From NCBI GenBank assembly GCA_041390285.1, contig JAWKQD010000002.1, positions 131,205-195,204 of the forward strand: 64,000 bases of DNA. The letters are read 5' to 3'. This DNA comes from Thermodesulfobacteriota bacterium (lineage in GTDB: Bacteria; Desulfobacterota_D; UBA1144; Nemesobacterales; UBA2774). Under the pieces are notes generated by a model that was not told the origin of the DNA, searched no databases, and was given only the letters and a program-made list of their open reading frames with translations. How positions within the stretch are numbered: the stretch's first letter is position 1; each line of letters begins with the position of its first letter. Below are positions 1-64,000 of the stretch, one piece after another. The position numbers and the translations under genes are program-made.

Positions 1-134
1 AGTTCGACCTCGTGCTGACGTTCCTGGCGATTCTAGAGCTCGCGAGGATGGAGAACATCTGGGTCTCGCAGGAAGGCCACGAGGGCGACATCATCATATC
101 CCACCACACCGGAGAGAACGAGTTTGGAGCCTAA
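1..134 (+). CDS. scpA: ScpA (segregation and condensation protein A), C-terminal end; the 5' part lies outside the window
   Basis: Frame 3 reads FDLVLTFLAILELARMENIWVSQEGHEGDIIISHH..EFGA, then TAA at 132-134. Lies directly upstream of and overlapping scpB, as in scpA-scpB operons. Confidence 0.6.
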   Translation, partial: FDLVLTFLAILELARMENIWVSQEGHEGDIIISHHTGENEFGA

Positions 135-708
135 TGACATCACCGACATCAAAAAGGCCATAGAGGCCGTGATATTCATATCCGACCAGCCCGTCACAGT
201 CGACAAGCTTATGCAGGTCTTCACGGAGCTCGAGCGCGCCGACATCAAAAAGCACGTGAAGGAGCTCATAGAAGAGTGGTCCGAATTCGGCAGAGGGTTC
301 AGGCTCGAGGAAGTGGCCGGCGGCTTCCAGTTCAGGACCAACCCTGTCCACTCCGAATTCATAGCGAGCTTCAATAAGAAGGTCCGGAAATTCAGGCTAA
401 GCCGCGCCGCGCTCGAAGTGATAGCCATAATCGCCTACAAGCAGCCGGTGACGAAGGTCGAGGTCGAGAGCATAAGGGGCGTCGATTCCTCCGGCGTCAT
501 AAACGCCCTCCTCGAAAGACGCATACTCGAAATAAAGGGACGGAAAGAGGTCATCGGCAAGCCCTTCCTCTACGGGACGACCGAGGAGTTCCTCGAAGTG
601 TTCGGGCTCAAGAGCCTGAGCGACCTCCCGACGCTTAAGGAAATAGACGACATCAGCAAGAACCTCGACCCCGGCATAACCCAGAATCCCGAGGTCGCCG
701 CCGAATGA
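124..708 (+). CDS. scpB: ScpB (segregation and condensation protein B)
   Basis: 194-aa ORF with ScpB hallmarks IEAVIFISDQPV, LSRAALEVIAIIAYKQPVTKVEVESIRGV, GRKEVIGKPFLYGTTEEFLEVFGL. TTG start overlaps the scpA stop. Confidence 0.9.
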   Translation: MEPNDITDIKKAIEAVIFISDQPVTVDKLMQVFTELERADIKKHVKELIEEWSEFGRGFRLEEVAGGFQFRTNPVHSEFIASFNKKVRKFRLSRAALEVIAIIAYKQPVTKVEVESIRGVDSSGVINALLERRILEIKGRKEVIGKPFLYGTTEEFLEVFGLKSLSDLPTLKEIDDISKNLDPGITQNPEVAAE

Positions 709-834
709 CGCGGCCCGGCATGGAGGCGTAGTCCATGGCCCGGGACGAAACCTTCGGCAGGATAAGGGAGCTCCTCTCCGAATCCGGATTCAACATATTC
801 CTCAAAATAAAAGCCTCGGATTACGACGCCTCGG

Positions 835-1488
835 TTGGGCCTGACAGGAAGGCCCGCGCTCATGAGCGATGCGAAATCGATCATACTCGTCGGCTTCGGC
901 GGCAATTCCTTCTGGAAAATTTTGAGCGCATACCTGGGCAGGAATCCGGGCTTCCGCGAGAAGCATACGGACCTCATCGACACCTACACGGTCCTCAACA
1001 TGGCCCGCGCGGGTGAGACGCTCGGCGCGGCCGGAGTACGGTACACGCTCGCCTACCCCTTCGGCGAGAACGCCCTCGCCCTCGATTTTGTCGCGCTCGG
1101 CAGGCTCGGCGGCGCGGGCGTCGGAAGCCTCCTCGGGATACTGATTAACCCCGTCTTCGGCACGTGGATGTCCTTAAGAGCAGCCATAATCACAGACGCC
1201 GAGTTCGCCGAATACGACGGCCCGCTCGAAGGGTTCGACCCCTGCCCTTCCTGTGACAAGCCCTGCATCACGGCATGCCCTGCGCATACCGTGTCCGAAT
1301 CCGGATGGGACTGGCGGGCGTGCATGGAGTGGCGGCTCGATACGGACGTCTGCTCCGAAAGGTGCGCCTCGCGCGTCGCCTGCCCGTGGGGGAGCCGCGA
1401 GAGATACAGCCCCGAGCAGATGGCCTATCATCATTCCTTCGTTTTAAAGAGCGTCCGGGCCTGGTTCGCGAAGCACCCCGGGACATAG
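835..1488 (+). CDS. Fe-S cluster-binding protein. The N-terminus probably continues from ORF 735-1016 through a 1-nt frame change near 832.
   Basis: 217-aa ORF with the ferredoxin-like motif CPSCDKPCITACP plus further Cys residues (CMEW..C..C..C). The upstream ORF reads MARDETFGRIRELLSESGFNIFLKIKASDYDASV and joins in another frame. Confidence 0.45.
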   Translation: MGLTGRPALMSDAKSIILVGFGGNSFWKILSAYLGRNPGFREKHTDLIDTYTVLNMARAGETLGAAGVRYTLAYPFGENALALDFVALGRLGGAGVGSLLGILINPVFGTWMSLRAAIITDAEFAEYDGPLEGFDPCPSCDKPCITACPAHTVSESGWDWRACMEWRLDTDVCSERCASRVACPWGSRERYSPEQMAYHHSFVLKSVRAWFAKHPGT

Positions 1489-1620
1489 ATGCCCCCGGAA
1501 AAAGACAACGCCCTAAAATACCGGTAGAATTAAGCCGGTTAAATAACCTGAATCCATAAATAATAGAAACGGAAAACACGCCGCGCGTCCGCGACGGACA
1601 AGCGGGGCACGAAGACTCAC

Positions 1621-2982
1621 ATGAAAAAGAATAAAGCCGCGGCCGAGCGCAAGAACCTTCCGCTCGTCGCAATAATCGGAAGACCGAACGTCGGAAAATC
1701 CACCCTCTTTAACAGACTCATTGGCGAGAGAAAGTCCATAGTCGAGGACATCCCCGGGGTCACGAGGGACAGGATATACGCCGACGCCGAATGGGACGGG
1801 AGGGAATTCAGCCTCGTCGATACGGGCGGGTTCGACCCCGAGGACGAGGAGCTCTATCCGTCTCTCATAAAGAACCAGATAACTATAGCGCTCGACGAAG
1901 CCGAGGTCATAATCTTCGTCCTGGATGGCAAGGAAGGCGTAATGCCCCACGACTCCGACGTCGTCGGGCTGCTGCGAAGATCAGGAAAACCCGTCATCTA
2001 TGCGGTCAACAAAATAGACCACGCAAAGCACGAGCAGGCGGCCCTCGAATTCCACTCGCTCGGGATCGAGGACTATATCGAGATATCGGCGCTACAGGGC
2101 CGGAGGATAAACGAACTCCTCGACAGGATCGTCGAGCTCCTCCCCGAGGGCGAAGAGCCGGGGGAAGAAGAAGACGACGACGGCACGATAAAAATCGCGG
2201 TCCTCGGAAAGCCGAACGTCGGGAAATCGACGCTCGTCAACAAGATCATCGGCAAGGAAAGGTCCATAACGAGCCCTATCCCCGGTACGACGAGGGACAC
2301 CATAGACACCCTCATCGAGCGCGACGGCAAGCCCTATCTCATTATCGACACCGCCGGCATAAGGCGGAGGTCGAAGATAAGCTTCTCCGTCGAGAGGCAC
2401 AGCGTGTTCCGCGCGATAAGGGCGATGGAAAAGGCTGACGTCGCGCTTTTGATGATAGACGCCGAGGAAGGCCCGACGCACCAGGACGCGCGCCTCGCGG
2501 AGCTCATAGCCGACAAAGGACGCGCGTGCATCGTGCTCCTAAACAAATGGGACCTCGTCCCGCGCGAGATAGCCGAGACGCCCGACATCGAGGGCATACT
2601 AATAGAACGCCTCCACGCCGTCTCGTACGCCCCCATCATGATAATATCGGCGCTCACGGGAAGAGGCGTCGAGAAGATATTCCAGAAGGTGAACGAGGTC
2701 TACGAGAACTTTTCGTGCCGTATTCCGACCAAGACCCTCAATCTATTCCTTAAGCGAATAACCGGCTCGAACCCGCCGCCGATCTACAAGGGAAAGGAGA
2801 TAAAGTTCTACTACATATCCCAGCCGCTCACGCAGCAGCCGACGTTCGTCATCTTCACGAACGATATAAAGGGCGTCCCCGAAAACTACAAACGCTTTTT
2901 AGAATCACGCATGCGGGAGGAATTCACTCTCGAAGGCACGCCGGTCAAAATCCTGTTCCGCTCGGCGCGCAACAAAGACTAG
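1621..2982 (+). CDS. der: Ribosome-associated GTPase Der/EngA
   Basis: 453 aa with two tandem GTPase domains (GRPNVGKST..DTGG..NKID and GKPNVGKST..DTAG..NKWD) and a C-terminal KH-like domain. Confidence 0.95.
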   Translation: MKKNKAAAERKNLPLVAIIGRPNVGKSTLFNRLIGERKSIVEDIPGVTRDRIYADAEWDGREFSLVDTGGFDPEDEELYPSLIKNQITIALDEAEVIIFVLDGKEGVMPHDSDVVGLLRRSGKPVIYAVNKIDHAKHEQAALEFHSLGIEDYIEISALQGRRINELLDRIVELLPEGEEPGEEEDDDGTIKIAVLGKPNVGKSTLVNKIIGKERSITSPIPGTTRDTIDTLIERDGKPYLIIDTAGIRRRSKISFSVERHSVFRAIRAMEKADVALLMIDAEEGPTHQDARLAELIADKGRACIVLLNKWDLVPREIAETPDIEGILIERLHAVSYAPIMIISALTGRGVEKIFQKVNEVYENFSCRIPTKTLNLFLKRITGSNPPPIYKGKEIKFYYISQPLTQQPTFVIFTNDIKGVPENYKRFLESRMREEFTLEGTPVKILFRSARNKD

Positions 2983-3000
2983 AAATAGAAAGCCCCTCAC

Positions 3001-4224
3001 CTATTTTTCAGGTGTCCCGCTCAGGGCGAGGAATATGTTCTTCTCCACCTCGCCGGCCACTGCCTCGGCGGAGAATTTCGCGATCACGCGATCACGCCCG
3101 GCTTCGCCCATCCTCTTTCTCAAGTCCGGGTCGATGGCGAGCTTCGCTATAGCCTTCCCCATCTCCTCCGTATCCCCCGGCCCGCATAGCATCCCCGTAA
3201 CGCCCTCGTCCACAGCCTCGACTATGCCGCCCGCAGCCTTGAACGCGACCACGGGCAGCGCAAAAGACATCCCCTCTATGACGGAGCGCGGGAACGGGTC
3301 GGGATAGTTCGACGGTATAACGAACACGTCGAAATCTTTAAGACACGGCCTCACGTCATCCCTGTAGCCGGTGAATATGAAATTCTCTTCGAGCCCCTTT
3401 TCGGCGACGAGCTTTTTCAGGTAAGCCAGGTGATCGCCCTCGAAGAAGTAAGGGGTATCCCCCACGATAACGAATTTGAGCCCCCCTTCCCTCTCGCCGT
3501 ATTCCCTTATCGCGACGGCAGCGGCCTCTATGAAAAGATCGTACCCCTTACGCGGCACTATCCTCCCCGTGCTCCCGACGACTACAGTTCCTTCCGGGAT
3601 GCCGTACGCGTCCCTCAGCTCCCCTACAGTCTTGACCGGGTCGTAATCGCTTACGTCCGTCCCGTTATAGACGACCGTAATCTTGTCCCTGCCGTAAGGG
3701 AACTGCGCGGCGGCAGCGCCCGAGACGCATATTATCCGTTTTACAGACGGCAGCGCAGCGAGTGAATTGATTATGGTCCCGAGGAGCCGCGTCTGCTGAA
3801 TGTTCCTCACGTGCCACACGACGGGCCTCCCGTTTATGAGCCCCATTATCGCCCCGACCACCTTTGCCTGCGTCCCGTTGCAATATATGACGTCTATCTT
3901 GTGCCGCCTCAGCCACACGGGCGACGTGACGACTAGGGACGCGAGGTCGAAGATGTTCAAAACGAGCGATGCAATGCGCGCGAGCGCGCCCCCGCCCGAG
4001 AACCAGGGCCGCTTCAGGTTCTCGGGGAACCTCCCGTCGATAATGATATTTTCGTAGAGTCCCGCGGCCTTGAGCCGCTCCGAGAACACGTCATCCTTGG
4101 GTATCAGAACGCACGGCGTCAGCTTCCCCCTGTCGATGAACTTCAGGATGTAATAAAGGCTCTTCCCGGGGCCTCCGTCCCTTATCGAATGATTGATGAA
4201 AAGTACTCTCGGGGATGAATCCAT
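3001..4224 (-). CDS. Glycosyltransferase, GT4 (GT-B fold) family
   Basis: 407-aa intact ORF. The C-terminal half has the typical GT4 pattern (VGSTGRIVPRKG.., PSNYPDPFPRSVIEGMSFALPVVA, GDTEEM). Confidence 0.8.
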   Translation of the reverse strand: MDSSPRVLFINHSIRDGGPGKSLYYILKFIDRGKLTPCVLIPKDDVFSERLKAAGLYENIIIDGRFPENLKRPWFSGGGALARIASLVLNIFDLASLVVTSPVWLRRHKIDVIYCNGTQAKVVGAIMGLINGRPVVWHVRNIQQTRLLGTIINSLAALPSVKRIICVSGAAAAQFPYGRDKITVVYNGTDVSDYDPVKTVGELRDAYGIPEGTVVVGSTGRIVPRKGYDLFIEAAAVAIREYGEREGGLKFVIVGDTPYFFEGDHLAYLKKLVAEKGLEENFIFTGYRDDVRPCLKDFDVFVIPSNYPDPFPRSVIEGMSFALPVVAFKAAGGIVEAVDEGVTGMLCGPGDTEEMGKAIAKLAIDPDLRKRMGEAGRDRVIAKFSAEAVAGEVEKNIFLALSGTPEK

Positions 4225-4367
4225 GAACGCACCTTCTTACAAGCTATGCTATCGTACCATGAGATGCGCGGTGCCGCTAATGACCCCTTATGAAATTTAC
4301 GGACGTGTGGGTATAATATAAAATTAAGGAATTTGAGGATTTACCGGCCGGAAATAAAGGAGGATCA

Positions 4368-5045
4368 ATGTTTAAAGGCTGCGGAAGGATTCTACCCAAA
4401 GGGGTGATTGCCATCCTCGCGATTGCGTTGTTCGCCATAGGCGGCTGCGACGTGGAATTCGGAGGCGGAGGCGACAACGGCGGAGGAGGCGGAGGCGGGG
4501 GTGGAAGCGAGATAGAAACCATCCAGGGCTCCGTAGTGGATGTAATCCCGGACGAACCCCTCGAAGGCATCATCGTGGACGTCTCCGTGGACGGCATTGA
4601 TCTCGAATCCGGCGTTACGGACGACGGGGGTTTCTTTTCGATCGACGGCCCCATAGCCGGAACGGCGCTCCTCGAGTTCACAAGCGAATCGGGAATGCTC
4701 CTCGGTTCGTACGGCGTCGAGATATTCCCAACGGCCATAGTCGAGCTGGGCGACATCACGCTCGAAAACGGCGTAGTCAAGCTCGATAATACCAATCCCG
4801 AAGTCACCTTCGATGCCGAAGTAACCCAGAACAACTGCACCGGTAATTCCGGCTCTTTGCAGGTCGAGGCCAGAAATGACCAGGGCACCAGGGTTGCCGT
4901 AGTTCAGATATCCAACTCGACCGACATCATAATAGACGGCGACGAGGTAGACTGCGAGGATATAATAGTGGGACGAAATGTCGAAATACAGGGCGACCTC
5001 ATATCCAGCAGCACAGTAGACGCTTCCCGCGTCGAAATCGACTAG
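4368..5045 (+). CDS. Lipoprotein with a poly-Gly linker and a carboxypeptidase-regulatory-like beta domain
   Basis: Signal peptide with lipobox FAIGGC, then a GGGGDNGGGGGGGGG linker, then IQGSVVDV..GIIVDVSVDG..GVTDDGGFFSIDG. RBS AAAGGAGG lies upstream. Confidence 0.6.
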   Translation: MFKGCGRILPKGVIAILAIALFAIGGCDVEFGGGGDNGGGGGGGGGSEIETIQGSVVDVIPDEPLEGIIVDVSVDGIDLESGVTDDGGFFSIDGPIAGTALLEFTSESGMLLGSYGVEIFPTAIVELGDITLENGVVKLDNTNPEVTFDAEVTQNNCTGNSGSLQVEARNDQGTRVAVVQISNSTDIIIDGDEVDCEDIIVGRNVEIQGDLISSSTVDASRVEID

Positions 5046-5107
5046 TCAGTAGTTTTAAGACTGGTACCGAACGATAGAGCACCGATTGGTTAACCGGTGA
5101 AAAGGAC

Positions 5108-5701
5108 TTACTTCTCGTCGAGAGATTTGACCTTCTTCTCGAGCTCCTTGATTTTCTCCATAAGAAGATCGACTTCGTTCACCTTCTCAGCATAGGGCGT
5201 GGCAGCCTTGTGTTCCGCCGCCGAATCCCCGTCGGGTTTTTGAGAGCCCACGCCCGGCATGAAATCACCCGGCTTGAAGTTCTCCATATCCGGCGGCATC
5301 GGCATACCGGGCGGGAACCATCCCATCTCCTGCCAGAGCTTTACGTTCTTCTTGAAGTTCTCCTGGACCGAGAAATAAGGCTGGAACATCATCAGGAAGT
5401 AGTTCTCGAAGAAATCCTTGGCGACCTTGTTGCCGTACTTTATTAGCATGTGCAAAAACGAAACCGGAAGTATATCTTCCTTGTTCTTTTCGCTTTCGAG
5501 TACGACCTGAATAAGTATGACCTTGGATATGTCGGCCCCGGTCTGGGAATCGATGACTTTTACCTCGTTCCCATCGCGAATGAGCGCGGCGATATCTTCC
5601 AACGTAACGTAGCGTTTGTTGGTCGAATCGTAGAGCCTTCGGTTGCTGTATTTTTTTATAGTAACCTGGCCGGGCGTTTCGCTTTCCTGTTTACCGGGCA
5701 T
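5108..5701 (-). CDS. phaR: PhaR, polyhydroxyalkanoate synthesis regulator
   Basis: VTIKKYSNRRLYDSTNKRYVTLEDIAALIRDGNEVKVIDSQTG.DISKVILIQVVLE matches the PHB/PHA accumulation regulator DNA-binding domain. I chose the internal ATG at 5701 (MPGKQESE); the ORF-track start at 5830 adds an implausible hydrophobic leader. Confidence 0.8.
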   Translation of the reverse strand: MPGKQESETPGQVTIKKYSNRRLYDSTNKRYVTLEDIAALIRDGNEVKVIDSQTGADISKVILIQVVLESEKNKEDILPVSFLHMLIKYGNKVAKDFFENYFLMMFQPYFSVQENFKKNVKLWQEMGWFPPGMPMPPDMENFKPGDFMPGVGSQKPDGDSAAEHKAATPYAEKVNEVDLLMEKIKELEKKVKSLDEK

Positions 5702-5835
5702 AAGTATTATAATTATTCGAAGAAACTGCGCACAGTCAAGAAACATGAAAATTAGACACTTGACAATTTCCCTGAAAAAAAGGAATATTTTATACAATAT
5801 ACAAATACCAGGCAGGTGTGACAGGAGCATTCGGC

Positions 5836-6792
5836 ATGACCGGCAAGCCTTATCAGATATGGTTCGATGGTGAGTTCGTCTCGTGGGAAGACGCGCAGGT
5901 ACACGTACTTACTCACACACTTCACTACGGCGTCGCGGCCTTCGAGGGGATTCGCGCATACAGATGCACCGGCGAACGTTCGGCGGTGTTCAGGCTTCCG
6001 GAACATGTGGACAGGCTCTACGCATCGGCGCATATCGCCCGTATAGATATACCCTTTTCGAAGGAAGAGACTCATAACGCAATTGTTGAGCTTCTGAACG
6101 TAAACTATCTCGAAGAGGCGTATATACGCCCGATAGCCTACATCGGCGGCGGTAAGATCGGCCTTCATCCGGGCGACAATCCCATTCACCTTGCCATTGC
6201 GGCATACCCGTGGGGGACGTATCTGGGCGAAGGCGCGCTTTCCAAGGGCATAAGCGCCAAGGTCTCTTCCTACACCAGAATGGGCGTAAATTCGTTCATG
6301 ACCAAGGCCAAGCTGAGCGGCAACTACGTCAACTCGGTCCTTGCCAAGGTCGAGGCCACGTCCTACGGCTCGGACGAAGCCATACTGCTGGACAGCGAAG
6401 GCTACGTTGCCGAGGGCTCCGGTGAAAATATATTCATAGTCCGAAACGGCAAACTCAAAACCCCTCCCCTCACATCCATACTAGAGGGCATAACCAGGGA
6501 TTCCGTAATGAAAATCGCCCAAGACGAGGGCATAGAGGTCGAGGCAGAGCGTTTCACGCGCGACGAGCTCTACATTGCGGACGAGGCTTTCTTCACAGGA
6601 ACGGCCGCCGAGATCACCCCCATCAGGGAAGTGGACAAACGCACGATCGGCAAGGGAAAGCCAGGCCCGATTACCAAGAGGCTCCAGTCCAGGTTCTTCG
6701 ACATCGTGGAAGGAAAGGACCCCAAGTTCATCGACTGGCTGGAATTCTTTTCGGCGGCTCCACCGCTCAATATCAAGAGCGAATCCAAGTAA
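5836..6792 (+). CDS. ilvE: Branched-chain amino acid aminotransferase (class IV)
   Basis: WFDGEFVSWEDAQVHVLTHTLHYGVAAFEGIRAY, SGNYVNSVLAK, EGSGENIFIV, GITRDSV. ATG at 5836 is preceded by AGGAG; the ORF track begins at a GTG at 5818. Confidence 0.9.
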   Translation: MTGKPYQIWFDGEFVSWEDAQVHVLTHTLHYGVAAFEGIRAYRCTGERSAVFRLPEHVDRLYASAHIARIDIPFSKEETHNAIVELLNVNYLEEAYIRPIAYIGGGKIGLHPGDNPIHLAIAAYPWGTYLGEGALSKGISAKVSSYTRMGVNSFMTKAKLSGNYVNSVLAKVEATSYGSDEAILLDSEGYVAEGSGENIFIVRNGKLKTPPLTSILEGITRDSVMKIAQDEGIEVEAERFTRDELYIADEAFFTGTAAEITPIREVDKRTIGKGKPGPITKRLQSRFFDIVEGKDPKFIDWLEFFSAAPPLNIKSESK

Positions 6793-6857
6793 CAAGAGCC
6801 CGGTCAGACAAACTTCTCAGGAATATGGAAATACAGTAGAGCTGCGCCTTGTGGGGT

Positions 6858-8493
6858 TTATTTGACGTCGATCTTGTACGGCATGACTGCAAAGAAGCTT
6901 TCCCGCGTTAGCGTCTCCGCAAGATCCATAAGAAACGCGGCCCGGCCTGAAAATGCCTCGGCCCCGTATAGCGAAGCCAGCCTGAGCCCGCGCTCGACGG
7001 AATAATACTTTACGAGAGGGCGCCTCCCGTCCTCTATCCCGGCCTCCTTCGAGGCGATCTCTATAGCGTCGTGAAGGCCGCCGAGCTCATCGACGAGTCC
7101 GAGCTCCTTCGCCTGCGCCCCGGTCCACACCCTGCCCCCGGCGGCAGATTCGGCCCGCTCCCTGTCCATTCTACGGCCTTCTGATACGGAATCGACGAAT
7201 GTGTCGTAGTAGGTCCTCAGCATCTCGTCGAGCCTCTTCTCCTCGTCCTTGGTAAACCCCCTGGCCGAAGAGTACATGAGGGAATGTTTCGACGACGGCA
7301 TCAGCTCTGTGCTGATTCCGAGCTTCTTCTTGAGCCCGCTCACGTCGAACTTCCCGTAAACGATGCCTATAGAGCCCGTGAGCGTCATCGGATCGGCGAC
7401 GATGGAGCGCGCCCCGAGGGAAATTAGATATCCCCCCGACGCCGCGACGTCCGACATGGACACTACTACCGGTATCTTCTCCGAGATACGCTTCAGCTTT
7501 TCCCTTATCACGTCAGAGGCGATGCCCGAGCCGCCAGGCGAGGATATCCTCAGGACGAGCGCCTTTACGCTTTTGTCCTTTGATATCTGCCCGAGGAGCT
7601 TCAATATGGGGCCTGAACGGATGGTCTTCGCGCCAGATCCCCTTCCGGAGCCGCCGGTTATCGCGCCTGTGCAAGCCAGGACGGCAACTACAGGCGGAGA
7701 GCCCGTAAATACCCTTCCAACACTTGAAAGCTTTTCTTTAAGTTTTACATATCTGTTGTATTTACGGGCAGATATTGCGCGCACTTCAAGCCCTGTCTCA
7801 TCCCCCGCCCTGTCCCTGATATCGCCCTCATAGGCGATTCCATCGACGAGATTCTCCGAAATAGCCTCTTTTGCGGTATAGGGCGCGTGGTCTATCTTCT
7901 TCTTTACCTCGCCATGGCTCATGCCCCGCCCTCGGCCACGACGCTTTCGAGCTCGGCCGAAAGGCTCCCCAGTATGGATTCCATCATCTCCCTGTGTGCC
8001 GGCGACATGGAATCCCTAGTGAACGTGTCCTTGGCGCTCTTGTAGTCGCCCAGGCCCTTATTTGGGCGTCTATGCCGAGCTTGGTGAGGGTGTCCTTAAA
8101 GAACGAGACTTCCGCGGCCAGGCCGACCAGATTCAAAGTCGCCCATGGGGAAACGTAGATTTTATCCCCGGCCGACGCCAGCAGATATTCGACGTTACCA
8201 GAGTCTTCGAGGTATACGATTATCTTTTTTCCGGCGGATTTGAGCTCGTCGAGCCGCTTTCGAATGGAATTCGCGCGTCCTACGCCTATATTGAGCGTCT
8301 TGATGCGTACTATGACGCCGCGTATGTTCTCCGCCTGCTCGGCAGCTGTGAGTGTGCGCTCGATGTCTCCCGAGGAAAGCGGCAGCTCCCCGCCTATAAA
8401 GCCGAGCATCTTTTTCCCGGGCTCGTCCGGGATGTCGCCCGAGAGCTCGAGATCCAAAAAGTTATAGCGTCCCACAGGACTCAAAGGATTCAT
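6858..8493 (-). pseudogene. sppA: Signal peptide peptidase SppA (two-domain, 67K type), interrupted by two frame changes as sequenced
   Basis: N-terminal domain is ORF 7984-8493 and C-terminal domain is ORF 6858-7922 (..ISSPGGSG.., MSDVAASGGY). A third frame between them reads KGLGDYKSAKDTFTRDSMSPAHREMMESILGSLSAELESVVAEG. Shifts lie near 8050 and 7925. Confidence 0.8.
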
Positions 8494-8551
8494 ACCTGTA
8501 CCGTCCGTAACTAAAACTTGAGAGTATGTATATTAGTATGCCGGACTAATC

Positions 8552-10025
8552 CTAAAGACCGAGGATATAATCCAGTATCGTCCTCACGCCGAACCCCGTC
8601 CCGCCTTTCGGGTAGAACTCCCCTTCCCTTTCCGCATAGGCAGGCCCGGCAAGGTCTATGTGCGCCCACGGGGTCTCGCCGACGAAGTTTTCGAGGAACA
8701 TCGCCGCCGTTATCGCGCCGCCCCACCTGCTGCCGGCGTTCTTTATGTCGGCAACGTCGCTCTTTATCTCGGACCTCAATTCATCGTCCAGCGGAAGCTC
8801 CCAAATCTTCTCACCGGCCGCCCTCGAAGCTTCGAGTATCTTCGCCGCGAGCTTGGGATCATTGCTCATAAGGCCGGCCGTATAAAGGCCCAGGCCCACG
8901 ATGCAGGCCCCCGTCAGGGTCGCCATATCCACGATCTCGGCCGCCTTCAGCTCGACGGCGTAGGACAGCGCATCCGACAGAACCACCCTTCCCCTCGGCG
9001 TCGGTGTTTATGACCTCTATTGTCTTTCCGTTGTACGCCTTAATGACGTCGTCCGGTTTATAGGCCTTGGGGCCGGTCATGTTCTCGCACGACGCTATGA
9101 GCCCGTGGACCCTGACGCCCGGCTTTAAGGCCGGAAGGGCCTTCATCACCCCGAGCACCGCCGCAGCGCCCGCCATATCCATCTTCATCGTGCGCATGCT
9201 GTCCGCGGGCTTTATGCAGAGTCCGCCCGAATCGAACGTGATGCCCTTTCCGACTATCGCTATGGTCTTGGTTGGTTTTTTAGAGGGCTCGTATGTAAGG
9301 TGAATAAACCTCGGCTCCTGGTCGCTCCCGCTCGTTACCGCCTGGATGCCGCGCATGCCGCGTCTGTCTATCTCCTCCGGGCCGAATATCTCGCACCCGA
9401 GGCCGCCCTCTTCGGCTATGCCCTCGGCAGTCTCTGCGAGCTTCGTCGGGGTCATGTAAACAGGGGGCTCGTTCACGAGATCGCGTACGAGATTCGTTGA
9501 CTCTCCTACAGCCTTTGCAAGGCCGGTCTCCGTGGCGAGCCGCCTTTCGGTGAGACCGTCCGAGGAGAGTACTATCTCCTTCAGCCTGCTCCCTTCCTCG
9601 CCGTTCGTCTTGTACTTGCCAAACTCGTATGCCCCGAGGTAGAGCCCCTCCGAGAGTGCCCTCACGTAACCCGATTTGTTCGAGAAACTCGGGCTGAAGG
9701 CTATCGACACCGACGATTTCCTTAGCCTCTTGGCCGATACGATCCCCGCTTTCCTTAAAGTCACCCCGCCCAGGCCGCGCTTCTGCCCGAGCCCGACAAC
9801 GAGGACGCGCTTTGCCCCTATGCGCCCGAAGGTCGAGCCCAGAAGAACAGCCTTCCCCGCTTCCCCGTCGAATTTCTCCGACCCGATCAGCGTCTTCAGC
9901 TCGCCGCCCAGGGCCCTATCGATTTCCTTCAAATCGCCCGAGATACCCTCGCCCTTTAACATCCCGAGAATGAGAGCATCTGCTTTAACTTTCTTTATGT
10001 TTTCCTTTCCGATTATAAATTTCAA
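8552..10025 (-). pseudogene. pepA: Leucyl aminopeptidase (M17), single frame change as sequenced
   Basis: VGKGITFDSGG and NTDAEG motifs in ORF 8859-10025. The continuation (R)VVLSDALSYAVELK..MATLTGA is in ORF 8552-8986. Removing one base of the TT pair at 8989-8990 restores NTDAEGRVVLSDAL. Confidence 0.9.
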
Positions 10026-10298
10026 TTGTTATATGCTCCTTCGCTCTATATATTATTTAATAGCAGAACGGATTATCTAATCTTAGCATACAGGCACGTA
10101 ATTGTAAGCCCGTGGAGCCAAACCCGATTTTACCGAAAACCCTTTATTTTTCGAATGTATGAAGCAGGTTGGATATGTCTATATACAATAAAAGTTATTT
10201 AATATACCGAATTGAAAATTTCGCTGGCTCCGGCTGCCAATATTAGGTAAATTAATACTGAACATAAAATCTTTAAATTTAGTAAGGAGGTAATTGTA

Positions 10299-10577
10299 AT
10301 GGGTTGCCCGTACAAAGCAATTGCTGATGATACGAGAAGGAAGATCCTCGAGTTTTTAAGCGAGGGCGAAAGCGCTGCAGGAGATATCGCAAGCAAGTTC
10401 GATATATCCAAGCCTGCCATTTCGAATCATCTCAAGATTTTGAAGGAAGCCGATATTGTCAATGAGCGCAAGGTCAGACAAAACCGGCTATATTCCTTGA
10501 ACAGCGAGAAGATAGACAACATGAAGTTCTTTCTCACCTCGCTGACAGGAAAAGACAGCCAGAACGTGAGAGCTTGA
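10299..10577 (+). CDS. ArsR/SmtB family transcriptional regulator (paralogue 1)
   Basis: 92 aa: MGCPYKAIADDTRRKILEFL..AGDIASKFDISKPAISNHLKILKEADIV.ERKVRQNRLYSL, a winged HTH. RBS AAGGAGG lies upstream. Confidence 0.85.
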   Translation: MGCPYKAIADDTRRKILEFLSEGESAAGDIASKFDISKPAISNHLKILKEADIVNERKVRQNRLYSLNSEKIDNMKFFLTSLTGKDSQNVRA

Positions 10578-10756
10578 CGGCCGGAATACCAGCGCATCGT
10601 GAAGATGCGTTCGCTCTACGGCTTTCAAATCTAAATTCAATCGACCATAGGCCGTTTCCGGTACGAGCTCCCGGAAGCGGCCTTCTATCTTAAAGGCCCG
10701 CGAAGGCAGCCACCGCTGCCGAACGGAACCAGCTCGGCTGACCCCGGAGAAGTGCA

Positions 10757-11824
10757 ATGCCTGGAATAGTATCTGCAGGGACCAGTGACGCTCCTTATGC
10801 GTACTCACAGACGGAGCTCAAGAAGCTTGCGCGCGCGCTCTTTCTCAAAAAGGGACGGGATTTCGGAAGGCTTCTCGACGTCTTCGAGAACTCCCTTATA
10901 GATTCCCGCCACTTTATAAATTCGGCCGAATGGTTCGAAACGCCGAAGAGCTTTAAGGAAAGGTCGATAACCTACGCCGAGAACGTAGCCGCGCTGTCGA
11001 TCCCGGCGATAAAAGCCTGCGTCGAAAGCGCCGGGGCCGGCCTCGGCGACTTCGATCACATTATCTTCGTCACCAGTACCGGCATCTCCGCCCCCTCGGC
11101 CGACGCCCTCATACTGAATCAGCTCGGGCTCGACAGGCACGTCAAACGAACCCCTATCTGGGGGCTCGGGTGCGCCGGCGGCGCCGCGGGCATGAGCAGG
11201 GCGTTCGAGTACGCCAGGGCATTTCCCGAAAGCGCCGTCCTTCTCGTGGCGGCCGAGATGTGCAGCCTCGCCTTTCACGACGACGATTACTCGAAGAGTA
11301 ACGTCGTCTCGCTCGCCCTCTTCTCCAGACGGGGCGGCGGCCGTGCTCGTCGCGGGCGAGAAGCACCGCCTCTACGGAAAATCGAAGGTGCGCATGACTC
11401 GCACCCTTTCGACCACCTGGCCCGACACGCTGGGCATAATGGGCTGGGAGGTCGTTGACGACGGCCTCAGGGCCATATTCAGTAAGGAGATACCGAGCAT
11501 AGTCAGGAGCAGGATCAGGGAGAATTTGGACGAGCTTCTGGGCACGACTGGTGTTTCTGTTTCGAGCCTCGGCCACTTCGCGGTCCACCCTGGCGGGCCC
11601 AAGGTGCTTAGCGAATACGAGACGGCGCTCGGGCTCGGAGGAAGGCGCTTTCGAATATTCGAGGAAGGTCCTTCGTGAGCACGGCAACATGTCTTTCCCT
11701 GACGGTACTCTACGTCTTAAAAGAGATCCTCGACGGAGAGGATTTCAAGGAAAAGGAGTACGGCGTTATATCGGCCCTCGGCCCGGGGTTCAGCTCCGAG
11801 CTCGTACTTTTCGAATCCGCATGA
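10757..11824 (+). pseudogene. Type III polyketide synthase (chalcone/stilbene synthase family), about 3 frame changes as sequenced
   Basis: Catalytic triad motifs are all present but spread over frames: Cys in WGLGCAGGAAG (ORF 10757-11458), His in FAVHPGGPKVL (ORF 11343-11678), Asn in REHGNMS(SPTVLYVL). The C-terminus reads ..ISALGPGFSSELVLFESA. Shifts lie near 11325, 11640 and 11697. Confidence 0.8.
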
Positions 11825-12332
11825 AGATATTCCTCCTGTTCCTCACATTCGTGATCCTCCAGCGGCTCAGCGAGCTCATGCTCGCGAAGAGAAACGAGAG
11901 GACAGCGGCAGCGAAGGCGCTGTCGAATACGACGCCGGAGGCTACAGGGTCATCGTCCTCATGCACACGGCGTTCCTCGTATCGTTCGTGGCGGAGTATT
12001 TCCTCCTCGGAAGGTCGCTCTCGCCCTACTGGCTCCCTCTCCTATGTGTTTTCGTCGCTGCACAGCTCCTTCGGTACTGGGCCATACGGAGCCTCGGGAA
12101 ATTCTGGAATACGAGGATTCTGATAGTGCCCGGCGAGAGGCTCGTCACGAAGGGCCCCTACAAGTATCTAAGGCATCCAAACTACGTATCGGTTGTGATA
12201 GAAATTGCGGTCATACCGCTTATCTTCTCTTGCTACATCACGGCGGCGGTATTCACCGTGCTTAACCTGCTCGCTCTCAGAAGACGGATAGGCATAGAAG
12301 AGAGCGCCCTTTCGAGCCTCGATAAACCCTAA
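11821..12332 (+). pseudogene. Isoprenylcysteine carboxyl methyltransferase (ICMT)-like membrane methyltransferase, one frame change as sequenced
   Basis: ATGA overlap with the PKS stop. N-terminus MKIFLLFLTFVILQRLSELMLAKRNE, then ORF 11961-12332 with GPYKYLRHPNYVSVVIE (ICMT/PEMT-type motif). Shift near 11910. Confidence 0.75.
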
Positions 12333-13160
12333 CAATCCCGTTTCAGATAACGACTCCGTGGTATGCGCTGGACGTCCTTAACGGGCGATTTTTTCTATGG
12401 GAAATACCCGTTATATATGCGCCCTAAAAGATAAAACATATATACCTTATAGCTTTGATATGGGGTTGATTGAGGATGGAATTATAGCCCGAATATACGT
12501 TCTATGCTTTTGCTGCCGTTTTGGGCCTATTTTTCCTTTAAGTTTTTCGCAAAAACCTATACTTTACATTAGGGGGCACTTATCTTGTAATTACAGAGGG
12601 TTATTCTGAGGACCTGTTTTCCGTCTTTAAAATCAAAACCGGGAAATATTCAAACATAAAGAAGCGCAAAAACAGTTAACTACAACACTTAAGTTATTTA
12701 TTGCTGTTGTTGCAAGGTATTACAACCACTGTTTAATGTATTTTATGATATTGTTTCCACCTCTAAGGTTCCACATTAGCTACCCTAAAGCCACATTTCA
12801 AGGATCTTCAAGTGTTGTATAAGATATGCCCTAGCCGTCGGTAATAATAGCAATAAGAGATATTATATATATTTATAATATGCATTGTGTCCTACAAATA
12901 CTCTTGGAAGTGATACTTACTCGACCAGGGTTTGAGTAAAACTCCACCCCGGCCCTGCCAATAACCCAACCGTTCCCTTTCAATTCAGGATTTGCACAAG
13001 CAGGATTGGTGTCGAGAACCCGTGAACGGAGCGACTTCCAATGTATTTGCAAGACAAAATACAGGGACTCCCCCAAGATATTCCGGACGATCGGGTCACT
13101 TGAACATAGACGCCGAAATAATATAGACTCTATTCAAGAACTGCTTTCGGGGAGGCACCT

Positions 13161-13598
13161 ATGCTGAGGGCCATATTTCGGACAGACGACGATGCAAGCG
13201 CTCTTGTGGCAAGGCTTGCACTGGGTATCGTGATTCTTCCTCACGGGCTCCAAAAACTGCTCGATGTTCGGCGGTGCCGGCTTTTACGGCAACCGTTGAT
13301 TATTTCGTCAGCAGCGGACTGCCTGCCTTCCTCGCGGTTCTGATTATCATAGGCGAAGCCCTCGGGTCCCTGGGGCTTATTCTGGGTTCTCAGCCGCGTG
13401 GCGGCACTCGGGATCACTATTATCATGCTAGGCGCCATCTTAACTGTGCATATAAAATTCGGGTTCTTCATGAATTGGACGGGGACACAGGCGGGTGAAG
13501 GGTTCGAATTCCACATCCTGGCCATAGGGCTCGCCCTCGTCGTTCTTATTAAAGGCGGAGGGCTGTGGTCCGTGGACGCCTCTATAACAAAGTCCTGA
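13161..13598 (+). pseudogene. DoxX family membrane protein, two frame changes as sequenced
   Basis: Three pieces in different frames: [19 protein letters not shown] / [32 protein letters not shown] / [52 protein letters not shown]. Confidence 0.75.
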
Positions 13599-13734
13599 CA
13601 ACATGTACGGTCTACCCCCGGCCTGTATCGACTAAATCACGCGGGAAACGCTTTTCCGCTTTATTGACAGGGGCGTGAGATTGTGGCATATACATGCGAG
13701 CTAATAGCCGATAATTTGATTTTCTTCGAGCTAT

Positions 13735-13756
13735 AAATTAGAATAATTTCTAATTT
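13735..13756. promoter_or_regulatory. Perfect 9-4-9 inverted repeat AAATTAGAA-TAAT-TTCTAATTT, candidate ArsR-type operator
   Basis: Read directly from the sequence. It lies about 33 bp upstream of the ATG of the second ArsR gene (13789) in an AT-rich promoter region. Confidence 0.5.
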
Positions 13757-13788
13757 AGCCAATCCGGAATTACGAGGGGGATGTATAT

Positions 13789-14049
13789 ATGGGATGCAGC
13801 TTTAAAGCATTGAGCGACGAGCGCAGGCGTACGATTCTCGCCATACTTGGCGAGCATGACGCATCCGCCGGTGAGATAGCACGCAGATTTTCTATCTCGC
13901 AGCCAACAGTTTCGAATCATTTGAAGATACTCAAGGAAGCAGGACTCATCACAGAGCAGAAGATCAGACAGAACAGGATTTATTCCCTCCACAAGCCCGG
14001 CATCTACAGTGTGATAGAGACTCTTAAAAGCATAGTCAAAGAAGCCTAA
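13789..14049 (+). CDS. ArsR/SmtB family transcriptional regulator (paralogue 2)
   Basis: 86 aa: MGCSFKALSDERRRTILAIL..AGEIARRFSISQPTVSNHLKILKEAGLITEQKIRQNRIYSL. Clear paralogue of the 10299-10577 product. Confidence 0.85.
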   Translation: MGCSFKALSDERRRTILAILGEHDASAGEIARRFSISQPTVSNHLKILKEAGLITEQKIRQNRIYSLHKPGIYSVIETLKSIVKEA

Positions 14050-14254
14050 AGCGTTTCAGACTGCCTGCGGACAAGTCATCACTATGAACGGCAAAATCGC
14101 ATAAGCGGTTTTGCCATGTGGTGTTTTGTGCCTTTTCGTCCCCAATTCCGTGAGTGTAAACTTCTCCTCCACAGCTGCGCCTGTTGCGCGGGGCGTTTCT
14201 AAAGTAACGGCTGTTGAGTTATACTGATACAGCCAAAACAACCGGGACAAAGCC

Positions 14255-15424
14255 ATGATAGATAAAAACAGAATGACAGAGCATGCAATGGAGCTCATCA
14301 GGATAGACAGCCTTTCCAGGATGGAAAGGGAGGTCGCACTCAGGCTCGAAAAGGAGATGAAGGAGCTCGGCGCCGAATGCTTCTACGACGATGCCGCGGA
14401 AATGGTCGGCGGTAACGTGGGGAACCTGATAGTCAAGCTGGAGGGCAACAAGAACGGGGCCCCTCCCCTCCTTCTATCCGCACACATGGACACTGTCGGG
14501 CCCGGCGAGGGTATAAAACCCCGCGTCGAGAACGGCGTTATGAAAAGCGACGGGACCACAATCCTGGGGAGCGACGACAAGAGCGGGATCGCCGTCATCG
14601 TCGAAGTCCTGAGAACGCTCAAGGAAAAAAACATCCCCCACGGCGATATAGAAATCGCGTTTACAATTTGTGAGGAAATCGGCCTACTCGGTGCAAAACA
14701 CATAGACATAAAAAAATTCAAATCGAAACACGGCATTGTCCTCGACAGCAGCACACCGGCGAGGCTCGTGCTCAAATGCCCATCGGCGGCGAAGATGGAA
14801 TTCTTCGTCCATGGGCTCGAGGCGCACGCAGGGCTTTGCCCCGAAGACGGCATAAGCGCTATTGAGATCGCGAGCCGCGCCATAGCGCAGATGAGGCTTG
14901 GGCGTATAGACGATATTACGACCGCGAACATCGGAATAATCGAGGGCGGCCGGGCGACGAATATAATCCCTAACCTCGTTCACGTCGTAGGAGAGGCCAG
15001 GAGCCACAGCGAAGAGAAGCTCGATTTCCAGGTCAGCCACATGAGAGGGTGTTTTCACGATACGGTTTCCAGGTACGAGGTCACACTTCACGACGGCCTT
15101 TCGGCCGACGGCATTACGTATACCGCGAGGCTAGACGAGAAGATCGAAAGAACTTACGACAGGATGGACGTCCCCATCACGTCGATCCCGGCCAGGCTCG
15201 TGACGGACGCCGTGAATAACCTCGGATACTCGATAGCCCCCCACACGAGCGGCGGCGGATGCGACGCAAATTTCTTTAACAAAATGGGCGTTGAGTGCGT
15301 AAACCTGGGGACGGGCATGTACGAGCTCCACACCGTAAACGAGCACCTCGTGCTCGATGAATTCTACAGGGCCGCCGAGATAGTGCTCGAAGCCGTCAGG
15401 CTCAACACCGTAAACGGCGGGTAG
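14255..15424 (+). CDS. M20 family metallopeptidase (tripeptidase PepT-like)
   Basis: 389 aa with motifs LLSAHMDTV, GSDDKSGIAV, CEEIGLLGA, GGCDAN. Confidence 0.8.
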   Translation: MIDKNRMTEHAMELIRIDSLSRMEREVALRLEKEMKELGAECFYDDAAEMVGGNVGNLIVKLEGNKNGAPPLLLSAHMDTVGPGEGIKPRVENGVMKSDGTTILGSDDKSGIAVIVEVLRTLKEKNIPHGDIEIAFTICEEIGLLGAKHIDIKKFKSKHGIVLDSSTPARLVLKCPSAAKMEFFVHGLEAHAGLCPEDGISAIEIASRAIAQMRLGRIDDITTANIGIIEGGRATNIIPNLVHVVGEARSHSEEKLDFQVSHMRGCFHDTVSRYEVTLHDGLSADGITYTARLDEKIERTYDRMDVPITSIPARLVTDAVNNLGYSIAPHTSGGGCDANFFNKMGVECVNLGTGMYELHTVNEHLVLDEFYRAAEIVLEAVRLNTVNGG

Positions 15425-15475
15425 CGCCCGCACTGCTTATCCGTCCGGCCGGCCCCTCGGACACCCGAAGGAAAA

Positions 15476-15844
15476 ATGAACAGAAAAGCGCTCATAATCG
15501 TGGATCACGGGAGCACCGTAGGCGAAGCCAACGACATGCTGGCCGAGGTCGCCCGTCTCGTGGAGTCGAAGGAAAGCGGTTTCGATATAGTGAAATACTG
15601 CCATATGGAGCTGGCCGAACCCACGATAGAACAGGCCTTCGACGCCTGCGTCGAAGAAGGCGCCGGGAGCGTCGTGGTCCATCCGTATTTCCTCTCGCCG
15701 GGGAGGCATTCCACGAGGGACATCCCCGCAATGGTAAAAGCGGCGGCGAAAAAGCACCCTGGAGTTACCTACAGGGTCACCGAGCCCCTCGGTGTGCACG
15801 GCAAGATCATAGAGGTCATCCTCGAAAGGTCCGGAGAGGATTAG
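15476..15844 (+). CDS. cbiX: Small CbiX-type sirohydrochlorin chelatase
   Basis: 122 aa: ALIIVDHGS......VVVHPYFLSPGRHSTRDIP, the single-domain CbiX(S)/SirB pattern. Confidence 0.8.
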   Translation: MNRKALIIVDHGSTVGEANDMLAEVARLVESKESGFDIVKYCHMELAEPTIEQAFDACVEEGAGSVVVHPYFLSPGRHSTRDIPAMVKAAAKKHPGVTYRVTEPLGVHGKIIEVILERSGED

Positions 15845-15884
15845 GGCCCGGCCGATCACAGGAAGACCGCCCGACGGAGATTTC

Positions 15885-16639
15885 ATGCGAAAAAATACGA
15901 CGTACTTTTCTTCGACCTTTTCGATACGGTCATAAACTTCAGCTTCACGAACCTCCCCTCATCGAGCTAAGCGGCGTACGGGCAAGGACGACCAGTAAAG
16001 AAGTATACGAAGTATTCCGAAGGCTCCATCCCGATGTGCCGTTTCCTGAGTTCTACGATCATTTCATATCGAGCTACAGGGAGTTTCAGGATTTAAAGCT
16101 CGCCGAGAACAGGGAATATCCCAACCGCGACAGGTTCCTCATGATGCTTTCGGATATGGATCTGGCCGGCGGCGGGGACGCTCCGGAACTCGCCGACGAT
16201 ATGGTCAAGGCCCATATGAACGGGCTCGCATCTGCCGTCTCGTTCCCTCCAGAAAACGAATCGGCGCTTTCAGCCCTAAGGGACGCAAAGTACAGAATGG
16301 CGATAGTGTCCAACTTCGACTATGCCCCGACAGCCTATTCCCTCATAGAGAAATTCGGGCTGATGAGGTTCTTCGAGAAGGTGATCATATCGGAAGAGGT
16401 CGGCTGGAGGAAGCCCAGCCCGGTTATATTCGAGGATGCCCTCAGCCATGGGCGCCGATCCCGGCGCGTCGCTCTTTACGGGCGATAATTTTCACGCCGA
16501 CGTCGCCGGGTCGAAGAACGCCGGCATGGATTCCGTCTGGCTTAACAGCCGGGACGAAAGCCCCGAGGGACTCGACCCCGAGCCCGATTACATAATCCCC
16601 GCCTTTCCCGGCGTGCTCGAAGTGCTCGGGCAATCCTGA
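15885..16639 (+). pseudogene. HAD superfamily hydrolase (subfamily IA-like), two frame changes as sequenced
   Basis: MRKKYDVLFFDLFDTVINF (motif I), IVSNFDY (motif II), GDNFHADVAGSKNAGMDSVWL (motif IV), spread over three frames. Shifts near 15955 and 16440. Confidence 0.75.
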
Positions 16640-16680
16640 TCCATTTGATTGTGTAGTAACCGGTTCTCAGTGCACTGGTG

Positions 16681-16713
16681 CGCCCCCCATTCCCGGGAAG
16701 GGAATGAGGGGCG
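16681..16713. terminator. Long GC-rich hairpin between convergent genes (possible bidirectional terminator)
   Basis: CGCCCCCCATTCCC-GGGAA-GGGAATGAGGGGCG, a 14-bp stem with one mismatch. There is no clear U-tract on either strand, so this is tentative. Confidence 0.3.
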
Positions 16714-16872
16714 TTAAATCCAGTACTTCAGTGTTTTTAGCCTGCCACTTCGATCTCCTGCACGCACGCTTTACGACGAAGCGGCGGACAGAACAACACC
16801 GTGCCATCCGCACCGGAGGCTGTTACCGCACCGCCTCCGCTATGCCGATTGCCTGCGGACGCTGTCCGCGTG

Positions 16873-18324
16873 CTATTCGACCTTGAGGTCAAAGTCGTAC
16901 TTGTTGGCCGACGTCTTGGCAGGCGCAGCTCCCGGCTCGACGAGTACATATACGACTTCCTGATCCTCGGGCGCAGTCCAGTCGATCCTCACGATCGCGC
17001 CTGCGTTGGCCGAGCCTTTCTGTACCTGCCTCACCCTGTCCTGGTCGAAAATCGTTATTCTGAACCCGGTTTCGGTCTCTGGGGTAAGCTTAATGCTGAG
17101 CTTCTGCTCCGCTGTCATCGGGATGGTGTAATAGTCCTTCTCGTCGCTTCCCCACGGGCCCGACAGATAACCGGTATGCTTCCCCGGCTCTATTTCCAGC
17201 GTATCGTCGAATGTAGAACCGGCATCCTTCCCGCTGCCGATGTCGAAATTGTCATCGATCTTTATCGAATAGGAAGTCCCCTCGTCGATAGTATCGTATT
17301 CGTTTCCTGCGCTGACGTAATAGGTATACTCATCCTCTCCCGAGGCAGGCATCCAGCTTATCGTCTTCTGAACGCTCTTGCCGCCTATTATGGCGTCCTT
17401 AAGGAGCTGGTTTCCGCCCTGGTCGAAAATCGCCGCCCCGGCGTAACCATTGCCGTCGTCCGAAGTCCTGAACGTGACACTCAGCGTCTGGCCGGGCTTC
17501 ACCGTTACGGCGAAGTATTCATGGGCGTCCTTTCCTATCCCGTGGCCGGTCACGTAATCTCCGGGCTCGAGCGCGACGGCGCTGTCCGTCTTGTCGCCGC
17601 CAGTCGGAAGTATGTTATCCTTCGGCTCCTCTACCACTTTCTTTACTACGACCTCCTGCTCCACTTCGGCAAGCGCCTCTTCGAGCTGTGCGGTGCTGTC
17701 GGCGGCGAAATACTTTCCTCCGCCTGCCTCGGCAATGCAGCTCAGCTGCTCCTTCTCCTTGTCGCCGACGTCGAACCCGACGACGTGCACCTTAACGTTA
17801 ATGCCCTTCTCTTTCAGGCTCTTCACCAGCGCGCACGGGTCGCCCTCGCACGTCTCCTCGCCGTCGCTTACGAGCACGACGGTCGTCTCGTCCTCCATTG
17901 CGGCGAGCTTCTCGCCCGCTATCTCGAACGATTTGGTTATGGGGGTTTTGCCCATCGGCTTTATCGAATTTATTTTCTCTATGAGAGCCGCTTTATCCGT
18001 CGGCCCGACCTCGGCCAGCGTCTCGATGTCGTCGCAGTCGCCCTTGCTCCTGTGCCCGTAAACCTCAAGCCCTATGTTCACGTCGTCCGGAAGCCCCTTT
18101 ATCGCGTTAATCATGACCTCCTTGGCGATATCCATCTTGGGCTTGCCGTCTATCTGCCCGGCCATGCTGCCCGAGCCGTCGAGTATGAACAGAACTCCGC
18201 CGCCCCCGGTGGAGGCCTCTTCGGACTGTGCCCACGTTTCCACGCCCGTAACCGGGCTAAGTAAAAATACCGCCGCGACTACCAACCATGCGGCGAGCCT
18301 TGTGCATCCCTTATGTGTAATCAT
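16873..18324 (-). CDS. Secreted von Willebrand factor type A (vWA) domain protein with C-terminal beta-rich domains
   Basis: Signal peptide, then MIDAS motif LFILDGSGSM and VVLVSDGEETC. Start set at the internal ATG at 18324, preceded by GGAGGGA; the ORF track begins at 18366. Confidence 0.8.
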   Translation of the reverse strand: MITHKGCTRLAAWLVVAAVFLLSPVTGVETWAQSEEASTGGGGVLFILDGSGSMAGQIDGKPKMDIAKEVMINAIKGLPDDVNIGLEVYGHRSKGDCDDIETLAEVGPTDKAALIEKINSIKPMGKTPITKSFEIAGEKLAAMEDETTVVLVSDGEETCEGDPCALVKSLKEKGINVKVHVVGFDVGDKEKEQLSCIAEAGGGKYFAADSTAQLEEALAEVEQEVVVKKVVEEPKDNILPTGGDKTDSAVALEPGDYVTGHGIGKDAHEYFAVTVKPGQTLSVTFRTSDDGNGYAGAAIFDQGGNQLLKDAIIGGKSVQKTISWMPASGEDEYTYYVSAGNEYDTIDEGTSYSIKIDDNFDIGSGKDAGSTFDDTLEIEPGKHTGYLSGPWGSDEKDYYTIPMTAEQKLSIKLTPETETGFRITIFDQDRVRQVQKGSANAGAIVRIDWTAPEDQEVVYVLVEPGAAPAKTSANKYDFDLKVE

Positions 18325-18610
18325 TAACCATCCCTCCATTTCATTTAATAACAGTACTTTATACACGAGGTATAAGTATTTTTCACTGCGATGTCAAGCA
18401 ATATTTCGTTATTTATCGAGTGATTTAAGGCCGTTGGCCGGTTTATTTAATCTTGCGGCTATGTCTCACATGCCCCGTCCCGTTTTTCCTGCGACACCAC
18501 CGGGCAATTTTTTTCATGTTCTTGGATTCGATTTCGGCGACTTATATAATTCATAAGCTCCGCCCCGTTGGGCAAACAACCAGGGGCCTGGGGCAAGGAG
18601 CCGAGAGAGC

Positions 18611-18938
18611 ATGATAACTGTATTTCTACTTGTGCTTTCCAATATCTTTATGACCGTCGCCTGGTATGGTCACCTAAAATACACGAACTTCCCGCTCTGG
18701 ACCGTGATAATTGCGAGCTGGCTCATAGCCCTCCCCGAATACTGCTTTCAGGTCCCGGCCAACCGGCTCGGCTACGGTCAGTTTTCTGGCGTCGAGCTGA
18801 AAACCATCCAGGAGATAATCTCGCTCACCGTCTTTTTCGGTCTTCAGCGTCCTCTATCTGAACGAGCAGTTCAGATGGAATTACCTCGTCGGGTTCGCGT
18901 TCCTCGTCGTCGGGGCGTTTTTCATTTTCAGGAAATGA
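18611..18938 (+). pseudogene. DMT-superfamily small membrane protein (DUF486 type), one frame change as sequenced
   Basis: LLVLSNIFMTVAWYGHLKY..SWLIALPEYCFQVPANRLGY..LKTIQEIISLTVFF, then after a shift near 18838 ..FSVLYLNEQFRWNYLVGFAFLVVGAFFIFRK. Confidence 0.65.
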
Positions 18939-18954
18939 CGATATTCTGACAACC

Positions 18955-20639
18955 ATGGCTAAATACACGAGGCCCGCACGAAAGGTTCCCGTACTAGGGA
19001 CAGCCTCGGGATCGGAACCCTCCCCGAGCTCATCGGCAGGAGCGTGGACATGTATCCCGAACGCACGGCATACGCCATGCCCGCCGCCGGGGGCGGGGTT
19101 TCGGGAGATTTCCTACGCGAGGGTCTTCGAGCTCGTCACGAAGCTCGCGAGACATTTGAAAGAGCTCGGTATAGAAAAGGAGACCACGTCGCCATACTCG
19201 GCGAGAACCGGCCCGAGTGGGGAATATCCTCTTCGCCCTGTCGTGGATCGGCGCCGTCGCCGTGCCGCTCGACGCAAGGGCCCCCATCGAGAGCCATAAA
19301 TTCATAATGTCGTTCTCGTCATGCAAGGCGCTCATAGCCTCGGGAGGGTTCACGGCGGGAATAGAAGCCGTAAGACACGAGCTCCTGGGTTAAGGCACAT
19401 TATCCCCATGGAATCCATAGAAGCCCTGTCAGGCAAATACGCGCACGGGGCGGCGCTGGAGAACGTCACCCGCGGCGACCTTCTCGAAATACTCTTCACC
19501 TCCGGGACCATGGGCGACCCTAAAGGCGTCATGCTCACGCACGGGAACATCATCTCGAACGTAGACGACATACACAGGACCATAGAGTACTTCCCCACCG
19601 ACAGGGCATTTCCATACTCCCGATCCATCACTCGTACGAATGCACGGGCGGGCTGATTACGACCTTCGGAAGCGGAATGAGCGTATTCTACGCGCGCGGG
19701 CTTAAGCCGAGGGAGCTACTTGAAGACATGATATCCACCCGGCCTACGATATGGCTGACCGCTCCGCTCATCCTCGAAAAGCTCTACCTTAGAATCCGGA
19801 GGGAGATAGCCCAGCAAACCGGGCTCAAGCGCATTGCGGCCGGAATCATGCCGCGTCAGATCCTCCAGCGCAAGATACGAAAGAGCCTCGGCCTCGACCA
19901 GATACGCATGATAGTCTCGGGTGGCGCCGCCCTCCCGGATTGGGTGTCTGCCGGTCTCTCCGAATACGGCATCGACGTGATACAGGGGTACGGGCTCTCC
20001 GAGGCGTCGCCGCTCATAACGGTGAACCCCCTCTCTCGTCCGAAGCCCGGCAGCATAGGCATGGTCATTCCCAGCGACGAGGTTGAAATACGGGATGTGA
20101 GCGCCGAGGGGGTGGGAGAAATCACGGCGCACGGCCCGAACATAATGCTGGGCTATTACAAAAACCCGGGCGCTACAGGGGAAACACTCACCGAAGACGG
20201 GTGGCTCCTCACGGGCGACCTCGGATACTGCGACGAGGACGGGTACCTCTACATCACCGGCCGGAAGAAGGCCGTCATCGTGACCCCGGGCGGGAAGAAC
20301 GTCCATCCGGAGGAGATCGAAGAGAAGCTAACGAAATCGCCGCTCATTGAAGAAGCGCTCGTGTTCAGCCCCGACGATTCGGACATACACGCCGTAATAT
20401 ACCCCGCGTTCGAGGAGGCCGGGCGGAGGCTCGCGTCGAAGGGCCTGGCCGGGACGCACGAAAATGTATGGGAGCTACTCCGGGATGAAGTCCGTCTGGC
20501 GAACGCCGGGCTCGAGCCATACAAGAGGGTCAGGCATTTCGCCATAAGGACCGAGGAGTTCCCGAAAACCACCACGCGCAAAATAAGACGCTATCTTTTC
20601 AAGGACTTAAGACTCACACCGGACACCAGGATTCTCTGA
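18955..20639 (+). pseudogene. Long-chain acyl-CoA synthetase (AMP-forming ligase). The 5' 700 bp has several frame changes; the 3' 963 bp is intact.
   Basis: Pieces read LPELIGRSVDMYPERTAYAM / GDHVAILGENRPEWG / WIGAVAVPLD / AMP-binding motif LFTSGTMGDPKGVMLTHGN, then ORF 19677-20639 with GYGLSEASP, TGDLGYCDEDGYLYITGRKK, KTTTRKIRR. Confidence 0.8.
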
Positions 20640-20832
20640 CCCCCGGCACCGAAAATTAATATACCGGATAGCCGAAATATAAGTTTGACATTATAATAAT
20701 GGCTGGCTGATTCGGCGTAAATCTTATTCACAGCGGCGTAAATATCAGCTAATATTAATTTTACGGGGTTATAAAATCACTTTGCACAAGTGGTCTGATT
20801 TATACAGGCAGTCATTTTTAAAGGATAAAAAG

Positions 20833-22608
20833 ATGGGGAGATTTCGGAATATAACCGGAAAAGGGATTTTTGTACTGATACTCGCGCTCTCGATAAACGG
20901 CGTGTTTTTGGCGTGTGCGCCGTCGGGTCAGAAAACCTCTACCGAAGACCTTCAGGACACGGCTGTAGCCACGCCCGCGCCGCACGACAGGAATTATCTG
21001 ACCAACGCGATAAACCAGAAGGTTACTAGCTCCGCAGCCGCCCGCAGCATTACGGTAAGCGGCACAAACATGAGGCTGAGCCCCGCCCTTCCCGCTTTTT
21101 ACCAGAAACGCTCTTACGAAGCGGTATGGATAGACGGGAACGGTAACCCCCGCCAGGCCGACGAGCTGGTCGAGGCTATAAAAGCGAGTTACTACGAGGG
21201 CCTCAACCCCGAGGACTACGGCCTCACGCAGATGGAAGCCGTCCTCGCGAAGGTGAAATCGGCAAACGGCAAGGCCGACATCGCGGACCTCGCCGAGCTG
21301 GATGTCCAGTTTTCGAACTCATTCCTAACCTATGCAAACGATCTCTATTACGGCCAGGTCACGCCCGAGCAGATCGACCTCGAGCTCATATTCGGCGAAA
21401 GGCGGATCGACCTCGGGGACCTCATGGCCAAGGCCGTTTCTGAAGGCAGCGTCACGGAATCGCTGAATGGTCTCCTCCCGAAATACCCCGTTTACGGACA
21501 GCTTAAAACCGCGCTCGAAAGATACAGGCAGCTCGAAGCCGCTGGCGGATGGCAGCCTATCCCGGTGGGTCCGAAGTTCCAGAAAGGCGCGCGCGGGCCC
21601 AGGGTCACGGCCCTCAAGCAGAGGCTCGCCGTCACAGGCGAGCTCGACCAGGCCGACCTGTCGAACGATATCTTCGACCAGACCCTCGATCAGGCCGTAA
21701 GGAAATACCAGGAGAGGAACGGTCTCTACGTAGACGGTGTTGTCGGCGACTCAACTTTCGAGGCGCTCAACGTGCCGGTCAGTGTAAGGGTGAAGCAGAT
21801 AGAGCTCACTATGGAAAGGTGGCGTCTTCTGCCCCAGAACCTCGGGACAAAGTTCGTGCTCGTCAACATAGCGAATTTCCATCTCTACGGCGTCGAGAAC
21901 AACCATGACAACCTCGACATGAGGATAGTCGTCGGGAAGCCCGACTGGAACACACCAATATTCAGCGAGCAGATGACCCACATCGAGCTCAACCCTTACT
22001 GGAATATTCCGACAAGCATATTCAGGGACGACATAGCGCCCAACATAAAGGCCGACCCCGACTACATGAAGCGTAAGAACATCCAGGCCGTGGGGCTCAA
22101 GTATCACGCCCCGGAAGAAGGGGCCGACGAGACGGAAGTCGCATCGGCCCAGGAAGAGTATATATCGAAGGTGCTCTCCGGGAATTACAGGCTCAGACAG
22201 AACCCCGGCCCTGCAAACCCGCTCGGCAGGATAAAATTCCTGTTCCCGAACAAGCACTCCGTTTATCTACACGACACGCCTAACAGGGGCTACTTCAAGC
22301 GGGCGCAGAGGAATTTCAGCCACGGCTGCATCAGGGTGGAAAGGCCCTACGAGCTCGCCGAGTTCGTGATGGCGCCCGATCCCGAATGGAACCACGACTC
22401 TATAGAAAAGGCGATAAGGTCCGGCAGGACGAGAACCCTTCACCTCGCTACCCCCCTGCCCGTCTACATCCTTTACTTCACGGCGTGGGCTGACGACGAC
22501 GGAACCGTAAATTTCCACAAGGATATCTACGGGCTCGATCAGGTGCTCCAGAACGCGCTCCTCCAGTCGAAGGGGAGAACCGCCGGCGTCGCAAGCACAG
22601 TCAACTGA
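20833..22608 (+). CDS. L,D-transpeptidase (YcbB/LdtD-like) with peptidoglycan-binding domain
   Basis: Lipobox VFLAC, PG-binding repeat LKQRLAVTGELD..AVRKYQERNGLYVDGVVG, YkuD catalytic motif HSVYLHDTPNRGYFKRAQRNFSHGCIRV. ORF track start is 20782; I prefer the ATG at 20833 (MGRFRN..). Confidence 0.85.
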   Translation: MGRFRNITGKGIFVLILALSINGVFLACAPSGQKTSTEDLQDTAVATPAPHDRNYLTNAINQKVTSSAAARSITVSGTNMRLSPALPAFYQKRSYEAVWIDGNGNPRQADELVEAIKASYYEGLNPEDYGLTQMEAVLAKVKSANGKADIADLAELDVQFSNSFLTYANDLYYGQVTPEQIDLELIFGERRIDLGDLMAKAVSEGSVTESLNGLLPKYPVYGQLKTALERYRQLEAAGGWQPIPVGPKFQKGARGPRVTALKQRLAVTGELDQADLSNDIFDQTLDQAVRKYQERNGLYVDGVVGDSTFEALNVPVSVRVKQIELTMERWRLLPQNLGTKFVLVNIANFHLYGVENNHDNLDMRIVVGKPDWNTPIFSEQMTHIELNPYWNIPTSIFRDDIAPNIKADPDYMKRKNIQAVGLKYHAPEEGADETEVASAQEEYISKVLSGNYRLRQNPGPANPLGRIKFLFPNKHSVYLHDTPNRGYFKRAQRNFSHGCIRVERPYELAEFVMAPDPEWNHDSIEKAIRSGRTRTLHLATPLPVYILYFTAWADDDGTVNFHKDIYGLDQVLQNALLQSKGRTAGVASTVN

Positions 22609-22638
22609 CGGCTGCCGCTCCTTTCTATAAGGGTTGGA

Positions 22639-22842
22639 TCATTCCTTTATAATTTCAGTCTGATTATTGATGATGACCATGTGAACTTCGGCCCTCCGGC
22701 CGTCTTCGAACTTCACAAGGTAGGCCTTGCCGACCATTTTCGTCACGCTCCCCTCGATCTCCCCCATGAGGCCCGAGGCATATTCCTCTTCGCCGAGCTT
22801 TATCGGTAACACGACCTTGAATTTCGTTCCGGGAACGTACAT
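22639..22842 (-). CDS. Small hypothetical protein (67 aa)
   Basis: Intact ORF with upstream GGAGAG RBS and coding-like composition. No family recognised. Confidence 0.4.
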   Translation of the reverse strand: MYVPGTKFKVVLPIKLGEEEYASGLMGEIEGSVTKMVGKAYLVKFEDGRRAEVHMVIINNQTEIIKE

Positions 22843-22901
22843 GCGTTCTCTCCTATGGTGTCAGCCTTCGTCTATGGCTTGGTGATTGATAGAGTATAAA
22901 T

Positions 22902-22955
22902 AAAAAAAGCCCGGGCCGGCATTTTCGAGGAAAGGCCGTGGCCCGGGCTTTTGAA
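22902..22955 (-). terminator. Rho-independent terminator downstream of the sulfite/nitrite reductase gene (A-run/T-run on both sides, so potentially bidirectional)
   Basis: AAAAAAAGCCCGGGCC..(loop)..GGCCCGGGCTTTTGAAAAATTTTT: 10-bp perfect GC-rich stem flanked by A and T runs, immediately 3' of the stop at 22970. Confidence 0.7.
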
Positions 22956-22969
22956 AAATTTTTATATTC

Positions 22970-25141
22970 TCAGTTTTTGGTCGTATCCGTGAGGTTGGCC
23001 TGAACCCGCTCGCACTCGGCGTAAATATCCTTCGCGATGCCGAGCATCTTGTTCGCGAGCTCTTCGGTAGGCTCCTCCGCGGCAAGGTCCTTCAGCGTGA
23101 CCGATATATTGAGCCACTTCTGATCGGTCTCGCCCGTCCTGACGAGAAGGTTCTCGAACTCCCACATCGTCTGCTCCGTCGTGAACGGGTCAACGAGCTT
23201 TGTATAAAGCGGTACGTGGGCGCTGTCCGAGCATGCGCGGTAAGACTCCCTTATCGAGGCCGCATAGTCGCTGTGCGACAGAAAAGCCTCGGCCTGCTGG
23301 ATCCGCTTTTCGGCGGTAGCGAAATCGGGCACCTTCTCTTCGACGGTAGCCCCGGCGCACTCGCCCTTCATACCCTTTAAGAGCTCGAACTTCTTGTTCT
23401 CGTGCCCCCAGTCCTCGTAGAAAGTGGGGTCTTCTTCGAAAGATGGAATATCGGTGAACTGCGTTATCTCTTCTTTTAAGCGGTCGCGTCCGAGCCTTTC
23501 CATAACGACGTCGAAATGCTCGTCGCCCTCTCTCTCGTCCCTGTAAAGCTCTATCAGGTGCTTTACGACCTTGGGAGCGTTCCGCGTCGGAACCTTTATT
23601 ATCGATGTCGCAAGGCGCGTCTCGTCTCCGTAAAGCCCGCCGCCGATGAATACCTGCTCGGCCGGGACATTCTTCCCGTCCTTGGTGAGCGAAGCCCCCT
23701 GAAAGCCTATGCTCGCGACGACGTGCTGCGCACACGAATTGGGGCAGCCCGATATCTTTATCCTGAGGTCTTTCGTAAGCTCCTTATACTCGTCAAGGCC
23801 GTTGGTCATCCTGTTCGTGAGTTCCCCGGCAAGTCCCTTGGCCGACGTTATGCCGAGGCGGCACGTGTCCGCGCCCGGGCACGCGACGACGTCCTTGAAC
23901 GTGTCCGCGCCTGTTTCGGCTAGCTCCGCGTCCCTAAGTGCCGCGAACAGCGCTGGGAGCGCTTGCTTCGGCACCCACCTGAAAATAAGGTTCTGGAGTA
24001 TGGTCACCCTGACCTCTGCGCCGGAGAATACGTCTGCAAGGTCCGCGACTATCCTGGCCTTGTCGCTCGTTATGTCGCCCAGGTGTATGCGTATGTTCAC
24101 CATGGCGTAGTCGGGCAAGGCGTGCGGTAGCACGTTCGAATTCTTCCATTCTATAAATTCGGGATCGTTTTCTATACCCTCTGGCGCCTGCGGGATCCGC
24201 CCGGGATCGTAAGGCGGCGGGGTTTCATTTTCGGGTATGTCTTTAAGATAATCGTTCCACGAAGGATCGACCTCTAGAGCGGCCCTTTCTTCCTCGACCC
24301 TCTTTTTAAACTCTTCCCAGCCGAGGGACCTTATTAGGAACTTCATGCGGGCCTTCATCCTGATCTTGCGCTCGCCGTACCTGTCGAAGACTCGTATCAC
24401 GGCGGCCGAAAGCGGCAGCATTTCCTCTACGGGCATGAAGTCGGTCCAGAGCTCGCCAAGCTGGGGCGCTCCTCCGAGTCCGCCGCCTACGTAAACCTGG
24501 AAGCCGCGCTGGAGCTTCCCATCCACCTCTCTCACCCGGGCCCTGAACCCGAGGTCGTGTATCCTGACGCCGGCGTGGTCCACATCCTGGCATCCCTCGA
24601 AGCAAACCTTGAATTTCCTGCCCATGTTCTGGCAGATCGGGTTTCTGAGCATGAAGTTTTTAAAGGCTTCTGCATAGGGCGTCACGTCGAACGAGGAGGT
24701 CGGGGAAACGCCGGCCTGGTGGCAGGCGGTGACGTTCCTGACTGTATTGCCGCAGGCTTCGCGCGTCGTGATGCCGACGTCCGCGAGCTCGCGCATCATG
24801 TTGGGTACGTTTCTGATGGTTATGAAGTAAAGCTGGACGTCCTGACGTGTGGTGAGGTGAATGAATCCGCCGGCGTATTTATCCGCAACGTCCGCAAGAC
24901 GCCTGAACTGTACCGAGCTCATGCCGCCGAACGGGATCTTTATGCGCTGCATCTGTACGCCTTCCTGGCGCTGGGCATATGTGCCGAGCTGAAGACGGAA
25001 TTTCTGAAATTTGATCTCCCCGACAAGGCCCGCCAGGTAATCTTCTATCTTCCCCTGGTAGTCGTCGAGCTCCTCCCTTACAACCTTGGGAAGCCCTTCC
25101 TTGATCTCCCGCATAGACTTCTTCTTTACCTTAACTTCCAT
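22970..25141 (-). CDS. Assimilatory siroheme/[4Fe-4S] sulfite or nitrite reductase (ferredoxin-type, NirA/Sir family) with about 150-aa C-terminal extension
   Basis: 723-aa intact ORF with duplicated NIR_SIR ferredoxin-like and 4Fe-4S halves. Cluster-binding Cys motifs ACPGADTCRLG and ISGCPNSCAQH. Extra helical C-terminal region after ..DWGHENKKFEL. Confidence 0.85.
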   Translation of the reverse strand: MEVKVKKKSMREIKEGLPKVVREELDDYQGKIEDYLAGLVGEIKFQKFRLQLGTYAQRQEGVQMQRIKIPFGGMSSVQFRRLADVADKYAGGFIHLTTRQDVQLYFITIRNVPNMMRELADVGITTREACGNTVRNVTACHQAGVSPTSSFDVTPYAEAFKNFMLRNPICQNMGRKFKVCFEGCQDVDHAGVRIHDLGFRARVREVDGKLQRGFQVYVGGGLGGAPQLGELWTDFMPVEEMLPLSAAVIRVFDRYGERKIRMKARMKFLIRSLGWEEFKKRVEEERAALEVDPSWNDYLKDIPENETPPPYDPGRIPQAPEGIENDPEFIEWKNSNVLPHALPDYAMVNIRIHLGDITSDKARIVADLADVFSGAEVRVTILQNLIFRWVPKQALPALFAALRDAELAETGADTFKDVVACPGADTCRLGITSAKGLAGELTNRMTNGLDEYKELTKDLRIKISGCPNSCAQHVVASIGFQGASLTKDGKNVPAEQVFIGGGLYGDETRLATSIIKVPTRNAPKVVKHLIELYRDEREGDEHFDVVMERLGRDRLKEEITQFTDIPSFEEDPTFYEDWGHENKKFELLKGMKGECAGATVEEKVPDFATAEKRIQQAEAFLSHSDYAASIRESYRACSDSAHVPLYTKLVDPFTTEQTMWEFENLLVRTGETDQKWLNISVTLKDLAAEEPTEELANKMLGIAKDIYAECERVQANLTDTTKN

Positions 25142-25367
25142 AACTATCCCGTTACCTCCGTATGTTATTCGCCCTGGTGTGAAATTCTACTGGATTGACG
25201 GCCCTACCCGGAATATTCTATATAATCGCATGCATGTGAGCAAATTTATACCTACCCCGCATAAGCCTGAATATCATTGTAACACCCGGCCTTCTCCGGG
25301 CCGCTCCTGTCGGATTTCCGGCATTACAGCCGTCCCCTGCATCACATCAGGATGATACATAAATATG

Positions 25368-25383
25368 TGCAAACTCCGTGCCA
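25368..25383 (-). promoter_or_regulatory. Sigma-54 (RpoN) -24/-12 promoter
   Basis: The minus strand reads TGGCACGGAGTTTGCA, which matches TGGCACG-N4-TTGCW exactly. It sits about 227 nt upstream of the reductase ATG (25141) with no gene in between. Confidence 0.6.
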
Positions 25384-25531
25384 AAAAAGTCCGAGCACGC
25401 ACGCATCGACCTAACTATCTGTAATCATTCATATATACTTCCCACGCTCCGGTTTCAAGTAAAACAGGAGCATCACAGCGACGTATAATCGATATACAAT
25501 TTGGCGCATAGAAGTATCAAAAGTAACCGGC

Positions 25532-26355
25532 TTAAAGCGCTTCCCCGCAGTACTTACAGTAAGACGCGTCGCTCTCGTGCCCTTCCCTGCCGCAGCCCGG
25601 GCACGCCCTTCGTTGTCATTGCAGCCGCGTGTTTCCCAAAGGCCCTCGAGAACTCGACCCCCACGATGCCGGTCGGGACGGCTATAATGCTGTAGCCGAC
25701 AATCATTATCACGACCGATATGGCCTGACCGAGCGGGGTTTGCGGCGACATATCGCCGTAGCCCACGGTAGTCAGCGTGACTATCGCCCAATAGACGCTC
25801 AGGGGATGTTGTGGAATCCGTGCTCTGTGCCTTCGACGATGTACATCATGGAGCCGAGTATGACGACTATCGTGAGTATCGCGAACAGGAACACCGTTAT
25901 TTTCTGGACGCTGGCCCGGAGCGCAGTGACTATGAACTCGGCCTCGCCCATATATCTCGTAAGCTGAGCACCCTGAATATCCTGAGGACGCGGAGGATTC
26001 TGATGACGAGGAGGAACCGTGCCCCGGGAAAGAGGAGGTCCAGATAGGTAGGAATGACCGTCAGAAGGTCCACGACGCCGAAAAAGCTCGTCGCATACTT
26101 CAACGGACGGCTCACGGTAGCGAGGCGAAGTATATATTCGATCGTGAAGATTATCGTGAAGACCCATTCCAGGACGTAAAGCAGGCGGCCGTACTTCTCC
26201 GCGATCGAGCTCACGCTGTCCAGCATCACTGCGATCACGCTCGCGAAGATGCAGATAATAAGTACCTCGTCGAACAGCTTTCCCGCCCGTGTGTTCGATT
26301 CGAAAATTATCTTTCGGAGCTTTTCTCTCAAGCCGTTTTCTCTGGAAGGACTCAT
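25532..26355 (-). pseudogene. Voltage-gated-type (6TM) K+ channel with C-terminal zinc-ribbon tail, about 3 frame changes as sequenced
   Basis: S4-like [18 protein letters not shown] (ORF 25930-26355), pore and selectivity filter [11 protein letters not shown] (ORF 25554-25766), and a tail in another frame reading [23 protein letters not shown] with stop at 25532-25534. Confidence 0.75.
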
Positions 26356-26705
26356 CCCGTCTCCTGCCTGGTATTACCATCGTGAATTATAGTACTTTGC
26401 AGGAGAGAGGAAAACAAAAAGTATATTTGATTGGCGCTTCGGATTCCAACGGTCGCGTCCTATTATTTAGGAAAGAGATATAGGGACGAATCGAGAGCAG
26501 TGGACGCTCGGAAATCCCCACCTTGCCTGCTATGCCGATTTCCGGCAGGTGGCCCGCTCTTTTTCGAGGTAACGCGGGGTCGCTACAACCACCGAAGCAC
26601 ATCGGTAGATAACGGCAACTTATACGCTGCTACTTCGAATTCCAGTGGACGCGGCCCGGACACGCGGTGTCTTTTTACGACGTAGCGCAGAGGTGCCATG
26701 ATCTC

Positions 26706-27012
26706 TTAAGCGCGGCGGGCCGGTATTAGCTCAATACATAGGCACTGTCGATTTCCAACGGGTGTGACCTCCTTAATGTTGTATTTCAGCCTGAACTTCT
26801 TTATGTCTTCGCTGACTTCGGGAGAAAGCTGCGTTTTTCGGCCCGGGAGAATATAGTCCTGAGGACGTGCTTCTCTTCCTCGTCCACGACCTTGTCCTCG
26901 AGCGCGATCCTTTCCAGCATTTTAAGCTCTTCCTCGCTTATCGTGCCGTCGTTCGCGAAGACGACGAGGAAGGATATCCCATCAGCTGCTTTGCGCCTGA
27001 TTCTGAGCTCAT
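26706..27012 (-). pseudogene. Small TerB-like domain protein, fragmented as sequenced
   Basis: Manual minus-strand translation: MSSESGAKQLMG / ISFLVVFANDGTISEEELKMLERIALEDKVVDEEEKHVLRTIFSRAEK / QLSPEVSEDIKKFRLKYNIKE. The pattern resembles TerB/DjlA-N helical domains. RBS GGAGGA upstream. All fragments are below the ORF-track size cutoff. Confidence 0.35.
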
Positions 27013-27315
27013 CACCATATCCTCCGCAGGATAATTATAAATCAGCGGCAGTATTATAAACAGGAATTATTAAGACGATATTAAGGATAAAACACGAACG
27101 CACTACTTGAAGAATGCACTTTCGACCGTCTCCCGTTCCCTTATGACGCACGGCTCGCCGTTCTCTGAAGCACGTCAGGCGGGCGCGGGAATATGAATGT
27201 CCCGGACTGTGGTATGTTGTACGCCCCAACGTTTTTGACCACTAGCCTGTCTCCCGGTCCAAGCGGCGGGAGAGCTCGTTCTCGTTATAATGTCGGTCTG
27301 TAGACACAGCGGCCC

Positions 27316-28328
27316 TTAAACTATCGTCTCTTTCGGCTCGCCTTCAGGGTTGCCAATAAGCTCCACAGTCTGGTGCCGCCAGAACGACGTCGGAAGTAAA
27401 TTCACCCCGCGTCTATCACGACGGCTCGCCTTCCGCCCGGAATTTCCTTCGACGAGACGACAGTAGCGACGAGTCGTGCATCCTACGACGGCGCGTCCGG
27501 GCTCCAAGATCAGTAGCGGCGGCTCTTCGCCTTCGAATCCCGAGAGTAGCGGCCCCGTGACTGCATCGACGTACGGCCCGAAGCGCGCCAACGGACGGGA
27601 ACCCGCCGCCCATATCGATGTATTCGACTCTTATGCCGTGCCGCGCTTCGAGGTCCCTCGCCAGGCGCGCGAGATTTTTCCGCCGCCCTTCGGTAGGCCT
27701 CGGGATCCTTCGGCCATATGAGCTCGATGTCACGTGCGGGAGAGCCCTCCCCTCCGCCCGGCCTGATTATGTAACTCGTCAGGTGTATGTGAAGCCCGGC
27801 GACCCTTATACCGGCGGCCGCGCAATCGAGGGCAGCCTTCTCGGCCTCGCCCGATTCGAGGTTAAACCCGAACCTGTCCGGTAGCTGGTTTATGCCTACG
27901 TCAGTGCTAACCCTTATCCCGGCTGCGACGTCCTGCCCCCTCAGCTGCGATACGTTTCAGCGTTTCGAGCTCGTCCCGGTTATCGACGTTCACGAGCGCG
28001 CCTTCGTCGAGCGCCCTTTCGAGCTCTTCCCTTGTCTTGTAGGGGCCGTTGAATACTATGGAGGTCCCAGGGGCGCCGAGCCTCCGTGCGAGCTCGTATT
28101 CGAACCCGGACGCGACCTCGGCCCACGTCCCGTCCCTGTGTATGACTTCAGGATACCCGGTATGGAGTTCACCTTGTACGAATAGGAGACCGCGACCTTC
28201 GGATAACGGGACGAGAACTCGCCTCGGTGTTTCGAGGTTGCCCGTTATGGTTTCGGCAGAAGCCGCGAACAGCGGCAGGCGTATTTTTCGACAAGCGCGG
28301 CTGCGTCATATCCGGGGGCTTTTCTCAT
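27316..28328 (-). pseudogene. PLP-dependent decarboxylase, Orn/DAP/Arg decarboxylase (fold-type III) family, at least 5 frame changes as sequenced
   Basis: Pieces: MRKAPGYDAAALVEKY(G.PLF), VSYSYKVNSIPGIL (PLP-Lys motif), WAEVASGFEYELARRLGAPGTSIVFNGPYKTREELERALDEGALVNVDN, AGLHIHL, YIDMGGGFPS, LLILEPGRAVVG. Confidence 0.75.
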
Positions 28329-28333
28329 ATCGG

Positions 28334-29286
28334 TTAACAGGATACCGCAGTCACGCCGCCCCGGTATACCTCGACAGGTATTTGAGCCCCGTATCCAGGG
28401 CAGCACGGCGGCTATCCGCTCCCGGCCCTTCGTCCCTGCCGCGTATTCGAAGCCGCGGCGATTACGGCAGCGCTCGATTCGCCGACGAGGAGGCCCTCCG
28501 CCTTACGAGTTCGTCCACGGTCCTCCGCGCATCGTCTCACTCACCTGCAGCACGTCGTCTATGCAGTCAAAATCGACCACGCTCGGGATGAAGTTCTTCC
28601 CTATACCCTCTATATCGAAAGCCGAGGCCTCGCCCAAGACCCTTCGCGGTTATACTTTTGAAACACGGACCCGACTGGCTCGACACCGATTATCCTGACG
28701 TCCCCTTTCATTTCTTTAAGATCGTCCCGATACCGGTTATCGTGCCGCCGGTCCCCATCCCGCAGAGGACGGCGTCCACATCGCCGCTGGTGTCGCGCCA
28801 TATTTCGGGTCCGGTAGTTTTGTAATGCGTTTCCGGATTGAGCTTGTTAAAGTACTGGTTCACGTAGAATGCCCCGCGCTCGCGCGCGATCTTGTGGGCG
28901 ACCTTGTAACAGCTTCTTTCGTCCGACGGCGGGAGCCTTCGGGGTGAGGACCTCCGCGCCGTAGAGCCTTAGCGCCTGGATCTTCTCGGTGCTTATGGAC
29001 TCGGGCAGCGTGAATACGCACTGTATCCCTTCACCGCGCCTACGAGCGCAAGCGCAACGCCCATGTTCCCCGACGTCGCCTCGACTATCGTATCGCCCGG
29101 CTTAAGCGCGCCGCTTCGCTCGGCGTCCTCGACTATATACCTCGCAACCCTGTCCTTGACGCTCCCGCTCGGGTTATAGAACTCGAGCTTCGCGTAGACC
29201 TCGCTTTCGAGCCCCTCCGTAACGCTGTTCAGCCTCACGAGCGGGGTGTTGCCTATAAGGTCGAGTATGCCGGATTTAAGACTCAT
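28334..29286 (-). pseudogene. Cysteine synthase / cystathionine beta-synthase family PLP enzyme (fold-type II), at least 5 frame changes as sequenced
   Basis: ORF 28993-29286 reads IGNTPLVRL..KLEFYNPSGSVKDRVA..ATSGNMGVALA. Later pieces read [71 protein letters not shown]. Start overlaps the upstream stop (ATGA). The 3' end is uncertain (28334 or 28351). Confidence 0.75.
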
Positions 29287-30671
29287 GCCCTCCCCTTTAT
29301 CCGTTCGAGTATGGTTTTCGCGCGGGCCGTTTTCTCCGGGAGAAAAAGTCGATTAGTGCATCCCTGTAAGCGCCGCTTTTTGCCTTCAGCGATCGCCTCG
29401 GGAAGGGCCTCGCGTAGCTTCGTGAACGCCCGGAGGTCCGGCCGCGAGATGTTTAGCCTGACGAACCTCTCGGCCCCAACGTCTCCGAGCCCGTCTCCCG
29501 GATAAACGGCTATACGCCGCTTGAAGAGTGATACCGTAAGCTCCTGCGCCGTGACGCACGTTCCCGAAACGTCTATCACCATCGAAAAGCCGTACCAGTG
29601 GCTGACGGGGATCGACACGCCGTCCGTTCCGGCGACTATTTCTTTTATTAGTGCGAAATTACGTCTGATTATCTCCTGCGACCTTTTGACGTACGAGCGG
29701 TCTTCGAGCGCCGCCAAAGCGCCGTACTGCGCGACGAGGTTCGTGTTGAGACGCGTGAGCGAGGTCTTGGTTATGAGGCAGGCCCTGACGAGTTCGGTGT
29801 TCCCGGCGAGGAAGCCTATCCTCACCCCCGCCATCCCGTAGCCGTGCGAAAGGCTGAACGTGCAGAGCACGTTGTCCGTATTCGTATCTTTATAAAGCGA
29901 CGTCATCGGGTAGTGCCTGGCCTCGGGGTCTATCCGCTGTGTGTCGTGCGTAATGTCGTTGATCACGATAATCCCGCGGCTCGCGGCGAGCTCCGTAAGG
30001 GCGATCAGCTCTTCCTTCGACTGCACCGTGCCGAACGGGTTCAGCGGGTCGCACACTATCAGCACCTTTGTCCGGGGAGTGATGCGGGATTCGACTTCCG
30101 AGGGATCGAGCCTGTACCCGTTCCCCCTTCCGAGCGGTATCCTCACGGGCCGCCCGCCGGCCATGAGTATCGACGATTCGAAGTGAAAGTAGCCCGGGTC
30201 GGTGATTATCACCTCGTCCCCGGGGTTGAGTACGGTCTGGAGAGCGTACGATATCGCAGCCTGGCTGCCCTCCGTGCCTATAACCTCGAACTCTGCGCCA
30301 CGCTCGCGCCCGAACTTCATCTCGGCGCAAGTGTTCCTGAGCGGCGTTATCAGGTCGGGCGAGTACGGGTTCACGTTCTCCGCCACCGTACGCTCGCGCA
30401 TGGCCTTCACAGCACTTTCCGGCGGCCCCGCGTAGCAGGTCATCCAGCCGAAATCGGCCCACTCCTCCTGGTCGAGGTCGATTCGCCCTTCCCTGTACAC
30501 CTCCACCGGGTCGAGCCCAAGTATGCCTATGGCGTCCCTGTAGGTCATGTAATTCCACATGCCGTGATGGCTGTCGATTACCGACCTCACCCTGTCCGAC
30601 AAAACCTTCCCCACGAGCGGCGACTCCTCCTCGCCTCCCGCCCATCCGAGCACAAACCTTTCCTTTTTCAT
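29283..30671 (-). CDS. Class I/II aminotransferase-fold protein lacking the canonical Schiff-base lysine (SLSH instead of SxSK)
   Basis: 462-aa intact ORF with fold-type I pattern (GTEGSQAAISYAL..PGDEVIITDPGY..LIVCDPLNPFG..VINDITHD..FSLSHGYGMAGVRIGF). His codon CAC at 29844-29846 occupies the position normally held by Lys. Confidence 0.7.
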   Translation of the reverse strand: MKKERFVLGWAGGEEESPLVGKVLSDRVRSVIDSHHGMWNYMTYRDAIGILGLDPVEVYREGRIDLDQEEWADFGWMTCYAGPPESAVKAMRERTVAENVNPYSPDLITPLRNTCAEMKFGRERGAEFEVIGTEGSQAAISYALQTVLNPGDEVIITDPGYFHFESSILMAGGRPVRIPLGRGNGYRLDPSEVESRITPRTKVLIVCDPLNPFGTVQSKEELIALTELAASRGIIVINDITHDTQRIDPEARHYPMTSLYKDTNTDNVLCTFSLSHGYGMAGVRIGFLAGNTELVRACLITKTSLTRLNTNLVAQYGALAALEDRSYVKRSQEIIRRNFALIKEIVAGTDGVSIPVSHWYGFSMVIDVSGTCVTAQELTVSLFKRRIAVYPGDGLGDVGAERFVRLNISRPDLRAFTKLREALPEAIAEGKKRRLQGCTNRLFLPEKTARAKTILERIKGRA

Positions 30672-30705
30672 GAATTCCTCTTTGTCGTCATCGTTATAAC
30701 CCTGG

Positions 30706-31554
30706 CTAATTCCTCATGAGGACCACGGCGTATATACCGTACGGGTCCATCCTTACGACAGGATCTCTGAACCCGGCCTCCTCGGCCCAGCCTATGACGA
30801 GGTCTTTGTCGCGAAGGTGCCACACGCACGGCCCCCCGTCCTGATTCACGAGCGTCCGCGCTATGAGCTCGATCTGCTCGTTATAGGTCTGCACGTTGAA
30901 GAGAAGCGCCTCGGGGGCGACTATCTCGCGAAGGTCGGCCAGGTGTTTCTTTACCAGATCGTCGTCATGTATGATGCCGTACAGCCCGGCCTCTATCGCG
31001 AGGTTCGGACGCGCGGGAATAGCGCGGAGGCTTTCGGTGTCGAGGGCGTCCCCGACTTCGAAGCTGACCCTGTCCCTGAGCCCGCTGGCGAGCGCCGTCT
31101 CCCGGCTCTCGGCGAGCGTTTTCTCGCTTATGTCCCTCAGGAGAACCTTCACATTCTCGCCCGCGTCCTTGAGCACCTCGTATATATAATCGGCCCTGCC
31201 GGACGCCAGATCGACAATGAGCGTTTCGTGCCCGGACCGCTCGTTTATGAACCCGGATATCGCGTCTATCTGTATCTGCTTTACGGCGCGGAAGGCCTTG
31301 CACGTGGTCTGATCGAGAAAGGCGGCGTCGAGCCATCTGCCGATAAAAGACTTTCCGTGCGGCACATTTTCATATATGTAATTCATTATCATTCCCGAAT
31401 CGAATCCGTACCGGAATCCGGTATCTATGCCGTCCGAGAGGCGTCCTACGGTCCTCAAAAAAAGCCCGGCGGCGAGATAAAAATATTTCTTCGGGTCGCT
31501 CCCGACGAGGGGCCGCTTAAGCTCCTCGAAGGTGGGTATGCTTTTACGAGACAT
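30706..31554 (-). CDS. Class I SAM-dependent methyltransferase
   Basis: 282-aa intact ORF. Motif I-like LIVDLASGRADY, acidic loop LLRDIS, then VGDALD. Start overlaps the end of the upstream gene. Confidence 0.65.
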   Translation of the reverse strand: MSRKSIPTFEELKRPLVGSDPKKYFYLAAGLFLRTVGRLSDGIDTGFRYGFDSGMIMNYIYENVPHGKSFIGRWLDAAFLDQTTCKAFRAVKQIQIDAISGFINERSGHETLIVDLASGRADYIYEVLKDAGENVKVLLRDISEKTLAESRETALASGLRDRVSFEVGDALDTESLRAIPARPNLAIEAGLYGIIHDDDLVKKHLADLREIVAPEALLFNVQTYNEQIELIARTLVNQDGGPCVWHLRDKDLVIGWAEEAGFRDPVVRMDPYGIYAVVLMRN

Positions 31555-32112
31555 ACCATTTGATCTCCTCGTCTTCCCTGTCGGCGTATATCTCGTCGGC
31601 CACCTTCTTCACATCCTCGGCACGCTTTTTGAGCTCCGGCGTTTTGGCGTTCTCGGCGAAATACTCTTCCAGGTACGCGAGATGCTCTCTCACATCCTTA
31701 TGCACCGCTTCAACTACTCTTCTTACTCTCCGGGTCGGCCGCGCTTTCGTACACATCAAGAAGCGCCGAGAAGTGAATCAGCGACCCCCATGCGTAAGCC
31801 ATGTCATCGAACGTGTCGTCGTAGGCTTCGAGTATGTCGTATATCTTCTGCCCTATGGCGGGAGGCTCATAGGTCTCCGGCGTCTCCCCCGAGCTCGCGT
31901 GCCCTGTCCGAAAAGAGCTTCGCGTGCCGTGCGTTGTCGGCGATTATCCTCGTGGCGACGAGCTTCGTATCGAGGTCTTTTATGGACTTCAACTTCCCTC
32001 CGAAAAGGTCCACCCACGACAGCATGCCGTACGTATGCCTGCTGAACGCGCGGGCTAGGCGCTTCGGATCGGAAAGGACTTCTTTTAACCTGTCGGGATT
32101 CCTTATGCTCAT
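31544..32112 (-). pseudogene. Helical, ferritin-like/four-helix-bundle-type hypothetical protein, 1-2 frame changes as sequenced
   Basis: ORF 31867-32112 (..TRIIADNARHAKLFSDRARELG..), a middle frame (ETYEPPAIGQKIYDILEAYDDTFDDMAYAWGSLIHFSALLDVYE) and ORF 31544-31759 (..VVEAVHKDVREHLAYLEEYF..). E/D-x2-H-type motifs suggest a metal site. The family assignment is tentative. Confidence 0.35.
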
Positions 32113-32131
32113 TCTTTATCCTTTTGCAGTT

Positions 32132-32581
32132 TCAGTACATTTTCTTGAGTATTTCGAGGACCTTTTCGTCGCCCTTCGCGGGGACTTCCCAATCGACCTG
32201 AATAGTCTTCACACCCTGCGCATCGAGGGCCTCCTTGAATATGTCGAGCCCTATGTTTATGACGCGCATCTCCTGCCCGAGGATATCGCTCCCCTTCCCT
32301 GCCTTAGAGGAAGATGCGGTAACCGCCGTTTCCATCTCCGAGAGTACAGAGGCCGCCGCGTCTTCCGAGTCGGCCTCGACGACCATCACGAGGTCGGACC
32401 CCGCCGCCGCATTTATATCGTCCGTCACGAGGCCAGCGTCCTTCAGCGCGAACTTGGCCTTGTCCGTGGCCATCACGGCGACCGCCTTTTTGACCCCTTC
32501 CTTTTCGGACATGCTCTTCGAGATCCGCATGAGCCTGAGGGCGTCCTGGAAGTAATTCTTTTTTATGATGAATTTCAGCAC
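32132..32581 (-). CDS. Stand-alone protein homologous to the FdrA N-terminal domain
   Basis: 149-aa intact ORF. MLKFIIKKNYFQDALRLMRISKSMSEKEGVKKAVAVMATDKAKFALKDAGL aligns with the N-terminus of the fdrA gene in this window (VVKKNHYRDSMKLMQISQKLSGAQGVKNAAAIMATEANLAMLKDAGL). Confidence 0.6.
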   Translation of the reverse strand: MLKFIIKKNYFQDALRLMRISKSMSEKEGVKKAVAVMATDKAKFALKDAGLVTDDINAAAGSDLVMVVEADSEDAAASVLSEMETAVTASSSKAGKGSDILGQEMRVINIGLDIFKEALDAQGVKTIQVDWEVPAKGDEKVLEILKKMY

Positions 32582-32618
32582 TAAATATCTCTCCCGTTTT
32601 CGTGTTTCTACTGCGCCC

Positions 32619-33020
32619 CTATTCGCCCGGCCGTGCGGTCTCGTAGTCCATCGGGCAGGACTGCGATACGGCGTTACTGACGAAGCAGTACCTTTTCGCT
32701 AGCGGCATTATGACTTCGAGGTCGGCTTCGGGAAGTGTGCTTATCACCCTCACGACTATCCTGCTGAACGTGAAATTTTTCGGATCCGTATCTCCGAAGG
32801 CCGTGACCTTCATGTCGCTGACGCTGACTTTCCTGTTCTTCGCTGCGTAAACGAGCGCCATGCAGAAGCACGACGCAATCGACGCTAGGAAGAGCTCGGT
32901 CGGCATCATGCCCGTGTCGTCGCCGCTGTACTGCGGCGGCTCGTCTACGGGGACTTCGAACTGCCGTGCCGTCACCTCCACCTGATACTTCGTCTTCCAG
33001 ACGGCATTTACCTCAAGCAT
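32619..33020 (-). CDS. OsmC/Ohr family protein
   Basis: MLEVNAVWKTKYQVEV...PTELFLASIASCFCMALVYAA...RYCFVSNAV. Start set at the internal ATG at 33020, which overlaps the end of the upstream GT by 8 nt. Confidence 0.75.
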   Translation of the reverse strand: MLEVNAVWKTKYQVEVTARQFEVPVDEPPQYSGDDTGMMPTELFLASIASCFCMALVYAAKNRKVSVSDMKVTAFGDTDPKNFTFSRIVVRVISTLPEADLEVIMPLAKRYCFVSNAVSQSCPMDYETARPGE

Positions 33021-34210
33021 GGCTTCCCGCCCTTTTGATCTTTCCTTCGCTCCTTTCCTCCAATATCGAGCCGTAAAGCTCCGCGTGCCTCTGCGCCGCG
33101 CTCTCCCAGCTATAGAACCTGGCAGTCTCGTCGCCGCTTGCAGCAAGACGCGCCGCCAGCTCCGGGTCCTCCACAACTTCGAGGATGCCGCGCGCGAGTC
33201 CCTTGTAGTCCGAGGGATCGACGAGCACTGCGTTCTCGCCGTTTCTGAGAAATTCCGTCATAGGCGGAATGTTCGACGACACGACCGGCACGCCCGCCGA
33301 CATTGCTTCAAGGAGTACTAGCCCCCAGCCCTCTTTCACGGACGGAAACGCGAACACGTCCGCCGAAGCGTAAAGGAGCGGCATCTTCCCGCCGGCACGT
33401 TCCCGAGCACGATCACGTCCGAATTCTCTTTTAGTCCGAGCCGGGCGAGCTCCGAGAAAAACTCGTGCCTGTATGCCCTGTAATCGAAGAGGGTCTCCCT
33501 CCCCGATGAGCCATACGAGCCTCTCGCCCTGTGCCGCGAGATAGGCCTTCGCGGCATTGTACGCACGAAGCGCGGTTATGGTGTTCTTCCGGGGCTCGAT
33601 GCCTCCGATGCTCAGCATCACCTTCGCCCCCTCGGCTCCGAACTCCTTCTTTGCGGATTCCTTATCCCCGCCCCGGACGGAGCTGTAAGTCCCGTAATCG
33701 ACGCCGTTGTTTATAACCTCGGACTCGAGTGAATATTTCGCTTCGAGCTCCTTTTTCCAGTGCTCGCTCACGGCGATCAGGTAATCAGGCTCCTCGCAGG
33801 CTCTTGTCCTGACATTCGATGAGACACGCCGACGTAAAATCGTCCACGTGGTGAACCGTCCTCACGTAACTGTCTATATGCCCCTTCTCGCGAAGATTAA
33901 GTAGCGCATTCGCCGATATGCAGTCCTCCGCATGGAGGATGTCGTAATCGAGACCCTCCGCCGCGAGGTACGAAGTATATGTATCTATGTAGTCCGTAAT
34001 CTTTTCGTCGATGCCCCAGTACTCTTTCACAGGGCACTGTATCAGCGTATGCGGCACCCCGACCTCCGACGGAAGCCCTTCCCCGTCGAAAGGGCGTAAA
34101 CGTGCACGTCGTGGCCGAGACGCGCAAGGCTCTCTGCCAGATTTATCGTGTGCGTAACGCCGCCCCTGGGCTTCGTCGAATACGTGAGCAGTGCAATCCT
34201 AAGCTGTTTC
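33013..34210 (-). pseudogene. GT4 glycosyltransferase (position reminiscent of the MSMEG_0565-type GT of Nit1C clusters), at least 4 frame changes as sequenced
   Basis: N-terminus MKQLRIALLTYSTKPRGGVTHTINLAESLARLGHDVHVYAL. ORF 33785-34057 (..VHHVDDF..). ORF 33013-33771 with FPSVKEGWGLVLLEAMSAGVPVV. An internal out-of-frame stretch is restored by ORF 33336-33566. Confidence 0.7.
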
Positions 34211-35188
34211 ATCGATCTCCTCTAGCTCTATGCGTGAAATCAAAAACCTCATGCCGTAATATATGCCGACCGCGGTGTCCGAGCCCGACGTCTCGCCCAT
34301 TTTCACGAGCGTCCGGGATGCGGCCGCTACCTCGTCCGGGTTCTTCGAAACGATCGCGTAAACGAGCTCCCGCCGGGGCCGGCGCTTCGCCGCGTGCGGC
34401 TTCGTCCAGGTAGCTCACGCTGTATATGGTGGTCTTGTCCTTCGCCCTTTTTATTATTTCTGTTGCAAATTTATCTATGAACCCGGGAAGCGTGCGGTCC
34501 CTCTCGCAGGAGAGGAGTCCTATACCCCTTTGAGTCCGAATACGAGCCCGGCGAGGAAATCGTCGCACGAGGGCGTAAGCCCCGGGCCCAGCCCGAGTAT
34601 CTGCCCCGCGTTTTCGGCCGCTCCGTTCAGGTCGCCCGAGAAAAGCGCCCACATGAGCCTTTCGATATAAGGCCGCGCCCTCTCCGCGACCGACGGCTTC
34701 TGCTCCTTTAGGAACACATCCATCGGGCCCCTGAGCTCGACGCTTTCGAGGAGTGATACAAGCCCCTCGCGAGAGGGATGCGTATATATCACGTCGCGGA
34801 GCACCCTCATGTTGAGGTTCATTTCCTCGAGCCCTAGCCGCTTTTCAGGGATCGGGCGGCGCGTTCCAGACATCAACTTCCGACAGGTCCACGGCGAAGC
34901 CGCCACGGGCGGCGCGAAGCGCCTCCGGAAGGCTGTTATCTCTTCCCCCTCTACCAGACCTGCCGATTTGAAATCGGTATGTGCGTCGCTGAAAACAGCT
35001 ATAGAGGCGGGGCCGATGTAATCCTTTTCGGTAATAATCTTCACGAGTGTATCTCCTGCGCCCTTCAAATAAACCGCGTGCTCGAAGACGCCCTCAACCA
35101 CCGCTCTTTCACCCTGTTTCAGTATTTCCCCTGCTCTGTATCCCGCCGCCTCGGCTTTAAAGTTAATTCGCTCTTTTGTCTCGCTCAT
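34197..35188 (-). pseudogene. ylbF: DUF2877 family protein (YlbF-like), about 2 frame changes as sequenced
   Basis: ORF 34520-35188 ends in the DUF2877 signature GLGPGLTPSCDDFLAGL. The C-terminal part (..ASRTLVKMGETSGSDTAVGIYYGMRFL..) is in other frames. Stop overlaps the GT start. Confidence 0.7.
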
Positions 35189-35266
35189 AGCTTCTGCGGA
35201 AGGGCTCCGTCAAGCGGCGCGCGCGAGTGTCCCCGCGGCCGAGCCGCTCCCGGCGCTCCCCGTAAT

Positions 35267-35511
35267 TCAATTATATTTCTTCCAGTGGGGCCGCTTTCCG
35301 GGATATGCGCTTAAGAGAATGATCTTCCTCCTGAGGCTCCACGGAACGGCAAGGTAGAGCGGGACGAAAATATTCCTCCAGAAAAGGGGACCGAGGCCCC
35401 TTCGCGGTAAGGTTTCGCGCACGATTCCGGGTACCGCGAAATCATCTGGTCGTCCGCGGCTTCCATAAGATATTTTTCAGCGTTCTCTCTCAGCCAGTGT
35501 CCGAATGCCAT
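35267..35511 (-). pseudogene. Small hypothetical protein, one frame change as sequenced
   Basis: MAFGHWLRENAEKYLMEAADDQMISRYPESCAKPYREGA.., then in another frame ..WRNIFVPLYLAVPWSLRRKIILLSAYPGKRPHWKKYN. No family recognised. Confidence 0.25.
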
Positions 35512-35546
35512 GACCTAACCTCCCGAAGCGTTTCTATGAAACCGCG

Positions 35547-36894
35547 TCAGCCATTCTGCTTAAGTTTCGCGAGACCGGCCTGCGCCGCGAGCGCTATAGG
35601 CTCCATAAGGGCCCCTATCGGCGGCGAGTACACGTTCTCCATCCACGCCAGCTCTTCGAGCTTCACCCCTCGCTTTATGACGAACGCGAGGAAGTCGGCT
35701 CGCTCCTTTATGCCCTCTCCGCCGGACATCTGCGCTCCGAGCACACGGTGCGTGGCCGGGTCGGCTATGAGCTTCACCCTAAGCCTGCTTACGCCGGGGT
35801 AATACCTCGCCCTCGAAATGCCCATCGCGAATGCTACGACGTGCGGTATGCCGAGCGCCTTGTGGAGCGTCTCGCCCATCGATACGCCGCCCACCTGCAC
35901 CTGTCCGCCGACCATGCCCCACGGTATGAAAACCGGGTCGTATGAGCGGTCTTCGCCAGCTGCATTAGCGGCGGCAATGCGGCCCTGCGAATACGCGTGG
36001 CTGCCCGAAAGTCCCTGTATCGGGATGTCGGTAACGCCGTGTACTACCTCGGCGCAGTCGCCGGCAGCGTACGTCCTTGGCGGATGTCCGCATGTGGTCG
36101 TCTACGAGTATTCCGCCCGTCGAGCCTATTTCGAGCCCGGCCGCGCGGGCGAGCCGGTTGTTCGGCTTCTTCGGGAAGGCCACGACGACCGAGTCGCACT
36201 CTATCTCGCCCGATGTCGTGACGACGGATTTAACTTTCCCTCCCTCGCCCTTGAACTCGAGCACCTTCGTCCCGAAATGAAGCTTCGCCCCCATCTCTTC
36301 GAGCGATTCCTTCACGGGCTCCATGATATCCGGGTCGGCGACCTCGGACATTATCCACGCCCCCTCTTCGACGAGGTGCGTTTCGAGCCCCCTGTGCGCG
36401 AGGTTCCCGGTCATCTCGATGCCGAGCGGCGTCGCGCATACGACGACCACCTTCTTTATGGTGTCGAGGAACTTGTCGTACTCCATCGCGCGCCGTATGT
36501 TCTTCACGTAATGAACGCCTTCGAGGTCGATTCCGGGAATCTCCTGTATGTCGTACTCGAAGCCGGTCGCGATTATGAGCCTGTCCCATCCGTAAGACTC
36601 CGTCCCCGCGCTTATCGTGCGGTTGGGAATATCTATGTTTGTAACAGTAGTCCTGAGCTTTAGGTCTATGCCTATCTTCGCGTAATGCTCGGACGTCTGG
36701 AGGAAGAGATTCTCGAAGCTCGGAATCTCCCGCCCATGAACGAACGGTATGCCGCACGGGCTGTATGCGACGTCCTCGAATTCGGAAAAGAGTGTCACGG
36801 AAGCGTCCGGGGCCAGGGATTTCGAAGTCGAAGCTGCCGAAATCCCGCCGGCGCCGCCGCCTATTATCACTATTCGCAGTTTATCTTGAGCCAT
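35547..36894 (-). pseudogene. FAD-dependent pyridine nucleotide-disulfide oxidoreductase (CoA-disulfide reductase / NADH oxidase type), two frame changes as sequenced
   Basis: LRIVIIGGGAGGISAAS (FAD GxGxxG), single redox Cys AYSPCGIPF, second Rossmann VVVVCATPLGIEMTG. ..DVYAAGDCAEV in an intermediate frame. Dimerisation domain in ORF 35547-35915. Confidence 0.8.
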
Positions 36895-36981
36895 ATATTC
36901 TACCTTTTAATTTTTTGTCAGCCCGGCGCGCCGCCCCGGCTCCCGCCGGCCCCCCTGATAGAGGAGCCGGCCGACTGGGGT

Positions 36982-38109
36982 TCAGCTAAGCCTGACTGGT
37001 TTTACGAATTTCTTGAACTTGACGTTCCGGGCAAGCGCCCTCTCAAAATCGGGCAGAACCGAACACTCGCCGCAGCTCACGCACCCCGCGATACTGCTCT
37101 TGGACGCGCTGCCGTACCTGGCGAGTATCTTCGCCGCCTCGGTGTAAACGTATGACATGATCTCCGGCTTCGGAGGCTTTATGTCCTCCATCGGCGTGCC
37201 CGCAACCGGCCTGAAAGGCACGATGAACGGATACACCCCGATCTCGGCGCATAGCTCCGTGCCGTCGAGTATCGTCTTTAGCCTCTCGCCGAGGCCGACG
37301 AGCACGTACGTGCTCACCTGCCACCTGCCGAATACCCGGACGCCTTCCTTCCACGTTTCTATATATTTATCGAGCCCTATCCTCGCCTTCCCCGGGGTCA
37401 CACTTTTGAAAACCTCGGGGTCGAAAGTCTCGATGTGAACGCCGAGAGAATCCACCCCGGCGTCCTTCAGACGGCCGAGCCACGTTAGATCCTCGGGCGG
37501 GATAATCTGAAGCTGTATCGGGACGCCCGTCTCCTTTTTCACCTCGGAGCAAATCTCCGCGTACTTCCGGAGCGCCTTCTCTTCGTCGGGCGCCACCCCG
37601 GAGGTGAAAACGACGTTCGTTATCCCGTCGAGCTCCTTCGCCAGCTTTATAGTCTCGACCAGGCTCTTCGCGTTCTTGAACCCGACCGTGCTCCTGTCTT
37701 TCAGTGTGAGCTCTATACCGCAGAACTGACACCTCCTGTCGTCGTTCCAGAAATCGCAGGTCTGGAGCAGGGTCGTCGCGAAAGTGGTCGGACAGTGAAG
37801 GAGCCCGATACGCTGCATCGGTATCCCCACCGACGTCTCGTGCCCGTGAAACTTCGCGCTGCCCATAAGCTCTACCTGGACGAGCGCGACGCCGTCCTTG
37901 AATATCCAGTACTCGTTGTTTATCTGATCGAGATGATAGGGGGACGATGCTACAAAGTCGCCTACGACGGGAACATTCGCTTCACCGTCGGGGAGTATCT
38001 TAAGGTGAATCCCTCCCGTCGGCCCGGCCCCGCCGCTCCTGACGTCCTTCGTGTCAGGAATCCTGAGACCTAAACTCTGCAGCTCTACTTTCAGGGTTGT
38101 TGAGTCCAT
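36982..38109 (-). CDS. Radical-SAM-like enzyme with non-canonical Cys motif (candidate MSMEG_0568-type)
   Basis: 375-aa intact ORF. About 100-aa N-terminal domain, then CDFWNDDRRCQFC (CX8CX2C rather than CX3CX2C), a TIM-barrel-like pattern (VVFTSGV, LGVHIETF), and C-terminal CVSCGEC. Confidence 0.6.
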   Translation of the reverse strand: MDSTTLKVELQSLGLRIPDTKDVRSGGAGPTGGIHLKILPDGEANVPVVGDFVASSPYHLDQINNEYWIFKDGVALVQVELMGSAKFHGHETSVGIPMQRIGLLHCPTTFATTLLQTCDFWNDDRRCQFCGIELTLKDRSTVGFKNAKSLVETIKLAKELDGITNVVFTSGVAPDEEKALRKYAEICSEVKKETGVPIQLQIIPPEDLTWLGRLKDAGVDSLGVHIETFDPEVFKSVTPGKARIGLDKYIETWKEGVRVFGRWQVSTYVLVGLGERLKTILDGTELCAEIGVYPFIVPFRPVAGTPMEDIKPPKPEIMSYVYTEAAKILARYGSASKSSIAGCVSCGECSVLPDFERALARNVKFKKFVKPVRLS

Positions 38110-38231
38110 TTCAGCCCCCTTGGCACTTGGTTTATACGACGATCCGCAGCTTATCCGCCAGATAAACTACGAAGCGAATCCCACTACCGACTGCCCCTCC
38201 GATACCCTTATAACTAAGGATACTAGGAGTA

Positions 38232-38723
38232 TTAGACAGTCCAAGTGTTAAAGATCATCGCTCCAGCTCTGTGGTGCTCGATCACGATATCGAGGATGTC
38301 GGTCGGATGAATCGGCACAACCCCTTCGAGGAAGCTCGATTCATTCTGTCCGAGAAGCGCTGCAGCCGAGAACCTGCATGCGAGCACTTTAATGCCCTCG
38401 CTCATCATCCTGTTCACGAGATTCGGGTAGAGCTGAATCCCTGCGCCGTAACCGTCGTCGCCCACGTTCGGCCATCCCCTGTATACGGGTATGCCGGAAG
38501 CAGGTCCGTAGAAAAGTACGGTCGTGTCGTAACCCTTCTTCTTGGTCCTGATCGCGGTCAGCATGTTGATGCCCGCGACGGAGCCTTCGTAGGGTACCGA
38601 GTGGATGAGGAAAAGGGCCTTTTCTCCCTCTCTGGCTTTATGGTCGGGATAAAGCTTCTCCTCGTAATTAACTAATGCTTTGCCCTTCTCGGGTCTATCC
38701 GCTTTAACTCTGTCTACAGCCAT
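38232..38723 (-). CDS. DsrE-like-fold hypothetical protein (candidate MSMEG_0572/Sll0783-type small protein)
   Basis: 163-aa intact ORF with a strong AGGAGG RBS. ALFLIHSVPYEG..TVLFYGPASG..KVLACRFSAAALLG resembles DsrE/DsrF-like proteins. The family call rests on neighbourhood context. Confidence 0.4.
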   Translation of the reverse strand: MAVDRVKADRPEKGKALVNYEEKLYPDHKAREGEKALFLIHSVPYEGSVAGINMLTAIRTKKKGYDTTVLFYGPASGIPVYRGWPNVGDDGYGAGIQLYPNLVNRMMSEGIKVLACRFSAAALLGQNESSFLEGVVPIHPTDILDIVIEHHRAGAMIFNTWTV

Positions 38724-38978
38724 GACGAATTACCTCCTGAAGTTTATTTGGTTTCCCATACCCGGCGGACTCGCCGGATACTCTTTATTTTCGACGGAAA
38801 CTAAAGCCAAATCCTCGTTTCGGTAAAGCTTCTTATGGTTGTTGCCGACAGCCGAAAGCCAGGCCCCGGACAGGTTAAAAAAGGCCCGATCCTGAAAACC
38901 CCTCACATTCCCCATGATATTACAATCGGCCTTTGAATTCAATGTAATAGGCTCCTGTCCATCTCGTTCATACGGGGC

Positions 38979-39917
38979 TCAGTGGACTATCTCCGTCCCC
39001 TCCTCTCCGTTTATCGCCCGATCTATATTTTCGAGCGAGGTTATGATCGTTTTCTTTCCGCCGGCTCTCAGGAAATTGATGGACGCCTCTATCTTCGGCC
39101 CCATGCTTCCAGGCGGGAAGTGCCCTTCGGCGAAATAGCGCTCGGCCTCGGCCAGCGTCATGCGCGAGATCATCTTCTGATCCGGCTTTCCGAAATTTAT
39201 CGCCACCTTGTCCACGGGCGTTACCAGCATCAATATCTCCGCGTTCACGAGGCTCGCCAGCCTCTGGGCGGCAAAGTCCTTGTCTATGACGGCGGCCACG
39301 CCCTTCAGCCCGCCGCGCGCATCCCTCACCACCGGGATGCCTCCGCCGCCGCACGCTATGACGACGTAATTGTCGTTCGCCATCCTCGATATCTCGTTCT
39401 TTTCGACTATATCCACAGGCCTCGGCGATGGCACGACCCTTCTGTACCCCCTCCCGGAATCCTCCTTCATCACCCAGCCTTCCTTTTCCTGAAGCTCCTT
39501 CATCTCCGCTTCGGTGAAGAATGGCCCGATGAACTTGGTCGGGTTCTTGAAGGCCGGGTCGTCTTCCGAAACGACGACCTGCGTAATGAAGGCGGCGACG
39601 GACCTGTCCATCTTCTTCTGGACGAATATGTTCCTGAGCCGCTGCGCTATCATGTACCCTATCTGCCCCTGCGTCATGGCGTTACACACGTCAAGCGGCA
39701 TGGGGGGGATCTCCGTCGAAAGAGATTCCTGCTGCATCAGGAAGTTCCCGACCTGCGGTCCGTTCCCGTGCGTGATAATGATCTTGTACCCCATGTCGAA
39801 GAGGCCGATTATCCTTCTGCACATCTCATCGGTTTTGAGTATCTGCTCGGAGTAAGTGCTCTTTCCCGTGTGGCTCATAAGAGCATTGCCTCCGAACGCC
39901 ACTACAGCCGCTTTCAT
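38979..39917 (-). CDS. arcC: Carbamate kinase
   Basis: 312-aa intact ORF: VVAFGGNAL, IITHGNGPQVG, YRRVVPSPRP, VIACGGGGIPV, GVAAVIDKDF, FPPGSMGPKIEA. ATGA overlap with the fdrA stop. Confidence 0.95.
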   Translation of the reverse strand: MKAAVVAFGGNALMSHTGKSTYSEQILKTDEMCRRIIGLFDMGYKIIITHGNGPQVGNFLMQQESLSTEIPPMPLDVCNAMTQGQIGYMIAQRLRNIFVQKKMDRSVAAFITQVVVSEDDPAFKNPTKFIGPFFTEAEMKELQEKEGWVMKEDSGRGYRRVVPSPRPVDIVEKNEISRMANDNYVVIACGGGGIPVVRDARGGLKGVAAVIDKDFAAQRLASLVNAEILMLVTPVDKVAINFGKPDQKMISRMTLAEAERYFAEGHFPPGSMGPKIEASINFLRAGGKKTIITSLENIDRAINGEEGTEIVH

Positions 39918-41484
39918 ATATTCTCTCCCTTGTCTCTTTTCACTGCAGGCGTTTTACCTCCGGAGGCGATGTATCCCGCCGCCCTCGACGCGAGGGCGTT
40001 CGTCGGGAATATGAGCACGCCTTCCGATTCCAGCTTTTTTTCCTGCTCGCCGAGCCCCTGCGGGTCCTTTGCCGTCCCGCAAACGTGCGCGACGAACGCG
40101 AGCTTCCGCCCCTTCTTGGCAGCGGCCTTTTTCGCTTCCTTTATCGCGGGCAGTATGTCCCCCGCGGGGTCCGGGCTCGCCACGTATCCGAGGACTATGT
40201 CGAGCAGTATGACGCCGACCTCGGCGTGCGAGGCCTCGCGGACGAGCCTTTCGTTACGTAGCTGCGCGTCTATCATCGGATGAGGACGCCCTACCGTGAA
40301 CTCCTCTTCCCCTAGGTCGAGGCACGTGTGGCGGACGCTCTTCCCCGAATCCTTCAGCTTGTATTCTTTATTTAACGGAGCGTTCGAATAAACGCCGCCG
40401 AGTATCGGTTCGAGCACCTTCTGCGCTTCGTAGCAGAGCGTCCCGCCGGAGAATAATCCCCGGAGGTACTTCTGCCCCGGGGCCAGGGACTTCACGAGCT
40501 TGTCCGCACTCTTCTTCCAGCCGTCTCCGCCCTTGATACCCTCGAGGTCGCCGCCCGCGATCTTTATCGCGCCTATGGCGGCGTCTTCCAGGGTAGACGA
40601 GAAAAAGGTCTTCCCGTTCCCGTGATTGACGTCGCTCCCGAGGAAGCATATGACGGCCGGCTTCCGCGAAGCCTCTATCGCGCTCAATATCTTTTCCGCG
40701 ACGTTCTTCGAGGGCGGCTTCGAAACGAGGACCAGAAACTCCGTTTTGTCGTCCGCTTCGAGGAGCTTTAAGGCTTCGAGTGTCATTATCCCGCCCACGT
40801 CTTCAGAGAGGTCCCGGCCCCCGACGCCTATGGCGTGCGATATACCGACGCCGGAGTTGTTTATGAGGCAGGAGACCTCCTGGAGCCCCGTTCCGGACGC
40901 GGCGACCATGCCGACCGGCCCCCTGTCGAGCACATTCGCGAACCCAAGGCCGACGCCGTTCACTATGGCCGTGCCGCACCCCGGGCCCATTACTAAAAGG
41001 CCTCTCTCTCTCGCTCTCTCCTTTAACTCTATCTCTCTTCACCTTATTCGTAAGATTGTCGCTGAAAAGAAACGTATGAAGCCCCCGTATCTATGGCCTT
41101 TCCGACCCGGGCTTTGCGAACTTGCCCGCAGATACCGCGACCAGATTAGCTCCCGGGAAGCGCGCCGTACGCCGAGCCTGCTCTTGTACTTCTTCGTCGC
41201 TCCGCCCCCGCGCCGGGCGGCGCGAGGAGCGAATCGAGCATGTTTTCACGGCCTCCTCGGCCTTCTCCCCGAATCGGCCTTCACGGCCACTATAAGATCG
41301 TCTGCCGTCGCCTCGGGCATACCTTCAAGGAGGCCCGCATCTTTAAGCATCGCAAGGTTGGCCTCGGTTCGCCATGATGGCGGCGGCGTTCTTCACGCCT
41401 GAGCGCCCGAAAGCTTCTGGCTTATCTGCATCAGCTTCATCGAATCCCGATAATGATTTTTTTAACAACGTGTAAAATCGCCAT
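39914..41484 (-). pseudogene. fdrA: FdrA (succinyl-CoA-synthetase-alpha-like acyl-CoA synthetase family). The 3' 1077 bp is intact; the 5' 500 bp has several frame changes.
   Basis: ORF 39914-40990 reads MGPGCGTAIVNGVGLGFAN..GMVAASGTGLQEV..GISHAIGVGGRDL. Upstream pieces read MAILHVVKKNHYRDSMKLMQISQKLSGAQGVKNAAAIMATEANLAMLKDAGLL, ..DLIVAVKADS.., ..GLHVFLFSDN...EIELKERARERGLLV. Confidence 0.85.
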
Positions 41485-41511
41485 TCTATATAAATCCTTT
41501 TATTCCCTATC

Positions 41512-42794
41512 TTATGCGGCCAGTTTATGCCGCTCCCCGAACGCCATCGCCTTCGAGAAGCACTCGTAAGGGGCATGCACTATTCCCGCGCCGATCTGCC
41601 CCGCGCCCGAGCTCTTGTGGACCACGGCGCTGTTTATGCTGGGCAGAATCCCGTCTCGACGACCTTTCCTGAGGTCGATGCCTGTGGGCGTCCCCTCGAA
41701 GTCGAGCGATGGGATCCCGAACTTGGGGTTCTTCGCGGTCGTTATCTCCCCCATAGCCTTCGTGATAGCGACCGACTCCTGAAAGCTCCACCCGCGAACG
41801 ACGCCATAGAAGGCGCGGCCGCTATGGCGAACCCTGCCGAGGCCCATCGTCTCGATTATGGCGCTGTCGCCTATGTCCGGCGCGCCGTCCCCGGCCGTAT
41901 CCGGGGTTATAGAGCGCATCCATCAGGTAATGGCGAAGGGGCGATGAACCACTCGTCCCTGAGCCCGCTCACCCTGATTCCGAACTCCGTCCCGTTCCGG
42001 GACATCGCTGTCACTATGGTGCAGTTTTCTATGTCCCTCGCCAGTGTCCATCGCCAGCTTGGCGGCCGTCATAGTAAAATTGAGGAAAAAGTGGCTGTTG
42101 CCCGCGATAAACCTGAACGCGCGTATACCCGGTCCGTTTGCAGCCCGAGCGATGGAAAGTATTCGGTGATATTTTTCAGGAAAAGATTAGTCGATGCGGC
42201 GTGCCTGTTGTGGCACTCGTCCCCCATCTGTATGCCCTGTGCAAGGATGCTCCACACGGGAACGCCGCCCATCTTGGCGACGACCTTCTTCATCACCGGA
42301 GCGAATTCGTCGCGCATGAACCTGAGGCGTGTGATCGTCTCTTCCTCGACCGCGCCGAACCAAAGCACCTTCCCGCCGCCCTCGTTGAACGTCGAATACG
42401 CGAGCCTGCCGCTTGCCGTGTCCTTCGTCAGCGATGACGGGCATCAATGCCGAGATTATCCTTCGTCATCGGCCCGACCGGAGCCGTGTGTATGGTTCGA
42501 GTGAAAGCTTATCTTCTTCGATTTCACGAGCTTGTCCACGGATTTCATATCCTGCGCGAGCCCTTCGAAAACCGCCGCCCTCTGACGGCCCTCTGCATGG
42601 CAAATGGCATCATCTCGCCCCACTCTATCGGCGGCCCTGCGGAGTATGGTGTCCGGCGTCATGCCGGGTATCGCATCGGAGAGTACAGTTGCCACTGCCC
42701 ATCACGACAGGCTCCACGGACAGGATATTTTGCACGGCGAGCGCATTCGCCTCGTTTATCAGCCTGCAATGTATCTTTTCGGTTTCGTTTCCAT
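41512..42794 (-). pseudogene. ylbE: DUF1116 family protein (YlbE-like), many frame changes as sequenced
   Basis: Pieces: INEANALAVQNILSVEPV, LSDAIPGMTPDTIL, AAVFEGLAQDMKSVDKLVKSKKISF, NEGGGKVLWFGA..TRLRFMRDEFAPV, IQMGDECHNRHAAST, IVTAMSRNGTEFGIRVSGL, IGDSAIIETMGLG, GIPSLDFEGTPTGIDL, GAGQIGAGIVHAPYECF. Confidence 0.75.
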
Positions 42795-42815
42795 CGCTGT
42801 CTTTTTCAGTCCTGT

Positions 42816-43402
42816 TTACGAAGGCGGCACGGCCAGTATCCACAGCAGCTTCGCCTGCTTCTTGCCGATGTTCTTCCACTTATGGTTAAGGTGCGTCCTG
42901 AAATGAAGGCTGTCGCCCTGCTTGAGTACGTACACCTTGTCGAGCACCTTGAACTGACCGTCCTTGCCGAGGCAGTAAACCAAAGCTTCCTCTCCCGAGT
43001 GCTTCAGGCTTCCTTCCGCTCGTCGCGCCGACGTCCACCGTCGCTACGCCGCCGTCATAATAAAGTCGCCGTATTTCTGCGCCGATATCGCCTTAAGATC
43101 GAGCCCTTGAACGTCAGGATCGGCTCCGCCTCTGCGGGGGACGAGGACCACGTCCTTTCCTCCTCCACTTCCTCGATGAAGTGGCTCACCTTCTTTCCGA
43201 GGGCGTCCGATATCTTCATCATCGTCGTTATGGTCGGTATGATGCCGTTCGACTCTATCTTGTGTATCGCTGCGGCCGAGATGCCCGACCTCTCTGAAAG
43301 ATCCTTTAACGACATGCTCTTTTCGGTTCGAAGCGTTTTTATTTTCTTTCCAGCCTTTGAAACCATGTGGTCAATCTGATTCTTTTCCTTGTTCATTCTC
43401 AC
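42816..43402 (-). pseudogene. XRE-family HTH plus cupin-domain transcriptional regulator, at least 2 frame changes as sequenced
   Basis: ORF 43055-43402 reads IKTLRTEKSMSLKDLSERSGISAAAIHKIESNGIIPTITTMMKISDALG. The cupin part in other frames reads SLKHSGEEALVYCLGKDGQFKVLDKVYVLKQGDSLHFRTHLNHKWKNIGKK. Confidence 0.7.
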
Positions 43403-43447
43403 CCTTATAAAGATTAAAAACGGCCTCTTCAGATACCTGTGAGCGCT

Positions 43448-44383
43448 TCATTTTCGAAATCCCAGAGGAGCCACTTTCCGGGATTCGCCGTCTACGAAAT
43501 AAACCTTTCCGTCGTTTGTCACCTTGCCTATCGCCTCGCACGAAAGCCCCAGCGCCGCGAACCTTTCCGCTACCTCCCGGTCTTCCCGGGCCTTAAAGAG
43601 AGGACGAACCCGTATAGGAACGCCAGCAGCCATTCGCCGAGCGGCGCTTCGAAGGGCCTCGGTATGATTCGACGTTGATGTCGGCCCCCTTGCCCGAGCT
43701 TTCGAGCAGCATCAGCACCGAGCCTATTAGCCCGGCCATGCTGACGTCCTTCGCCGTGTCCATGTTCTCGTCGGCCAGCGACGAAATCTCCTCCAGATGC
43801 CTTACGGCCTCCCTGCCCTCGAGCGTGCTGGAGGAATCCCAGAAATTAAAACCGGATACGAATTTTCCGTTCGGATTGTATATGAATACGAGGTCGTCCC
43901 CTTCCTGCGCGCCGAAGCTCGTAAGGAGTGTTCTTTGCCTTCCAAGTATGAATACGGCAAGCGAAGGGTGCCCCGCGCCGGTGGTTATATGGCCGCCGAC
44001 TACGGGGAACGCCGTAACGCTCCGCGTTGTCCCTGATCCCGCGCAGTATCTCCGGAAAATGCGTTTTCGGTGGAATTCGAGAAGACGACGTCCACCACTG
44101 CCACGGGCCTTCCGCCCATTGCGTATATGTCGCTTATGTTCGTGAGGACCGAAGTGCGGCCCGCAAGGTAGGGATTTTCGGCTACGAGAGGCGGGTAAAC
44201 ACCCTCGCCCGCCAGGAGGAGGTAACCGTCTCCGGTCTTTATCGCCGCCGCGTCGTCGCCGAGGAGAACCTCGCTGCCGTCTACTACAGAAGAGGAAGGC
44301 AAGTGGGTCCAGACGTCACTTATCGCCCGCTTCTGAAACAGCCTTCGACGAAGACCGTATGCTTTGAATGAAGCCTCCTGCAT
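43448..44383 (-). pseudogene. AIR synthase (PurM/ThiL/HypE)-related protein (candidate sll0787-type), several frame changes as sequenced
   Basis: ORF 44000-44383 reads LGDDAAAIKTGDGYLLLAGEG..LAGRTSVLTNISDIYAMGGRPVAVVD. Later pieces read VVGGHITTG, DDLVFIYNPNG, SMAGLIGSVLMLLESSG, ..FAALGLSCEAIGKVTNDG. Confidence 0.7.
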
Positions 44384-44410
44384 AATCTCCTCTTTCAGCC
44401 GGAGGCAATA

Positions 44411-44857
44411 TCAGCCTCCATGAGTTGGTGAGAATACCGTGATATTCCTCGGGGTTTCAATTGGAGTCCATCCCAGTCTTTGGAAAAATCTCACATTCTG
44501 CGGCTGTACGTAGCTAGGAACCTTCGGCACTCGTCCGTGGCCTTCATCGTCTGCACGGCGAACTTCACGAGCCCCATGCCGACGCGCCCGTTCCGGTACC
44601 CGGGAGCGTGCGCTCAGCCGTCCCCCCACCCACGTATCACCCTCTATCCTGTAACACTCGACCGCTCCTACCACCTCGCGCTCGGGGAGCTTCACCGAGA
44701 CTATGTGAATGACTTTGTGGAACGGGTCGGCGTCGAATTCGTCTACGTCCGTCTCGCTGAAAATGCCTTGCTCGGACACGAAAACTTCGCGTCTCAGACG
44801 AAAGTAATCCTCAAGCTCCTTCTCATCCCCGGCAATTTTGAAAATAAACCTTTCCAA
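44411..44857 (-). pseudogene. GNAT N-acetyltransferase (candidate MSMEG_0567/Sll0786-type), about 2 frame changes as sequenced
   Basis: FKIAGDEKELEDYFRLRREVFVSEQGIF....VVGAVECYRIEGDTWVGGRLSA, then other frames ..GMGLVKFAVQTMKA.. and ..VQPQNVRFFQRLGWTPI. Confidence 0.65.
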
Positions 44858-45048
44858 AAGACTATCACTCGGGACCGTTTACTATACTTGACAGCTTATC
44901 AACTTTAGTAAATTAAGTCAAGACATTTTGGATGCCGGAAGCGCCTGATAAAATGCTCTTCTGCATAGACGAAGACAAAAAGGCAATAACCCCGGAAGGT
45001 TCGGTAAATACTGCCCCGCGGTGCGAAAGCGTCCGCGAAAAATTACGG

Positions 45049-45077
45049 TTGACTATAATGCCCGAATTTCCTAGAAT
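45049..45077 (+). promoter_or_regulatory. Sigma-70-type promoter candidate for the fmdB-like/amidohydrolase pair
   Basis: TTGACT (45049-45054), 17-nt spacer, TAGAAT (45072-45077). Lies about 30 nt upstream of the ATG at 45106. Confidence 0.45.
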
Positions 45078-45105
45078 ATATAAAATATAAACTTTAGGAA
45101 ACCCT

Positions 45106-45486
45106 ATGCCTATCTACGAATATGAATGTCACGATTGTGAAAAAGAAGTAAGCATATTTTTCCTGAGTTTTTCCGACGCCGAAAACGAAGAAGCCCTTTG
45201 CCCCGAATGTGGGTCGAAGAAGCTCGAAAGAATCGTCTCCGGCGTAGCCGTCCTTAAAGAAAAAAAGCCGGTTGCCCAAACCCCCTCATCCGGAAGCACA
45301 GCACATAAAGCAGAAGACCCCCAGAGCCTGGCCCGCACGATGGACGACGCGGCCCGGAAATCATCGAAAGGCTACGGGGACGATTTCAAGGAAGTGAAAG
45401 GCCGCCTCGAAAAAGGCGAGTCTTCCACTTCGATCGAAAAGCGCATGCGTAAGCGCGTCGGTGAAAGCATGGATACGCCGCATTGA
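45106..45486 (+). CDS. FmdB-family zinc-ribbon protein (putative regulatory protein)
   Basis: MPIYEYECHDCEKEV....CPECGSKKLERI: the N-terminal CxxC..CxxC zinc ribbon typical of the FmdB family, followed by a low-complexity tail. Confidence 0.8.
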   Translation: MPIYEYECHDCEKEVSIFFLSFSDAENEEALCPECGSKKLERIVSGVAVLKEKKPVAQTPSSGSTAHKAEDPQSLARTMDDAARKSSKGYGDDFKEVKGRLEKGESSTSIEKRMRKRVGESMDTPH

Positions 45487-45527
45487 CAAAACGACAATAA
45501 CGAAACGCGTCCAAGGAGGGCAATATC

Positions 45528-46382
45528 ATGAGCGTAGTAAAGAGAAAGAAAGTTTTCGACAATCATTCGCATATAGGCCCCGTGCCCGGATTCGCATACT
45601 ACGGGCTGCCCCAGGCCGTAAAACCCACAACGGACTACGACACGACTGATGCATACCTGAAGGGCATGGACGGCCACGGCGTCGACCGCGCCCTCGTCAT
45701 GGCGAACTACGGCTACCCCGATTCGGCCCAGCCGTTCACGCTTAACCCGCTCGTCGGCGAAAGCGTGCAATCGACGGACAGGCTCCTCGGCCTAATATGG
45801 GTATCGGCGCTTCCGAAAGATAAAGAGCGGACGACCGAGGCGCTCAAGCTCATCGGCGAAAAGGGACTCGTCGGCCTCAAGACGACCTGCCTTCTCGGCG
45901 GCACATTCGACCCCGGGCAGTGGGAGCCCGAGGCTGCGGAGATATGGAAGATGATCCTCGACGCGGCGGCCGACAACGACATGCCGCTTCACATCCACAC
46001 CAGCCCCGGCGGCGGCTCCGACATAGACAACGCCCTCGCGCTCATTAAGGAATACGGGAAGAAGGTGAAGATCCACGTCGTTCACATGGGCGGCGGCGTC
46101 AGCGGGCACATCAAATTTGTCCCACGCTTCTTCGACCTCGTCGAGGAAGGCTACAAGGTCTACACCGACTCGTCGTGGGCGGTCGGGTTCGGCTCGTCGT
46201 GGCTCCTCAAGGAGATCGAGGAAAAGGGCATCGGCGGCGACCGCTTCCTTTTCGGATCGGACATACCGTGGAGCGACTTCGCTTCCGAGTACTGGAAGAT
46301 CGAAGGGGCCGAGATTTCCGAGCAGCTCAAGGACGACATCTTCTGGAACAACGCCGAGAAGCTCTACGGCAAGTTCTGGTAA
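45528..46382 (+). CDS. Amidohydrolase-2 type metal-dependent (TIM-barrel) hydrolase
   Basis: 284-aa intact ORF. VFDNHSHIG (N-terminal HxH), ..LHIHTSPGG.., ..HVVHMGGG.., ..FGSDIPW (C-terminal Asp). Confidence 0.7.
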   Translation: MSVVKRKKVFDNHSHIGPVPGFAYYGLPQAVKPTTDYDTTDAYLKGMDGHGVDRALVMANYGYPDSAQPFTLNPLVGESVQSTDRLLGLIWVSALPKDKERTTEALKLIGEKGLVGLKTTCLLGGTFDPGQWEPEAAEIWKMILDAAADNDMPLHIHTSPGGGSDIDNALALIKEYGKKVKIHVVHMGGGVSGHIKFVPRFFDLVEEGYKVYTDSSWAVGFGSSWLLKEIEEKGIGGDRFLFGSDIPWSDFASEYWKIEGAEISEQLKDDIFWNNAEKLYGKFW

Positions 46383-46496
46383 GCGGTTCCTGGCTGGAGA
46401 GTTGTAGCTCATCAACCTTTCACGTGACGCATTAACGCTCGTGATAGGTACTAATAAGGTACTAATATAGAAGAGCTATATATCTAAAGACAAAAA

Positions 46497-46521
46497 GGGT
46501 GACCGCGCGTCGCCCTTTTTT
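46497..46521 (+). terminator. Rho-independent terminator after the amidohydrolase gene (A-run upstream, so also usable from the tRNA side)
   Basis: caaaaaGGGTGAC-cgcgc-GTCGCCCtttttt: 7-bp stem (one G-U pair), 5-nt loop, T6 run. Confidence 0.65.
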
Positions 46522-46623
46522 ATTTGTATTCCAGTCTCTGCCAGACTAGATGTCCATCCATATTTGATATACAAACGTTGTTTCGATTTACAACAGGAAG
46601 TGTCGGGGAAAGGATTAGAAAAG

Positions 46624-46702
46624 TGGTGCCGAAGGCGGAGTCGAACCCGCACGCCCGGAGGGCACACCACCCCCTCAAGATGGTTCAGTTCCATACTTCG
46701 GC
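46624..46702 (-). tRNA. tRNA-Leu(GAG)-like gene with encoded CCA; D-arm and T-stem are aberrant as sequenced
   Basis: Minus strand: GCCGAAG-UAUGGAACUGAA-CCAUC-UUGAGGG-GGUGG-UGUGCCCUCCGGGCGU-GCGGG-UUCGACU-CCGC-CUUCGGC-ACCA. Good acceptor stem, anticodon arm (GAG), long variable arm and T-loop. Only 12 nt lie where the D-arm should be, and the T-stem 3' strand is 1 nt short. Confidence 0.7.
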
Positions 46703-46866
46703 ACTCGTTGGCGTACTTGCTATAGTCATACGAGGGAAGAGATAAATTAGCATAACGTGAGAGGATTTCAAGGGCCGGGTGAACGTTCTAAGAAATATTC
46801 CCGCCGGGCCGTCCTGAAACATCCCAGTAATACAGGCAAAATCGCGCTCGCCGTGCAGTGGCCCGA

Positions 46867-48094
46867 TCACGCCCCGTATTTCTGTAGCCGTCCCGAGTGC
46901 GCCAGGACGAGCGTCAGGTCCGCCGCCCTGAAGGTGCCGAGCTCCCCGCCCTGCACGCCCCCTCGCCGAACCCGCCTTCCCCGCCGCCCTGCGTACTTGA
47001 GCTTGCAAGAATCGGCACGGGATGCCAGCTGTGCGCCTTCATCCTCGCCGGCGTCGAATGGGCTCCAGTAACGACCAAAACGTCCGGCTTAAGCGCCATG
47101 ATCTCCGGCACCAGCGAATCGAATTCCTCTATAACCCCCGCCTTCGCGTCGAAGTTCCCGTCCTCGCCGTAGCTGTCCGTCTTCTTCACGTGCAGGAAAA
47201 AGAAGTCGTGCTTGTCGAAGTCCCTCTTAAGCGTCTCGACCTCGCTCTTTATCGTCATGTCCTCGACTTCCAGCACCTCCATCCCGACGAGCTTCGCGAC
47301 GCCCCTGTACATCGGATAGGTCGCGATGCATGCGGCGTCGAGGCCGTAGGCCTCGGAATAAGGCGTAAGGTTCGGATGCACGGCGAAGCCCCGGAGGAGC
47401 ATGTAATTCGCCCTCTCCTCGTCCCTTATGACCTTCGCAACTTCATCGACGAACTTCGCGACGACAGCCGCCACTTTCCCGGCCTCGGGGTTGTTGCCCT
47501 GCGGTCTCACTGGGCTCTTCCCTTCGAGCTGCGGATCGGTGTCGTTATGTCGTCCCCGCCCTTCGGCACAGGCCCCGGGAACGTCAGTATCACGGCTACT
47601 CTGTGCTCCATGCCGGACGTCACGTTCACCTGACCCCGTCTATCTCCTTGATCTTCTCCGTTATCCTGCGGACGATCCTGATATTCTCCCTGCGTCGGGA
47701 TCCTTCCCGCGCGGCGGTCGGTGACAATCGGCGTATCGCCCTCGTACTTCACGGTGGCGAAGTTGCCACGTATGGCTATATCGTTCGGGCCTACGACGAG
47801 TCCGAGCCCGAGAGCTTCGAGCACACCGCGCCCTATCTTCGTACTTTAGCGGGTCGTATCCGAAGAGCCCGAGGTGAGCCGCCCCGCTTCCGGCGTTATG
47901 CCGACGGCGACGGGCATGTGGAGCCCGGTCGCCCCCGCCCCTGCCAGCGCGTCCAGGTTCGGCGTCGATGCCGTTTCGAGCTCCGTTTTCCCGTCCTTAG
48001 TCAGCCCGCCGAGGCCGTCGAGGACGCAAAAAACTATCTTAGTATCGTTCTTCTGGAGTATTTTCTTTATCACTTCCTGCATTGTGCACCTCAT
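46867..48094 (-). pseudogene. apgM: Cofactor-independent phosphoglycerate mutase, archaeal-type ApgM family (the family also includes proposed homoserine kinases), several frame changes as sequenced
   Basis: N-terminus [28 protein letters not shown] (ORF 47846-48094). ORF 46914-47510 with ..FFFLHVKKTDSYGEDGNF..VLVVTGAHSTP..HSWHPVP. C-terminus ..ELGTFRAADLTLVLAHSGRLQKYGA after a shift. Confidence 0.75.
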
Positions 48095-48133
48095 TTAAGG
48101 GTAATAGAATTTTTCCAGCCTCCGGGCCGGCAA

Positions 48134-48888
48134 TCAAGTGGCTGGCTCTTCCAGGGTAAGCTCCATGCCGTCGTAGGCGGGCGTGACGCCCTCCGGAAGC
48201 TCCGCGGAAAGCGCGTCGTAGTCTATCTCGTGGCCCATGTGGGTAAGGTACCGTCAGCCGGGGTTTCAGCTTCCCGGCCGTCTCGATAGCCTGTTCCACA
48301 TTAAAGTGCGCCGGATGTGGCCTGTACCTGAGTGCGCTTATTATCAAGAGCTCGAGGCCCGTCAGCTTCTCCATGGTCTCGTCCGGGATGCCGCTGCAGT
48401 CGGTCAGATACGCGAGCCCCCTATCCTGTACTCCGAGTATGGTCCAGTCGGCGTGAATATAGGGAGCGGCGTCACCTTCACCCCGTCCGCCTCGAAATCC
48501 TCCGACACCGTGTTAAGTATCAGCTTGCTCCTCGGCGGTAACCCCGCCGTCGAATATATAGCTGAAATTTTTCTTTATATTACCGATGGTTCTGGCGTCC
48601 CCGAAGCACGGGATCACCTTCCCGTTTACAGTTATAGACCCTGAGTTCGTCTATCCCGTGCGTGTGGTCGGCGTGCGAATGGGTGCAGAGGACAGCATCG
48701 AGATTCGTGACGTGCCTGAGCGCTGGAACCTTAGATCGGTCGAGGTATCGATGAGTATATTCCTCCCCCCCGTGTTACGATGAAAAGGGAGCATCTCGTC
48801 CTGTTATTTTTGGGATTGCCGGATGTGCAAACAGGGCACGTACATCCGACTATCGGAACGCCCGTGGAAGTGGCGCACCCGAGAATAA
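48134..48888 (-). pseudogene. MBL-fold metallo-hydrolase, several frame changes as sequenced
   Basis: MKVIILGCATSTGVPIVGCTCPVCTSGNPKNNRTRCSLFI, HxHxDH motif CTHSHADHTHGIDE (about 48650-48700), C-terminal ..ALRYRPHPAHFNVEQAIETAGKL..LTHMGHE. Confidence 0.7.
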
Positions 48889-48994
48889 TTACCTTCATTG
48901 TTATGAATTTAGCATTAAGCGACGGTTATTTCAAAAACACCCTTTAAAATGGGGGATCGTCCGGTAAAATGTTAAAGTAGTTTATAAAATACCA

Positions 48995-49023
48995 TTTACA
49001 AAAGGCCAGCAAACTAATATAAT
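48995..49023 (+). promoter_or_regulatory. Sigma-70-type promoter candidate for the amidase gene
   Basis: TTTACA (48995-49000), 17-nt spacer, TATAAT (49018-49023). The start codon follows at 49034/49037, giving a very short leader. Confidence 0.45.
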
Positions 49024-49033
49024 ATAGATTAAT

Positions 49034-50741
49034 GTGATGAAAAGAACGGCACTTTACCTCACAATCGTTGCTCTCATCGCCATGTTTTCATCATACGGAG
49101 ATGTGCACGCCCAGGACCGGGGCGAAAAGCTCTATGTTCAAACCCTCGAGCTCTACAAATCCCTGGCCGCCGACCCTTCCAAAGTCAACAACAAGGAAAT
49201 CTGGAACACAATAGCCCGCGCTTTTTACAGTATTTACAGTAACTATGGCAACAGCGAGAAGGCACCCAACTCCCTTTTTCTCTCCGGGAAGATGTACGAG
49301 GAGATGGGCGACCGCTTCAAGTCCCAGGACGACCTCAATACCGCGGTCGAATATTCACGACTTTTCGTAAAACGCTACCCTGACAGTAACCTCGCTGACG
49401 ACGCCCAGCTCAGGTTGCTAGGATAATCGAAAAGGAAAGTAAGCCCCAGGCCTATATCGAATACCAGAAGCTCATAGACGAATACCCCAACGGCGACATG
49501 GTCACGGCTGCAAAGAACAAGACCATGGATCTCGCGCCGTTTAAGCCGAAGACGCCGATCAAGACTGCCGACTCTTCGACAAGGCCAAATACGAGCCGGA
49601 AGCGGCCGGGAGCGGGCTGGTTAAGGTGAACCAGATACGGCACTGGTCTACGGAAGACTACACATGCGCCGTCATACAGCCGACAAAGAGATGCCGTTTA
49701 AGCCCATATTCCTCTAGGAAGACCTGGCTAACGGCATGCCGCCCCGCCTGTTCGTGGACATTTACGGCACGCGTCGATAAGAACTCTCTACGTCGAGCCC
49801 ATTTCGTCCGGCCTCCTTGAAGAGATAAAATTCGCCAGGAACACGAAGGACAGCGTAAGGGTCGTACTTACATAAAGAGCTTCGACGACTACAAGGTTTT
49901 CGCGCTCCAGAACCCGTTTAGGATAGTCATGGACATCAAGGGCTCCGGCAAGACGTCCGAGGATTACAACATAGCCAAGAACGAGCCGAAATATGAAACG
50001 CCCCTGCCACAGGACAAGGTATCGTCCCTGTCACAGGCCCTCGGCCTCAAGATAAGGACGGTCGTAATCGACGCCGGGCACGGCGGGCACGACCCCGGGG
50101 CCATAGGCCCGTCCGGCCTCAAGGAAAAGGACGTAAACCTCAGGATCGCGAAGGCCCTCAAGGAGAAGCTCGACAAGGAAGGCAGCAAATTCGGTATCAC
50201 GAACGTCTATCTTACTAGGAGCGACGACAGGTTCATACCCCTCGAGGAAAGGATAGCTAGCGAGGAAAAAAAGGCGCCGACCTTTTTATCTCGATTCACT
50301 GTAACGCCGCCCGGAGCAGCGATGCCTACGGCATTGAGACATTCATACTGAGCTTCACCAACGACCAGAAGTCCCTCGCCGTGGCCGCGAGGGAGAATGC
50401 GAGCTCTAATATGTCCCGTAGCCAGATGTCCAGCGTCCTCAAGCAGTATCTCCTGAGCGCCAAGATAGAAGAACTGACGTTTGGCGACGCACGTCCAAAG
50501 CTCCGTCGTCGGCAGCTGGGCCAGGTACAAACCCGTTAAGGACAAGGGCGTAAAGAAGGCGCCCTTCGTCGTCCTCATCGGGGCCGATATCCCCAGCATT
50601 CTCGTCGAGACCGCGTTCATCACGAACCCGAGGGACGAAAAGAGGCTCAAGGACGGCAATTACATCGACCAGATCGCCGACGGCATAATGGCCGGCGTAA
50701 AGCGCTTCTCCTCCGAAATGCAGACTGCATCCATTCAGTAA
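49034..50741 (+). pseudogene. N-acetylmuramoyl-L-alanine amidase (Amidase_3, AmiC-like) with N-terminal TPR-like and AMIN-like regions, many frame changes as sequenced
   Basis: ORF 49034-49426 (signal peptide plus TPR-like). AMIN-like VNQIRHWSTEDYT..., FRIVMDIKG. ORF 49929-50351 with VVIDAGHGGHDPGAIG. ..DLFISIHCNA.. in another frame. ORF 50481-50741 with PFVVLIGADIPSILVETAFITNPRDE. Confidence 0.8.
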
Positions 50742-50750
50742 TTCTTTCGT

Positions 50751-51845
50751 TTAACCCTGAAGAGATATAGAAAAGGTATTTGCGAAGGCCGCAAAGGTCC
50801 GAGAGCGCGGTTATGTCCGAGCCCGCGTCCGGCACAGGAGAGCAGTTGAACTCCCGCCTCAGACGGTCGAGCGCGTCATGCTCGGCGTCGGCGATCTCCG
50901 AGTAAAGCCCGTAATTGAATTCGAGCTTTTGCGCCAGCTCCTTACGTCTCGAAAAGCCCTTGGGGAGCTTACCTGCCGGCCGCCTTTCCTCGGGAAGAGC
51001 ACCCTGTTCACGACCACGCCCCCGACGTCGTATCCGCCCGCCCGAAGCTCCCCGCGCCACGTGGCGGCGTTCGCCATCGAGTCCTCCCTCAGGCTCGTCA
51101 CTATCACGAAAGATGCCTCGGGCGACTTTAAAAGCTCGTCCGTCTTCCGCGCCCTCGCCTTCATCCCCTCGCCCACGCCCTCGAAGCCCGAGAAGAACTC
51201 CCACATGTCGTGAAGGACGTCGATGCCGACTATCTTCTCGATGAACTTGAGCGAGACGGACGTAAAGAGCTTCGTGAACCCGAAGCTCAGCCGGTCCATC
51301 ATGACGAACGATCTGAAGCCCGATGAATCCAGAATCGCCGCGAGCCTCGACGGGGCGGAGAGGAACCCGAAAGGTGCTCCGCGGGCGGTGTGTCGAGTAT
51401 AACGAGGTCGTATCCGCCCTCCTCGAACGACGTCAGCAGCGCCTCCCCGGCCATATACTCGTGCACCCCGGCCAACGACGAGGCGACGCTCCTGTAATAG
51501 TTGTTCGAGAGAATGGTCCGGGCCGCGTCTTCCGAGGGAGCGGTTTTCATCACGAGGGCGTCGAACGTCGCCCGCGAGTCGAGTAGCCTAACATCGAGCT
51601 CCGCCTTCGGGGTGAATCCGCCTCATGCATCCGCCTTTCCGTAACACGGCCGAGCTCGGCGTCCGGGCGCACGCCGAGCGCCTGCGCCAGCCTCCGCGAT
51701 GGGTCCATCGTAAGCGCGAGCGTCTGCCTGCGCGCGACGCCGCTTCCAGCGCCAAAAGCGACGATATCGTCGTTTTCCTGACGCCTCCCGGGCCTATCGA
51801 GACGATAACCTTCTTATCGGCTAGGAGACGCGCGAGGTCCGTCAT
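50751..51845 (-). pseudogene. ArsA/GET3-family ATPase (second of a tandem pair), several frame changes as sequenced; the 3' end is uncertain
   Basis: MTDLARLLADKKVIVSIGPGGV.KTT (P-loop), YDLVILDTPP, ..ASFVIVTSLREDSMANAATWRGELRAGGYDVGGVVVNRVLP. Confidence 0.6.
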
Positions 51846-52744
51846 TCTCGCCCTGCCTGATTCTCGATTTCTACAGAGCGCCCGCAGGTCTTCGAGCGAC
51901 AGGTCTTTTGAACAGGCGAGGCCAATGACCGCCCCCGGAAGGCTCCGGCGGAGCGTCCTCCGGTATTTCGCCGCGGCCCGCGCGCGCGATATAGTGAGAT
52001 GCGCAAGCCTCATTACATCGCCATCCGCACCTTGGCGGCGGCGAGGACCTCTTCTCCTCGGCCGGAGTGAACGGGCTTTTTGACGGAGTAGTGGAGGACA
52101 GCCGATGACATTTATCCCGACCTCGCGGACGGAACTCACGAGATCGAGCGTCTCCCCGGCCGCCATGTCCTCTGGGCGCCGAGACGGCGAGGACCGCCGT
52201 CTTCCCGGGGTCCTTCAGGAACCCTCCACCCATTCGATGTGGCTCCGGAATGCACCTCCCCTCACCATGTCGAGGGACACGCGACGGCAGGTCCAGTATC
52301 GGCACAGCGTGGCCCGTCGATGGGGCGTCGAACATGACCTGGTCAGATTCCCCGGCCTGTTGCCGAGGTGCCAGACCTTGCCGATTGTTATGAGCTCTTT
52401 CAGCCCCGGGCAGCCTCGAAGAACCCGCTCACCGCCTTCGATTTGAGCACCGCTGCGTAGAGCGGATAGAGCCTCACGAAACGCCTTAACGTATTCGTCG
52501 AGCGCGGCCTGGGTCGATGTAATGCGCGAAGATGCCTCGTCGATCTCGGTTTCTCCGCTACGCCGACACCTCCCTGAAACCGAAAACTGGGAGCCGGGCC
52601 TTACCCTCCTTCAGCGTGACGTACACGGCCTCCGCCCGAGGCGGGCGTTAATATATGCGAGCGCAAGTGAACCGTCGTCTTCCCCACGCCGCCCTTCCCC
52701 GTTATCACGATGAGCTTTTTTCCGAGAATGTCGTCGAGTGTCAT
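51842..52744 (-). pseudogene. ArsA/GET3-family ATPase (first of a tandem pair), several frame changes as sequenced
   Basis: MTLDDILGKKLIVITGKGGVGKTT (P-loop), FDAPSTGHAVPILDLP in ORF 51871-52335. Predicted stop overlaps the next start (ATGA). Confidence 0.6.
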
Positions 52745-52953
52745 GGTTCTTCAGCGTCCGGCCGACGGCGGCGGGGATTTCCGCGGAGGAACCGGATGGC
52801 GGTTACCGGGTTATTGTACCATCCCGCGCCTCGCTCGCCTCCGTGGGCCCCCATATTGGCAGTCCGTTAGCCGGGCGGAAATCATTTTTCATCCATGTTA
52901 TTATCATATTCCGAATGGGAAGAACTATAGAGAAAGATACTCCAAACGGGAAA

Positions 52954-54673
52954 ATGAGCAAGAACAGAGAGATAGCTAAAATATTCGAAAACATGGCCGA
53001 CATGCTGAGCATTGCCGACGAGAACCCCTTCAGATACGTGTTAGGCAAAAAAGCGCCGTGAAGAGTTTTGAGTTGAGGGAGCCTGTCGAGGACGCGGCTG
53101 CATCGCGGCGAGCTGACGCAGATACCCGGCGTCGGAAGGGAGCTCGCCGACAAGATCAAGGAATACGTCGAGACGGGGAGCATGAAGGATACGAAAAACT
53201 CCAGGAGAAGATACCGCTCGATACGGTTGACCTCTTGAGGATTCCCGGCCTCGGCCCGAAGACCCTCTCCCTCCTCTTCACGGAGCTCGGCGTAAGGAAC
53301 GCCGGCGACCTCGAAAAGGCGCTCGACGGGCCCGAGATTCTTCAGTTCAAGGGCATGGGCCGGAAGAAGATCGAAGACATACGGAGGGGGATTGCGCTCC
53401 TTCGCGAAAGTAAGGAGAGGTCGCGCCTCGGCGTCGTGCTCCCGCTCGGCGAAAGCCTCGTCGAGGCGGTTTCGAGTATCCCCCGGACGGAGGGCACGAT
53501 ACTCGCGGGCTCTCTCAGGAGGATGCGCGAGACAGTAAAGGACATAGACGTCCTCACGATATCGGACAACCCGCCCGAGGTGGTCGAGGCGTTTACGTCC
53601 CTCCGCCCCGAAAAGGACGTCCTCGCGTCCGGCGGCACGAAAGGCAGCGTAATACTTCAGCAAGGCATCCAGGCAGACCTCCGGGTAGTAGGACCCGAGT
53701 CGTACGGAGCCGCCCTCCTCTATTTCACCGGCTCCAAGGCCCACAACGTCCGGCTCCGCGGGCTCGCCCAGAAAAAGGGCCTCAAGATAAACGAGTACGG
53801 CATATTCAGGGGCGACGAGATCATAGCCGGCGAAACCGAAAAAGAGATTTACGAGACACTCGGACTTCCATTCATCCCGCCGGAGCTACGCGAAGACAGG
53901 GGCGAGATAGAGGCCGCCATGGAAGGCAGGCTCCCCGACCTCATCGAGCTCGCCGACATAAGGGGCGACCTCCACACGCACACCATGTGGAGCGACGGCA
54001 AGGCCACCATCGCCCAAATGGCCGACGCTGCCGAGGAGCTCGGATACGAGTACATCGCCATAACGGACCACTCCCCGTCTCAGACGATAGCGAAAGGGCT
54101 ATCGATCGAAAGGCTCGCCGAGAAAAGGATAGAGCTCGACGCCGAGGCGAAGAAGCGAAAGAAAATCCACGTCCTCATGGGGACCGAAGTCGATATCAAG
54201 ATGGACGGGACGCTCGACTATCCCGACGAGATATTGAAGAGCCTCGACGTCGTCGTGGCCTCCGTTCACAGCGGCTTTAAGATGGACCGCGATACGATGA
54301 CCAACCGAATCATCAGCGCCATCAAAAATCCCTACGTCCACGCCATAGGCCACCCGACCGGAAGGCTCATAAACGAACGGGAGCCATACGACGTGGACAT
54401 AGACCTCGTCATCGAGGCGGCCGCCGAGTACGGGAAGGCGCTCGAAGTGAACGGCTCCTATCCCAGGCTCGACTTGAACGACCTTCACGTAAGAAAGGCC
54501 GTGGACGCCGGGGTGAAAATAATCATTTCGACCGACGCCCACTCGACGGCGCAGCTCCTCTTCATGCGCTACGGCGTCGGGACGGCGCGGCGCGGATGGG
54601 TGCAGAAAAAGACGTTCTTAACGCACTCCCGTTCGGCGAGCTCCACGAGTGGCTGAAATCGGTGAGAGGGTGA
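52954..54673 (+). pseudogene. polX: Family X DNA polymerase with C-terminal PHP domain (PolX), at least 3 frame changes as sequenced
   Basis: MSKNREIAKIFENMADMLSIADENPFR, HhH LLRIPGLGPKT, GSLRRMRETVKDIDVL (Pol-beta nucleotidyltransferase), PHP motifs GDLHTHTMWSDG, ITDHS, GTEVDI, GHPTGR. The end ..LPFGELHEWLKSVRG is in another frame. Confidence 0.85.
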
Positions 54674-54767
54674 AATGAAAAAGACAAAATCTCACCCCGT
54701 CCCGCCTACATCTAATAAAAGCAGGTCTTGGGAATCCACGAATGAAAACCGGTAAACCGGAGCCTCG

Positions 54768-56823
54768 ATGAACACGAAACTGACAGAAAAAGAAGCGGCC
54801 GAGCAGATAGAGAGGCTTTCGAGGGAAATCGACAAGCACAACTATCTTTACTACGTCAAAAACAATCCGGAGATTTCCGACTCCGAGTTCGACGCGATGC
54901 TGAACGAGCTCAAGGAGCTCGAAGCGCGATACCCCGAGCTCGTCAGGCCCGACTCCCCGACGCAGCGTGTGGGAGGATGGGTGGCGGAGGGCTTCACTTC
55001 CGTGAGCCACATCATCCCCATGATGAGCATCGACAACGTATCGACGGCCGAGGGAGCCTACGATTTCGACAAGCGGGTGAAGAAGCTCCTCGAACGGGAT
55101 GACGTTGAGTACGTCGCAGAGCCCAAATTCGACGGCGTATCGGCCTCGCTGACGTACCGGGACGGGATACTCACGCGCGGTGCGACTCGCGGGAACGGGC
55201 TCACGGGCGAGGACGTCACGGCGAACCTCAAGACCATCAACACGATCCCGCTCAGGCTCGGCGGCGACGGAAAAAGACCGGAGCTTATCGAAATAAGGGG
55301 CGAGGTGCTCTACCCCATCGAGGCCTTCAGGAAGCTCAACAAAGAGCTCGCCGACGCCGGGGAGCCCCTCTTCGCCAACCCGCGAAACGCCGCCTCTGGG
55401 GCGATAAGGCAGCTCGACTCGTCCATTACCGCGTCGAGGCCGCTCACCTTCTACTGCTGGGGCGTGGGCGAGGTCAGGGGCGTCGAGATCGATACGGAAT
55501 GGGACCTGGTCCGTAGGCTCGGCGAGTGGGGGTTCAAGGTAGACGAGCACATGCGCATCTGCAAGGACATGGACGAGGCCCTCGATTATCAGAAAGAGCT
55601 CGAACAGATAAGGGACTCCCTCCCCTACGAGGCCGACGGCATCGTCGTCAAGGTAAACCGGAGGGACTACCAGAAAGAGCTCGGCGCGACGGCCAAGCAT
55701 CCGAGGTGGAACATCGCCTACAAGTTCAAGCCGAGGCAGGGAACGACGGTCGTAAACGACATCACCGTCCAGGTCGGCCGCGTCGGCCTGCTGACTCCCG
55801 TTGCCGAGCTTGAGCCCGTCGGCATAGGCGGCATCACGGTCAAGCGCGCCTCCCTCCACACGGACGACATAATCAAGGCCAAGGACATCAGGATAGGCGA
55901 CACCGTACTCGTCGAGCGCGCCGGCGACGTCATACCCGACATCGTAATGCCGATCATCGAGAAGCGTACTGGCAAGGAGAAGGAATTCGTCATGCCCTCC
56001 GAGTGCCCCGTCTGCGGGACGCCGGTCGAAAGGGAGGGCGCTTACTTCTACTGCCCGAACCTCTCCTGCCCCGCCCAGCTCAAGGGACGTATACGTCACA
56101 TGGCCGGCCGCCGCGCGTTCGACATCGAAGGGCTCGGCGAAAAGATCGTCGAGCAGCTCCTCACCGAGGGGCTGATTAAAGACCCGGCTGGCGTGTTCTA
56201 CCTGAAGAAGGACGAGCTGACCCCGCTCGAAAGGTTCGCCGAGAAATCCGCCGCGAACCTCATAGCCCAGATAGAGAAGAGCAAAAGGTCCCTTCGACAG
56301 GTTCATTAACGCGCTCAGCATCCCCCACGTCGGCGAGCGCGTGGCGCAGATACTGGCCGAGAATTTTTCGAGCGTTGACGCCCTCATGAACGCCGCGCCC
56401 GAGGAGCTACGGAGATTCACACCTATAGGCATGGAAATAGCCGAAAGCATAGTCCACTTCTTCCGGTACGAGCAGCATCGTGAGCTCATTCGAAAAATGC
56501 TCACAGCCGGTGTCGAGATAAAGTACGAAACGAAAGCACCTGTCAGCGACAAGCTGAAAGGAATGGTATTCGTATTCACGGGCGGACTCGATACGATGAC
56601 GAGGGACGAGGCTGAAAAGCTCGTGGCCCTTAACGGCGGGCGCACCACCTCATCCGTCACGAAGAAGACGAACTACGTCGTCGCCGGGAAAGACCCGGGT
56701 TCCAAGCTCGAAAAGGCCGAGTCCCTGGGGATAGAAATTTTGAGTGAGGAAGATTTCAAAGATGGTCGGCGAGTCCTGAAGCCAGTCGCCGAAAAAGTCA
56801 GGCCCGCCCTCTCTGCCTCATAA
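54768..56823 (+). pseudogene. ligA: NAD-dependent DNA ligase LigA, one frame change near 56285 as sequenced
   Basis: ORF 54768-56309 has the adenylation motif EPKFDGVS, OB fold and Zn finger CPVCGTPVEREGAYFYCPNLSCPAQ. ORF 56341-56823 has the HhH region and BRCT (VFVFTGGL..TRDEAEKLV..GGR..SVTKKTNYVVAG). Confidence 0.9.
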
Positions 56824-57534
56824 TCTCGTAGATGAGCACCCCCGCCGAAACTGAGGCGTTGAGTGATGTGACGGTCCCCGACTGCGGTATCGACACGAGG
56901 AAGTCGCACTTCTCTCTGACCTTGGCCGAAATCCCCTTCCCTTCGTTCCCTATGACGAGCCCTAGGTCCACCTTCGACAGGTCCTCCTCGTAAACCGCCT
57001 TCGGCGCTTTCGCGTCGGCCCCCGCTATCCAGACGCCCTCACGCTTGAGCTCCTCTATCACGTTCGAGATGTTCGTCACTCGCGCCACTGGCACGTGGTT
57101 CACGGCCCCCGCGGAAGCCTTGATAACCGCCGGGGTAACGGACGCGGCCCTGTCCTTCGGTATCACGACGCCGTGCGCGCCGAGTACGTCCACGGTCCTT
57201 ATGATAGCTCCGAGATTTTGAGGGTCTTCCAGATGGTCGAGTATGACGACGAGCAGCTTTTCGAGCTTCGAGCGCGACGCCTCGATAATGTCGCCGACGG
57301 AAGAGTACTCCCACCCGGCACCCGCGCCGCGACGCCCTGGTGCGACGCCGTTCCCGTAAGCCGCGTAACAGCGTCCTTGGGCAGGAGCTGAACCCGAACT
57401 CCCCTCTTCTTTGCGAGGGCGAATATCTCCGGGTCCCCGTCCTTCTTGGAATCCTTTGCGACTATGATCTCGTCGATCCGCGATCGCGGGTCCGCGAGCA
57501 GCTCCTTTACAGGATTCTTACCGTAGATTATCAA
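56798..57534 (-). pseudogene. rlmB: SpoU/TrmH-family 23S rRNA 2'-O-methyltransferase (RlmB-like), two frame changes as sequenced
   Basis: N-terminal substrate-binding domain IIYGKNPVKELL..HQGVAA (ORF 57199-57534). ..LVVILDHLEDPQNLGAIIRT.. in an intermediate frame. ORF 56798-57193 has LVIGNEGKGIS and IPQSGTVTSLNASVSAGVLIYE. Confidence 0.8.
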
Positions 57535-57548
57535 TCGGGATCACCGCG

Positions 57549-58897
57549 TCAGTTCTGCGCGGCGCCGCTTTTGCCTTCGCCGAACTCTTCCTTGGCCTGC
57601 CGGATTTTAAGAAGGATGTTGTCGTTGAGCCACTTCGGGTCCCACCACTCTATCGGCCTTACCGCCACGCCGCCTACGTATACGCCGTAGTGGAGATGGT
57701 CTCCTGCCGCGAGCCCCGTCTGCCCCGTCTTGCCGATGATCTGATTCTTCTTGACCTCGTCGCCGACGTTGACGTCTATAGAGCTCATGTGGCCGTATAG
57801 GGTCGAGACACCCATACCGTGGTCTATGATTACGGTATTGCCGTAAATCCCGAGCGGACCGGAATAGACCACGATGCCGTTATTCGCCGCCTCTATCGGG
57901 TAGCGCTTCGTAACGGCAAGGTCGTATCCGAGGTGATACTGCTTGTCTATCGGCTCACCGTTATAGACATACGTTCTTTCGTCGGCAAAGTTGGCTTCTA
58001 CCTTCGAATTCGAGAGCTGGTGAAAAGCGCCCTCCACAGTATCGCGCTGTCCGACTTCGTCGTGGCGTTGCGGATAGTCGCGTCATTCTCCTTTCTGAGC
58101 TTACTGTTCACGCTGAGGAAGGCGGTTTTGGCATCCGCATTGGCGGAGTCGCCCGCGAGCGGGGTTATAACGTTTGTTATAAAATTGTCGCTTATGTTTA
58201 TGTTGCTCTTCCTGTAGGGAATGGTCTTGAGCCTGTAGGGCACCGATGCCGTCTTCTGGTTCCCCGCAGCATCTTCCGCCACGAGCGTTATCGTCTCGCC
58301 CGCCGGCACATTATAGGGATAGGCGAAGAACGCGAAATACACGTTATCTTCGAGGAAATCGCTCTTGTAGCCGGGGAAGAAATACTCCCCTACCTGAACG
58401 CCGCTTTTTACCGCGTCTGGTGAGGTCTTGTAAATTACAAGGTGCGACCCGCCGTGGTTGATGTTGTGATCCGTCGATATGAGATTGGCCGCCGGGGGCT
58501 CGAGATCGACGCTTACCTTCTTTTTGATCTCCGTCTTGTTCCCCGAGAAGAATTTCAGCTTCGAGCCGTCTTTCACCGTCACCTTAAGCTCGGCCGGGCC
58601 TTCCTTAATGCCGAGTTTTGCCGGGTCGGCCGTGACGGTTACCCTGTCTGCCATGACGCCGTCGGGGTAGGTCTTCTCTAAAAGCGTCGTCTCGCCGCTT
58701 TCGTTCGAGAGCTTGACCGTAATGCTCTTAAGCCCCTTTCCCTTGTCGCTCATCTCAATGTCGAACGGCTTGGTGCCGAGGTAATCCGCGCCGAGCTTTA
58801 GATTCACCTCGGGCGAGTGCCATTCTATATTCGGATAGATGTATATGAAGCCGCCTACAATCAGCGCCAGAATAAGAAGCGTAAAAATTTTACCCAT
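57549..58897 (-). pseudogene. M23 family peptidoglycan metalloendopeptidase, one frame change near 58020 as sequenced
   Basis: N-terminal TM and beta-rich region in ORF 57998-58897. Catalytic LytM domain in ORF 57549-58037 (HLGYDLA, GNTVIIDHG, GKTGQTGLAAGDHLHYGVYV). Confidence 0.85.
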
Positions 58898-58949
58898 GTG
58901 TTATAACCTCATGTTCTCTTGGAATTATTATTAACGATATACCGCGCGG

Positions 58950-59234
58950 TCAAAAGCGTTTTTTTATCACGCCGGGATACTCGGGAAAGTATCGCTCGAT
59001 TACCGAAAGATCGAAGCTCCCAAATATCGATTCTTTTGGCTCGTTTTCCAGCAGGAACTCGAAGGACTTTTTTACGAGCTCGTCCGGGGGTGTTCGCCCT
59101 TCCGAGAGCCTTTCGTAATATTCCTTTCCGAGCCTCACCTTATGCGACGTCTGCGAGCCGCCCTCTCTGACCACGACTTCGTATTCGAAGCCCCCTCCGC
59201 CTGATGTTGTCTCCGTAACTGTTATCCCGGCCAC
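58950..59234 (-). CDS. Small conserved-looking hypothetical protein (94 aa)
   Basis: Intact ORF with coding-like composition: ..FEYEVVVREGGSQTSHKVRLGKEYYERL..PDELVKKSFEFLLENEPKESIFGSFDLSVIERYFPEY. No function recognised. Confidence 0.5.
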   Translation of the reverse strand: MAGITVTETTSGGGGFEYEVVVREGGSQTSHKVRLGKEYYERLSEGRTPPDELVKKSFEFLLENEPKESIFGSFDLSVIERYFPEYPGVIKKRF

Positions 59235-59322
59235 CTGAACCGCCTTTTGCTTGTCAAAGTGAAATATTATAACCTAGTCTCCGAAAGGCATAAAACGCAG
59301 CCGACGGACAAGGGTTTTTGTA

Positions 59323-59928
59323 ATGGATATCGCGAGCTTCGACGAGAGCGCGCACGATATAGACAGGGTGGCCGGACTTATACTCTCGGCCGACGAGGGG
59401 AACATGGCCCGGGGCTCGCCCCGCGGCTCGCTCAGGGTGATAAAGAACCTGATACGCGCCGGGAATAATTTTCTCGGCCGCGAGCATATAAGCCTCGCGC
59501 TCGACGAAGGGAAGATCGCGGGTCTCGTCATAGGATACACCGGCAGGGGGCACGACGAGCTGGGGACTCTTTTGAGGCTCCTCCTTTCGCTCAGGCTGGG
59601 CGAGCTCGCGAGCTACTTTACGGTCGTCTCGAAGATGCTGCACGGGGAATACACCCCCGACATCGCGCCCGACGAATATTACATTAGCCTTATAGTCGTA
59701 GACGAAAACATGCGCGGAAAGGGCGTCGGGTCGTTTCTCCTCGGAAGCGCTATAGAGAAAGCAAAGGCCGAGGGATGCAGGGCTATACTGCTCGACGTGG
59801 ATAGGGAGAACAGCGCCGCCCGCGAGCTATATGGGAAATTCGGGTTCGAGCCTTCCGCCCGGACAACTTTCCCAGGCCCCTACCCCGGCCCGCCTAGGAC
59901 TGTAACACTCGAGCTTAGGCTCACTTGA
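59323..59928 (+). CDS. GNAT family N-acetyltransferase
   Basis: 201 aa. Acetyl-CoA binding motif VVDENMRGKGVGSFLL..A, then LLDVDRENSAARELYGKFGFE. Confidence 0.8.
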   Translation: MDIASFDESAHDIDRVAGLILSADEGNMARGSPRGSLRVIKNLIRAGNNFLGREHISLALDEGKIAGLVIGYTGRGHDELGTLLRLLLSLRLGELASYFTVVSKMLHGEYTPDIAPDEYYISLIVVDENMRGKGVGSFLLGSAIEKAKAEGCRAILLDVDRENSAARELYGKFGFEPSARTTFPGPYPGPPRTVTLELRLT

Positions 59929-59936
59929 GCGATAAT

Positions 59937-60863
59937 ATGGGAGATTTCAAAAACGAATTCAGCTGGTCGGTCTCACGCGACGCGACGTTTAAGGAATGCA
60001 AACGGAAGTACTACTACGCCTACTACGGATACTGGGGCGGGTGGGACAGGAACAACGCCGACTACGTCACGCGGACGCTCTACGTCCTGAAACAGCTCCA
60101 GAACAGATGGCTCTGGAAGGGCTCGGTCGTCCACCACGAGATAGAGCGCGTCCTCAAGGAGCTCGTCACGACCGGAAGGCTCGTCCCCTTCGAAAAATCG
60201 GTCGAGAGGGTGAGGACCATGATGCGGGAAGGATTCAGATATTCCCGCGACAAGCTCTACTGGGACCACGAAGGGAGCATGAAGAACAAGACCGCCCTCT
60301 TCGAGCACGAGTACGAAACCGGTACCCCCGACAAGGTGTGGAAGAAGAATTACGACGAGGTGGTCGAATGCCTTAAGGCGTTTTACGAGTCGCCTGTCCT
60401 CGAGGAGATAAAAAACACCCCCCACGACAAAATAATCTCCATAGAGAGCATGAACGGGGCCTATTTCTCGTTTTCGGAAGACAAGTATTTCGTAAAGCTC
60501 GACCTCGCTTACGAAAAGGACGGGGGCATCGAGATAGTAGACTGGAAGACCGGGTCCGGCGAGTCGGGCGACTTTCAGTTCAGGCTCTACACTCTCTACG
60601 CCGCCGAGGAGCTCGACGTTCCCCACGAGACTATATCCCTTACGGAATACAAGCTCCAGTCCGGCGAGTCCGCAGTACACAAATTCTCGAAAGAAGACCT
60701 CGCGGCCACAGAGGAATACATCAAGGAAAGCATACAGGAGATGAAGGACTCCCTTTCGGACGAGGCCGAGAATGCCGCCGTCATGAAAGACTTCCCGAGG
60801 ACGGAAGACGAAAAGACCTGCGAATATTGTAACTTTAAGAAGATTTGCTTCGACCTCGAATAG
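59937..60863 (+). CDS. PD-(D/E)XK nuclease, Cas4/AddB-like with Cys cluster
   Basis: N-terminal Cys (FKECKRKYYY), core DLAY..IEIVDWKTG (D..ExK), QFRLYTLY (QxxxY), C-terminal CEYCNFKKIC. The ORF track starts at a TTG at 59925 overlapping the GNAT stop; the first ATG is at 59937. Confidence 0.7.
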   Translation: MGDFKNEFSWSVSRDATFKECKRKYYYAYYGYWGGWDRNNADYVTRTLYVLKQLQNRWLWKGSVVHHEIERVLKELVTTGRLVPFEKSVERVRTMMREGFRYSRDKLYWDHEGSMKNKTALFEHEYETGTPDKVWKKNYDEVVECLKAFYESPVLEEIKNTPHDKIISIESMNGAYFSFSEDKYFVKLDLAYEKDGGIEIVDWKTGSGESGDFQFRLYTLYAAEELDVPHETISLTEYKLQSGESAVHKFSKEDLAATEEYIKESIQEMKDSLSDEAENAAVMKDFPRTEDEKTCEYCNFKKICFDLE

Positions 60864-60972
60864 GGCGAATAACGCCCTCCCCCGCCCGCTCCGGGCTTCC
60901 GGTCCCCATGCCGGTCTTAACCGAAAATTCGGATTAAGGGTGTAAAATGATAGAATAGGAAATGGAAGAACC

Positions 60973-62352
60973 ATGTCCGAACTGATAAGAAAAGTTAACA
61001 ATTTCTTCTCGCGCCAGCTCTGGCGGATTGATACGAGCGCCCTTACACGGCCGAGGTCCATACTCGTAAACATCGTAAGGCTCCTCTACATAACATTCCG
61101 CGAATACAGGAGTAACGAGCTTGCGCTCAGGGCTATGAGCCTCGTCTATACGACGCTCCTGTCGATAATCCCTCTCCTCGCGTTCAGCATATCCCTTCTG
61201 AAGGGCTTCGGCGTCGTAGACAGCCAGCTCGAGCCCCTTCTGCAGAAATTCCTGGCCCCTCTCGGCGAAAAAGGGCCCGAGATCGCCGGGCAGATAATGG
61301 AGTTCATCGGGAGGATAAACTTCGGCGTCCTCGGCGCCGCCGGGCTCGTCATGCTCATCTACACCTCCATATCCGTCATCCAGAAGATAGAAGACTCGAT
61401 GAACGTCATATGGAAGGTCATCAAGGGCAGGAGCTTCGCCCGAAGGTTCACCGACTACGCCGCGGCGCTTCTGGTAGGTCCGGTGCTCCTGTTCGCCATG
61501 TTCGTCGTCACGGCGACGCTTTCGAGCAACACCATCGTCACGAAGATCGCCGAGATAGAGCCCTTCGGGACGATCATAGTCGCCTCGGGCAAGGTCATCC
61601 CGTTCACGTTTGTCATCCTGATCTTCTCGTTCATCTACTACGTAATCCCCAATACGAAAGTGAAATTCTTCTCCGCGCTCGTCGGCGGCGCAGTCGCCGG
61701 GATAGCGTGGCACATCACCGGCTGGATTTTCACCGTGGCCGTAGCCTCATCCACAAAATACGCGGCGATATATTCCGGCCTCGCCGTCCTCATCATATTC
61801 ATGATCTGGCTCTACATCAACTGGCTCATCGTGCTCATAGGCGCGCAGGTCGCGTTCTGCCACCAGAACCTGAAATTCCTTACGCTCAGAAGAGAGGTCT
61901 TCAACCTGGGCCCGAAGCTCATGGAAAAGCTCTCGATAATCGTCATGTACCGTGTGGCGTATAACTTCTACAACGGGCTCGGGGCGTGGACGCTCGGGTC
62001 GCTTATCGCCGGGACAGGCCTCCCGAGGGAGCCGGTCGTGGAAACCGTAAACGAGCTCATGCAGAAAAACCTCCTTATCGAAACGAAAGACAATCCCCCC
62101 TGCCTCATACCGCCTCGGAGCATCGAGAAAATAAGAGTTAGGGAGATCATATCCGCCGTAAGGACGACCGATCAGACCGATCTCGTAGAGAAGAAGTATC
62201 TTTCCGTGCCCGCGGTCGACGAAATCACCGACAGGGTGGAAAACGCGGTGAACGAGGCGCTCGGCGACCTTACGCTCAAAGACCTCGTAACCAGGGATGA
62301 AAAGGAAGAAAGGAGGGGACAGTCTGCCCCCTCCACTGAAGTTTCCGGCTAA
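60973..62352 (+). CDS. YihY/BrkB (ribonuclease BN-like) family membrane protein with C-terminal soluble domain
   Basis: 459-aa intact ORF: ..ALRAMSLVYTTLLSIIPLLA..AGLVMLIYT..FSFIYYVIPN..SGLAVLIIFMIWLYINWLIVLIGAQVAF. Confidence 0.8.
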   Translation: MSELIRKVNNFFSRQLWRIDTSALTRPRSILVNIVRLLYITFREYRSNELALRAMSLVYTTLLSIIPLLAFSISLLKGFGVVDSQLEPLLQKFLAPLGEKGPEIAGQIMEFIGRINFGVLGAAGLVMLIYTSISVIQKIEDSMNVIWKVIKGRSFARRFTDYAAALLVGPVLLFAMFVVTATLSSNTIVTKIAEIEPFGTIIVASGKVIPFTFVILIFSFIYYVIPNTKVKFFSALVGGAVAGIAWHITGWIFTVAVASSTKYAAIYSGLAVLIIFMIWLYINWLIVLIGAQVAFCHQNLKFLTLRREVFNLGPKLMEKLSIIVMYRVAYNFYNGLGAWTLGSLIAGTGLPREPVVETVNELMQKNLLIETKDNPPCLIPPRSIEKIRVREIISAVRTTDQTDLVEKKYLSVPAVDEITDRVENAVNEALGDLTLKDLVTRDEKEERRGQSAPSTEVSG

Positions 62353-63170
62353 TTACACCTAAGCTGGCCTCTATCGTTGTAGACGCCCTTGTTGCAGTTC
62401 TTGTACTTTATGCTCGTGTGGGAATACTTGTTGTTCCGGTTGAGGCACTCGGCTTCGAGCACATTACCTTCTACATAGATATTCCTGCAGGTGTTCTTGT
62501 AGCTGCCCTTTGGTAAAGAGCCGCTGCCGCCCCCGCCGCCTCCGCAAGTGAGCTGTCCGTTATCGGTCCATATGTCCTTATTGCAGTTCTTGTAATTGAT
62601 CGAAGTGTCGCGCCAGCCGCCGTTCTTTTTCTTGCAGCTCGCGTACAGTCGGCTGCCCTCGGTGTAATAATCGTTGCAGCTGTTCTTGTAGCTCCCGCGC
62701 GGGACGTTTCCGCCCGATCCCGACCCTTTACATGCGAGGTCGCCGTTGTCGTTCCAGATATCGCCCGAGCAGTTCTTGTAGTTGATGTTCGTATTGTTCC
62801 AGACCCCGTTTGTCTTCTTGCACTGGGCCTTGAGCTTGTTGCCGTCGGTACGTATGTCGCGGCAGGAATTCTTGTAGCTGCCGGAAGGGGTTTTGCCGGG
62901 ATTGATCGAGGAGTGTTTGCACTTCAAAGTCCCGTTATCGTTCCTGATGTCGCCCGAGCAGTCATGATACAGGAGCTTGGAGCTCTGCCAATTGCCGTCC
63001 ACTTTTTGGCACTGAGCGATTAGATTCCCGCCAACGACCGATATCTGCCGGCATGTGTCTTTATAGCTCCCGCCGGGTATGTTCTGGGCACGGGAGTCAG
63101 TGCCCTGCATAAATATTGCTACAGATAAAGTAAAAGATAAGATCAGCACACGAAATATAAATGCAGTCAT
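62349..63170 (-). CDS. Secreted protein built of four tandem CVNH (cyanovirin-N homology)-like half-domain repeats; putative lectin
   Basis: Signal peptide MTAFIFRVLILSFTLSVAIFMQG. Four repeats of about 55 aa, e.g. GSYKNSCRDIRTDGNKLKAQCKKTNGVWNNTNINYKNCSGDIWNDNGDLAC. Start set at the ATG at 63170, preceded by AGGAGG; the ORF track begins at 63305. Confidence 0.7.
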   Translation of the reverse strand: MTAFIFRVLILSFTLSVAIFMQGTDSRAQNIPGGSYKDTCRQISVVGGNLIAQCQKVDGNWQSSKLLYHDCSGDIRNDNGTLKCKHSSINPGKTPSGSYKNSCRDIRTDGNKLKAQCKKTNGVWNNTNINYKNCSGDIWNDNGDLACKGSGSGGNVPRGSYKNSCNDYYTEGSRLYASCKKKNGGWRDTSINYKNCNKDIWTDNGQLTCGGGGGGSGSLPKGSYKNTCRNIYVEGNVLEAECLNRNNKYSHTSIKYKNCNKGVYNDRGQLRCN

Positions 63171-63310
63171 TTCTATCTCCTCCTTGCGTGGGATTCCATC
63201 GTTTGAATTATACACCATCAGGGCCTCGAATAGAACGCACAATACCAAGTGTTTACGGATAATTCCGATACACGGGCGGGCCACTTTTTTAAAAGTCCCG
63301 GTCATGTATA

Positions 63311-64000
63311 ATGAGGAACCGGACTGTAATAAACGGACAACTCATGACGCTTTTGTGCATAAGACTGCTCGGATACATCCTTACCCTATCGATATGCACG
63401 GCGGCAATCACGGCTCCGAAAGCGCTTGGGGCCAGCATAGGCGTCGTGTTCGATGGCCCCTCCGAAATAAACCAGAGAACGCTATCTGTTTACGAAAAGG
63501 AAATAAAGGACCTCACGGCCGGTGAATTCACCGTAAGCTTCCCCGGGCAAGATAATAACCGCGGACTGGACAGCCCAGGGGTAAGGTCTGCGCTCGAAAG
63601 GCAGCTCTCGACCCGTCCGTCGATATAGTAATCGCCCTCGGAATAATAAGCTCTACCGAGCTCTCCGGATGGGGCGGCTTTCCCAAGCCCGTCATAGCGC
63701 CCTGGGTCATCGATCCGAAGCTGCTTGGTCTCACGCCCGGTGAAGACGGCGGGAGCGGCATAAGGAACTTCTACTACATATCCCGCACTGCGAGCTTCGA
63801 CAGGGACCTCGCTGCGTTCAAGCAGGCCGTGGGATTCAAAAAACTCGCCGTAGTCTATATGCCCATAGTAATGCAGCTTGCGCCCGGCATCGAAACAGTA
63901 GTCAGGAGAGCGCGGCGGCAAACGGCATCGAGATAGAGCTCGTCCCCGCGTCAGATTCCGCCGCCGCGACGGTGGCCGCGATCCCCGCCGACGCCGAGGC
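63311..64000 (+). pseudogene. Periplasmic substrate-binding-protein-like gene (ABC-type), frameshifted and truncated by the window edge
   Basis: Signal-like N-terminus, IGVVFDGPSEINQ. Later frames read VDIVIALGIISSTEL..PKPVIAPWVIDPKLLGL and GFKKLAVVYMP. Confidence 0.35.

Follow-up and report, generated by a model that had tools for sequence, protein, structure and literature searches.

Gene organization of the locus

The window (the whole 64,000-nucleotide stretch of DNA analyzed) carries a minus-strand run of 19 genes spanning 17.75 kb (27103-44857). It is opened by a MSMEG_0567/Sll0786-family GNAT gene (44398..44857; TIGR04045, 76.4 vs cut-off 68.45), followed by genes for a frameshifted sll0787-family AIR-synthase-like protein (43400..44400; TIGR04049 matched in two frames, as fragments of 97 and 108 bits), an XRE-HTH/cupin regulator (42822..43400; HTH_3 and Cupin_2 in the orthologues), a frameshifted AllG (DUF1116) homologue (41518..42810; PF06545 in the L078/L079 orthologues, located by tblastn mapping), a frameshifted AllF/FdrA homologue of approximate 5' end (39914..41440; NF004760, 369 bits in the frame translation), and a carbamate kinase (38979..39917; TIGR00746, 379 vs cut-off 358.25 in the orthologue). 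Next on the same strand are a MSMEG_0572/Sll0783 DsrE-like protein corresponding to Nit1C ORF1 (38232..38723; TIGR04044, 174.6 vs cut-off 109.85), which is 84-97% identical across the clade, an intact 375-aa ORF for a MSMEG_0568-family radical SAM protein (36982..38109; TIGR04043, 329.2 vs cut-off 303.7 in the orthologue), and a frameshifted CoA-disulfide-reductase-like flavoprotein (approximately 35550..36894; PF07992 and PF02852, with TIGR03385 at 288.7 vs cut-off 578.8). A small conserved ORF of 82-95 aa at the Nit1C ORF6 position (35270..35510), found by tblastn in 29 loci plus the window and matched by no NCBIfam model, precedes an AllH (DUF2877) homologue (approximately 34205..35190; PF11392 in the orthologues, tblastn mapping) and a frameshifted MSMEG_0565-family GT4 glycosyltransferase (33013..34212; TIGR04047, 407.5 vs cut-off 259.85 in the L001 orthologue).

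The 3' portion of the run, also on the minus strand, is a separable tail opened by an OsmC/Ohr-family protein gene (32619..33020; PF02566, 2.3e-19). It continues with a stand-alone 149-aa AllF(FdrA) N-terminal-domain (AllF_N) protein (32132..32581; PF27530 in the orthologues, NF004760 residues 6-91) and, after a 19-nt gap, a 188-aa ferritin/heme-oxygenase-like putative di-metal protein (31544..32112; AF2 and Foldseek), whose gene overlaps by 11 nt the start of that for a 282-aa SAM-dependent methyltransferase-fold protein (30706..31554; PF12147, 5.6e-53). A 34-nt gap separates the methyltransferase gene from the gene for a 462-aa class-I aminotransferase-fold protein (29283..30671; PF00155, 1.1e-34) in which His276 replaces the Schiff-base Lys; an ATGA overlap then couples this gene to that of a 314-aa CysK/CBS-family (PALP) beta-replacement enzyme (28351..29286; PF00291, 170.9 bits), and the run closes with an Orn/DAP-type PLP decarboxylase of ~411 aa (27103..28328; PF02784 in the frame translation). 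The gene order, families, strand and short gaps or overlaps that the first-pass annotation had described from OsmC leftwards were confirmed by the junction sequences and Pfam. Its boundaries needed revision: the CysK-like gene does not end at 28334 abutting the decarboxylase gene, but at 28351 with a 22-nt gap before the decarboxylase start (28328), and the decarboxylase ends at 27103 rather than 27316, as mapped from L002. Likewise, a single-orientation run of about 17.5 kb and about 20 genes had been proposed; the orientation holds, with the figures now as given above. No promoter or terminator signal above background was found between the tail and the upstream cluster. Tail and FdrA/carbamate-kinase cluster are one co-directional, translationally coupled unit.

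Frameshifts and conservation of the gene order

The reference for coordinate mapping and pN/pS was L002, a 96.2%-identical Illumina contig. Frame correction had been anticipated, and mapping against L002 revealed indels in the ferritin-like (2 events), CysK-like (9) and decarboxylase (16) genes, 27 in total, such that none of the three is an intact ORF in the window. These events, the crowding of 26 indels, out of the 39 that distinguish the window from L002, into 27.1-29.0 kb, and the 6% nucleotide divergence of the decarboxylase gene might suggest that the last two or three genes of the run are decaying pseudogenes in this organism. We regard such decay as very improbable. Most of the indels remove a single base, often inside G or A runs, and indels are likewise present across GT4, AllF and AllG elsewhere in the window; orthologues of the frameshifted genes are intact in Illumina assemblies. 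Because pN/pS against L002 is low in all eight genes compared (0.03-0.15, with PALP at 0.03 and the decarboxylase at 0.12, like their intact neighbors), the indels are consensus (assembly) errors.

Of the 26 loci in the clade whose upstream sequence reaches 10 kb, all from species-level Dadabacteria/Thermodesulfobacteriota genomes, 22 kept the order, with the Nit1C/All genes upstream of the tail. The gene run is thus far beyond chance, and the conserved synteny with the upstream cluster that had been put forward as a prediction is upheld. In L001 (71% identical) and about 20 further genomes, the 15 genes that follow AllF come in the same order; L078 and L079 retain the complete 19-gene order, and the order is kept down to 60% identity. 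The tail begins at OsmC in stand-alone modules (L013, L014, L016, L020, L021, and L032) and, after a 4-kb insertion, in L079; that OsmC belongs with the separable tail is a point absent from the first-pass annotation.

The upstream genes are a Nit1C/gpr-type cluster

Nit1C is a nitrogen-starvation gene cluster that has long been unexplained. Four of its marker models (TIGR04043, TIGR04044, TIGR04045, and TIGR04047) scored above cut-off, which identifies the upstream genes as a Nit1C/gpr (MSMEG_0565-0572, sll0783-0787) cluster; the first-pass annotation had missed this. The window operon differs from Nit1C/gpr in that it is without a nitrilase and has AllF/G/H and carbamate kinase. A divergently transcribed Amidohydro_2 protein gene lies beyond the run on the plus strand (45528..46382; PF04909, 65 bits); its product is 61% identical to the L074 protein, and its orthologues are found inside the cluster adjoining ORF1 in L074, L078, L079, and L042. 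The operon is a variant of the Nit1C/gpr cluster of nitrogen starvation that occurs in Dadabacteria/Thermodesulfobacteriota, and the block from OsmC onwards is the 3' accessory tail of the single 19-gene operon 27103-44857. A specialized amino-acid or amine pathway, as suggested earlier, is still the best general reading of this block, though not as a stand-alone pathway.

Tail enzymes diverge from their housekeeping relatives

All three PLP-family tail enzymes fell below every NCBIfam equivalog cut-off. The CysK-like orthologue was scored by the models for CBS (349.8, cut-off 510), PRK10717 (335.7, cut-off 387), CapA cysteate synthase (331.5, cut-off 600), cysK (315.5, cut-off 351), and SbnA (234, cut-off 350; 2e-69); its motifs SVKDR, TSGNMG, and GTGGT are intact, and its top PDB match was 9k2p (3e-82), then CBS and OASS. 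As 8 modules are complete but for this gene, the tail cannot depend on it. The intact decarboxylase orthologue reached 195.6 with LysA (cut-off 297.9) and 189 with FslC (cut-off 500), with DokD and NspC models also matching; it has the motifs YSYKVN, HIHLTS, DMGGGF, EPGR, and GPLC, and 7kh2, the N-citrylornithine decarboxylase FslC, was its top PDB match (1e-43). The archaeal AspAT model scored 134.6 against a cut-off of 550 on the aminotransferase-fold protein. That these are ordinary housekeeping cysK, lysA, and aspC merely lying downstream of the cluster, as their shared domain families would allow, is already contradicted and scarcely credible, given these sub-cut-off scores, the overlapping start and stop codons between genes, the order conserved at low identity, and the absence of the catalytic Lys from the aminotransferase-fold protein; the first-pass annotation had likewise leaned away from ordinary orthologues.

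The 'three PLP-fold enzymes' it described stand as families, yet the PLP lysine is kept in only two of them. In alignments to 1DJU/1GD9, the LSH of the aminotransferase-fold protein lies opposite FSK. LSHG[YF]G was found in 54 of 55 subfamily loci (39-100% identity), the remaining locus having Ser, while outgroup aminotransferases keep FSK; the Lys-to-His change spans four phyla. ColD/E1/SpnQ provide precedent for this change (PMC8987622). The PF12147 methyltransferase gene, for whose product no PDB sequence relative was found, is always immediately upstream of the aminotransferase-fold gene in the surveyed loci, and the pair stands alone in 6 loci. Elsewhere, the Lys-less homologues of Chloroflexota adjoin an SsuD-like alkanesulfonate monooxygenase (by far the top model, at 346 and 336 bits vs a cut-off of 518) and a LysA-like decarboxylase, and those of Omnitrophota adjoin a TauC/SsuC/SsuA-type ABC transporter (TauC and SaoP models below cut-off).

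The AF2 model of the 188-aa protein (pLDDT 90.6) retrieved CADD (8va9), Sden_3740 (3dde), TenA (1yaf), and BesC (7twa) by Foldseek at TMq 0.65-0.75. Pfam matches in its family were weak (MiaE_2 in 15 of 26 members; also Ferritin and Ald_deCOase), and H26, D35, D59, H63, E95, H113, D139, and H143 are invariant. The family is very small, with 62 representatives among 1.84e9 proteins. We consider it a ferritin/heme-oxygenase-like putative di-metal protein.

Coenzyme M genes occupy the slot of the tail in orthologous clusters

In the slot where the window operon has its tail, orthologous clusters carry the xcbABCD coenzyme M operon, the bacterial coenzyme M pathway (PMC9457059). The core of these clusters (L074/L075) is orthologous to that of the window type (70-80% identity for ORF1, 72-75% for rSAM, 69-75% for the flavoprotein, 51-59% for AllG/AllF/carbamate kinase, and 46-50% for AllF_N, which is thus found there too), and AllF_N is followed by XcbA (450 vs 150), ComA/XcbB (301 vs 280), XcbC (668 vs 575), and XcbD. 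L076 has XcbA, XcbD, and ComA homologues together with OsmC. Neither the window nor any MT20-AT (methyltransferase plus aminotransferase-fold) locus contained xcb genes; this mutual exclusivity, compared at the loci, is weakly sampled because the xcb-type loci came to only three, two of them nearly identical. Neither the coenzyme M genes in the orthologous slot nor the missing catalytic lysine was part of the first-pass annotation.

Candidate functions of the tail

Occupancy of the coenzyme M slot suggests that the tail may make a small organosulfur helper molecule. On the basis of neighborhood and sub-cut-off model scores, we tentatively propose, at somewhat less than even confidence, that it makes a small organosulfur amine or sulfonate for use by the core. 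Consistent with this, CapA scores about as well as cysK on the CysK-like protein, the CoA-disulfide-reductase-like flavoprotein, DsrE-like protein, and OsmC are thiol/sulfur proteins, and Lys-less homologues adjoin SsuD-like and TauC/SsuA-like genes. Against it, (i) we know of no coenzyme M or taurine route with a role for the methyltransferase or di-metal protein; (ii) an XcbA-like reductase and a thiolation enzyme are absent from the tail; and (iii) the CysK-like gene is dispensable, as noted. Catabolic AllFGH and nitrogen-starvation induction of Nit1C would also fit scavenging. The tail would then break down an amino-sulfonate or unusual amino acid taken up from outside, such as cysteate, taurine, or a compound of N-methylated or diamino type. 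Nitrogen and/or sulfite would be freed during nitrogen starvation through decarboxylation and through a deamination or elimination that depends on PMP/PLP, and the products would enter AllFGH and carbamate kinase to give NH3, CO2, and ATP. Such scavenging appears unlikely, though a serious contender. Nitrogen starvation switches on Nit1C/gpr clusters (PMC6039565; PMC1199592), E. coli AllFGH and carbamate kinase (AllK) are catabolic (PMC11326118), AllFGH/AllK of nitrifiers adjoin genes for biuret/triuret degradation, the slot after ORF1 is filled by C-N hydrolases (nitrilase, nitrile hydratase, or Amidohydro_2), and the desulfonating monooxygenase and sulfonate-type importer beside Lys-less homologues suit it as well. 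However, a SAM methyltransferase, GT4, radical SAM protein, GNAT, and CysK-type beta-replacement enzyme are the kinds of protein usually met in biosynthesis, the equivalent L074 slot holds a biosynthetic operon, and the window operon is without a transporter (an MFS gene occurs only in L078).

We also widened the earlier idea of SbnA- and SbnH-type enzymes to a branch leading to an amino acid without sulfur, a diamine, or a polyamine, which seems improbable. Here the CysK-like enzyme would yield a diamino or other beta-substituted alanine in the manner of SbnA, the decarboxylase would work like SbnH, FslC, or NspC, the PF12147 protein would methylate or move an aminocarboxypropyl group from SAM, and the N-rich amine product would be carbamoylated or glycosylated by the core. 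FslC as the nearest solved relative of the decarboxylase, its matches to LysA, DokD, and NspC, the SbnA match of the CysK-like protein, and the need of carbamate kinase and transcarbamylase-type AllFGH for an amine or amide partner speak for it. The siderophore analogy itself is not supported: SbnA scores far below CBS, CysK, and CapA (316-350 bits), the CysK-like gene is not universal, and SbnB/ornithine-cyclodeaminase, NIS synthetase, NRPS, and carboxynorspermidine dehydrogenase were found in 0 of about 45 loci, in accord with the earlier remark that no siderophore synthetase, NRPS, or transporter is present. Moreover, the neighborhoods of the Lys-less protein hold sulfonate genes, not polyamine genes.

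Returning to the organosulfur product, its chemistry would lie near coenzyme M, taurine, or cysteate. The CysK/CBS-like enzyme may add sulfite, sulfide, or a thiol, as the sulfur nucleophile, to an aminoacrylate that comes from serine by way of O-acetyl- or O-phosphoserine. The decarboxylase would then strip the alpha-carboxylate to give an amine, and the methyltransferase and putative di-metal protein could finish the product through methylation and an oxidation that requires O2. The His-for-Lys protein would keep PMP/PLP non-covalently, as in ColD/E1, and may interconvert or eliminate at the keto/amino position of a sulfonated substrate. In this Nit1C/gpr variant, the role of the tail would then be equivalent to that of xcbABCD in the orthologous clusters.

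Gene order and reading frames of the tail

The 3′ part of the 19-gene minus-strand operon (27103-44857) is formed by a tail of genes for OsmC (32619-33020), a stand-alone AllF/FdrA N-terminal-domain protein (AllF_N; 32132-32581), a ferritin-like protein of 188 aa (31544-32112), a PF12147 methyltransferase (30706-31554), a PF00155 aminotransferase-fold protein (29283-30671), a CysK-like PALP (CysK/CBS) enzyme (28351-29286), and an Orn/DAP-type decarboxylase (27103-28328). Coordinates of the last two genes were mapped from L002, an Illumina contig (ENA ERZ795015) of 96.2% identity to which the 26.5-34.5 kb region of the window was aligned. Reading of the sequence bore out the junctions described in the first-pass annotation (a 19-nt gap, an 11-nt overlap, a 34-nt gap, and an ATGA overlap), with one correction: the end of the CysK-like gene, thought to abut or overlap the decarboxylase start at 28328, is separated from it by a 22-nt gap.

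The ferritin-like, CysK-like, and decarboxylase genes are broken ORFs in the window, with 2, 9, and 16 indel events, respectively, relative to L002. The alignment revealed 39 indels (about 5 per kb over 26500-34500), 26 of them within 27.1-29.0 kb; most were 1-nt deletions, often in runs of G or A, and many window genes appear frameshifted as a result. The pN/pS ratios between the window and L002 were 0.03-0.15 across all eight genes compared, with the CysK-like gene at 0.03 and the decarboxylase gene at 0.12; these values identify the frameshifts as errors in the consensus of a noisy assembly rather than signs of decaying genes, and a pseudogene reading of the broken tail genes was rejected on this basis. 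ORFs are fragmented likewise throughout the window (1-64000), which looks like an unpolished long-read assembly. Within the aminotransferase-fold gene, two compensating indel pairs (29333-29386 and 29596-29603) leave the ORF open, with about 17 codons near the C-terminus recoded by the former pair relative to all orthologues. The AllF_N gene differed from L002 at 1 of 450 nt (pS 0.010) compared with a pS of 0.10-0.17 for flanking genes, possibly due to recent recombination or nucleotide-level constraint; the pS of the methyltransferase gene was low as well (0.056).

Conservation and modularity of the operon

Relatives of the aminotransferase-fold protein (65-95% identical) number in the hundreds and occur in Dadabacteria, Thermodesulfobacteriota, and 'Deltaproteobacteria' MAGs; a look-up returned no exact-sequence match. 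A complete 3.1-Mb chromosome of 71% identity (L001/L008) carries intact genes in exactly the window order: AllF, carbamate kinase, the 163-aa protein, radical SAM, flavoprotein, an 82-aa protein, AllH, GT4, OsmC, AllF_N, the 188-aa protein, PF12147, aminotransferase-fold, PALP, and decarboxylase, followed by a porin gene on the opposite strand. When the L001 proteins were used as tblastn queries against 71 loci from a scan with one genome per species, the full order was found in about 20. Two further loci, L078 and L079, have the full 19-gene order with intact genes. Among clade loci with 10 kb of sequence available upstream of the aminotransferase-fold gene, 22 of 26 have the upstream genes. 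Consensus scans for promoters and terminators gave no excess over background and no site in the junction gaps. Conserved order and signal scans at background level thus leave none of the three objections that the first-pass annotation had set against its own grouping of the genes, namely that synteny with the upstream cluster might be absent elsewhere, that a terminator or promoter might separate the block, or that its enzymes might be ordinary cysK, lysA, and aspartate aminotransferase orthologues; on the last point, all three proteins score below the curated cut-offs. The block is an accessory tail of a Nit1C-type operon variant that is conserved across a bacterial class-level clade.

Three nested units were apparent among the loci: (i) the PF12147 and aminotransferase-fold pair alone (L018, L024, L030, L031, L033, and L038); (ii) the OsmC-to-decarboxylase tail with no core genes nearby (L013, L014, L016, L020, L021, and L032); and (iii) the complete fusion of core and tail, which was the commonest form. 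One locus (L011) has only the 188-aa protein, PF12147, aminotransferase-fold, and decarboxylase genes, with no OsmC or AllF_N, and the CysK-like gene is absent from eight modules. In L079, a 4-kb insertion on the opposite strand (L079:14069-17655; MazE antitoxin, RmuC, and MaoC-like genes) lies exactly between GT4 and OsmC. A nitrite/sulfite reductase gene (NIR_SIR, 723 aa; 22970-25141) on the same minus strand, 2 kb downstream of the operon, was considered as a cluster member and rejected; its conservation does not extend beyond the three closest relatives, so it probably lies outside the cluster. No tRNA genes and no Rfam families at the gathering threshold were found in the window (1-64000).

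The upstream core is a variant of the Nit1C/gpr cluster

The core genes were compared with the Nit1C/gpr reference clusters of Synechocystis (sll0783-0787), M. smegmatis (MSMEG_0565-0572), and Pseudomonas (nitA-H). As in these clusters, a single operon holds a DsrE-like ORF1, an MSMEG_0568 radical SAM protein, an MSMEG_0567 GNAT, a putative sll0787 AIR-synthase-like protein, and an MSMEG_0565 GT4, with a small ORF and a flavoprotein in equivalent positions. ORF1 of these clusters is a DsrE/YchN-like protein of 160-163 aa. The 163-aa ORF1 scored 174.6 against TIGR04044 (MSMEG_0572/Sll0783; cut-off 109.85) as its L001 orthologue, to which the window ORF (38232-38723) is 88% identical. Scores for the radical SAM protein (TIGR04043, MSMEG_0568 family; 329.2 vs 303.7), the GT4 (TIGR04047, MSMEG_0565 family; 407.5 vs 259.85), and the frame-translated GNAT encoded by the first gene of the run (TIGR04045, MSMEG_0567/Sll0786; 76.4 vs 68.45) likewise exceeded the cut-offs. 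Frameshifts in the second gene split its match to the sll0787 AIR-synthase-like model (TIGR04049, cut-off 321.3) into two pieces of 97 and 108 bits, each in its own frame; orthologues of this gene carry AIRS and AIRS_C. These markers are families of the Nit1C cluster (Podar 2005, PMC1199592), and in M. smegmatis, where the same cluster goes by the name gpr, GlnR induces it and it renders cells resistant to peroxide (PMC6039565). Clusters of this type are widespread, strongly induced by nitrogen starvation, and tied to cyanide assimilation, PHB accumulation, and peroxide resistance; some include the MSMEG_0565-family glycosyltransferase. In the Nit1C literature, we found no report of the chemistry that they perform.

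Several features set the window operon apart from the reference clusters. No Nit6803/sll0784-type nitrilase resides beside ORF1: none was detected when 39.8-45.2 kb was scanned with NCBIfam models or among the Pfam domains listed for L001, L078, and L079, and every stretch of 27103-44857 is assigned to other genes, with gaps of <260 nt. Instead, AllG-AllF-carbamate kinase genes precede ORF1, and AllH separates the small ORF from GT4. The flavoprotein resembles CoA-disulfide reductases rather than the MSMEG_0569 type; its best model was CoA-disulfide reductase (288.7 vs a cut-off of 578.8), with TIGR04046 absent among the 25 matches listed. The small ORF, in the position of the MSMEG_0570-type protein, had no NCBIfam match. 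The operon also has the extra seven-gene tail from OsmC to decarboxylase, of which the Nit1C literature searched gave no example. In the Nit1C-marker, PF12147, and Dadabacteria literature, we found no published account of an AllFGH-type Nit1C variant, of the tail module, or of the Lys-less class I aminotransferase-fold subfamily described below.

In E. coli, the oxamic transcarbamylase is AllFGH, which is accompanied by the AllK carbamate kinase (PMC11326118). Like this system, the window cluster encodes homologues of AllF, AllG, and AllH as well as a carbamate kinase; the orthologues carry PF27530, PF02629, and PF00549 (FdrA/AllF), PF06545 (DUF1116/AllG), and PF11392 (DUF2877/AllH), and the carbamate kinase passes the ArcC equivalog cut-off (TIGR00746, 379 vs 358). 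It differs in that the subunit genes are non-adjacent and inside a Nit1C-type cluster, an additional stand-alone AllF N-terminal domain protein is encoded, and no allantoin genes are present in the cluster, whereas the E. coli system phosphorolyses oxalurate in an allantoin-catabolism context. Divergent from the operon start, a zinc-ribbon protein gene (45106-45486, plus strand) directly precedes an Amidohydro_2 gene (45528-46382, plus strand), whose orthologues (61-82% identical) are inside the cluster beside ORF1 in L074, L078, L079, and L042. Genes for nitrile hydratase alpha and beta directly follow the DsrE-like ORF1 in another related locus (L076:10593-12207). The occurrence of nitrile hydratase (L076), nitrilase (classical Nit1C), and Amidohydro_2 (L074) in one slot indicates that the C-N hydrolase position is interchangeable. 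Exchange of the nitrilase for AllFGH plus carbamate kinase, for nitrile hydratase, or for Amidohydro_2 points to a shared final step in which nitrogen is freed from a C-N group.

A class I aminotransferase-fold subfamily with His in place of the catalytic Lys

The aminotransferase-fold protein is closest to AspAT/AroAT (~1e-30), has an 80-residue N-terminal extension, and lacks the Schiff-base lysine of the class I S-x-S-K motif. When aligned to the P. horikoshii aminotransferases 1DJU and 1GD9, LSH276 was opposite the Schiff-base lysine of FSK, and the DxxY tyrosine position was also His. The phosphate- and carboxylate-binding residues are retained, as are the other cofactor-binding residues (N211, D239, S275, and R284) and R405. 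The motif LSHG[YF]G was conserved in 54 of the 55 subfamily loci (39-100% identity), with Ser in the remaining one, while outgroup aminotransferases of the same scan retained FSK. The tail thus holds a phylum-spanning class I aminotransferase-fold subfamily with His for the catalytic Lys, the 55 loci being distributed over Dadabacteria, Chloroflexota, Elusimicrobiota, and Omnitrophota. Scores against the aminotransferase models were below the cut-offs (PRK06225, 181 vs 351; GntC, 164 vs 415). To our knowledge, the sugar 3-dehydratases are the sole precedent for His replacing the catalytic Lys. Such a Lys-to-His change in fold-type I is known from the PMP-dependent 3-dehydratases ColD, E1 (AscC), and SpnQ, in which the cofactor is held non-covalently and the His serves as acid/base (PMC8987622). 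The scaffold and the His are common to both; however, ColD, E1, and SpnQ are of the DegT/DnrJ/EryC1 family and act on NDP-4-keto sugars, whereas the window protein belongs to class I (PF00155).

Other enzymes of the tail

None of the three PLP-family tail proteins reached a curated orthologue threshold by profile score. The CysK-like protein is a PF00291 superfamily member with the catalytic Lys and scored below the cut-offs for CBS (349.8 vs 510.25), PRK10717 (335.7 vs 387), CapA cysteate synthase (331.5 vs 600), cysKM (323.2 vs 344.15), cysK (315.5 vs 350.95), and SbnA (234 vs 349.95). Its best PDB relative is 9k2p, an entry for which no publication was found. The decarboxylase has the fold and catalytic motifs of the LysA family and was below the cut-offs for LysA (TIGR01048, 195.6 vs 297.9) and FslC (189 vs 500); catalytic motifs are thus retained in both enzymes. 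The first-pass annotation had likened the pair to SbnA and SbnH of siderophore biosynthesis. The tail does share both PLP superfamilies with SbnA/SbnH (staphyloferrin B) and FslC (rhizoferrin), the latter being the best solved relative of the decarboxylase. However, the SbnA model scores below its own cut-off and below the CBS and CysK models, and neither SbnB nor a siderophore synthetase is encoded; the siderophore reading was rejected on these grounds.

The predicted structure of the 188-aa protein (pLDDT 90.6) resembles the heme-oxygenase-like/ferritin-like proteins CADD, Sden_3740, TenA, and BesC (TMq 0.65-0.75, with a Foldseek E-value of only 3.5e-3), as well as ADO. Profile matches of the family to MiaE_2, Ferritin, and ADO were weak and below cut-off, and a set of His and Asp/Glu residues that is invariant across the family provides candidate metal ligands. 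This fold match, the weak profiles, and the invariant residues support the earlier label of ferritin-like. As in the di-iron oxidases MiaE, ADO, CADD, and BesC, a helical bundle is predicted with conserved His and Asp/Glu, and the 188-aa protein is likely a putative di-metal oxidase. Unlike these oxidases, the candidate ligands are arranged as D-x3-H and not E-x2-H, and the family is tiny, its profile matching just 62 cluster representatives among 1.84 billion proteins. For the PF12147 methyltransferase, no PDB sequence relative and no mention of PF12147 in the literature were found; a single-sequence structure model (pLDDT 41) was discarded.

Coenzyme M genes occupy the position of the tail in related clusters

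Relatives of ORF1 at 70% and 43% identity led to the loci L074/L075 and L076, respectively. The L074 core is orthologous gene by gene to the window-type cores, with identities of 70-80% for ORF1, 77-82% for Amidohydro_2, 72-75% for radical SAM, 69-75% for the flavoprotein, 51-59% for AllG/AllF/carbamate kinase, 48-51% for GT4, and 46-50% for AllF_N. In L074 and L075, xcbABCD directly follow AllF_N, in the same position as the window tail. The L074 proteins exceeded the cut-offs for the XcbA family (450 vs 150), ComA/XcbB phosphosulfolactate synthase (301 vs 280), and XcbC (668 vs 575), while XcbD, of which only the start is present before the locus ends, scored 176 on its first 150 aa (cut-off 600). 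XcbA-E constitute the bacterial coenzyme M pathway of Xanthobacter autotrophicus (PMC9457059). The operon of xcbA, xcbB, xcbC, and the start of xcbD (L074:16675-20489 and L075:16583-20397) thus forms a fusion with a Nit1C/AllFGH-type core that includes a sigma-54 activator, a context for coenzyme M genes of which we found no report in the literature. L076 has XcbD-like, XcbA-family, and ComA-like genes together with OsmC, in part matching the xcb pathway. When the L074 proteins served as tblastn queries, xcb genes were detected neither in the window nor in any Dadabacteria-clade locus, and every locus with the PF12147 and aminotransferase-fold tail lacked them. The tail is similar to the XcbA-E route in including a PLP step, and a disulfide-reductase-family flavoprotein is common to the context of both clusters; however, its enzymes belong to families with no relation to Xcb, and the analogy we propose is one of function only. 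That an orthologous core is paired in some clusters with coenzyme M genes and in others with the present tail suggests that the core needs a small organosulfur co-substrate.

Putative genes of sulfonate metabolism were also found beside Lys-less homologues. In Chloroflexota, the Lys-less protein gene is followed by an SsuD-like alkanesulfonate monooxygenase gene (TIGR03565 scores of 346 and 336, below the cut-off of 518 and far above the next model) and then by a LysA-like decarboxylase gene. In Omnitrophota, the neighbors of the gene for the Lys-less protein include B12-radical SAM genes and genes for a TauC/SsuC/SsuA-type ABC transporter; in one such locus (L051:7102-12897), three paralogous B12-binding radical SAM genes and the sulfonate/taurine-type transporter flank the gene.

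Possible functions of the tail

All functional statements rest on family membership, conserved residues, and gene neighborhood. By analogy to the xcb genes, which supply coenzyme M in sister clusters, we tentatively propose that the tail may provide the core with a small organosulfur amine or sulfonate, a reading we regard as plausible rather than probable. In such a route, the CysK-like enzyme would perform a beta-replacement, the decarboxylase a decarboxylation, the PF12147 protein a methylation, the di-metal protein an oxidation, and the Lys-less protein a PMP-type step. The main rival is that the cluster scavenges an amino-sulfonate or unusual amino acid catabolically under nitrogen starvation; AllFGH and AllK are catabolic, and SsuD-like and transporter genes adjoin the Lys-less homologues, but the SAM, GT4, radical SAM, and CysK-type enzymes fit poorly with such a role, which we consider rather unlikely. 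A diamine branch of the SbnA/SbnH type is improbable, as its partner genes are missing and the model scores disfavor it. An early idea, prompted by the presence of GT4, GNAT, and disulfide reductase, was that the product might be a thiol of the bacillithiol/mycothiol type. The housekeeping and pseudogene readings are contradicted.

Within the proposal that the tail supplies an organosulfur compound to the core, a bolder version, which we view as a long shot, is that the tail could represent a previously unknown biosynthetic route, sharing no orthologues with Xcb or Com, whose product would be a small organosulfur cofactor, either similar to coenzyme M or wholly new, and which would be built on the Lys-less PMP-type enzyme, the PF12147 SAM enzyme, and the orphan di-metal oxidase. 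If true, Nit1C-type clusters would be cofactor-dependent machines that mobilize nitrogen from C-N compounds, and this would provide the first mechanistic handle on a cluster left unexplained by its 2005 description and by the later literature found.

Follow-up and report, generated by a model that had tools for sequence, protein, structure and literature searches.

A nitrilase-less derivative of the Nit1C nitrogen-starvation cluster, interleaved with AllFGH and carbamate kinase genes, in a Candidatus Dadabacteria bacterium

Canonical Nit1C ('gpr') clusters are induced by nitrogen starvation (PMC6039565), and in that of Allorhizobium ampelinum the nitrilase, MSMEG_0570, MSMEG_0569 and Pnap_2097 are all present whereas AllFG is absent. 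AllFGH, which E. coli encodes together with a catabolic carbamate kinase in a single operon, was proven biochemically in 2024 to be a reversible oxalurate/oxamate carbamoyltransferase (PMC11326118); the original prediction had thus named the correct activity for FdrA, YlbE and YlbF, but its status as merely proposed is outdated. The same four-gene AllFGH–carbamate kinase module adjoins the triuret/biuret genes of nitrifiers (PMC12625717), and therefore acts as a portable unit for splitting ureides.

The window, by which we mean the whole 64-kb stretch of DNA analyzed, comes from a Candidatus Dadabacteria bacterium, and its positions 27103–46382 form a single conserved gene system that derives from the Nit1C cluster but lacks the nitrilase. 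The gene map confirmed the twelve genes, their minus-strand orientation and their order as first predicted, from the TTG start codon of a GNAT gene at 44857 to the end of a GT4 glycosyltransferase gene at 33013. The predicted extent of 12 kb and 12 genes was however too small, as the co-directional array continues past 33013 down to 27103 with genes for an OsmC protein, an AllF-domain protein, a ferritin-like protein, a methyltransferase and three PLP enzymes. The result is an operon of 20 minus-strand genes (44857–27103), conserved among uncultured Dadabacteria, that, together with a divergent Zn-ribbon/Amidohydro_2 pair, forms a unit of about 19 kb and 22 genes, with the Amidohydro_2 belonging to the conserved core of the system.

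Comparison with locus L003 (94.5% nucleotide identity) revealed 131 gap events over 19.5 kb of the window copy, with the indels most crowded between 44900 and 41037. The orthologous loci L001–L004 contain the same genes, all as uninterrupted ORFs, and after indel correction the differences between the window and L003 were overwhelmingly synonymous. Because such a close relative has every gene intact and differs mostly at synonymous sites, the many frame breaks in the window most likely stem from errors in sequencing or assembly. The ratios of synonymous to non-synonymous differences from L003 were 26:0 for Amidohydro_2, 14:0 for carbamate kinase, 58:2 for the flavoprotein and 66:28 for AllG, and the genes of the system are under purifying selection. 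Window proteins were scored against curated cut-offs either after indel correction or from intact ORFs, and with this procedure the GNAT, AIRS-like, MSMEG_0572/Sll0783, radical-SAM, GT, FdrA, AllG, AllH and carbamate kinase assignments all passed. Intact orthologues likewise scored above the curated cut-offs.

Five Nit1C signature proteins are kept, out of the 7–9 families of such clusters, all encoded on the minus strand. The frame-broken MSMEG_0567/Sll0786-family GNAT (44395–44857, 154 aa) reached 135.1 bits against TIGR04045 when repaired and 82.7 bits as the raw ORF (cut-off 68.45), while the sll0787-family AIR-synthase-like protein (43429–44408, 325 aa, many indels) scored 333.8 against TIGR04049 after repair (cut-off 321.3; orthologue 344.4). 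The intact 163-aa product of 38232–38723, correctly described before as DsrE-like, is itself the Nit1C signature ORF1 of the MSMEG_0572/Sll0783 family (TIGR04044, 170.7 against a cut-off of 109.85); this DsrE/YchN-like protein has a Cys116 that is invariant across 48 sequences, one canonical among them, and that is spanned by a profile match to the DsrE/DsrF-like PDB entry 3MC3 (E = 7.7e-4). The MSMEG_0568-family radical-SAM enzyme (36982–38109, 375 aa, intact) scored 325.9 against TIGR04043 (cut-off 303.7), and the cysteines of its Cx8Cx2C and C-terminal CxxCxxC motifs, C118/C127/C130 and C343/C346/C349, are invariant. The MSMEG_0565-family GT4 glycosyltransferase (33013–34212, 400 aa, frame-broken) reached 392.7 after repair (TIGR04047, cut-off 259.85).

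The PGAP-annotated Nit6803-family nitrilase of A. ampelinum, used as tblastn query (E ≤ 1e-3), matched none of the related loci and none of the frames of the 64-kb window, in agreement with the predicted absence of the name-giving enzyme. Neither the window nor any of the hybrid loci yielded homologues of MSMEG_0570, MSMEG_0569 or Pnap_2097. Two of the genes originally counted as Nit1C content consequently belong to different families, since the flavoprotein had no tblastn match to MSMEG_0569 and the 81-aa small ORF none to MSMEG_0570; the GNAT, AIRS-like, radical-SAM and GT assignments held. In the loci compared, the nitrilase and the AllFG set are mutually exclusive.

The carbamoyltransferase genes, also on the minus strand, lie interleaved with this set, and family matches bore out the proposed mixture of FdrA, DUF1116, DUF2877 and carbamate kinase with Nit1C-type genes. 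AllG/DUF1116 (41512–42794, 426 aa, many indels) scored 246.7 bits against PF06545 after repair (cut-off 27) and shares 42% identity with E. coli YlbE over its full length. AllF/FdrA (39914–41484, 523 aa, N-terminal third frame-broken) reached 438.9 against NF004760 when repaired (cut-off 433), with a 277-bit match to FdrA of PDB entry 3DMY and 39% identity to E. coli AllF. The intact carbamate kinase (38979–39917, 312 aa) scored 400 against TIGR00746 (cut-off 358), with 41% identity to E. coli AllK, and the sequence read directly has its start overlapping the allF stop as ATGA, as had been noted, so that the two genes are translationally coupled. AllH/DUF2877 (34199–35188, 330 aa, frame-broken) has the invariant GLGPGLTPSCDDF motif, scored 77 bits against PF11392 after repair (cut-off 25) and shares 35% identity with E. 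coli YlbF across the C-terminal 135 aa. In addition, an intact stand-alone AllF-domain protein (32132–32581, 149 aa; PF27530 precomputed, NF004760 partial match) combines the N-terminal HMA-like domain of AllF with a piece like the C-terminal tail of E. coli AllF, aligning by BLASTP to residues 1–89 and 472–554 of the latter.

Several further minus-strand genes complete the operon. The flavoprotein (35547–36894, 449 aa, one 2-bp deletion) is a pyridine-nucleotide-disulfide oxidoreductase of CoADR/Nox/Npx type with an invariant C47 in YSPCGIPF; its best NCBIfam match was TIGR03385 (276 bits, under the cut-off of 579). The redox partner varies by lineage, being CoADR-like, GlcD/CCG-like or MSMEG_0569, and we counted this change against the working model presented below. 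The conserved 81-aa protein (35267–35511) is present in 45 loci and had no NCBIfam or Pfam match, while an 80-aa ORF of uncertain status between the carbamate kinase and MSMEG_0572 genes (38730–38971) matched no family in the profile search and was found by tblastn of related loci only in the closest relatives, L001–L004 and L011–L013. An intact OsmC-family protein (32619–33020, 133 aa; PF02566, 70 bits) also occurs in the Bacillota version of the cluster. It is followed, beyond the AllF-domain protein, by a ferritin-like four-helix-bundle protein (31544–32112, 188 aa, two insertions) with conserved His/Asp/Glu residues and profile matches to bacterioferritin 1NF4 (E = 1.9e-4) and to aldehyde decarbonylases, and by an intact Methyltransf_20 SAM-dependent methyltransferase (30706–31554, 282 aa; PF12147, 180.5 bits). 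The PLP enzymes are an intact class I/II aminotransferase-fold protein (29283–30671, 462 aa; top NCBIfam matches PRK06225, GntC and VioD-like), a frame-broken PALP enzyme of CysK/CBS/SbnA type (28351–29286, 314 aa; TIGR01137 362 bits, TIGR01136 330) and, last in the array, a frame-broken LysA/FslC-like Fold-III decarboxylase (27103–28328, 411 aa; TIGR01048 193 bits, NF041039 161), with all of these matches under their cut-offs.

The divergent pair on the plus strand starts with an FmdB-type Zn-ribbon protein (45106–45486, 126 aa; PF09723, TIGR02605), kept beside Amidohydro_2 in type-A loci. The intact Amidohydro_2 metal-dependent hydrolase (45528–46382, 284 aa; PF04909, 65 bits) is 100% identical in amino acid sequence to that of L003, its HxH, H157, H183/186 and D245 are invariant among 38 orthologues, and its gene, divergent here, is found in-operon in three other architectures (L020, L010, L061). 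Between the two transcription units lie two 35-bp operator-like palindromes. TTTCCTA-N21-TAGGAAA (45067–45101) overlaps the -10 of a promoter-like site of the Zn-ribbon/Amidohydro_2 unit (TTGACT-17-TAGAAT, 45049–45077), and TTTACTA-N21-TAGTAAA (44878–44912) overlaps the spacer and -10 of a conserved promoter-like site directly upstream of the GNAT gene (TTGACT at 44921–44916, -17-TAAGCT). The consensus TTTMCTA-N21-TAGKAAA has two exact copies in 64 kb, only in this intergenic region (expected 0.01), and both palindromes are found at the corresponding place in orthologous loci. A candidate binder of both is the XRE-HTH–cupin protein of the operon (42823–43396, minus strand, 195 aa; HTH_3 and Cupin_2 precomputed for orthologues; PuuR NF007408 66.6 bits, under cut-off). 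A sigma-54 enhancer-binding protein and a TGGCGC-N5-TTGC site accompany the type-C locus, which also has glnE as a neighbour.

The neighbourhood survey showed the predicted adjacency to be strongly conserved: about 55 genomes at species level, belonging to at least two phyla, have the combination, arranged in four gene orders and never accompanied by a nitrilase. Within the clade with at least 73% radical-SAM identity, comprising about 48 GTDB species representatives with closed chromosomes included, every locus has the full set where flanks allow. The core found in all four gene orders consists of Amidohydro_2, MSMEG_0572, radical SAM, GNAT, AIRS, GT, a redox partner, carbamate kinase, AllG and AllF. 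Among these gene orders are those of 'FK3' deltaproteobacterial MAGs and of the Bacillota genera Desulfosporosinus and Syntrophomonas, in which radical-SAM identity is only 42–44%. In the searchable literature we found no paper describing this combination of Nit1C-type and AllFGH–carbamate kinase genes, in line with the claim that it was undescribed.

As a working model, to which as a whole we give a probability of about 0.45, AllFGH with the extra AllF-domain subunit, carbamate kinase and Amidohydro_2 would take the place of the nitrilase in releasing nitrogen, with a yield of ATP. The shared core would convert a small molecule to an intermediate whose amide or amine nitrogen bears a carbamoyl group, probably an acyl-urea or ureide, as the counterpart of the nitrile in canonical clusters. 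Like E. coli AllFGH acting on oxalurate, AllFG(H) would cleave this intermediate with phosphate and form carbamoyl phosphate, from which carbamate kinase would yield ATP, NH3 and CO2, and the amidohydrolase would release the remaining amide nitrogen; the XRE-cupin protein may sense a pathway metabolite and control both promoters. The argument for replacement is correlative, the cluster contains no transporter for an external substrate, and E. coli needs all three AllFGH subunits whereas AllH is undetectable in type-C and type-D loci; we counted all three points against the model.

The direction of the reaction is a presumption of this model. AllFGH and carbamate kinase are both reversible, and the in vitro AllFGH assay was run in the carbamoylating direction (PMC11326118), therefore the module could supply a carbamoyl group and not remove one. 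A biosynthetic instead of a catabolic pathway fits at least as well, with the GT4, radical-SAM, GNAT, ATP-dependent AIRS-like, methyltransferase and three PLP enzymes being commoner in biosynthesis than in catabolism and PGAP labeling several canonical families 'biosynthetic process'. At the level of the module itself, we prefer the reading first proposed, with a ureido/carbamoyl substrate, conversion of carbamoyl phosphate to ATP and ammonia, and a nitrogen-scavenging role, all of which are plausible by analogy and context.

The system may serve under nitrogen limitation, with a ureido or acyl-urea compound as the putative substrate of the step that would replace the nitrilase. The hybrid operon thereby offers a chemical clue, open to testing, about the compounds that the still-unexplained Nit1C cluster handles.

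The original prediction was of twelve co-directional genes at 33013-44857, combining a Nit1C-type gene set that lacks its nitrilase with genes for FdrA, DUF1116, DUF2877 and carbamate kinase (CK). Six-frame reading of 28000-48000 found all twelve genes on the minus strand, with the order and ends that had been claimed, although many were split between frames. The twelve-gene cluster was thus real, but it did not end at 33013, as a gene map in window coordinates, derived from alignment to L003 (a 94.5%-identical locus with intact genes), showed that the co-directional array reaches 27103. After the gene for the GT4 glycosyltransferase (GT), the array as seen in the related loci L001-L006 encodes an OsmC protein, a stand-alone protein of the AllF N-terminal domain, a 188-aa protein that was placed by profile search among the ferritin-like four-helix bundles, a Methyltransf_20 methyltransferase, a PLP enzyme of the class I/II aminotransferase fold, a CysK/CBS/SbnA-like PALP enzyme and a LysA/FslC-like decarboxylase. 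Intergenic gaps in the intact loci were mostly below 50 bp, with five overlaps, and the start of the CK gene overlaps the stop of allF in an ATGA. Upstream of the operon, and divergent from it, are a gene for an FmdB-type Zn-ribbon protein and an Amidohydro_2 gene, whose product has an intact HxH...H...H...D metal site and gave no match in PDB sequence searches. An 80-aa ORF on the minus strand (38730-38971), between the genes for CK and the MSMEG_0572-family protein, had no family match and may not be a gene; it was detectable only in L001-L004 and L011-L013, with a non-coding spacer of about 190 bp at this site in other Dadabacteria.

The window was colinear with L003, with 131 gap events over 19.5 kb, and the reading frame is broken, as read, in at least 13 of the 22 genes, which is what one would see if the breaks were real and the window copy were a decaying pseudogene cluster. 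Several properties of the gaps argue against such decay. They were mostly of 1-2 bases, homopolymer-adjacent in fewer than half of the cases, and clustered in stretches, as in noisy reads, being concentrated at 44900-41037 (about 85 events within 3.9 kb), followed by 2 kb with none and by more bursts at 29600-27100. The mismatch rate also rose in the indel-rich stretches, being 8.3% for AllG and 9.2% for the decarboxylase as compared with 1.2-2% for the MSMEG_0572-family protein, CK and the MSMEG_0568-family radical-SAM protein (rSAM), and this uneven noise over 27000-48100 has the look of long-read sequence that was locally low in coverage or left unpolished. The housekeeping gene for phosphoglycerate mutase (46867-48076), outside the cluster, was indel-broken as well. 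The rSAM protein (38109-36982) was intact and 99% identical to a protein from a MAG labelled Candidatus Dadabacteria at NCBI, and in the four public contigs carrying that protein (L001-L004) all genes were uninterrupted ORFs. When window and L003 were compared after removal of the indels, the synonymous to non-synonymous counts were 26:0 for the Amidohydro_2 protein, 14:0 for CK, 58:2 for the flavoprotein, 39:4 for the AIRS-like protein, 39:1 for the PALP enzyme and 66:28 for AllG. Since indels also broke a housekeeping gene and the corrected differences were overwhelmingly synonymous, the most likely cause of the frame breaks is noise from sequencing or assembly, the genes themselves being functional, and we regard decay of the cluster as very improbable. 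A reading of the in-frame stops in the DUF1116 gene as recoded codons was likewise rejected, because these stops arise as by-products of the indels.

Family membership was determined with curated cut-offs for intact window ORFs and indel-repaired window proteins, using NCBIfam TIGR04042-04050 as the test set for Nit1C, and the intact orthologues gave the same assignments. Five signature families of Nit1C scored above their trusted cut-offs, namely the MSMEG_0572/Sll0783 protein (TIGR04044, 170.7 bits versus 109.85), the MSMEG_0568 rSAM (TIGR04043, 325.9 versus 303.7), the MSMEG_0567/Sll0786 GNAT (TIGR04045, 135.1 versus 68.45 for the repaired window protein), the sll0787 AIRS-like protein (TIGR04049, 333.8 versus 321.3 for the repaired window protein, with 344.4 for the orthologue) and the MSMEG_0565 GT (TIGR04047, 392.7 versus 259.85). 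For the second gene set, the corresponding values were 438.9 versus 433 for FdrA/AllF (NF004760, repaired window protein, with 469.2 for the orthologue), 400 versus 358 for the CK encoded next to allF (TIGR00746), 246.7 versus 27 for PF06545 and 77 versus 25 for PF11392, the last two being the DUF1116 and DUF2877 families that Pfam now names AllG and AllH. The 163-aa protein that had been described as DsrE-like is so, and is in addition ORF1 of the Nit1C signature, a family of 160-163-aa YchN/DsrE-like proteins; it is 44% identical to its counterpart in Allorhizobium ampelinum and has an invariant Cys. Its single-sequence AlphaFold2 model was unusable (mean pLDDT 33), and a profile search of the PDB was used instead, giving a match to 3MC3. 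The flavoprotein is a disulfide oxidoreductase of the CoADR/Nox/Npx type, in line with the CoADR type that had been proposed, with an invariant Cys in YSPCGIPF, but it does not belong to the Nit1C family MSMEG_0569 (ORF7, COG2072-type), its best models being those of CoA-disulfide reductase, below cut-off. The small ORF is present, encoding 81 aa, but could not be equated with MSMEG_0570 of Nit1C (ORF6, about 100 aa), as it had no NCBIfam match at E <= 1e-3.

As a reference for canonical Nit1C we used the cluster on plasmid pAtS4e of A. ampelinum (L087), in which the order is MSMEG_0572, Nit6803 nitrilase, rSAM, GNAT, AIRS, GT, MSMEG_0570, MSMEG_0569 and Pnap_2097. The predicted absence of the nitrilase was upheld, with a Nit6803-family query giving 0 tblastn matches at E <= 1e-3 in the 64-kb window and the hybrid loci, and no CN_hydrolase Pfam match in the intact orthologous loci. 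The A. ampelinum MSMEG_0570, MSMEG_0569 and Pnap_2097 queries also gave no tblastn match at E <= 1e-3 in the window and the hybrid loci, while the five shared families matched at 31-52% identity. These results showed that the Nit6803 nitrilase is missing and that, of the canonical families, no more than five are represented. Hybrid module and nitrilase were mutually exclusive, with no hybrid locus having a nitrilase. The A. ampelinum cluster is flanked (L087, 1-2095 and 14531-15607) by zwf and gnd, encoding NADPH-forming enzymes of the pentose-phosphate pathway, and by a catalase-family gene, a neighbourhood reminiscent of the NADPH and peroxide phenotypes that have been reported for gpr of Mycobacterium smegmatis. 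When a plasmid collection was searched with the rSAM query, 517 records were found, all below 60% identity and 373 of them from Klebsiella, which may represent either Nit1C-type clusters or an unrelated radical-SAM family.

The hybrid resembles Nit1C as defined by Podar et al. 2005 (PMC1199592), which comprises M. smegmatis gpr (MSMEG_0565-0572), Synechocystis sll0783-0787 and Pseudomonas nitA-H, not only in the five signature families but also in its co-directional, tightly packed genes, in having a flavoprotein and a small ORF at analogous positions, and, in one variant (type C), in having a sigma-54 activator, compare Pseudomonas nitA. It differs in lacking the nitrilase, MSMEG_0570, MSMEG_0569 and Pnap_2097, in having an rSAM only about 40% identical to the canonical ones, and in adding AllF, AllG, AllH, the AllF-domain protein, CK, the Amidohydro_2 protein and OsmC, together with, in Dadabacteria, the ferritin-like protein, the methyltransferase and three PLP enzymes. 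The MSMEG_0565-family GT is present in many canonical clusters, albeit not in all. For the non-nitrilase enzymes of Nit1C no reaction is known (PMC1199592), and the canonical clusters are induced by nitrogen starvation (PMC6039565).

With regard to the second gene set, the oxamate carbamoyltransferase function that the original prediction had called proposed was rightly cited, but it is no longer a mere proposal, as biochemical work of 2024 established E. coli FdrA-YlbE-YlbF as an oxamic transcarbamylase, which shares an operon with AllK, a catabolic carbamate kinase, and reversibly converts oxalurate and Pi to oxamate and carbamoyl phosphate (PMC11326118; Kim & Kim 2024). The Dadabacteria AllF, AllG, AllH and CK were 39, 42, 35 and 41% identical to the E. 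coli proteins, with only the C-terminal 135 aa of AllH aligning to YlbF, and AllF gave 277 bits against PDB 3DMY, the sequence of the FdrA crystal structure. The Dadabacteria AllF lacks the C-terminal tail corresponding to E. coli AllF 472-554, and a 149-aa protein (32132-32581, minus strand; 15544-15993 in L003) combines an HMA-like domain as in the AllF N-terminus with a segment resembling that tail. Because it carries the tail that is missing from AllF, this stand-alone protein is probably an extra, fourth subunit. The Dadabacteria AllF and AllG are closer to those of Desulfosporosinus (about 50% identity) than to those of E. coli (about 40%), and in Desulfosporosinus the AllF-tail segment lies at the N-terminus of AllG, which indicates that domains have been shuffled between subunits of the complex.

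Compared with E. coli allFGHK (fdrA-ylbE-ylbF-ybcF; PMC11326118, PMC9843812), the hybrid has all four proteins and translational coupling of allF with the CK gene. Its gene order is nevertheless split, with AllG-AllF-CK followed by AllH six genes further on, its AllF tail resides on a separate protein, its AllH is 60 aa longer and missing from two of four architectures, and no allantoin genes are nearby, the AllC, AllD, AllE and YbbY queries having found no homologue in the window and 87 loci. A parallel may be drawn with comammox Nitrospira and Nitrososphaerales MAGs, in which allFGHK adjoins genes for triuret and biuret degradation (PMC12625717). There too the whole module has joined a cluster that deals with a different nitrogen-rich compound, although its partners are the hydrolases of a recognisable catabolic route (biuH, atzF and trtA) and those in the hybrid are uncharacterised Nit1C-type enzymes. 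Evidently, AllFGH-CK is taken up as an entire module by various clusters that handle nitrogen-rich compounds.

We scanned one genome per GTDB species by rSAM alignment, and the 76 loci obtained were scored by tblastn with 22 marker proteins. The adjacency was conserved, the full set being found in every locus with an rSAM of at least 73% identity where the flanks reach; this clade comprises about 48 genomes at the species level, closed chromosomes included, which bear the labels Dadabacteria, Thermodesulfobacteriota or 'Deltaproteobacteria', and the best 120 matches of an AllG homologue search were solely from the Dadabacteria clade. Four hybrid architectures occur, in at least two phyla. The Amidohydro_2 gene is divergent from the operon in type A, that of the window, and lies between the genes for CK and the MSMEG_0572-family protein in type B. 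Type C, of the 'FK3' MAGs, has the order AllG-AllF-GNAT-AIRS-CK-MSMEG_0572-Amidohydro_2-rSAM-flavoprotein-p81-GT-HMA, where p81 is the conserved 81-aa ORF and HMA the stand-alone AllF-domain protein. Type D, carried by Desulfosporosinus, Syntrophomonas and one more Bacillota MAG, has Amidohydro_2-MSMEG_0572-rSAM-GNAT-AIRS, a GlcD-like FAD oxidase, a CCG/4Fe-4S protein, OsmC and CK-AllG-AllF-GT, with the CCG/4Fe-4S protein and the oxidase taking the place of the CoADR-type flavoprotein. Kept through all rearrangements were Amidohydro_2, MSMEG_0572, rSAM, GNAT, AIRS, GT, a variable redox partner, CK, AllG and AllF, while OsmC was conserved in types A, B and D and AllH was undetected in type-C and type-D loci. 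The gene content of the hybrid and its conservation are clear from these loci.

Some individual loci deviated in detail. L050 has two MSMEG_0572 copies with the Amidohydro_2 gene between them (8035-9952), and L055 has a second CK-like gene, 33% identical, between the 81-aa ORF and AllH (12901-13830). In Desulfobacterota bacterium AH_259_B03_O07, one contig (L007/L048, JALLOG010000095.1) carries the full hybrid, and another (L037, JALLOG010000033.1) carries a second rSAM, a 71%-identical paralogue whose context is minimal, consisting of Fur, a 160-aa ORF and a PALP enzyme. A third kind of locus, found in Desulfobacterota (L008, L009 and L059-L086), has an NMT1/THI5-type ABC transporter, an rSAM::GNAT fusion and an AIRS-like protein, without nitrilase, AllFG, MSMEG_0572 or GT; in L066 (6853-15194) these genes are followed by a NUDIX-like ORF and fumarate hydratase. 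Locus P0110, considered as a canonical Nit1C locus, was rejected as such, having the ABC transporter, rSAM::GNAT fusion and AIRS without nitrilase or AllFG. The make-up of this third kind suggests that rSAM, GNAT and AIRS are the minimal functional trio.

When the divergent intergenic regions of 24 distinct type-A loci were aligned, two conserved blocks stood out in DNA that could not otherwise be aligned, both containing TTTMCTA-N21-TAGKAAA. This palindrome occurs exactly twice in the 64-kb window (44878-44912 and 45067-45101), against a chance expectation of 0.01, and its positions are the same in the orthologous loci. The copy at 45067-45101 overlaps the -10 of a TTGACT-17-TAGAAT promoter-like site facing the Zn-ribbon and Amidohydro_2 genes. 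The copy at 44878-44912 overlaps a conserved TTGACT-17-TAnnnT site, directed towards the GNAT gene, at its spacer and -10. The XRE-cupin protein encoded within the operon is the obvious candidate for binding both. Generic scans of 26600-46500 were not above chance, with 10 sigma-70 promoters (shuffled 8.0 +/- 3.1) and 23 terminators (shuffled 19.5 +/- 4.5), so that the operon structure rests on gene spacing and conservation. In L010, a type-C locus, a divergent gene for a GAF/sigma-54 enhancer-binding protein lies upstream (742-2708), with a -24/-12-like TGGCGC-N5-TTGC site at 2497, and glnE, for glutamine synthetase adenylyltransferase, lies downstream of the hybrid (15976-19074). Such a sigma-54 motif was found in L010 only, with none in the window or the other types.

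As to function, we tentatively prefer, with a probability of roughly 45%, a model in which AllFG(H), CK and the Amidohydro_2 protein replace the nitrilase as the nitrogen-releasing step. The shared core would make a carbamoylated amide or amine intermediate, upon which these enzymes would act to yield ATP, NH3 and CO2. We favour this because of the behaviour of the module in other contexts, because the type-C locus has nitrogen-regulatory neighbours and because the use of CK is almost universally catabolic; bacterial carbamate kinases almost always form ATP, and carbamoyl phosphate for biosynthesis is normally supplied by CarAB. Those properties of CK speak against the cluster being biosynthetic, which we consider possible, yet less likely. 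CK would then make carbamoyl phosphate, AllFG(H) would attach the carbamoyl group to a small molecule, glycosylated and possibly thiol-bearing, at an amide or amine, and the AIRS-like protein would activate the carbonyl with ATP in a HypE-like manner, giving a product for redox or stress protection, with both the canonical nitrilase and the AllFG-CK module being tailoring or recycling steps rather than catabolic ones. A number of features would fit, including the resemblance of the GT4 to the small-molecule thiol glycosyltransferases MshA and BshA (about 85 bits), the matches of the GNAT to models of the N-acyl-amino-acid-synthase type (PF13444, FeeM), the invariant Cys residues of the DsrE-like MSMEG_0572 protein and of the CoADR-type flavoprotein (redox-active in the latter, which Bacillota replace by the CCG/4Fe-4S protein and GlcD-like oxidase), the retention of OsmC and the CysK/CBS-like enzyme in the array. 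The M. smegmatis Nit1C cluster moreover confers peroxide resistance and raises NADPH/NADP (PMC6039565), the zwf, gnd and catalase-family genes flank the A. ampelinum cluster, and AllFGH kinetics were taken in the carbamoylating direction (PMC11326118). On the other hand, the four-gene AllFGH-CK module is catabolic wherever its context is understood, making a nitrogen-rich group under nitrogen limitation would be counter-intuitive, and no Nit1C cluster has a known product.

More doubtful than either is a unifying scheme in which the core (rSAM, GNAT, AIRS, DsrE-like protein and GT4) would build or turn over a C1-N group on a glycosylated, possibly sulfur-containing molecule. This group would exist in nitrile or carbamoyl/acyl-urea states interconverted by the AIRS-like protein through ATP-dependent, HypE-like dehydration, and different lineages would resolve it either with the nitrilase or with AllFG(H), CK and the amidohydrolase with recovery of ATP. 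HypE dehydrates a thiocarbamate to a thiocyanate, thus forming a chemical bridge from carbamoyl to cyano groups. The likeness to cyanide-ligand synthesis by HypF/HypE for [NiFe]-hydrogenase, with a group derived from carbamoyl phosphate and an ATP-dependent enzyme of the AIR-synthase superfamily, is an analogy only, as the hybrid lacks HypF, HypC and HypD and its AIRS-like protein is of the sll0787 family, not HypE. If AllFGH-CK were instead the ordinary oxalurate pathway for allantoin or purine end-products, inserted by chance in a Nit1C-like operon, one could point to AllF passing the FdrA subfamily cut-off and to the full-length alignments of all four proteins with those of E. coli, at 35-42% identity. 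We find this improbable in view of the missing AllC, AllD, AllE and YbbY homologues, the persistence of the module with Nit1C-type genes through four gene orders across phyla, the closer mutual relationship of Dadabacteria and Desulfosporosinus AllF and AllG, the conserved extra AllF-domain subunit and the absence of AllH from two architectures. That the two gene sets are mere neighbours without a common pathway would agree with the generic promoter and terminator scans, but seems more improbable still, as the genes are interleaved rather than juxtaposed, mostly with short gaps and several overlaps, in an association that survived the same rearrangements in at least two phyla.

The most fitting description of the hybrid is that of a new variant, and a widespread one, of a cluster type already known, though uncharacterised. 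We found the combination not to be described in the full-text literature searched, although most subscription journals were outside its coverage and a prior description is possible. Nit1C clusters occur in many phyla, are strongly induced by nitrogen starvation and have been linked to cyanide assimilation, NADPH balance, PHB accumulation and peroxide resistance. The hybrid offers a candidate regulator-operator pair, names concrete enzymes and candidate substrates, and extends the contexts of the AllFGH transcarbamylase beyond allantoin. It constitutes a natural swap experiment, in which the core enzymes stay the same and a biochemically defined carbamoyl-phosphorolysis/ATP module, together with an amidohydrolase, takes the place of the nitrilase. 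The chemical possibilities for the intermediate are thereby reduced to a C1-N group that is nitrile-like or ureide-like and sits on an amide or amine. Should the unifying scheme with its interconverting nitrile and carbamoyl states be true, doubtful as we hold it to be, the hybrid operon would show what chemistry underlies a widespread pathway of nitrogen starvation and redox stress for which an explanation has been wanting since 2005.
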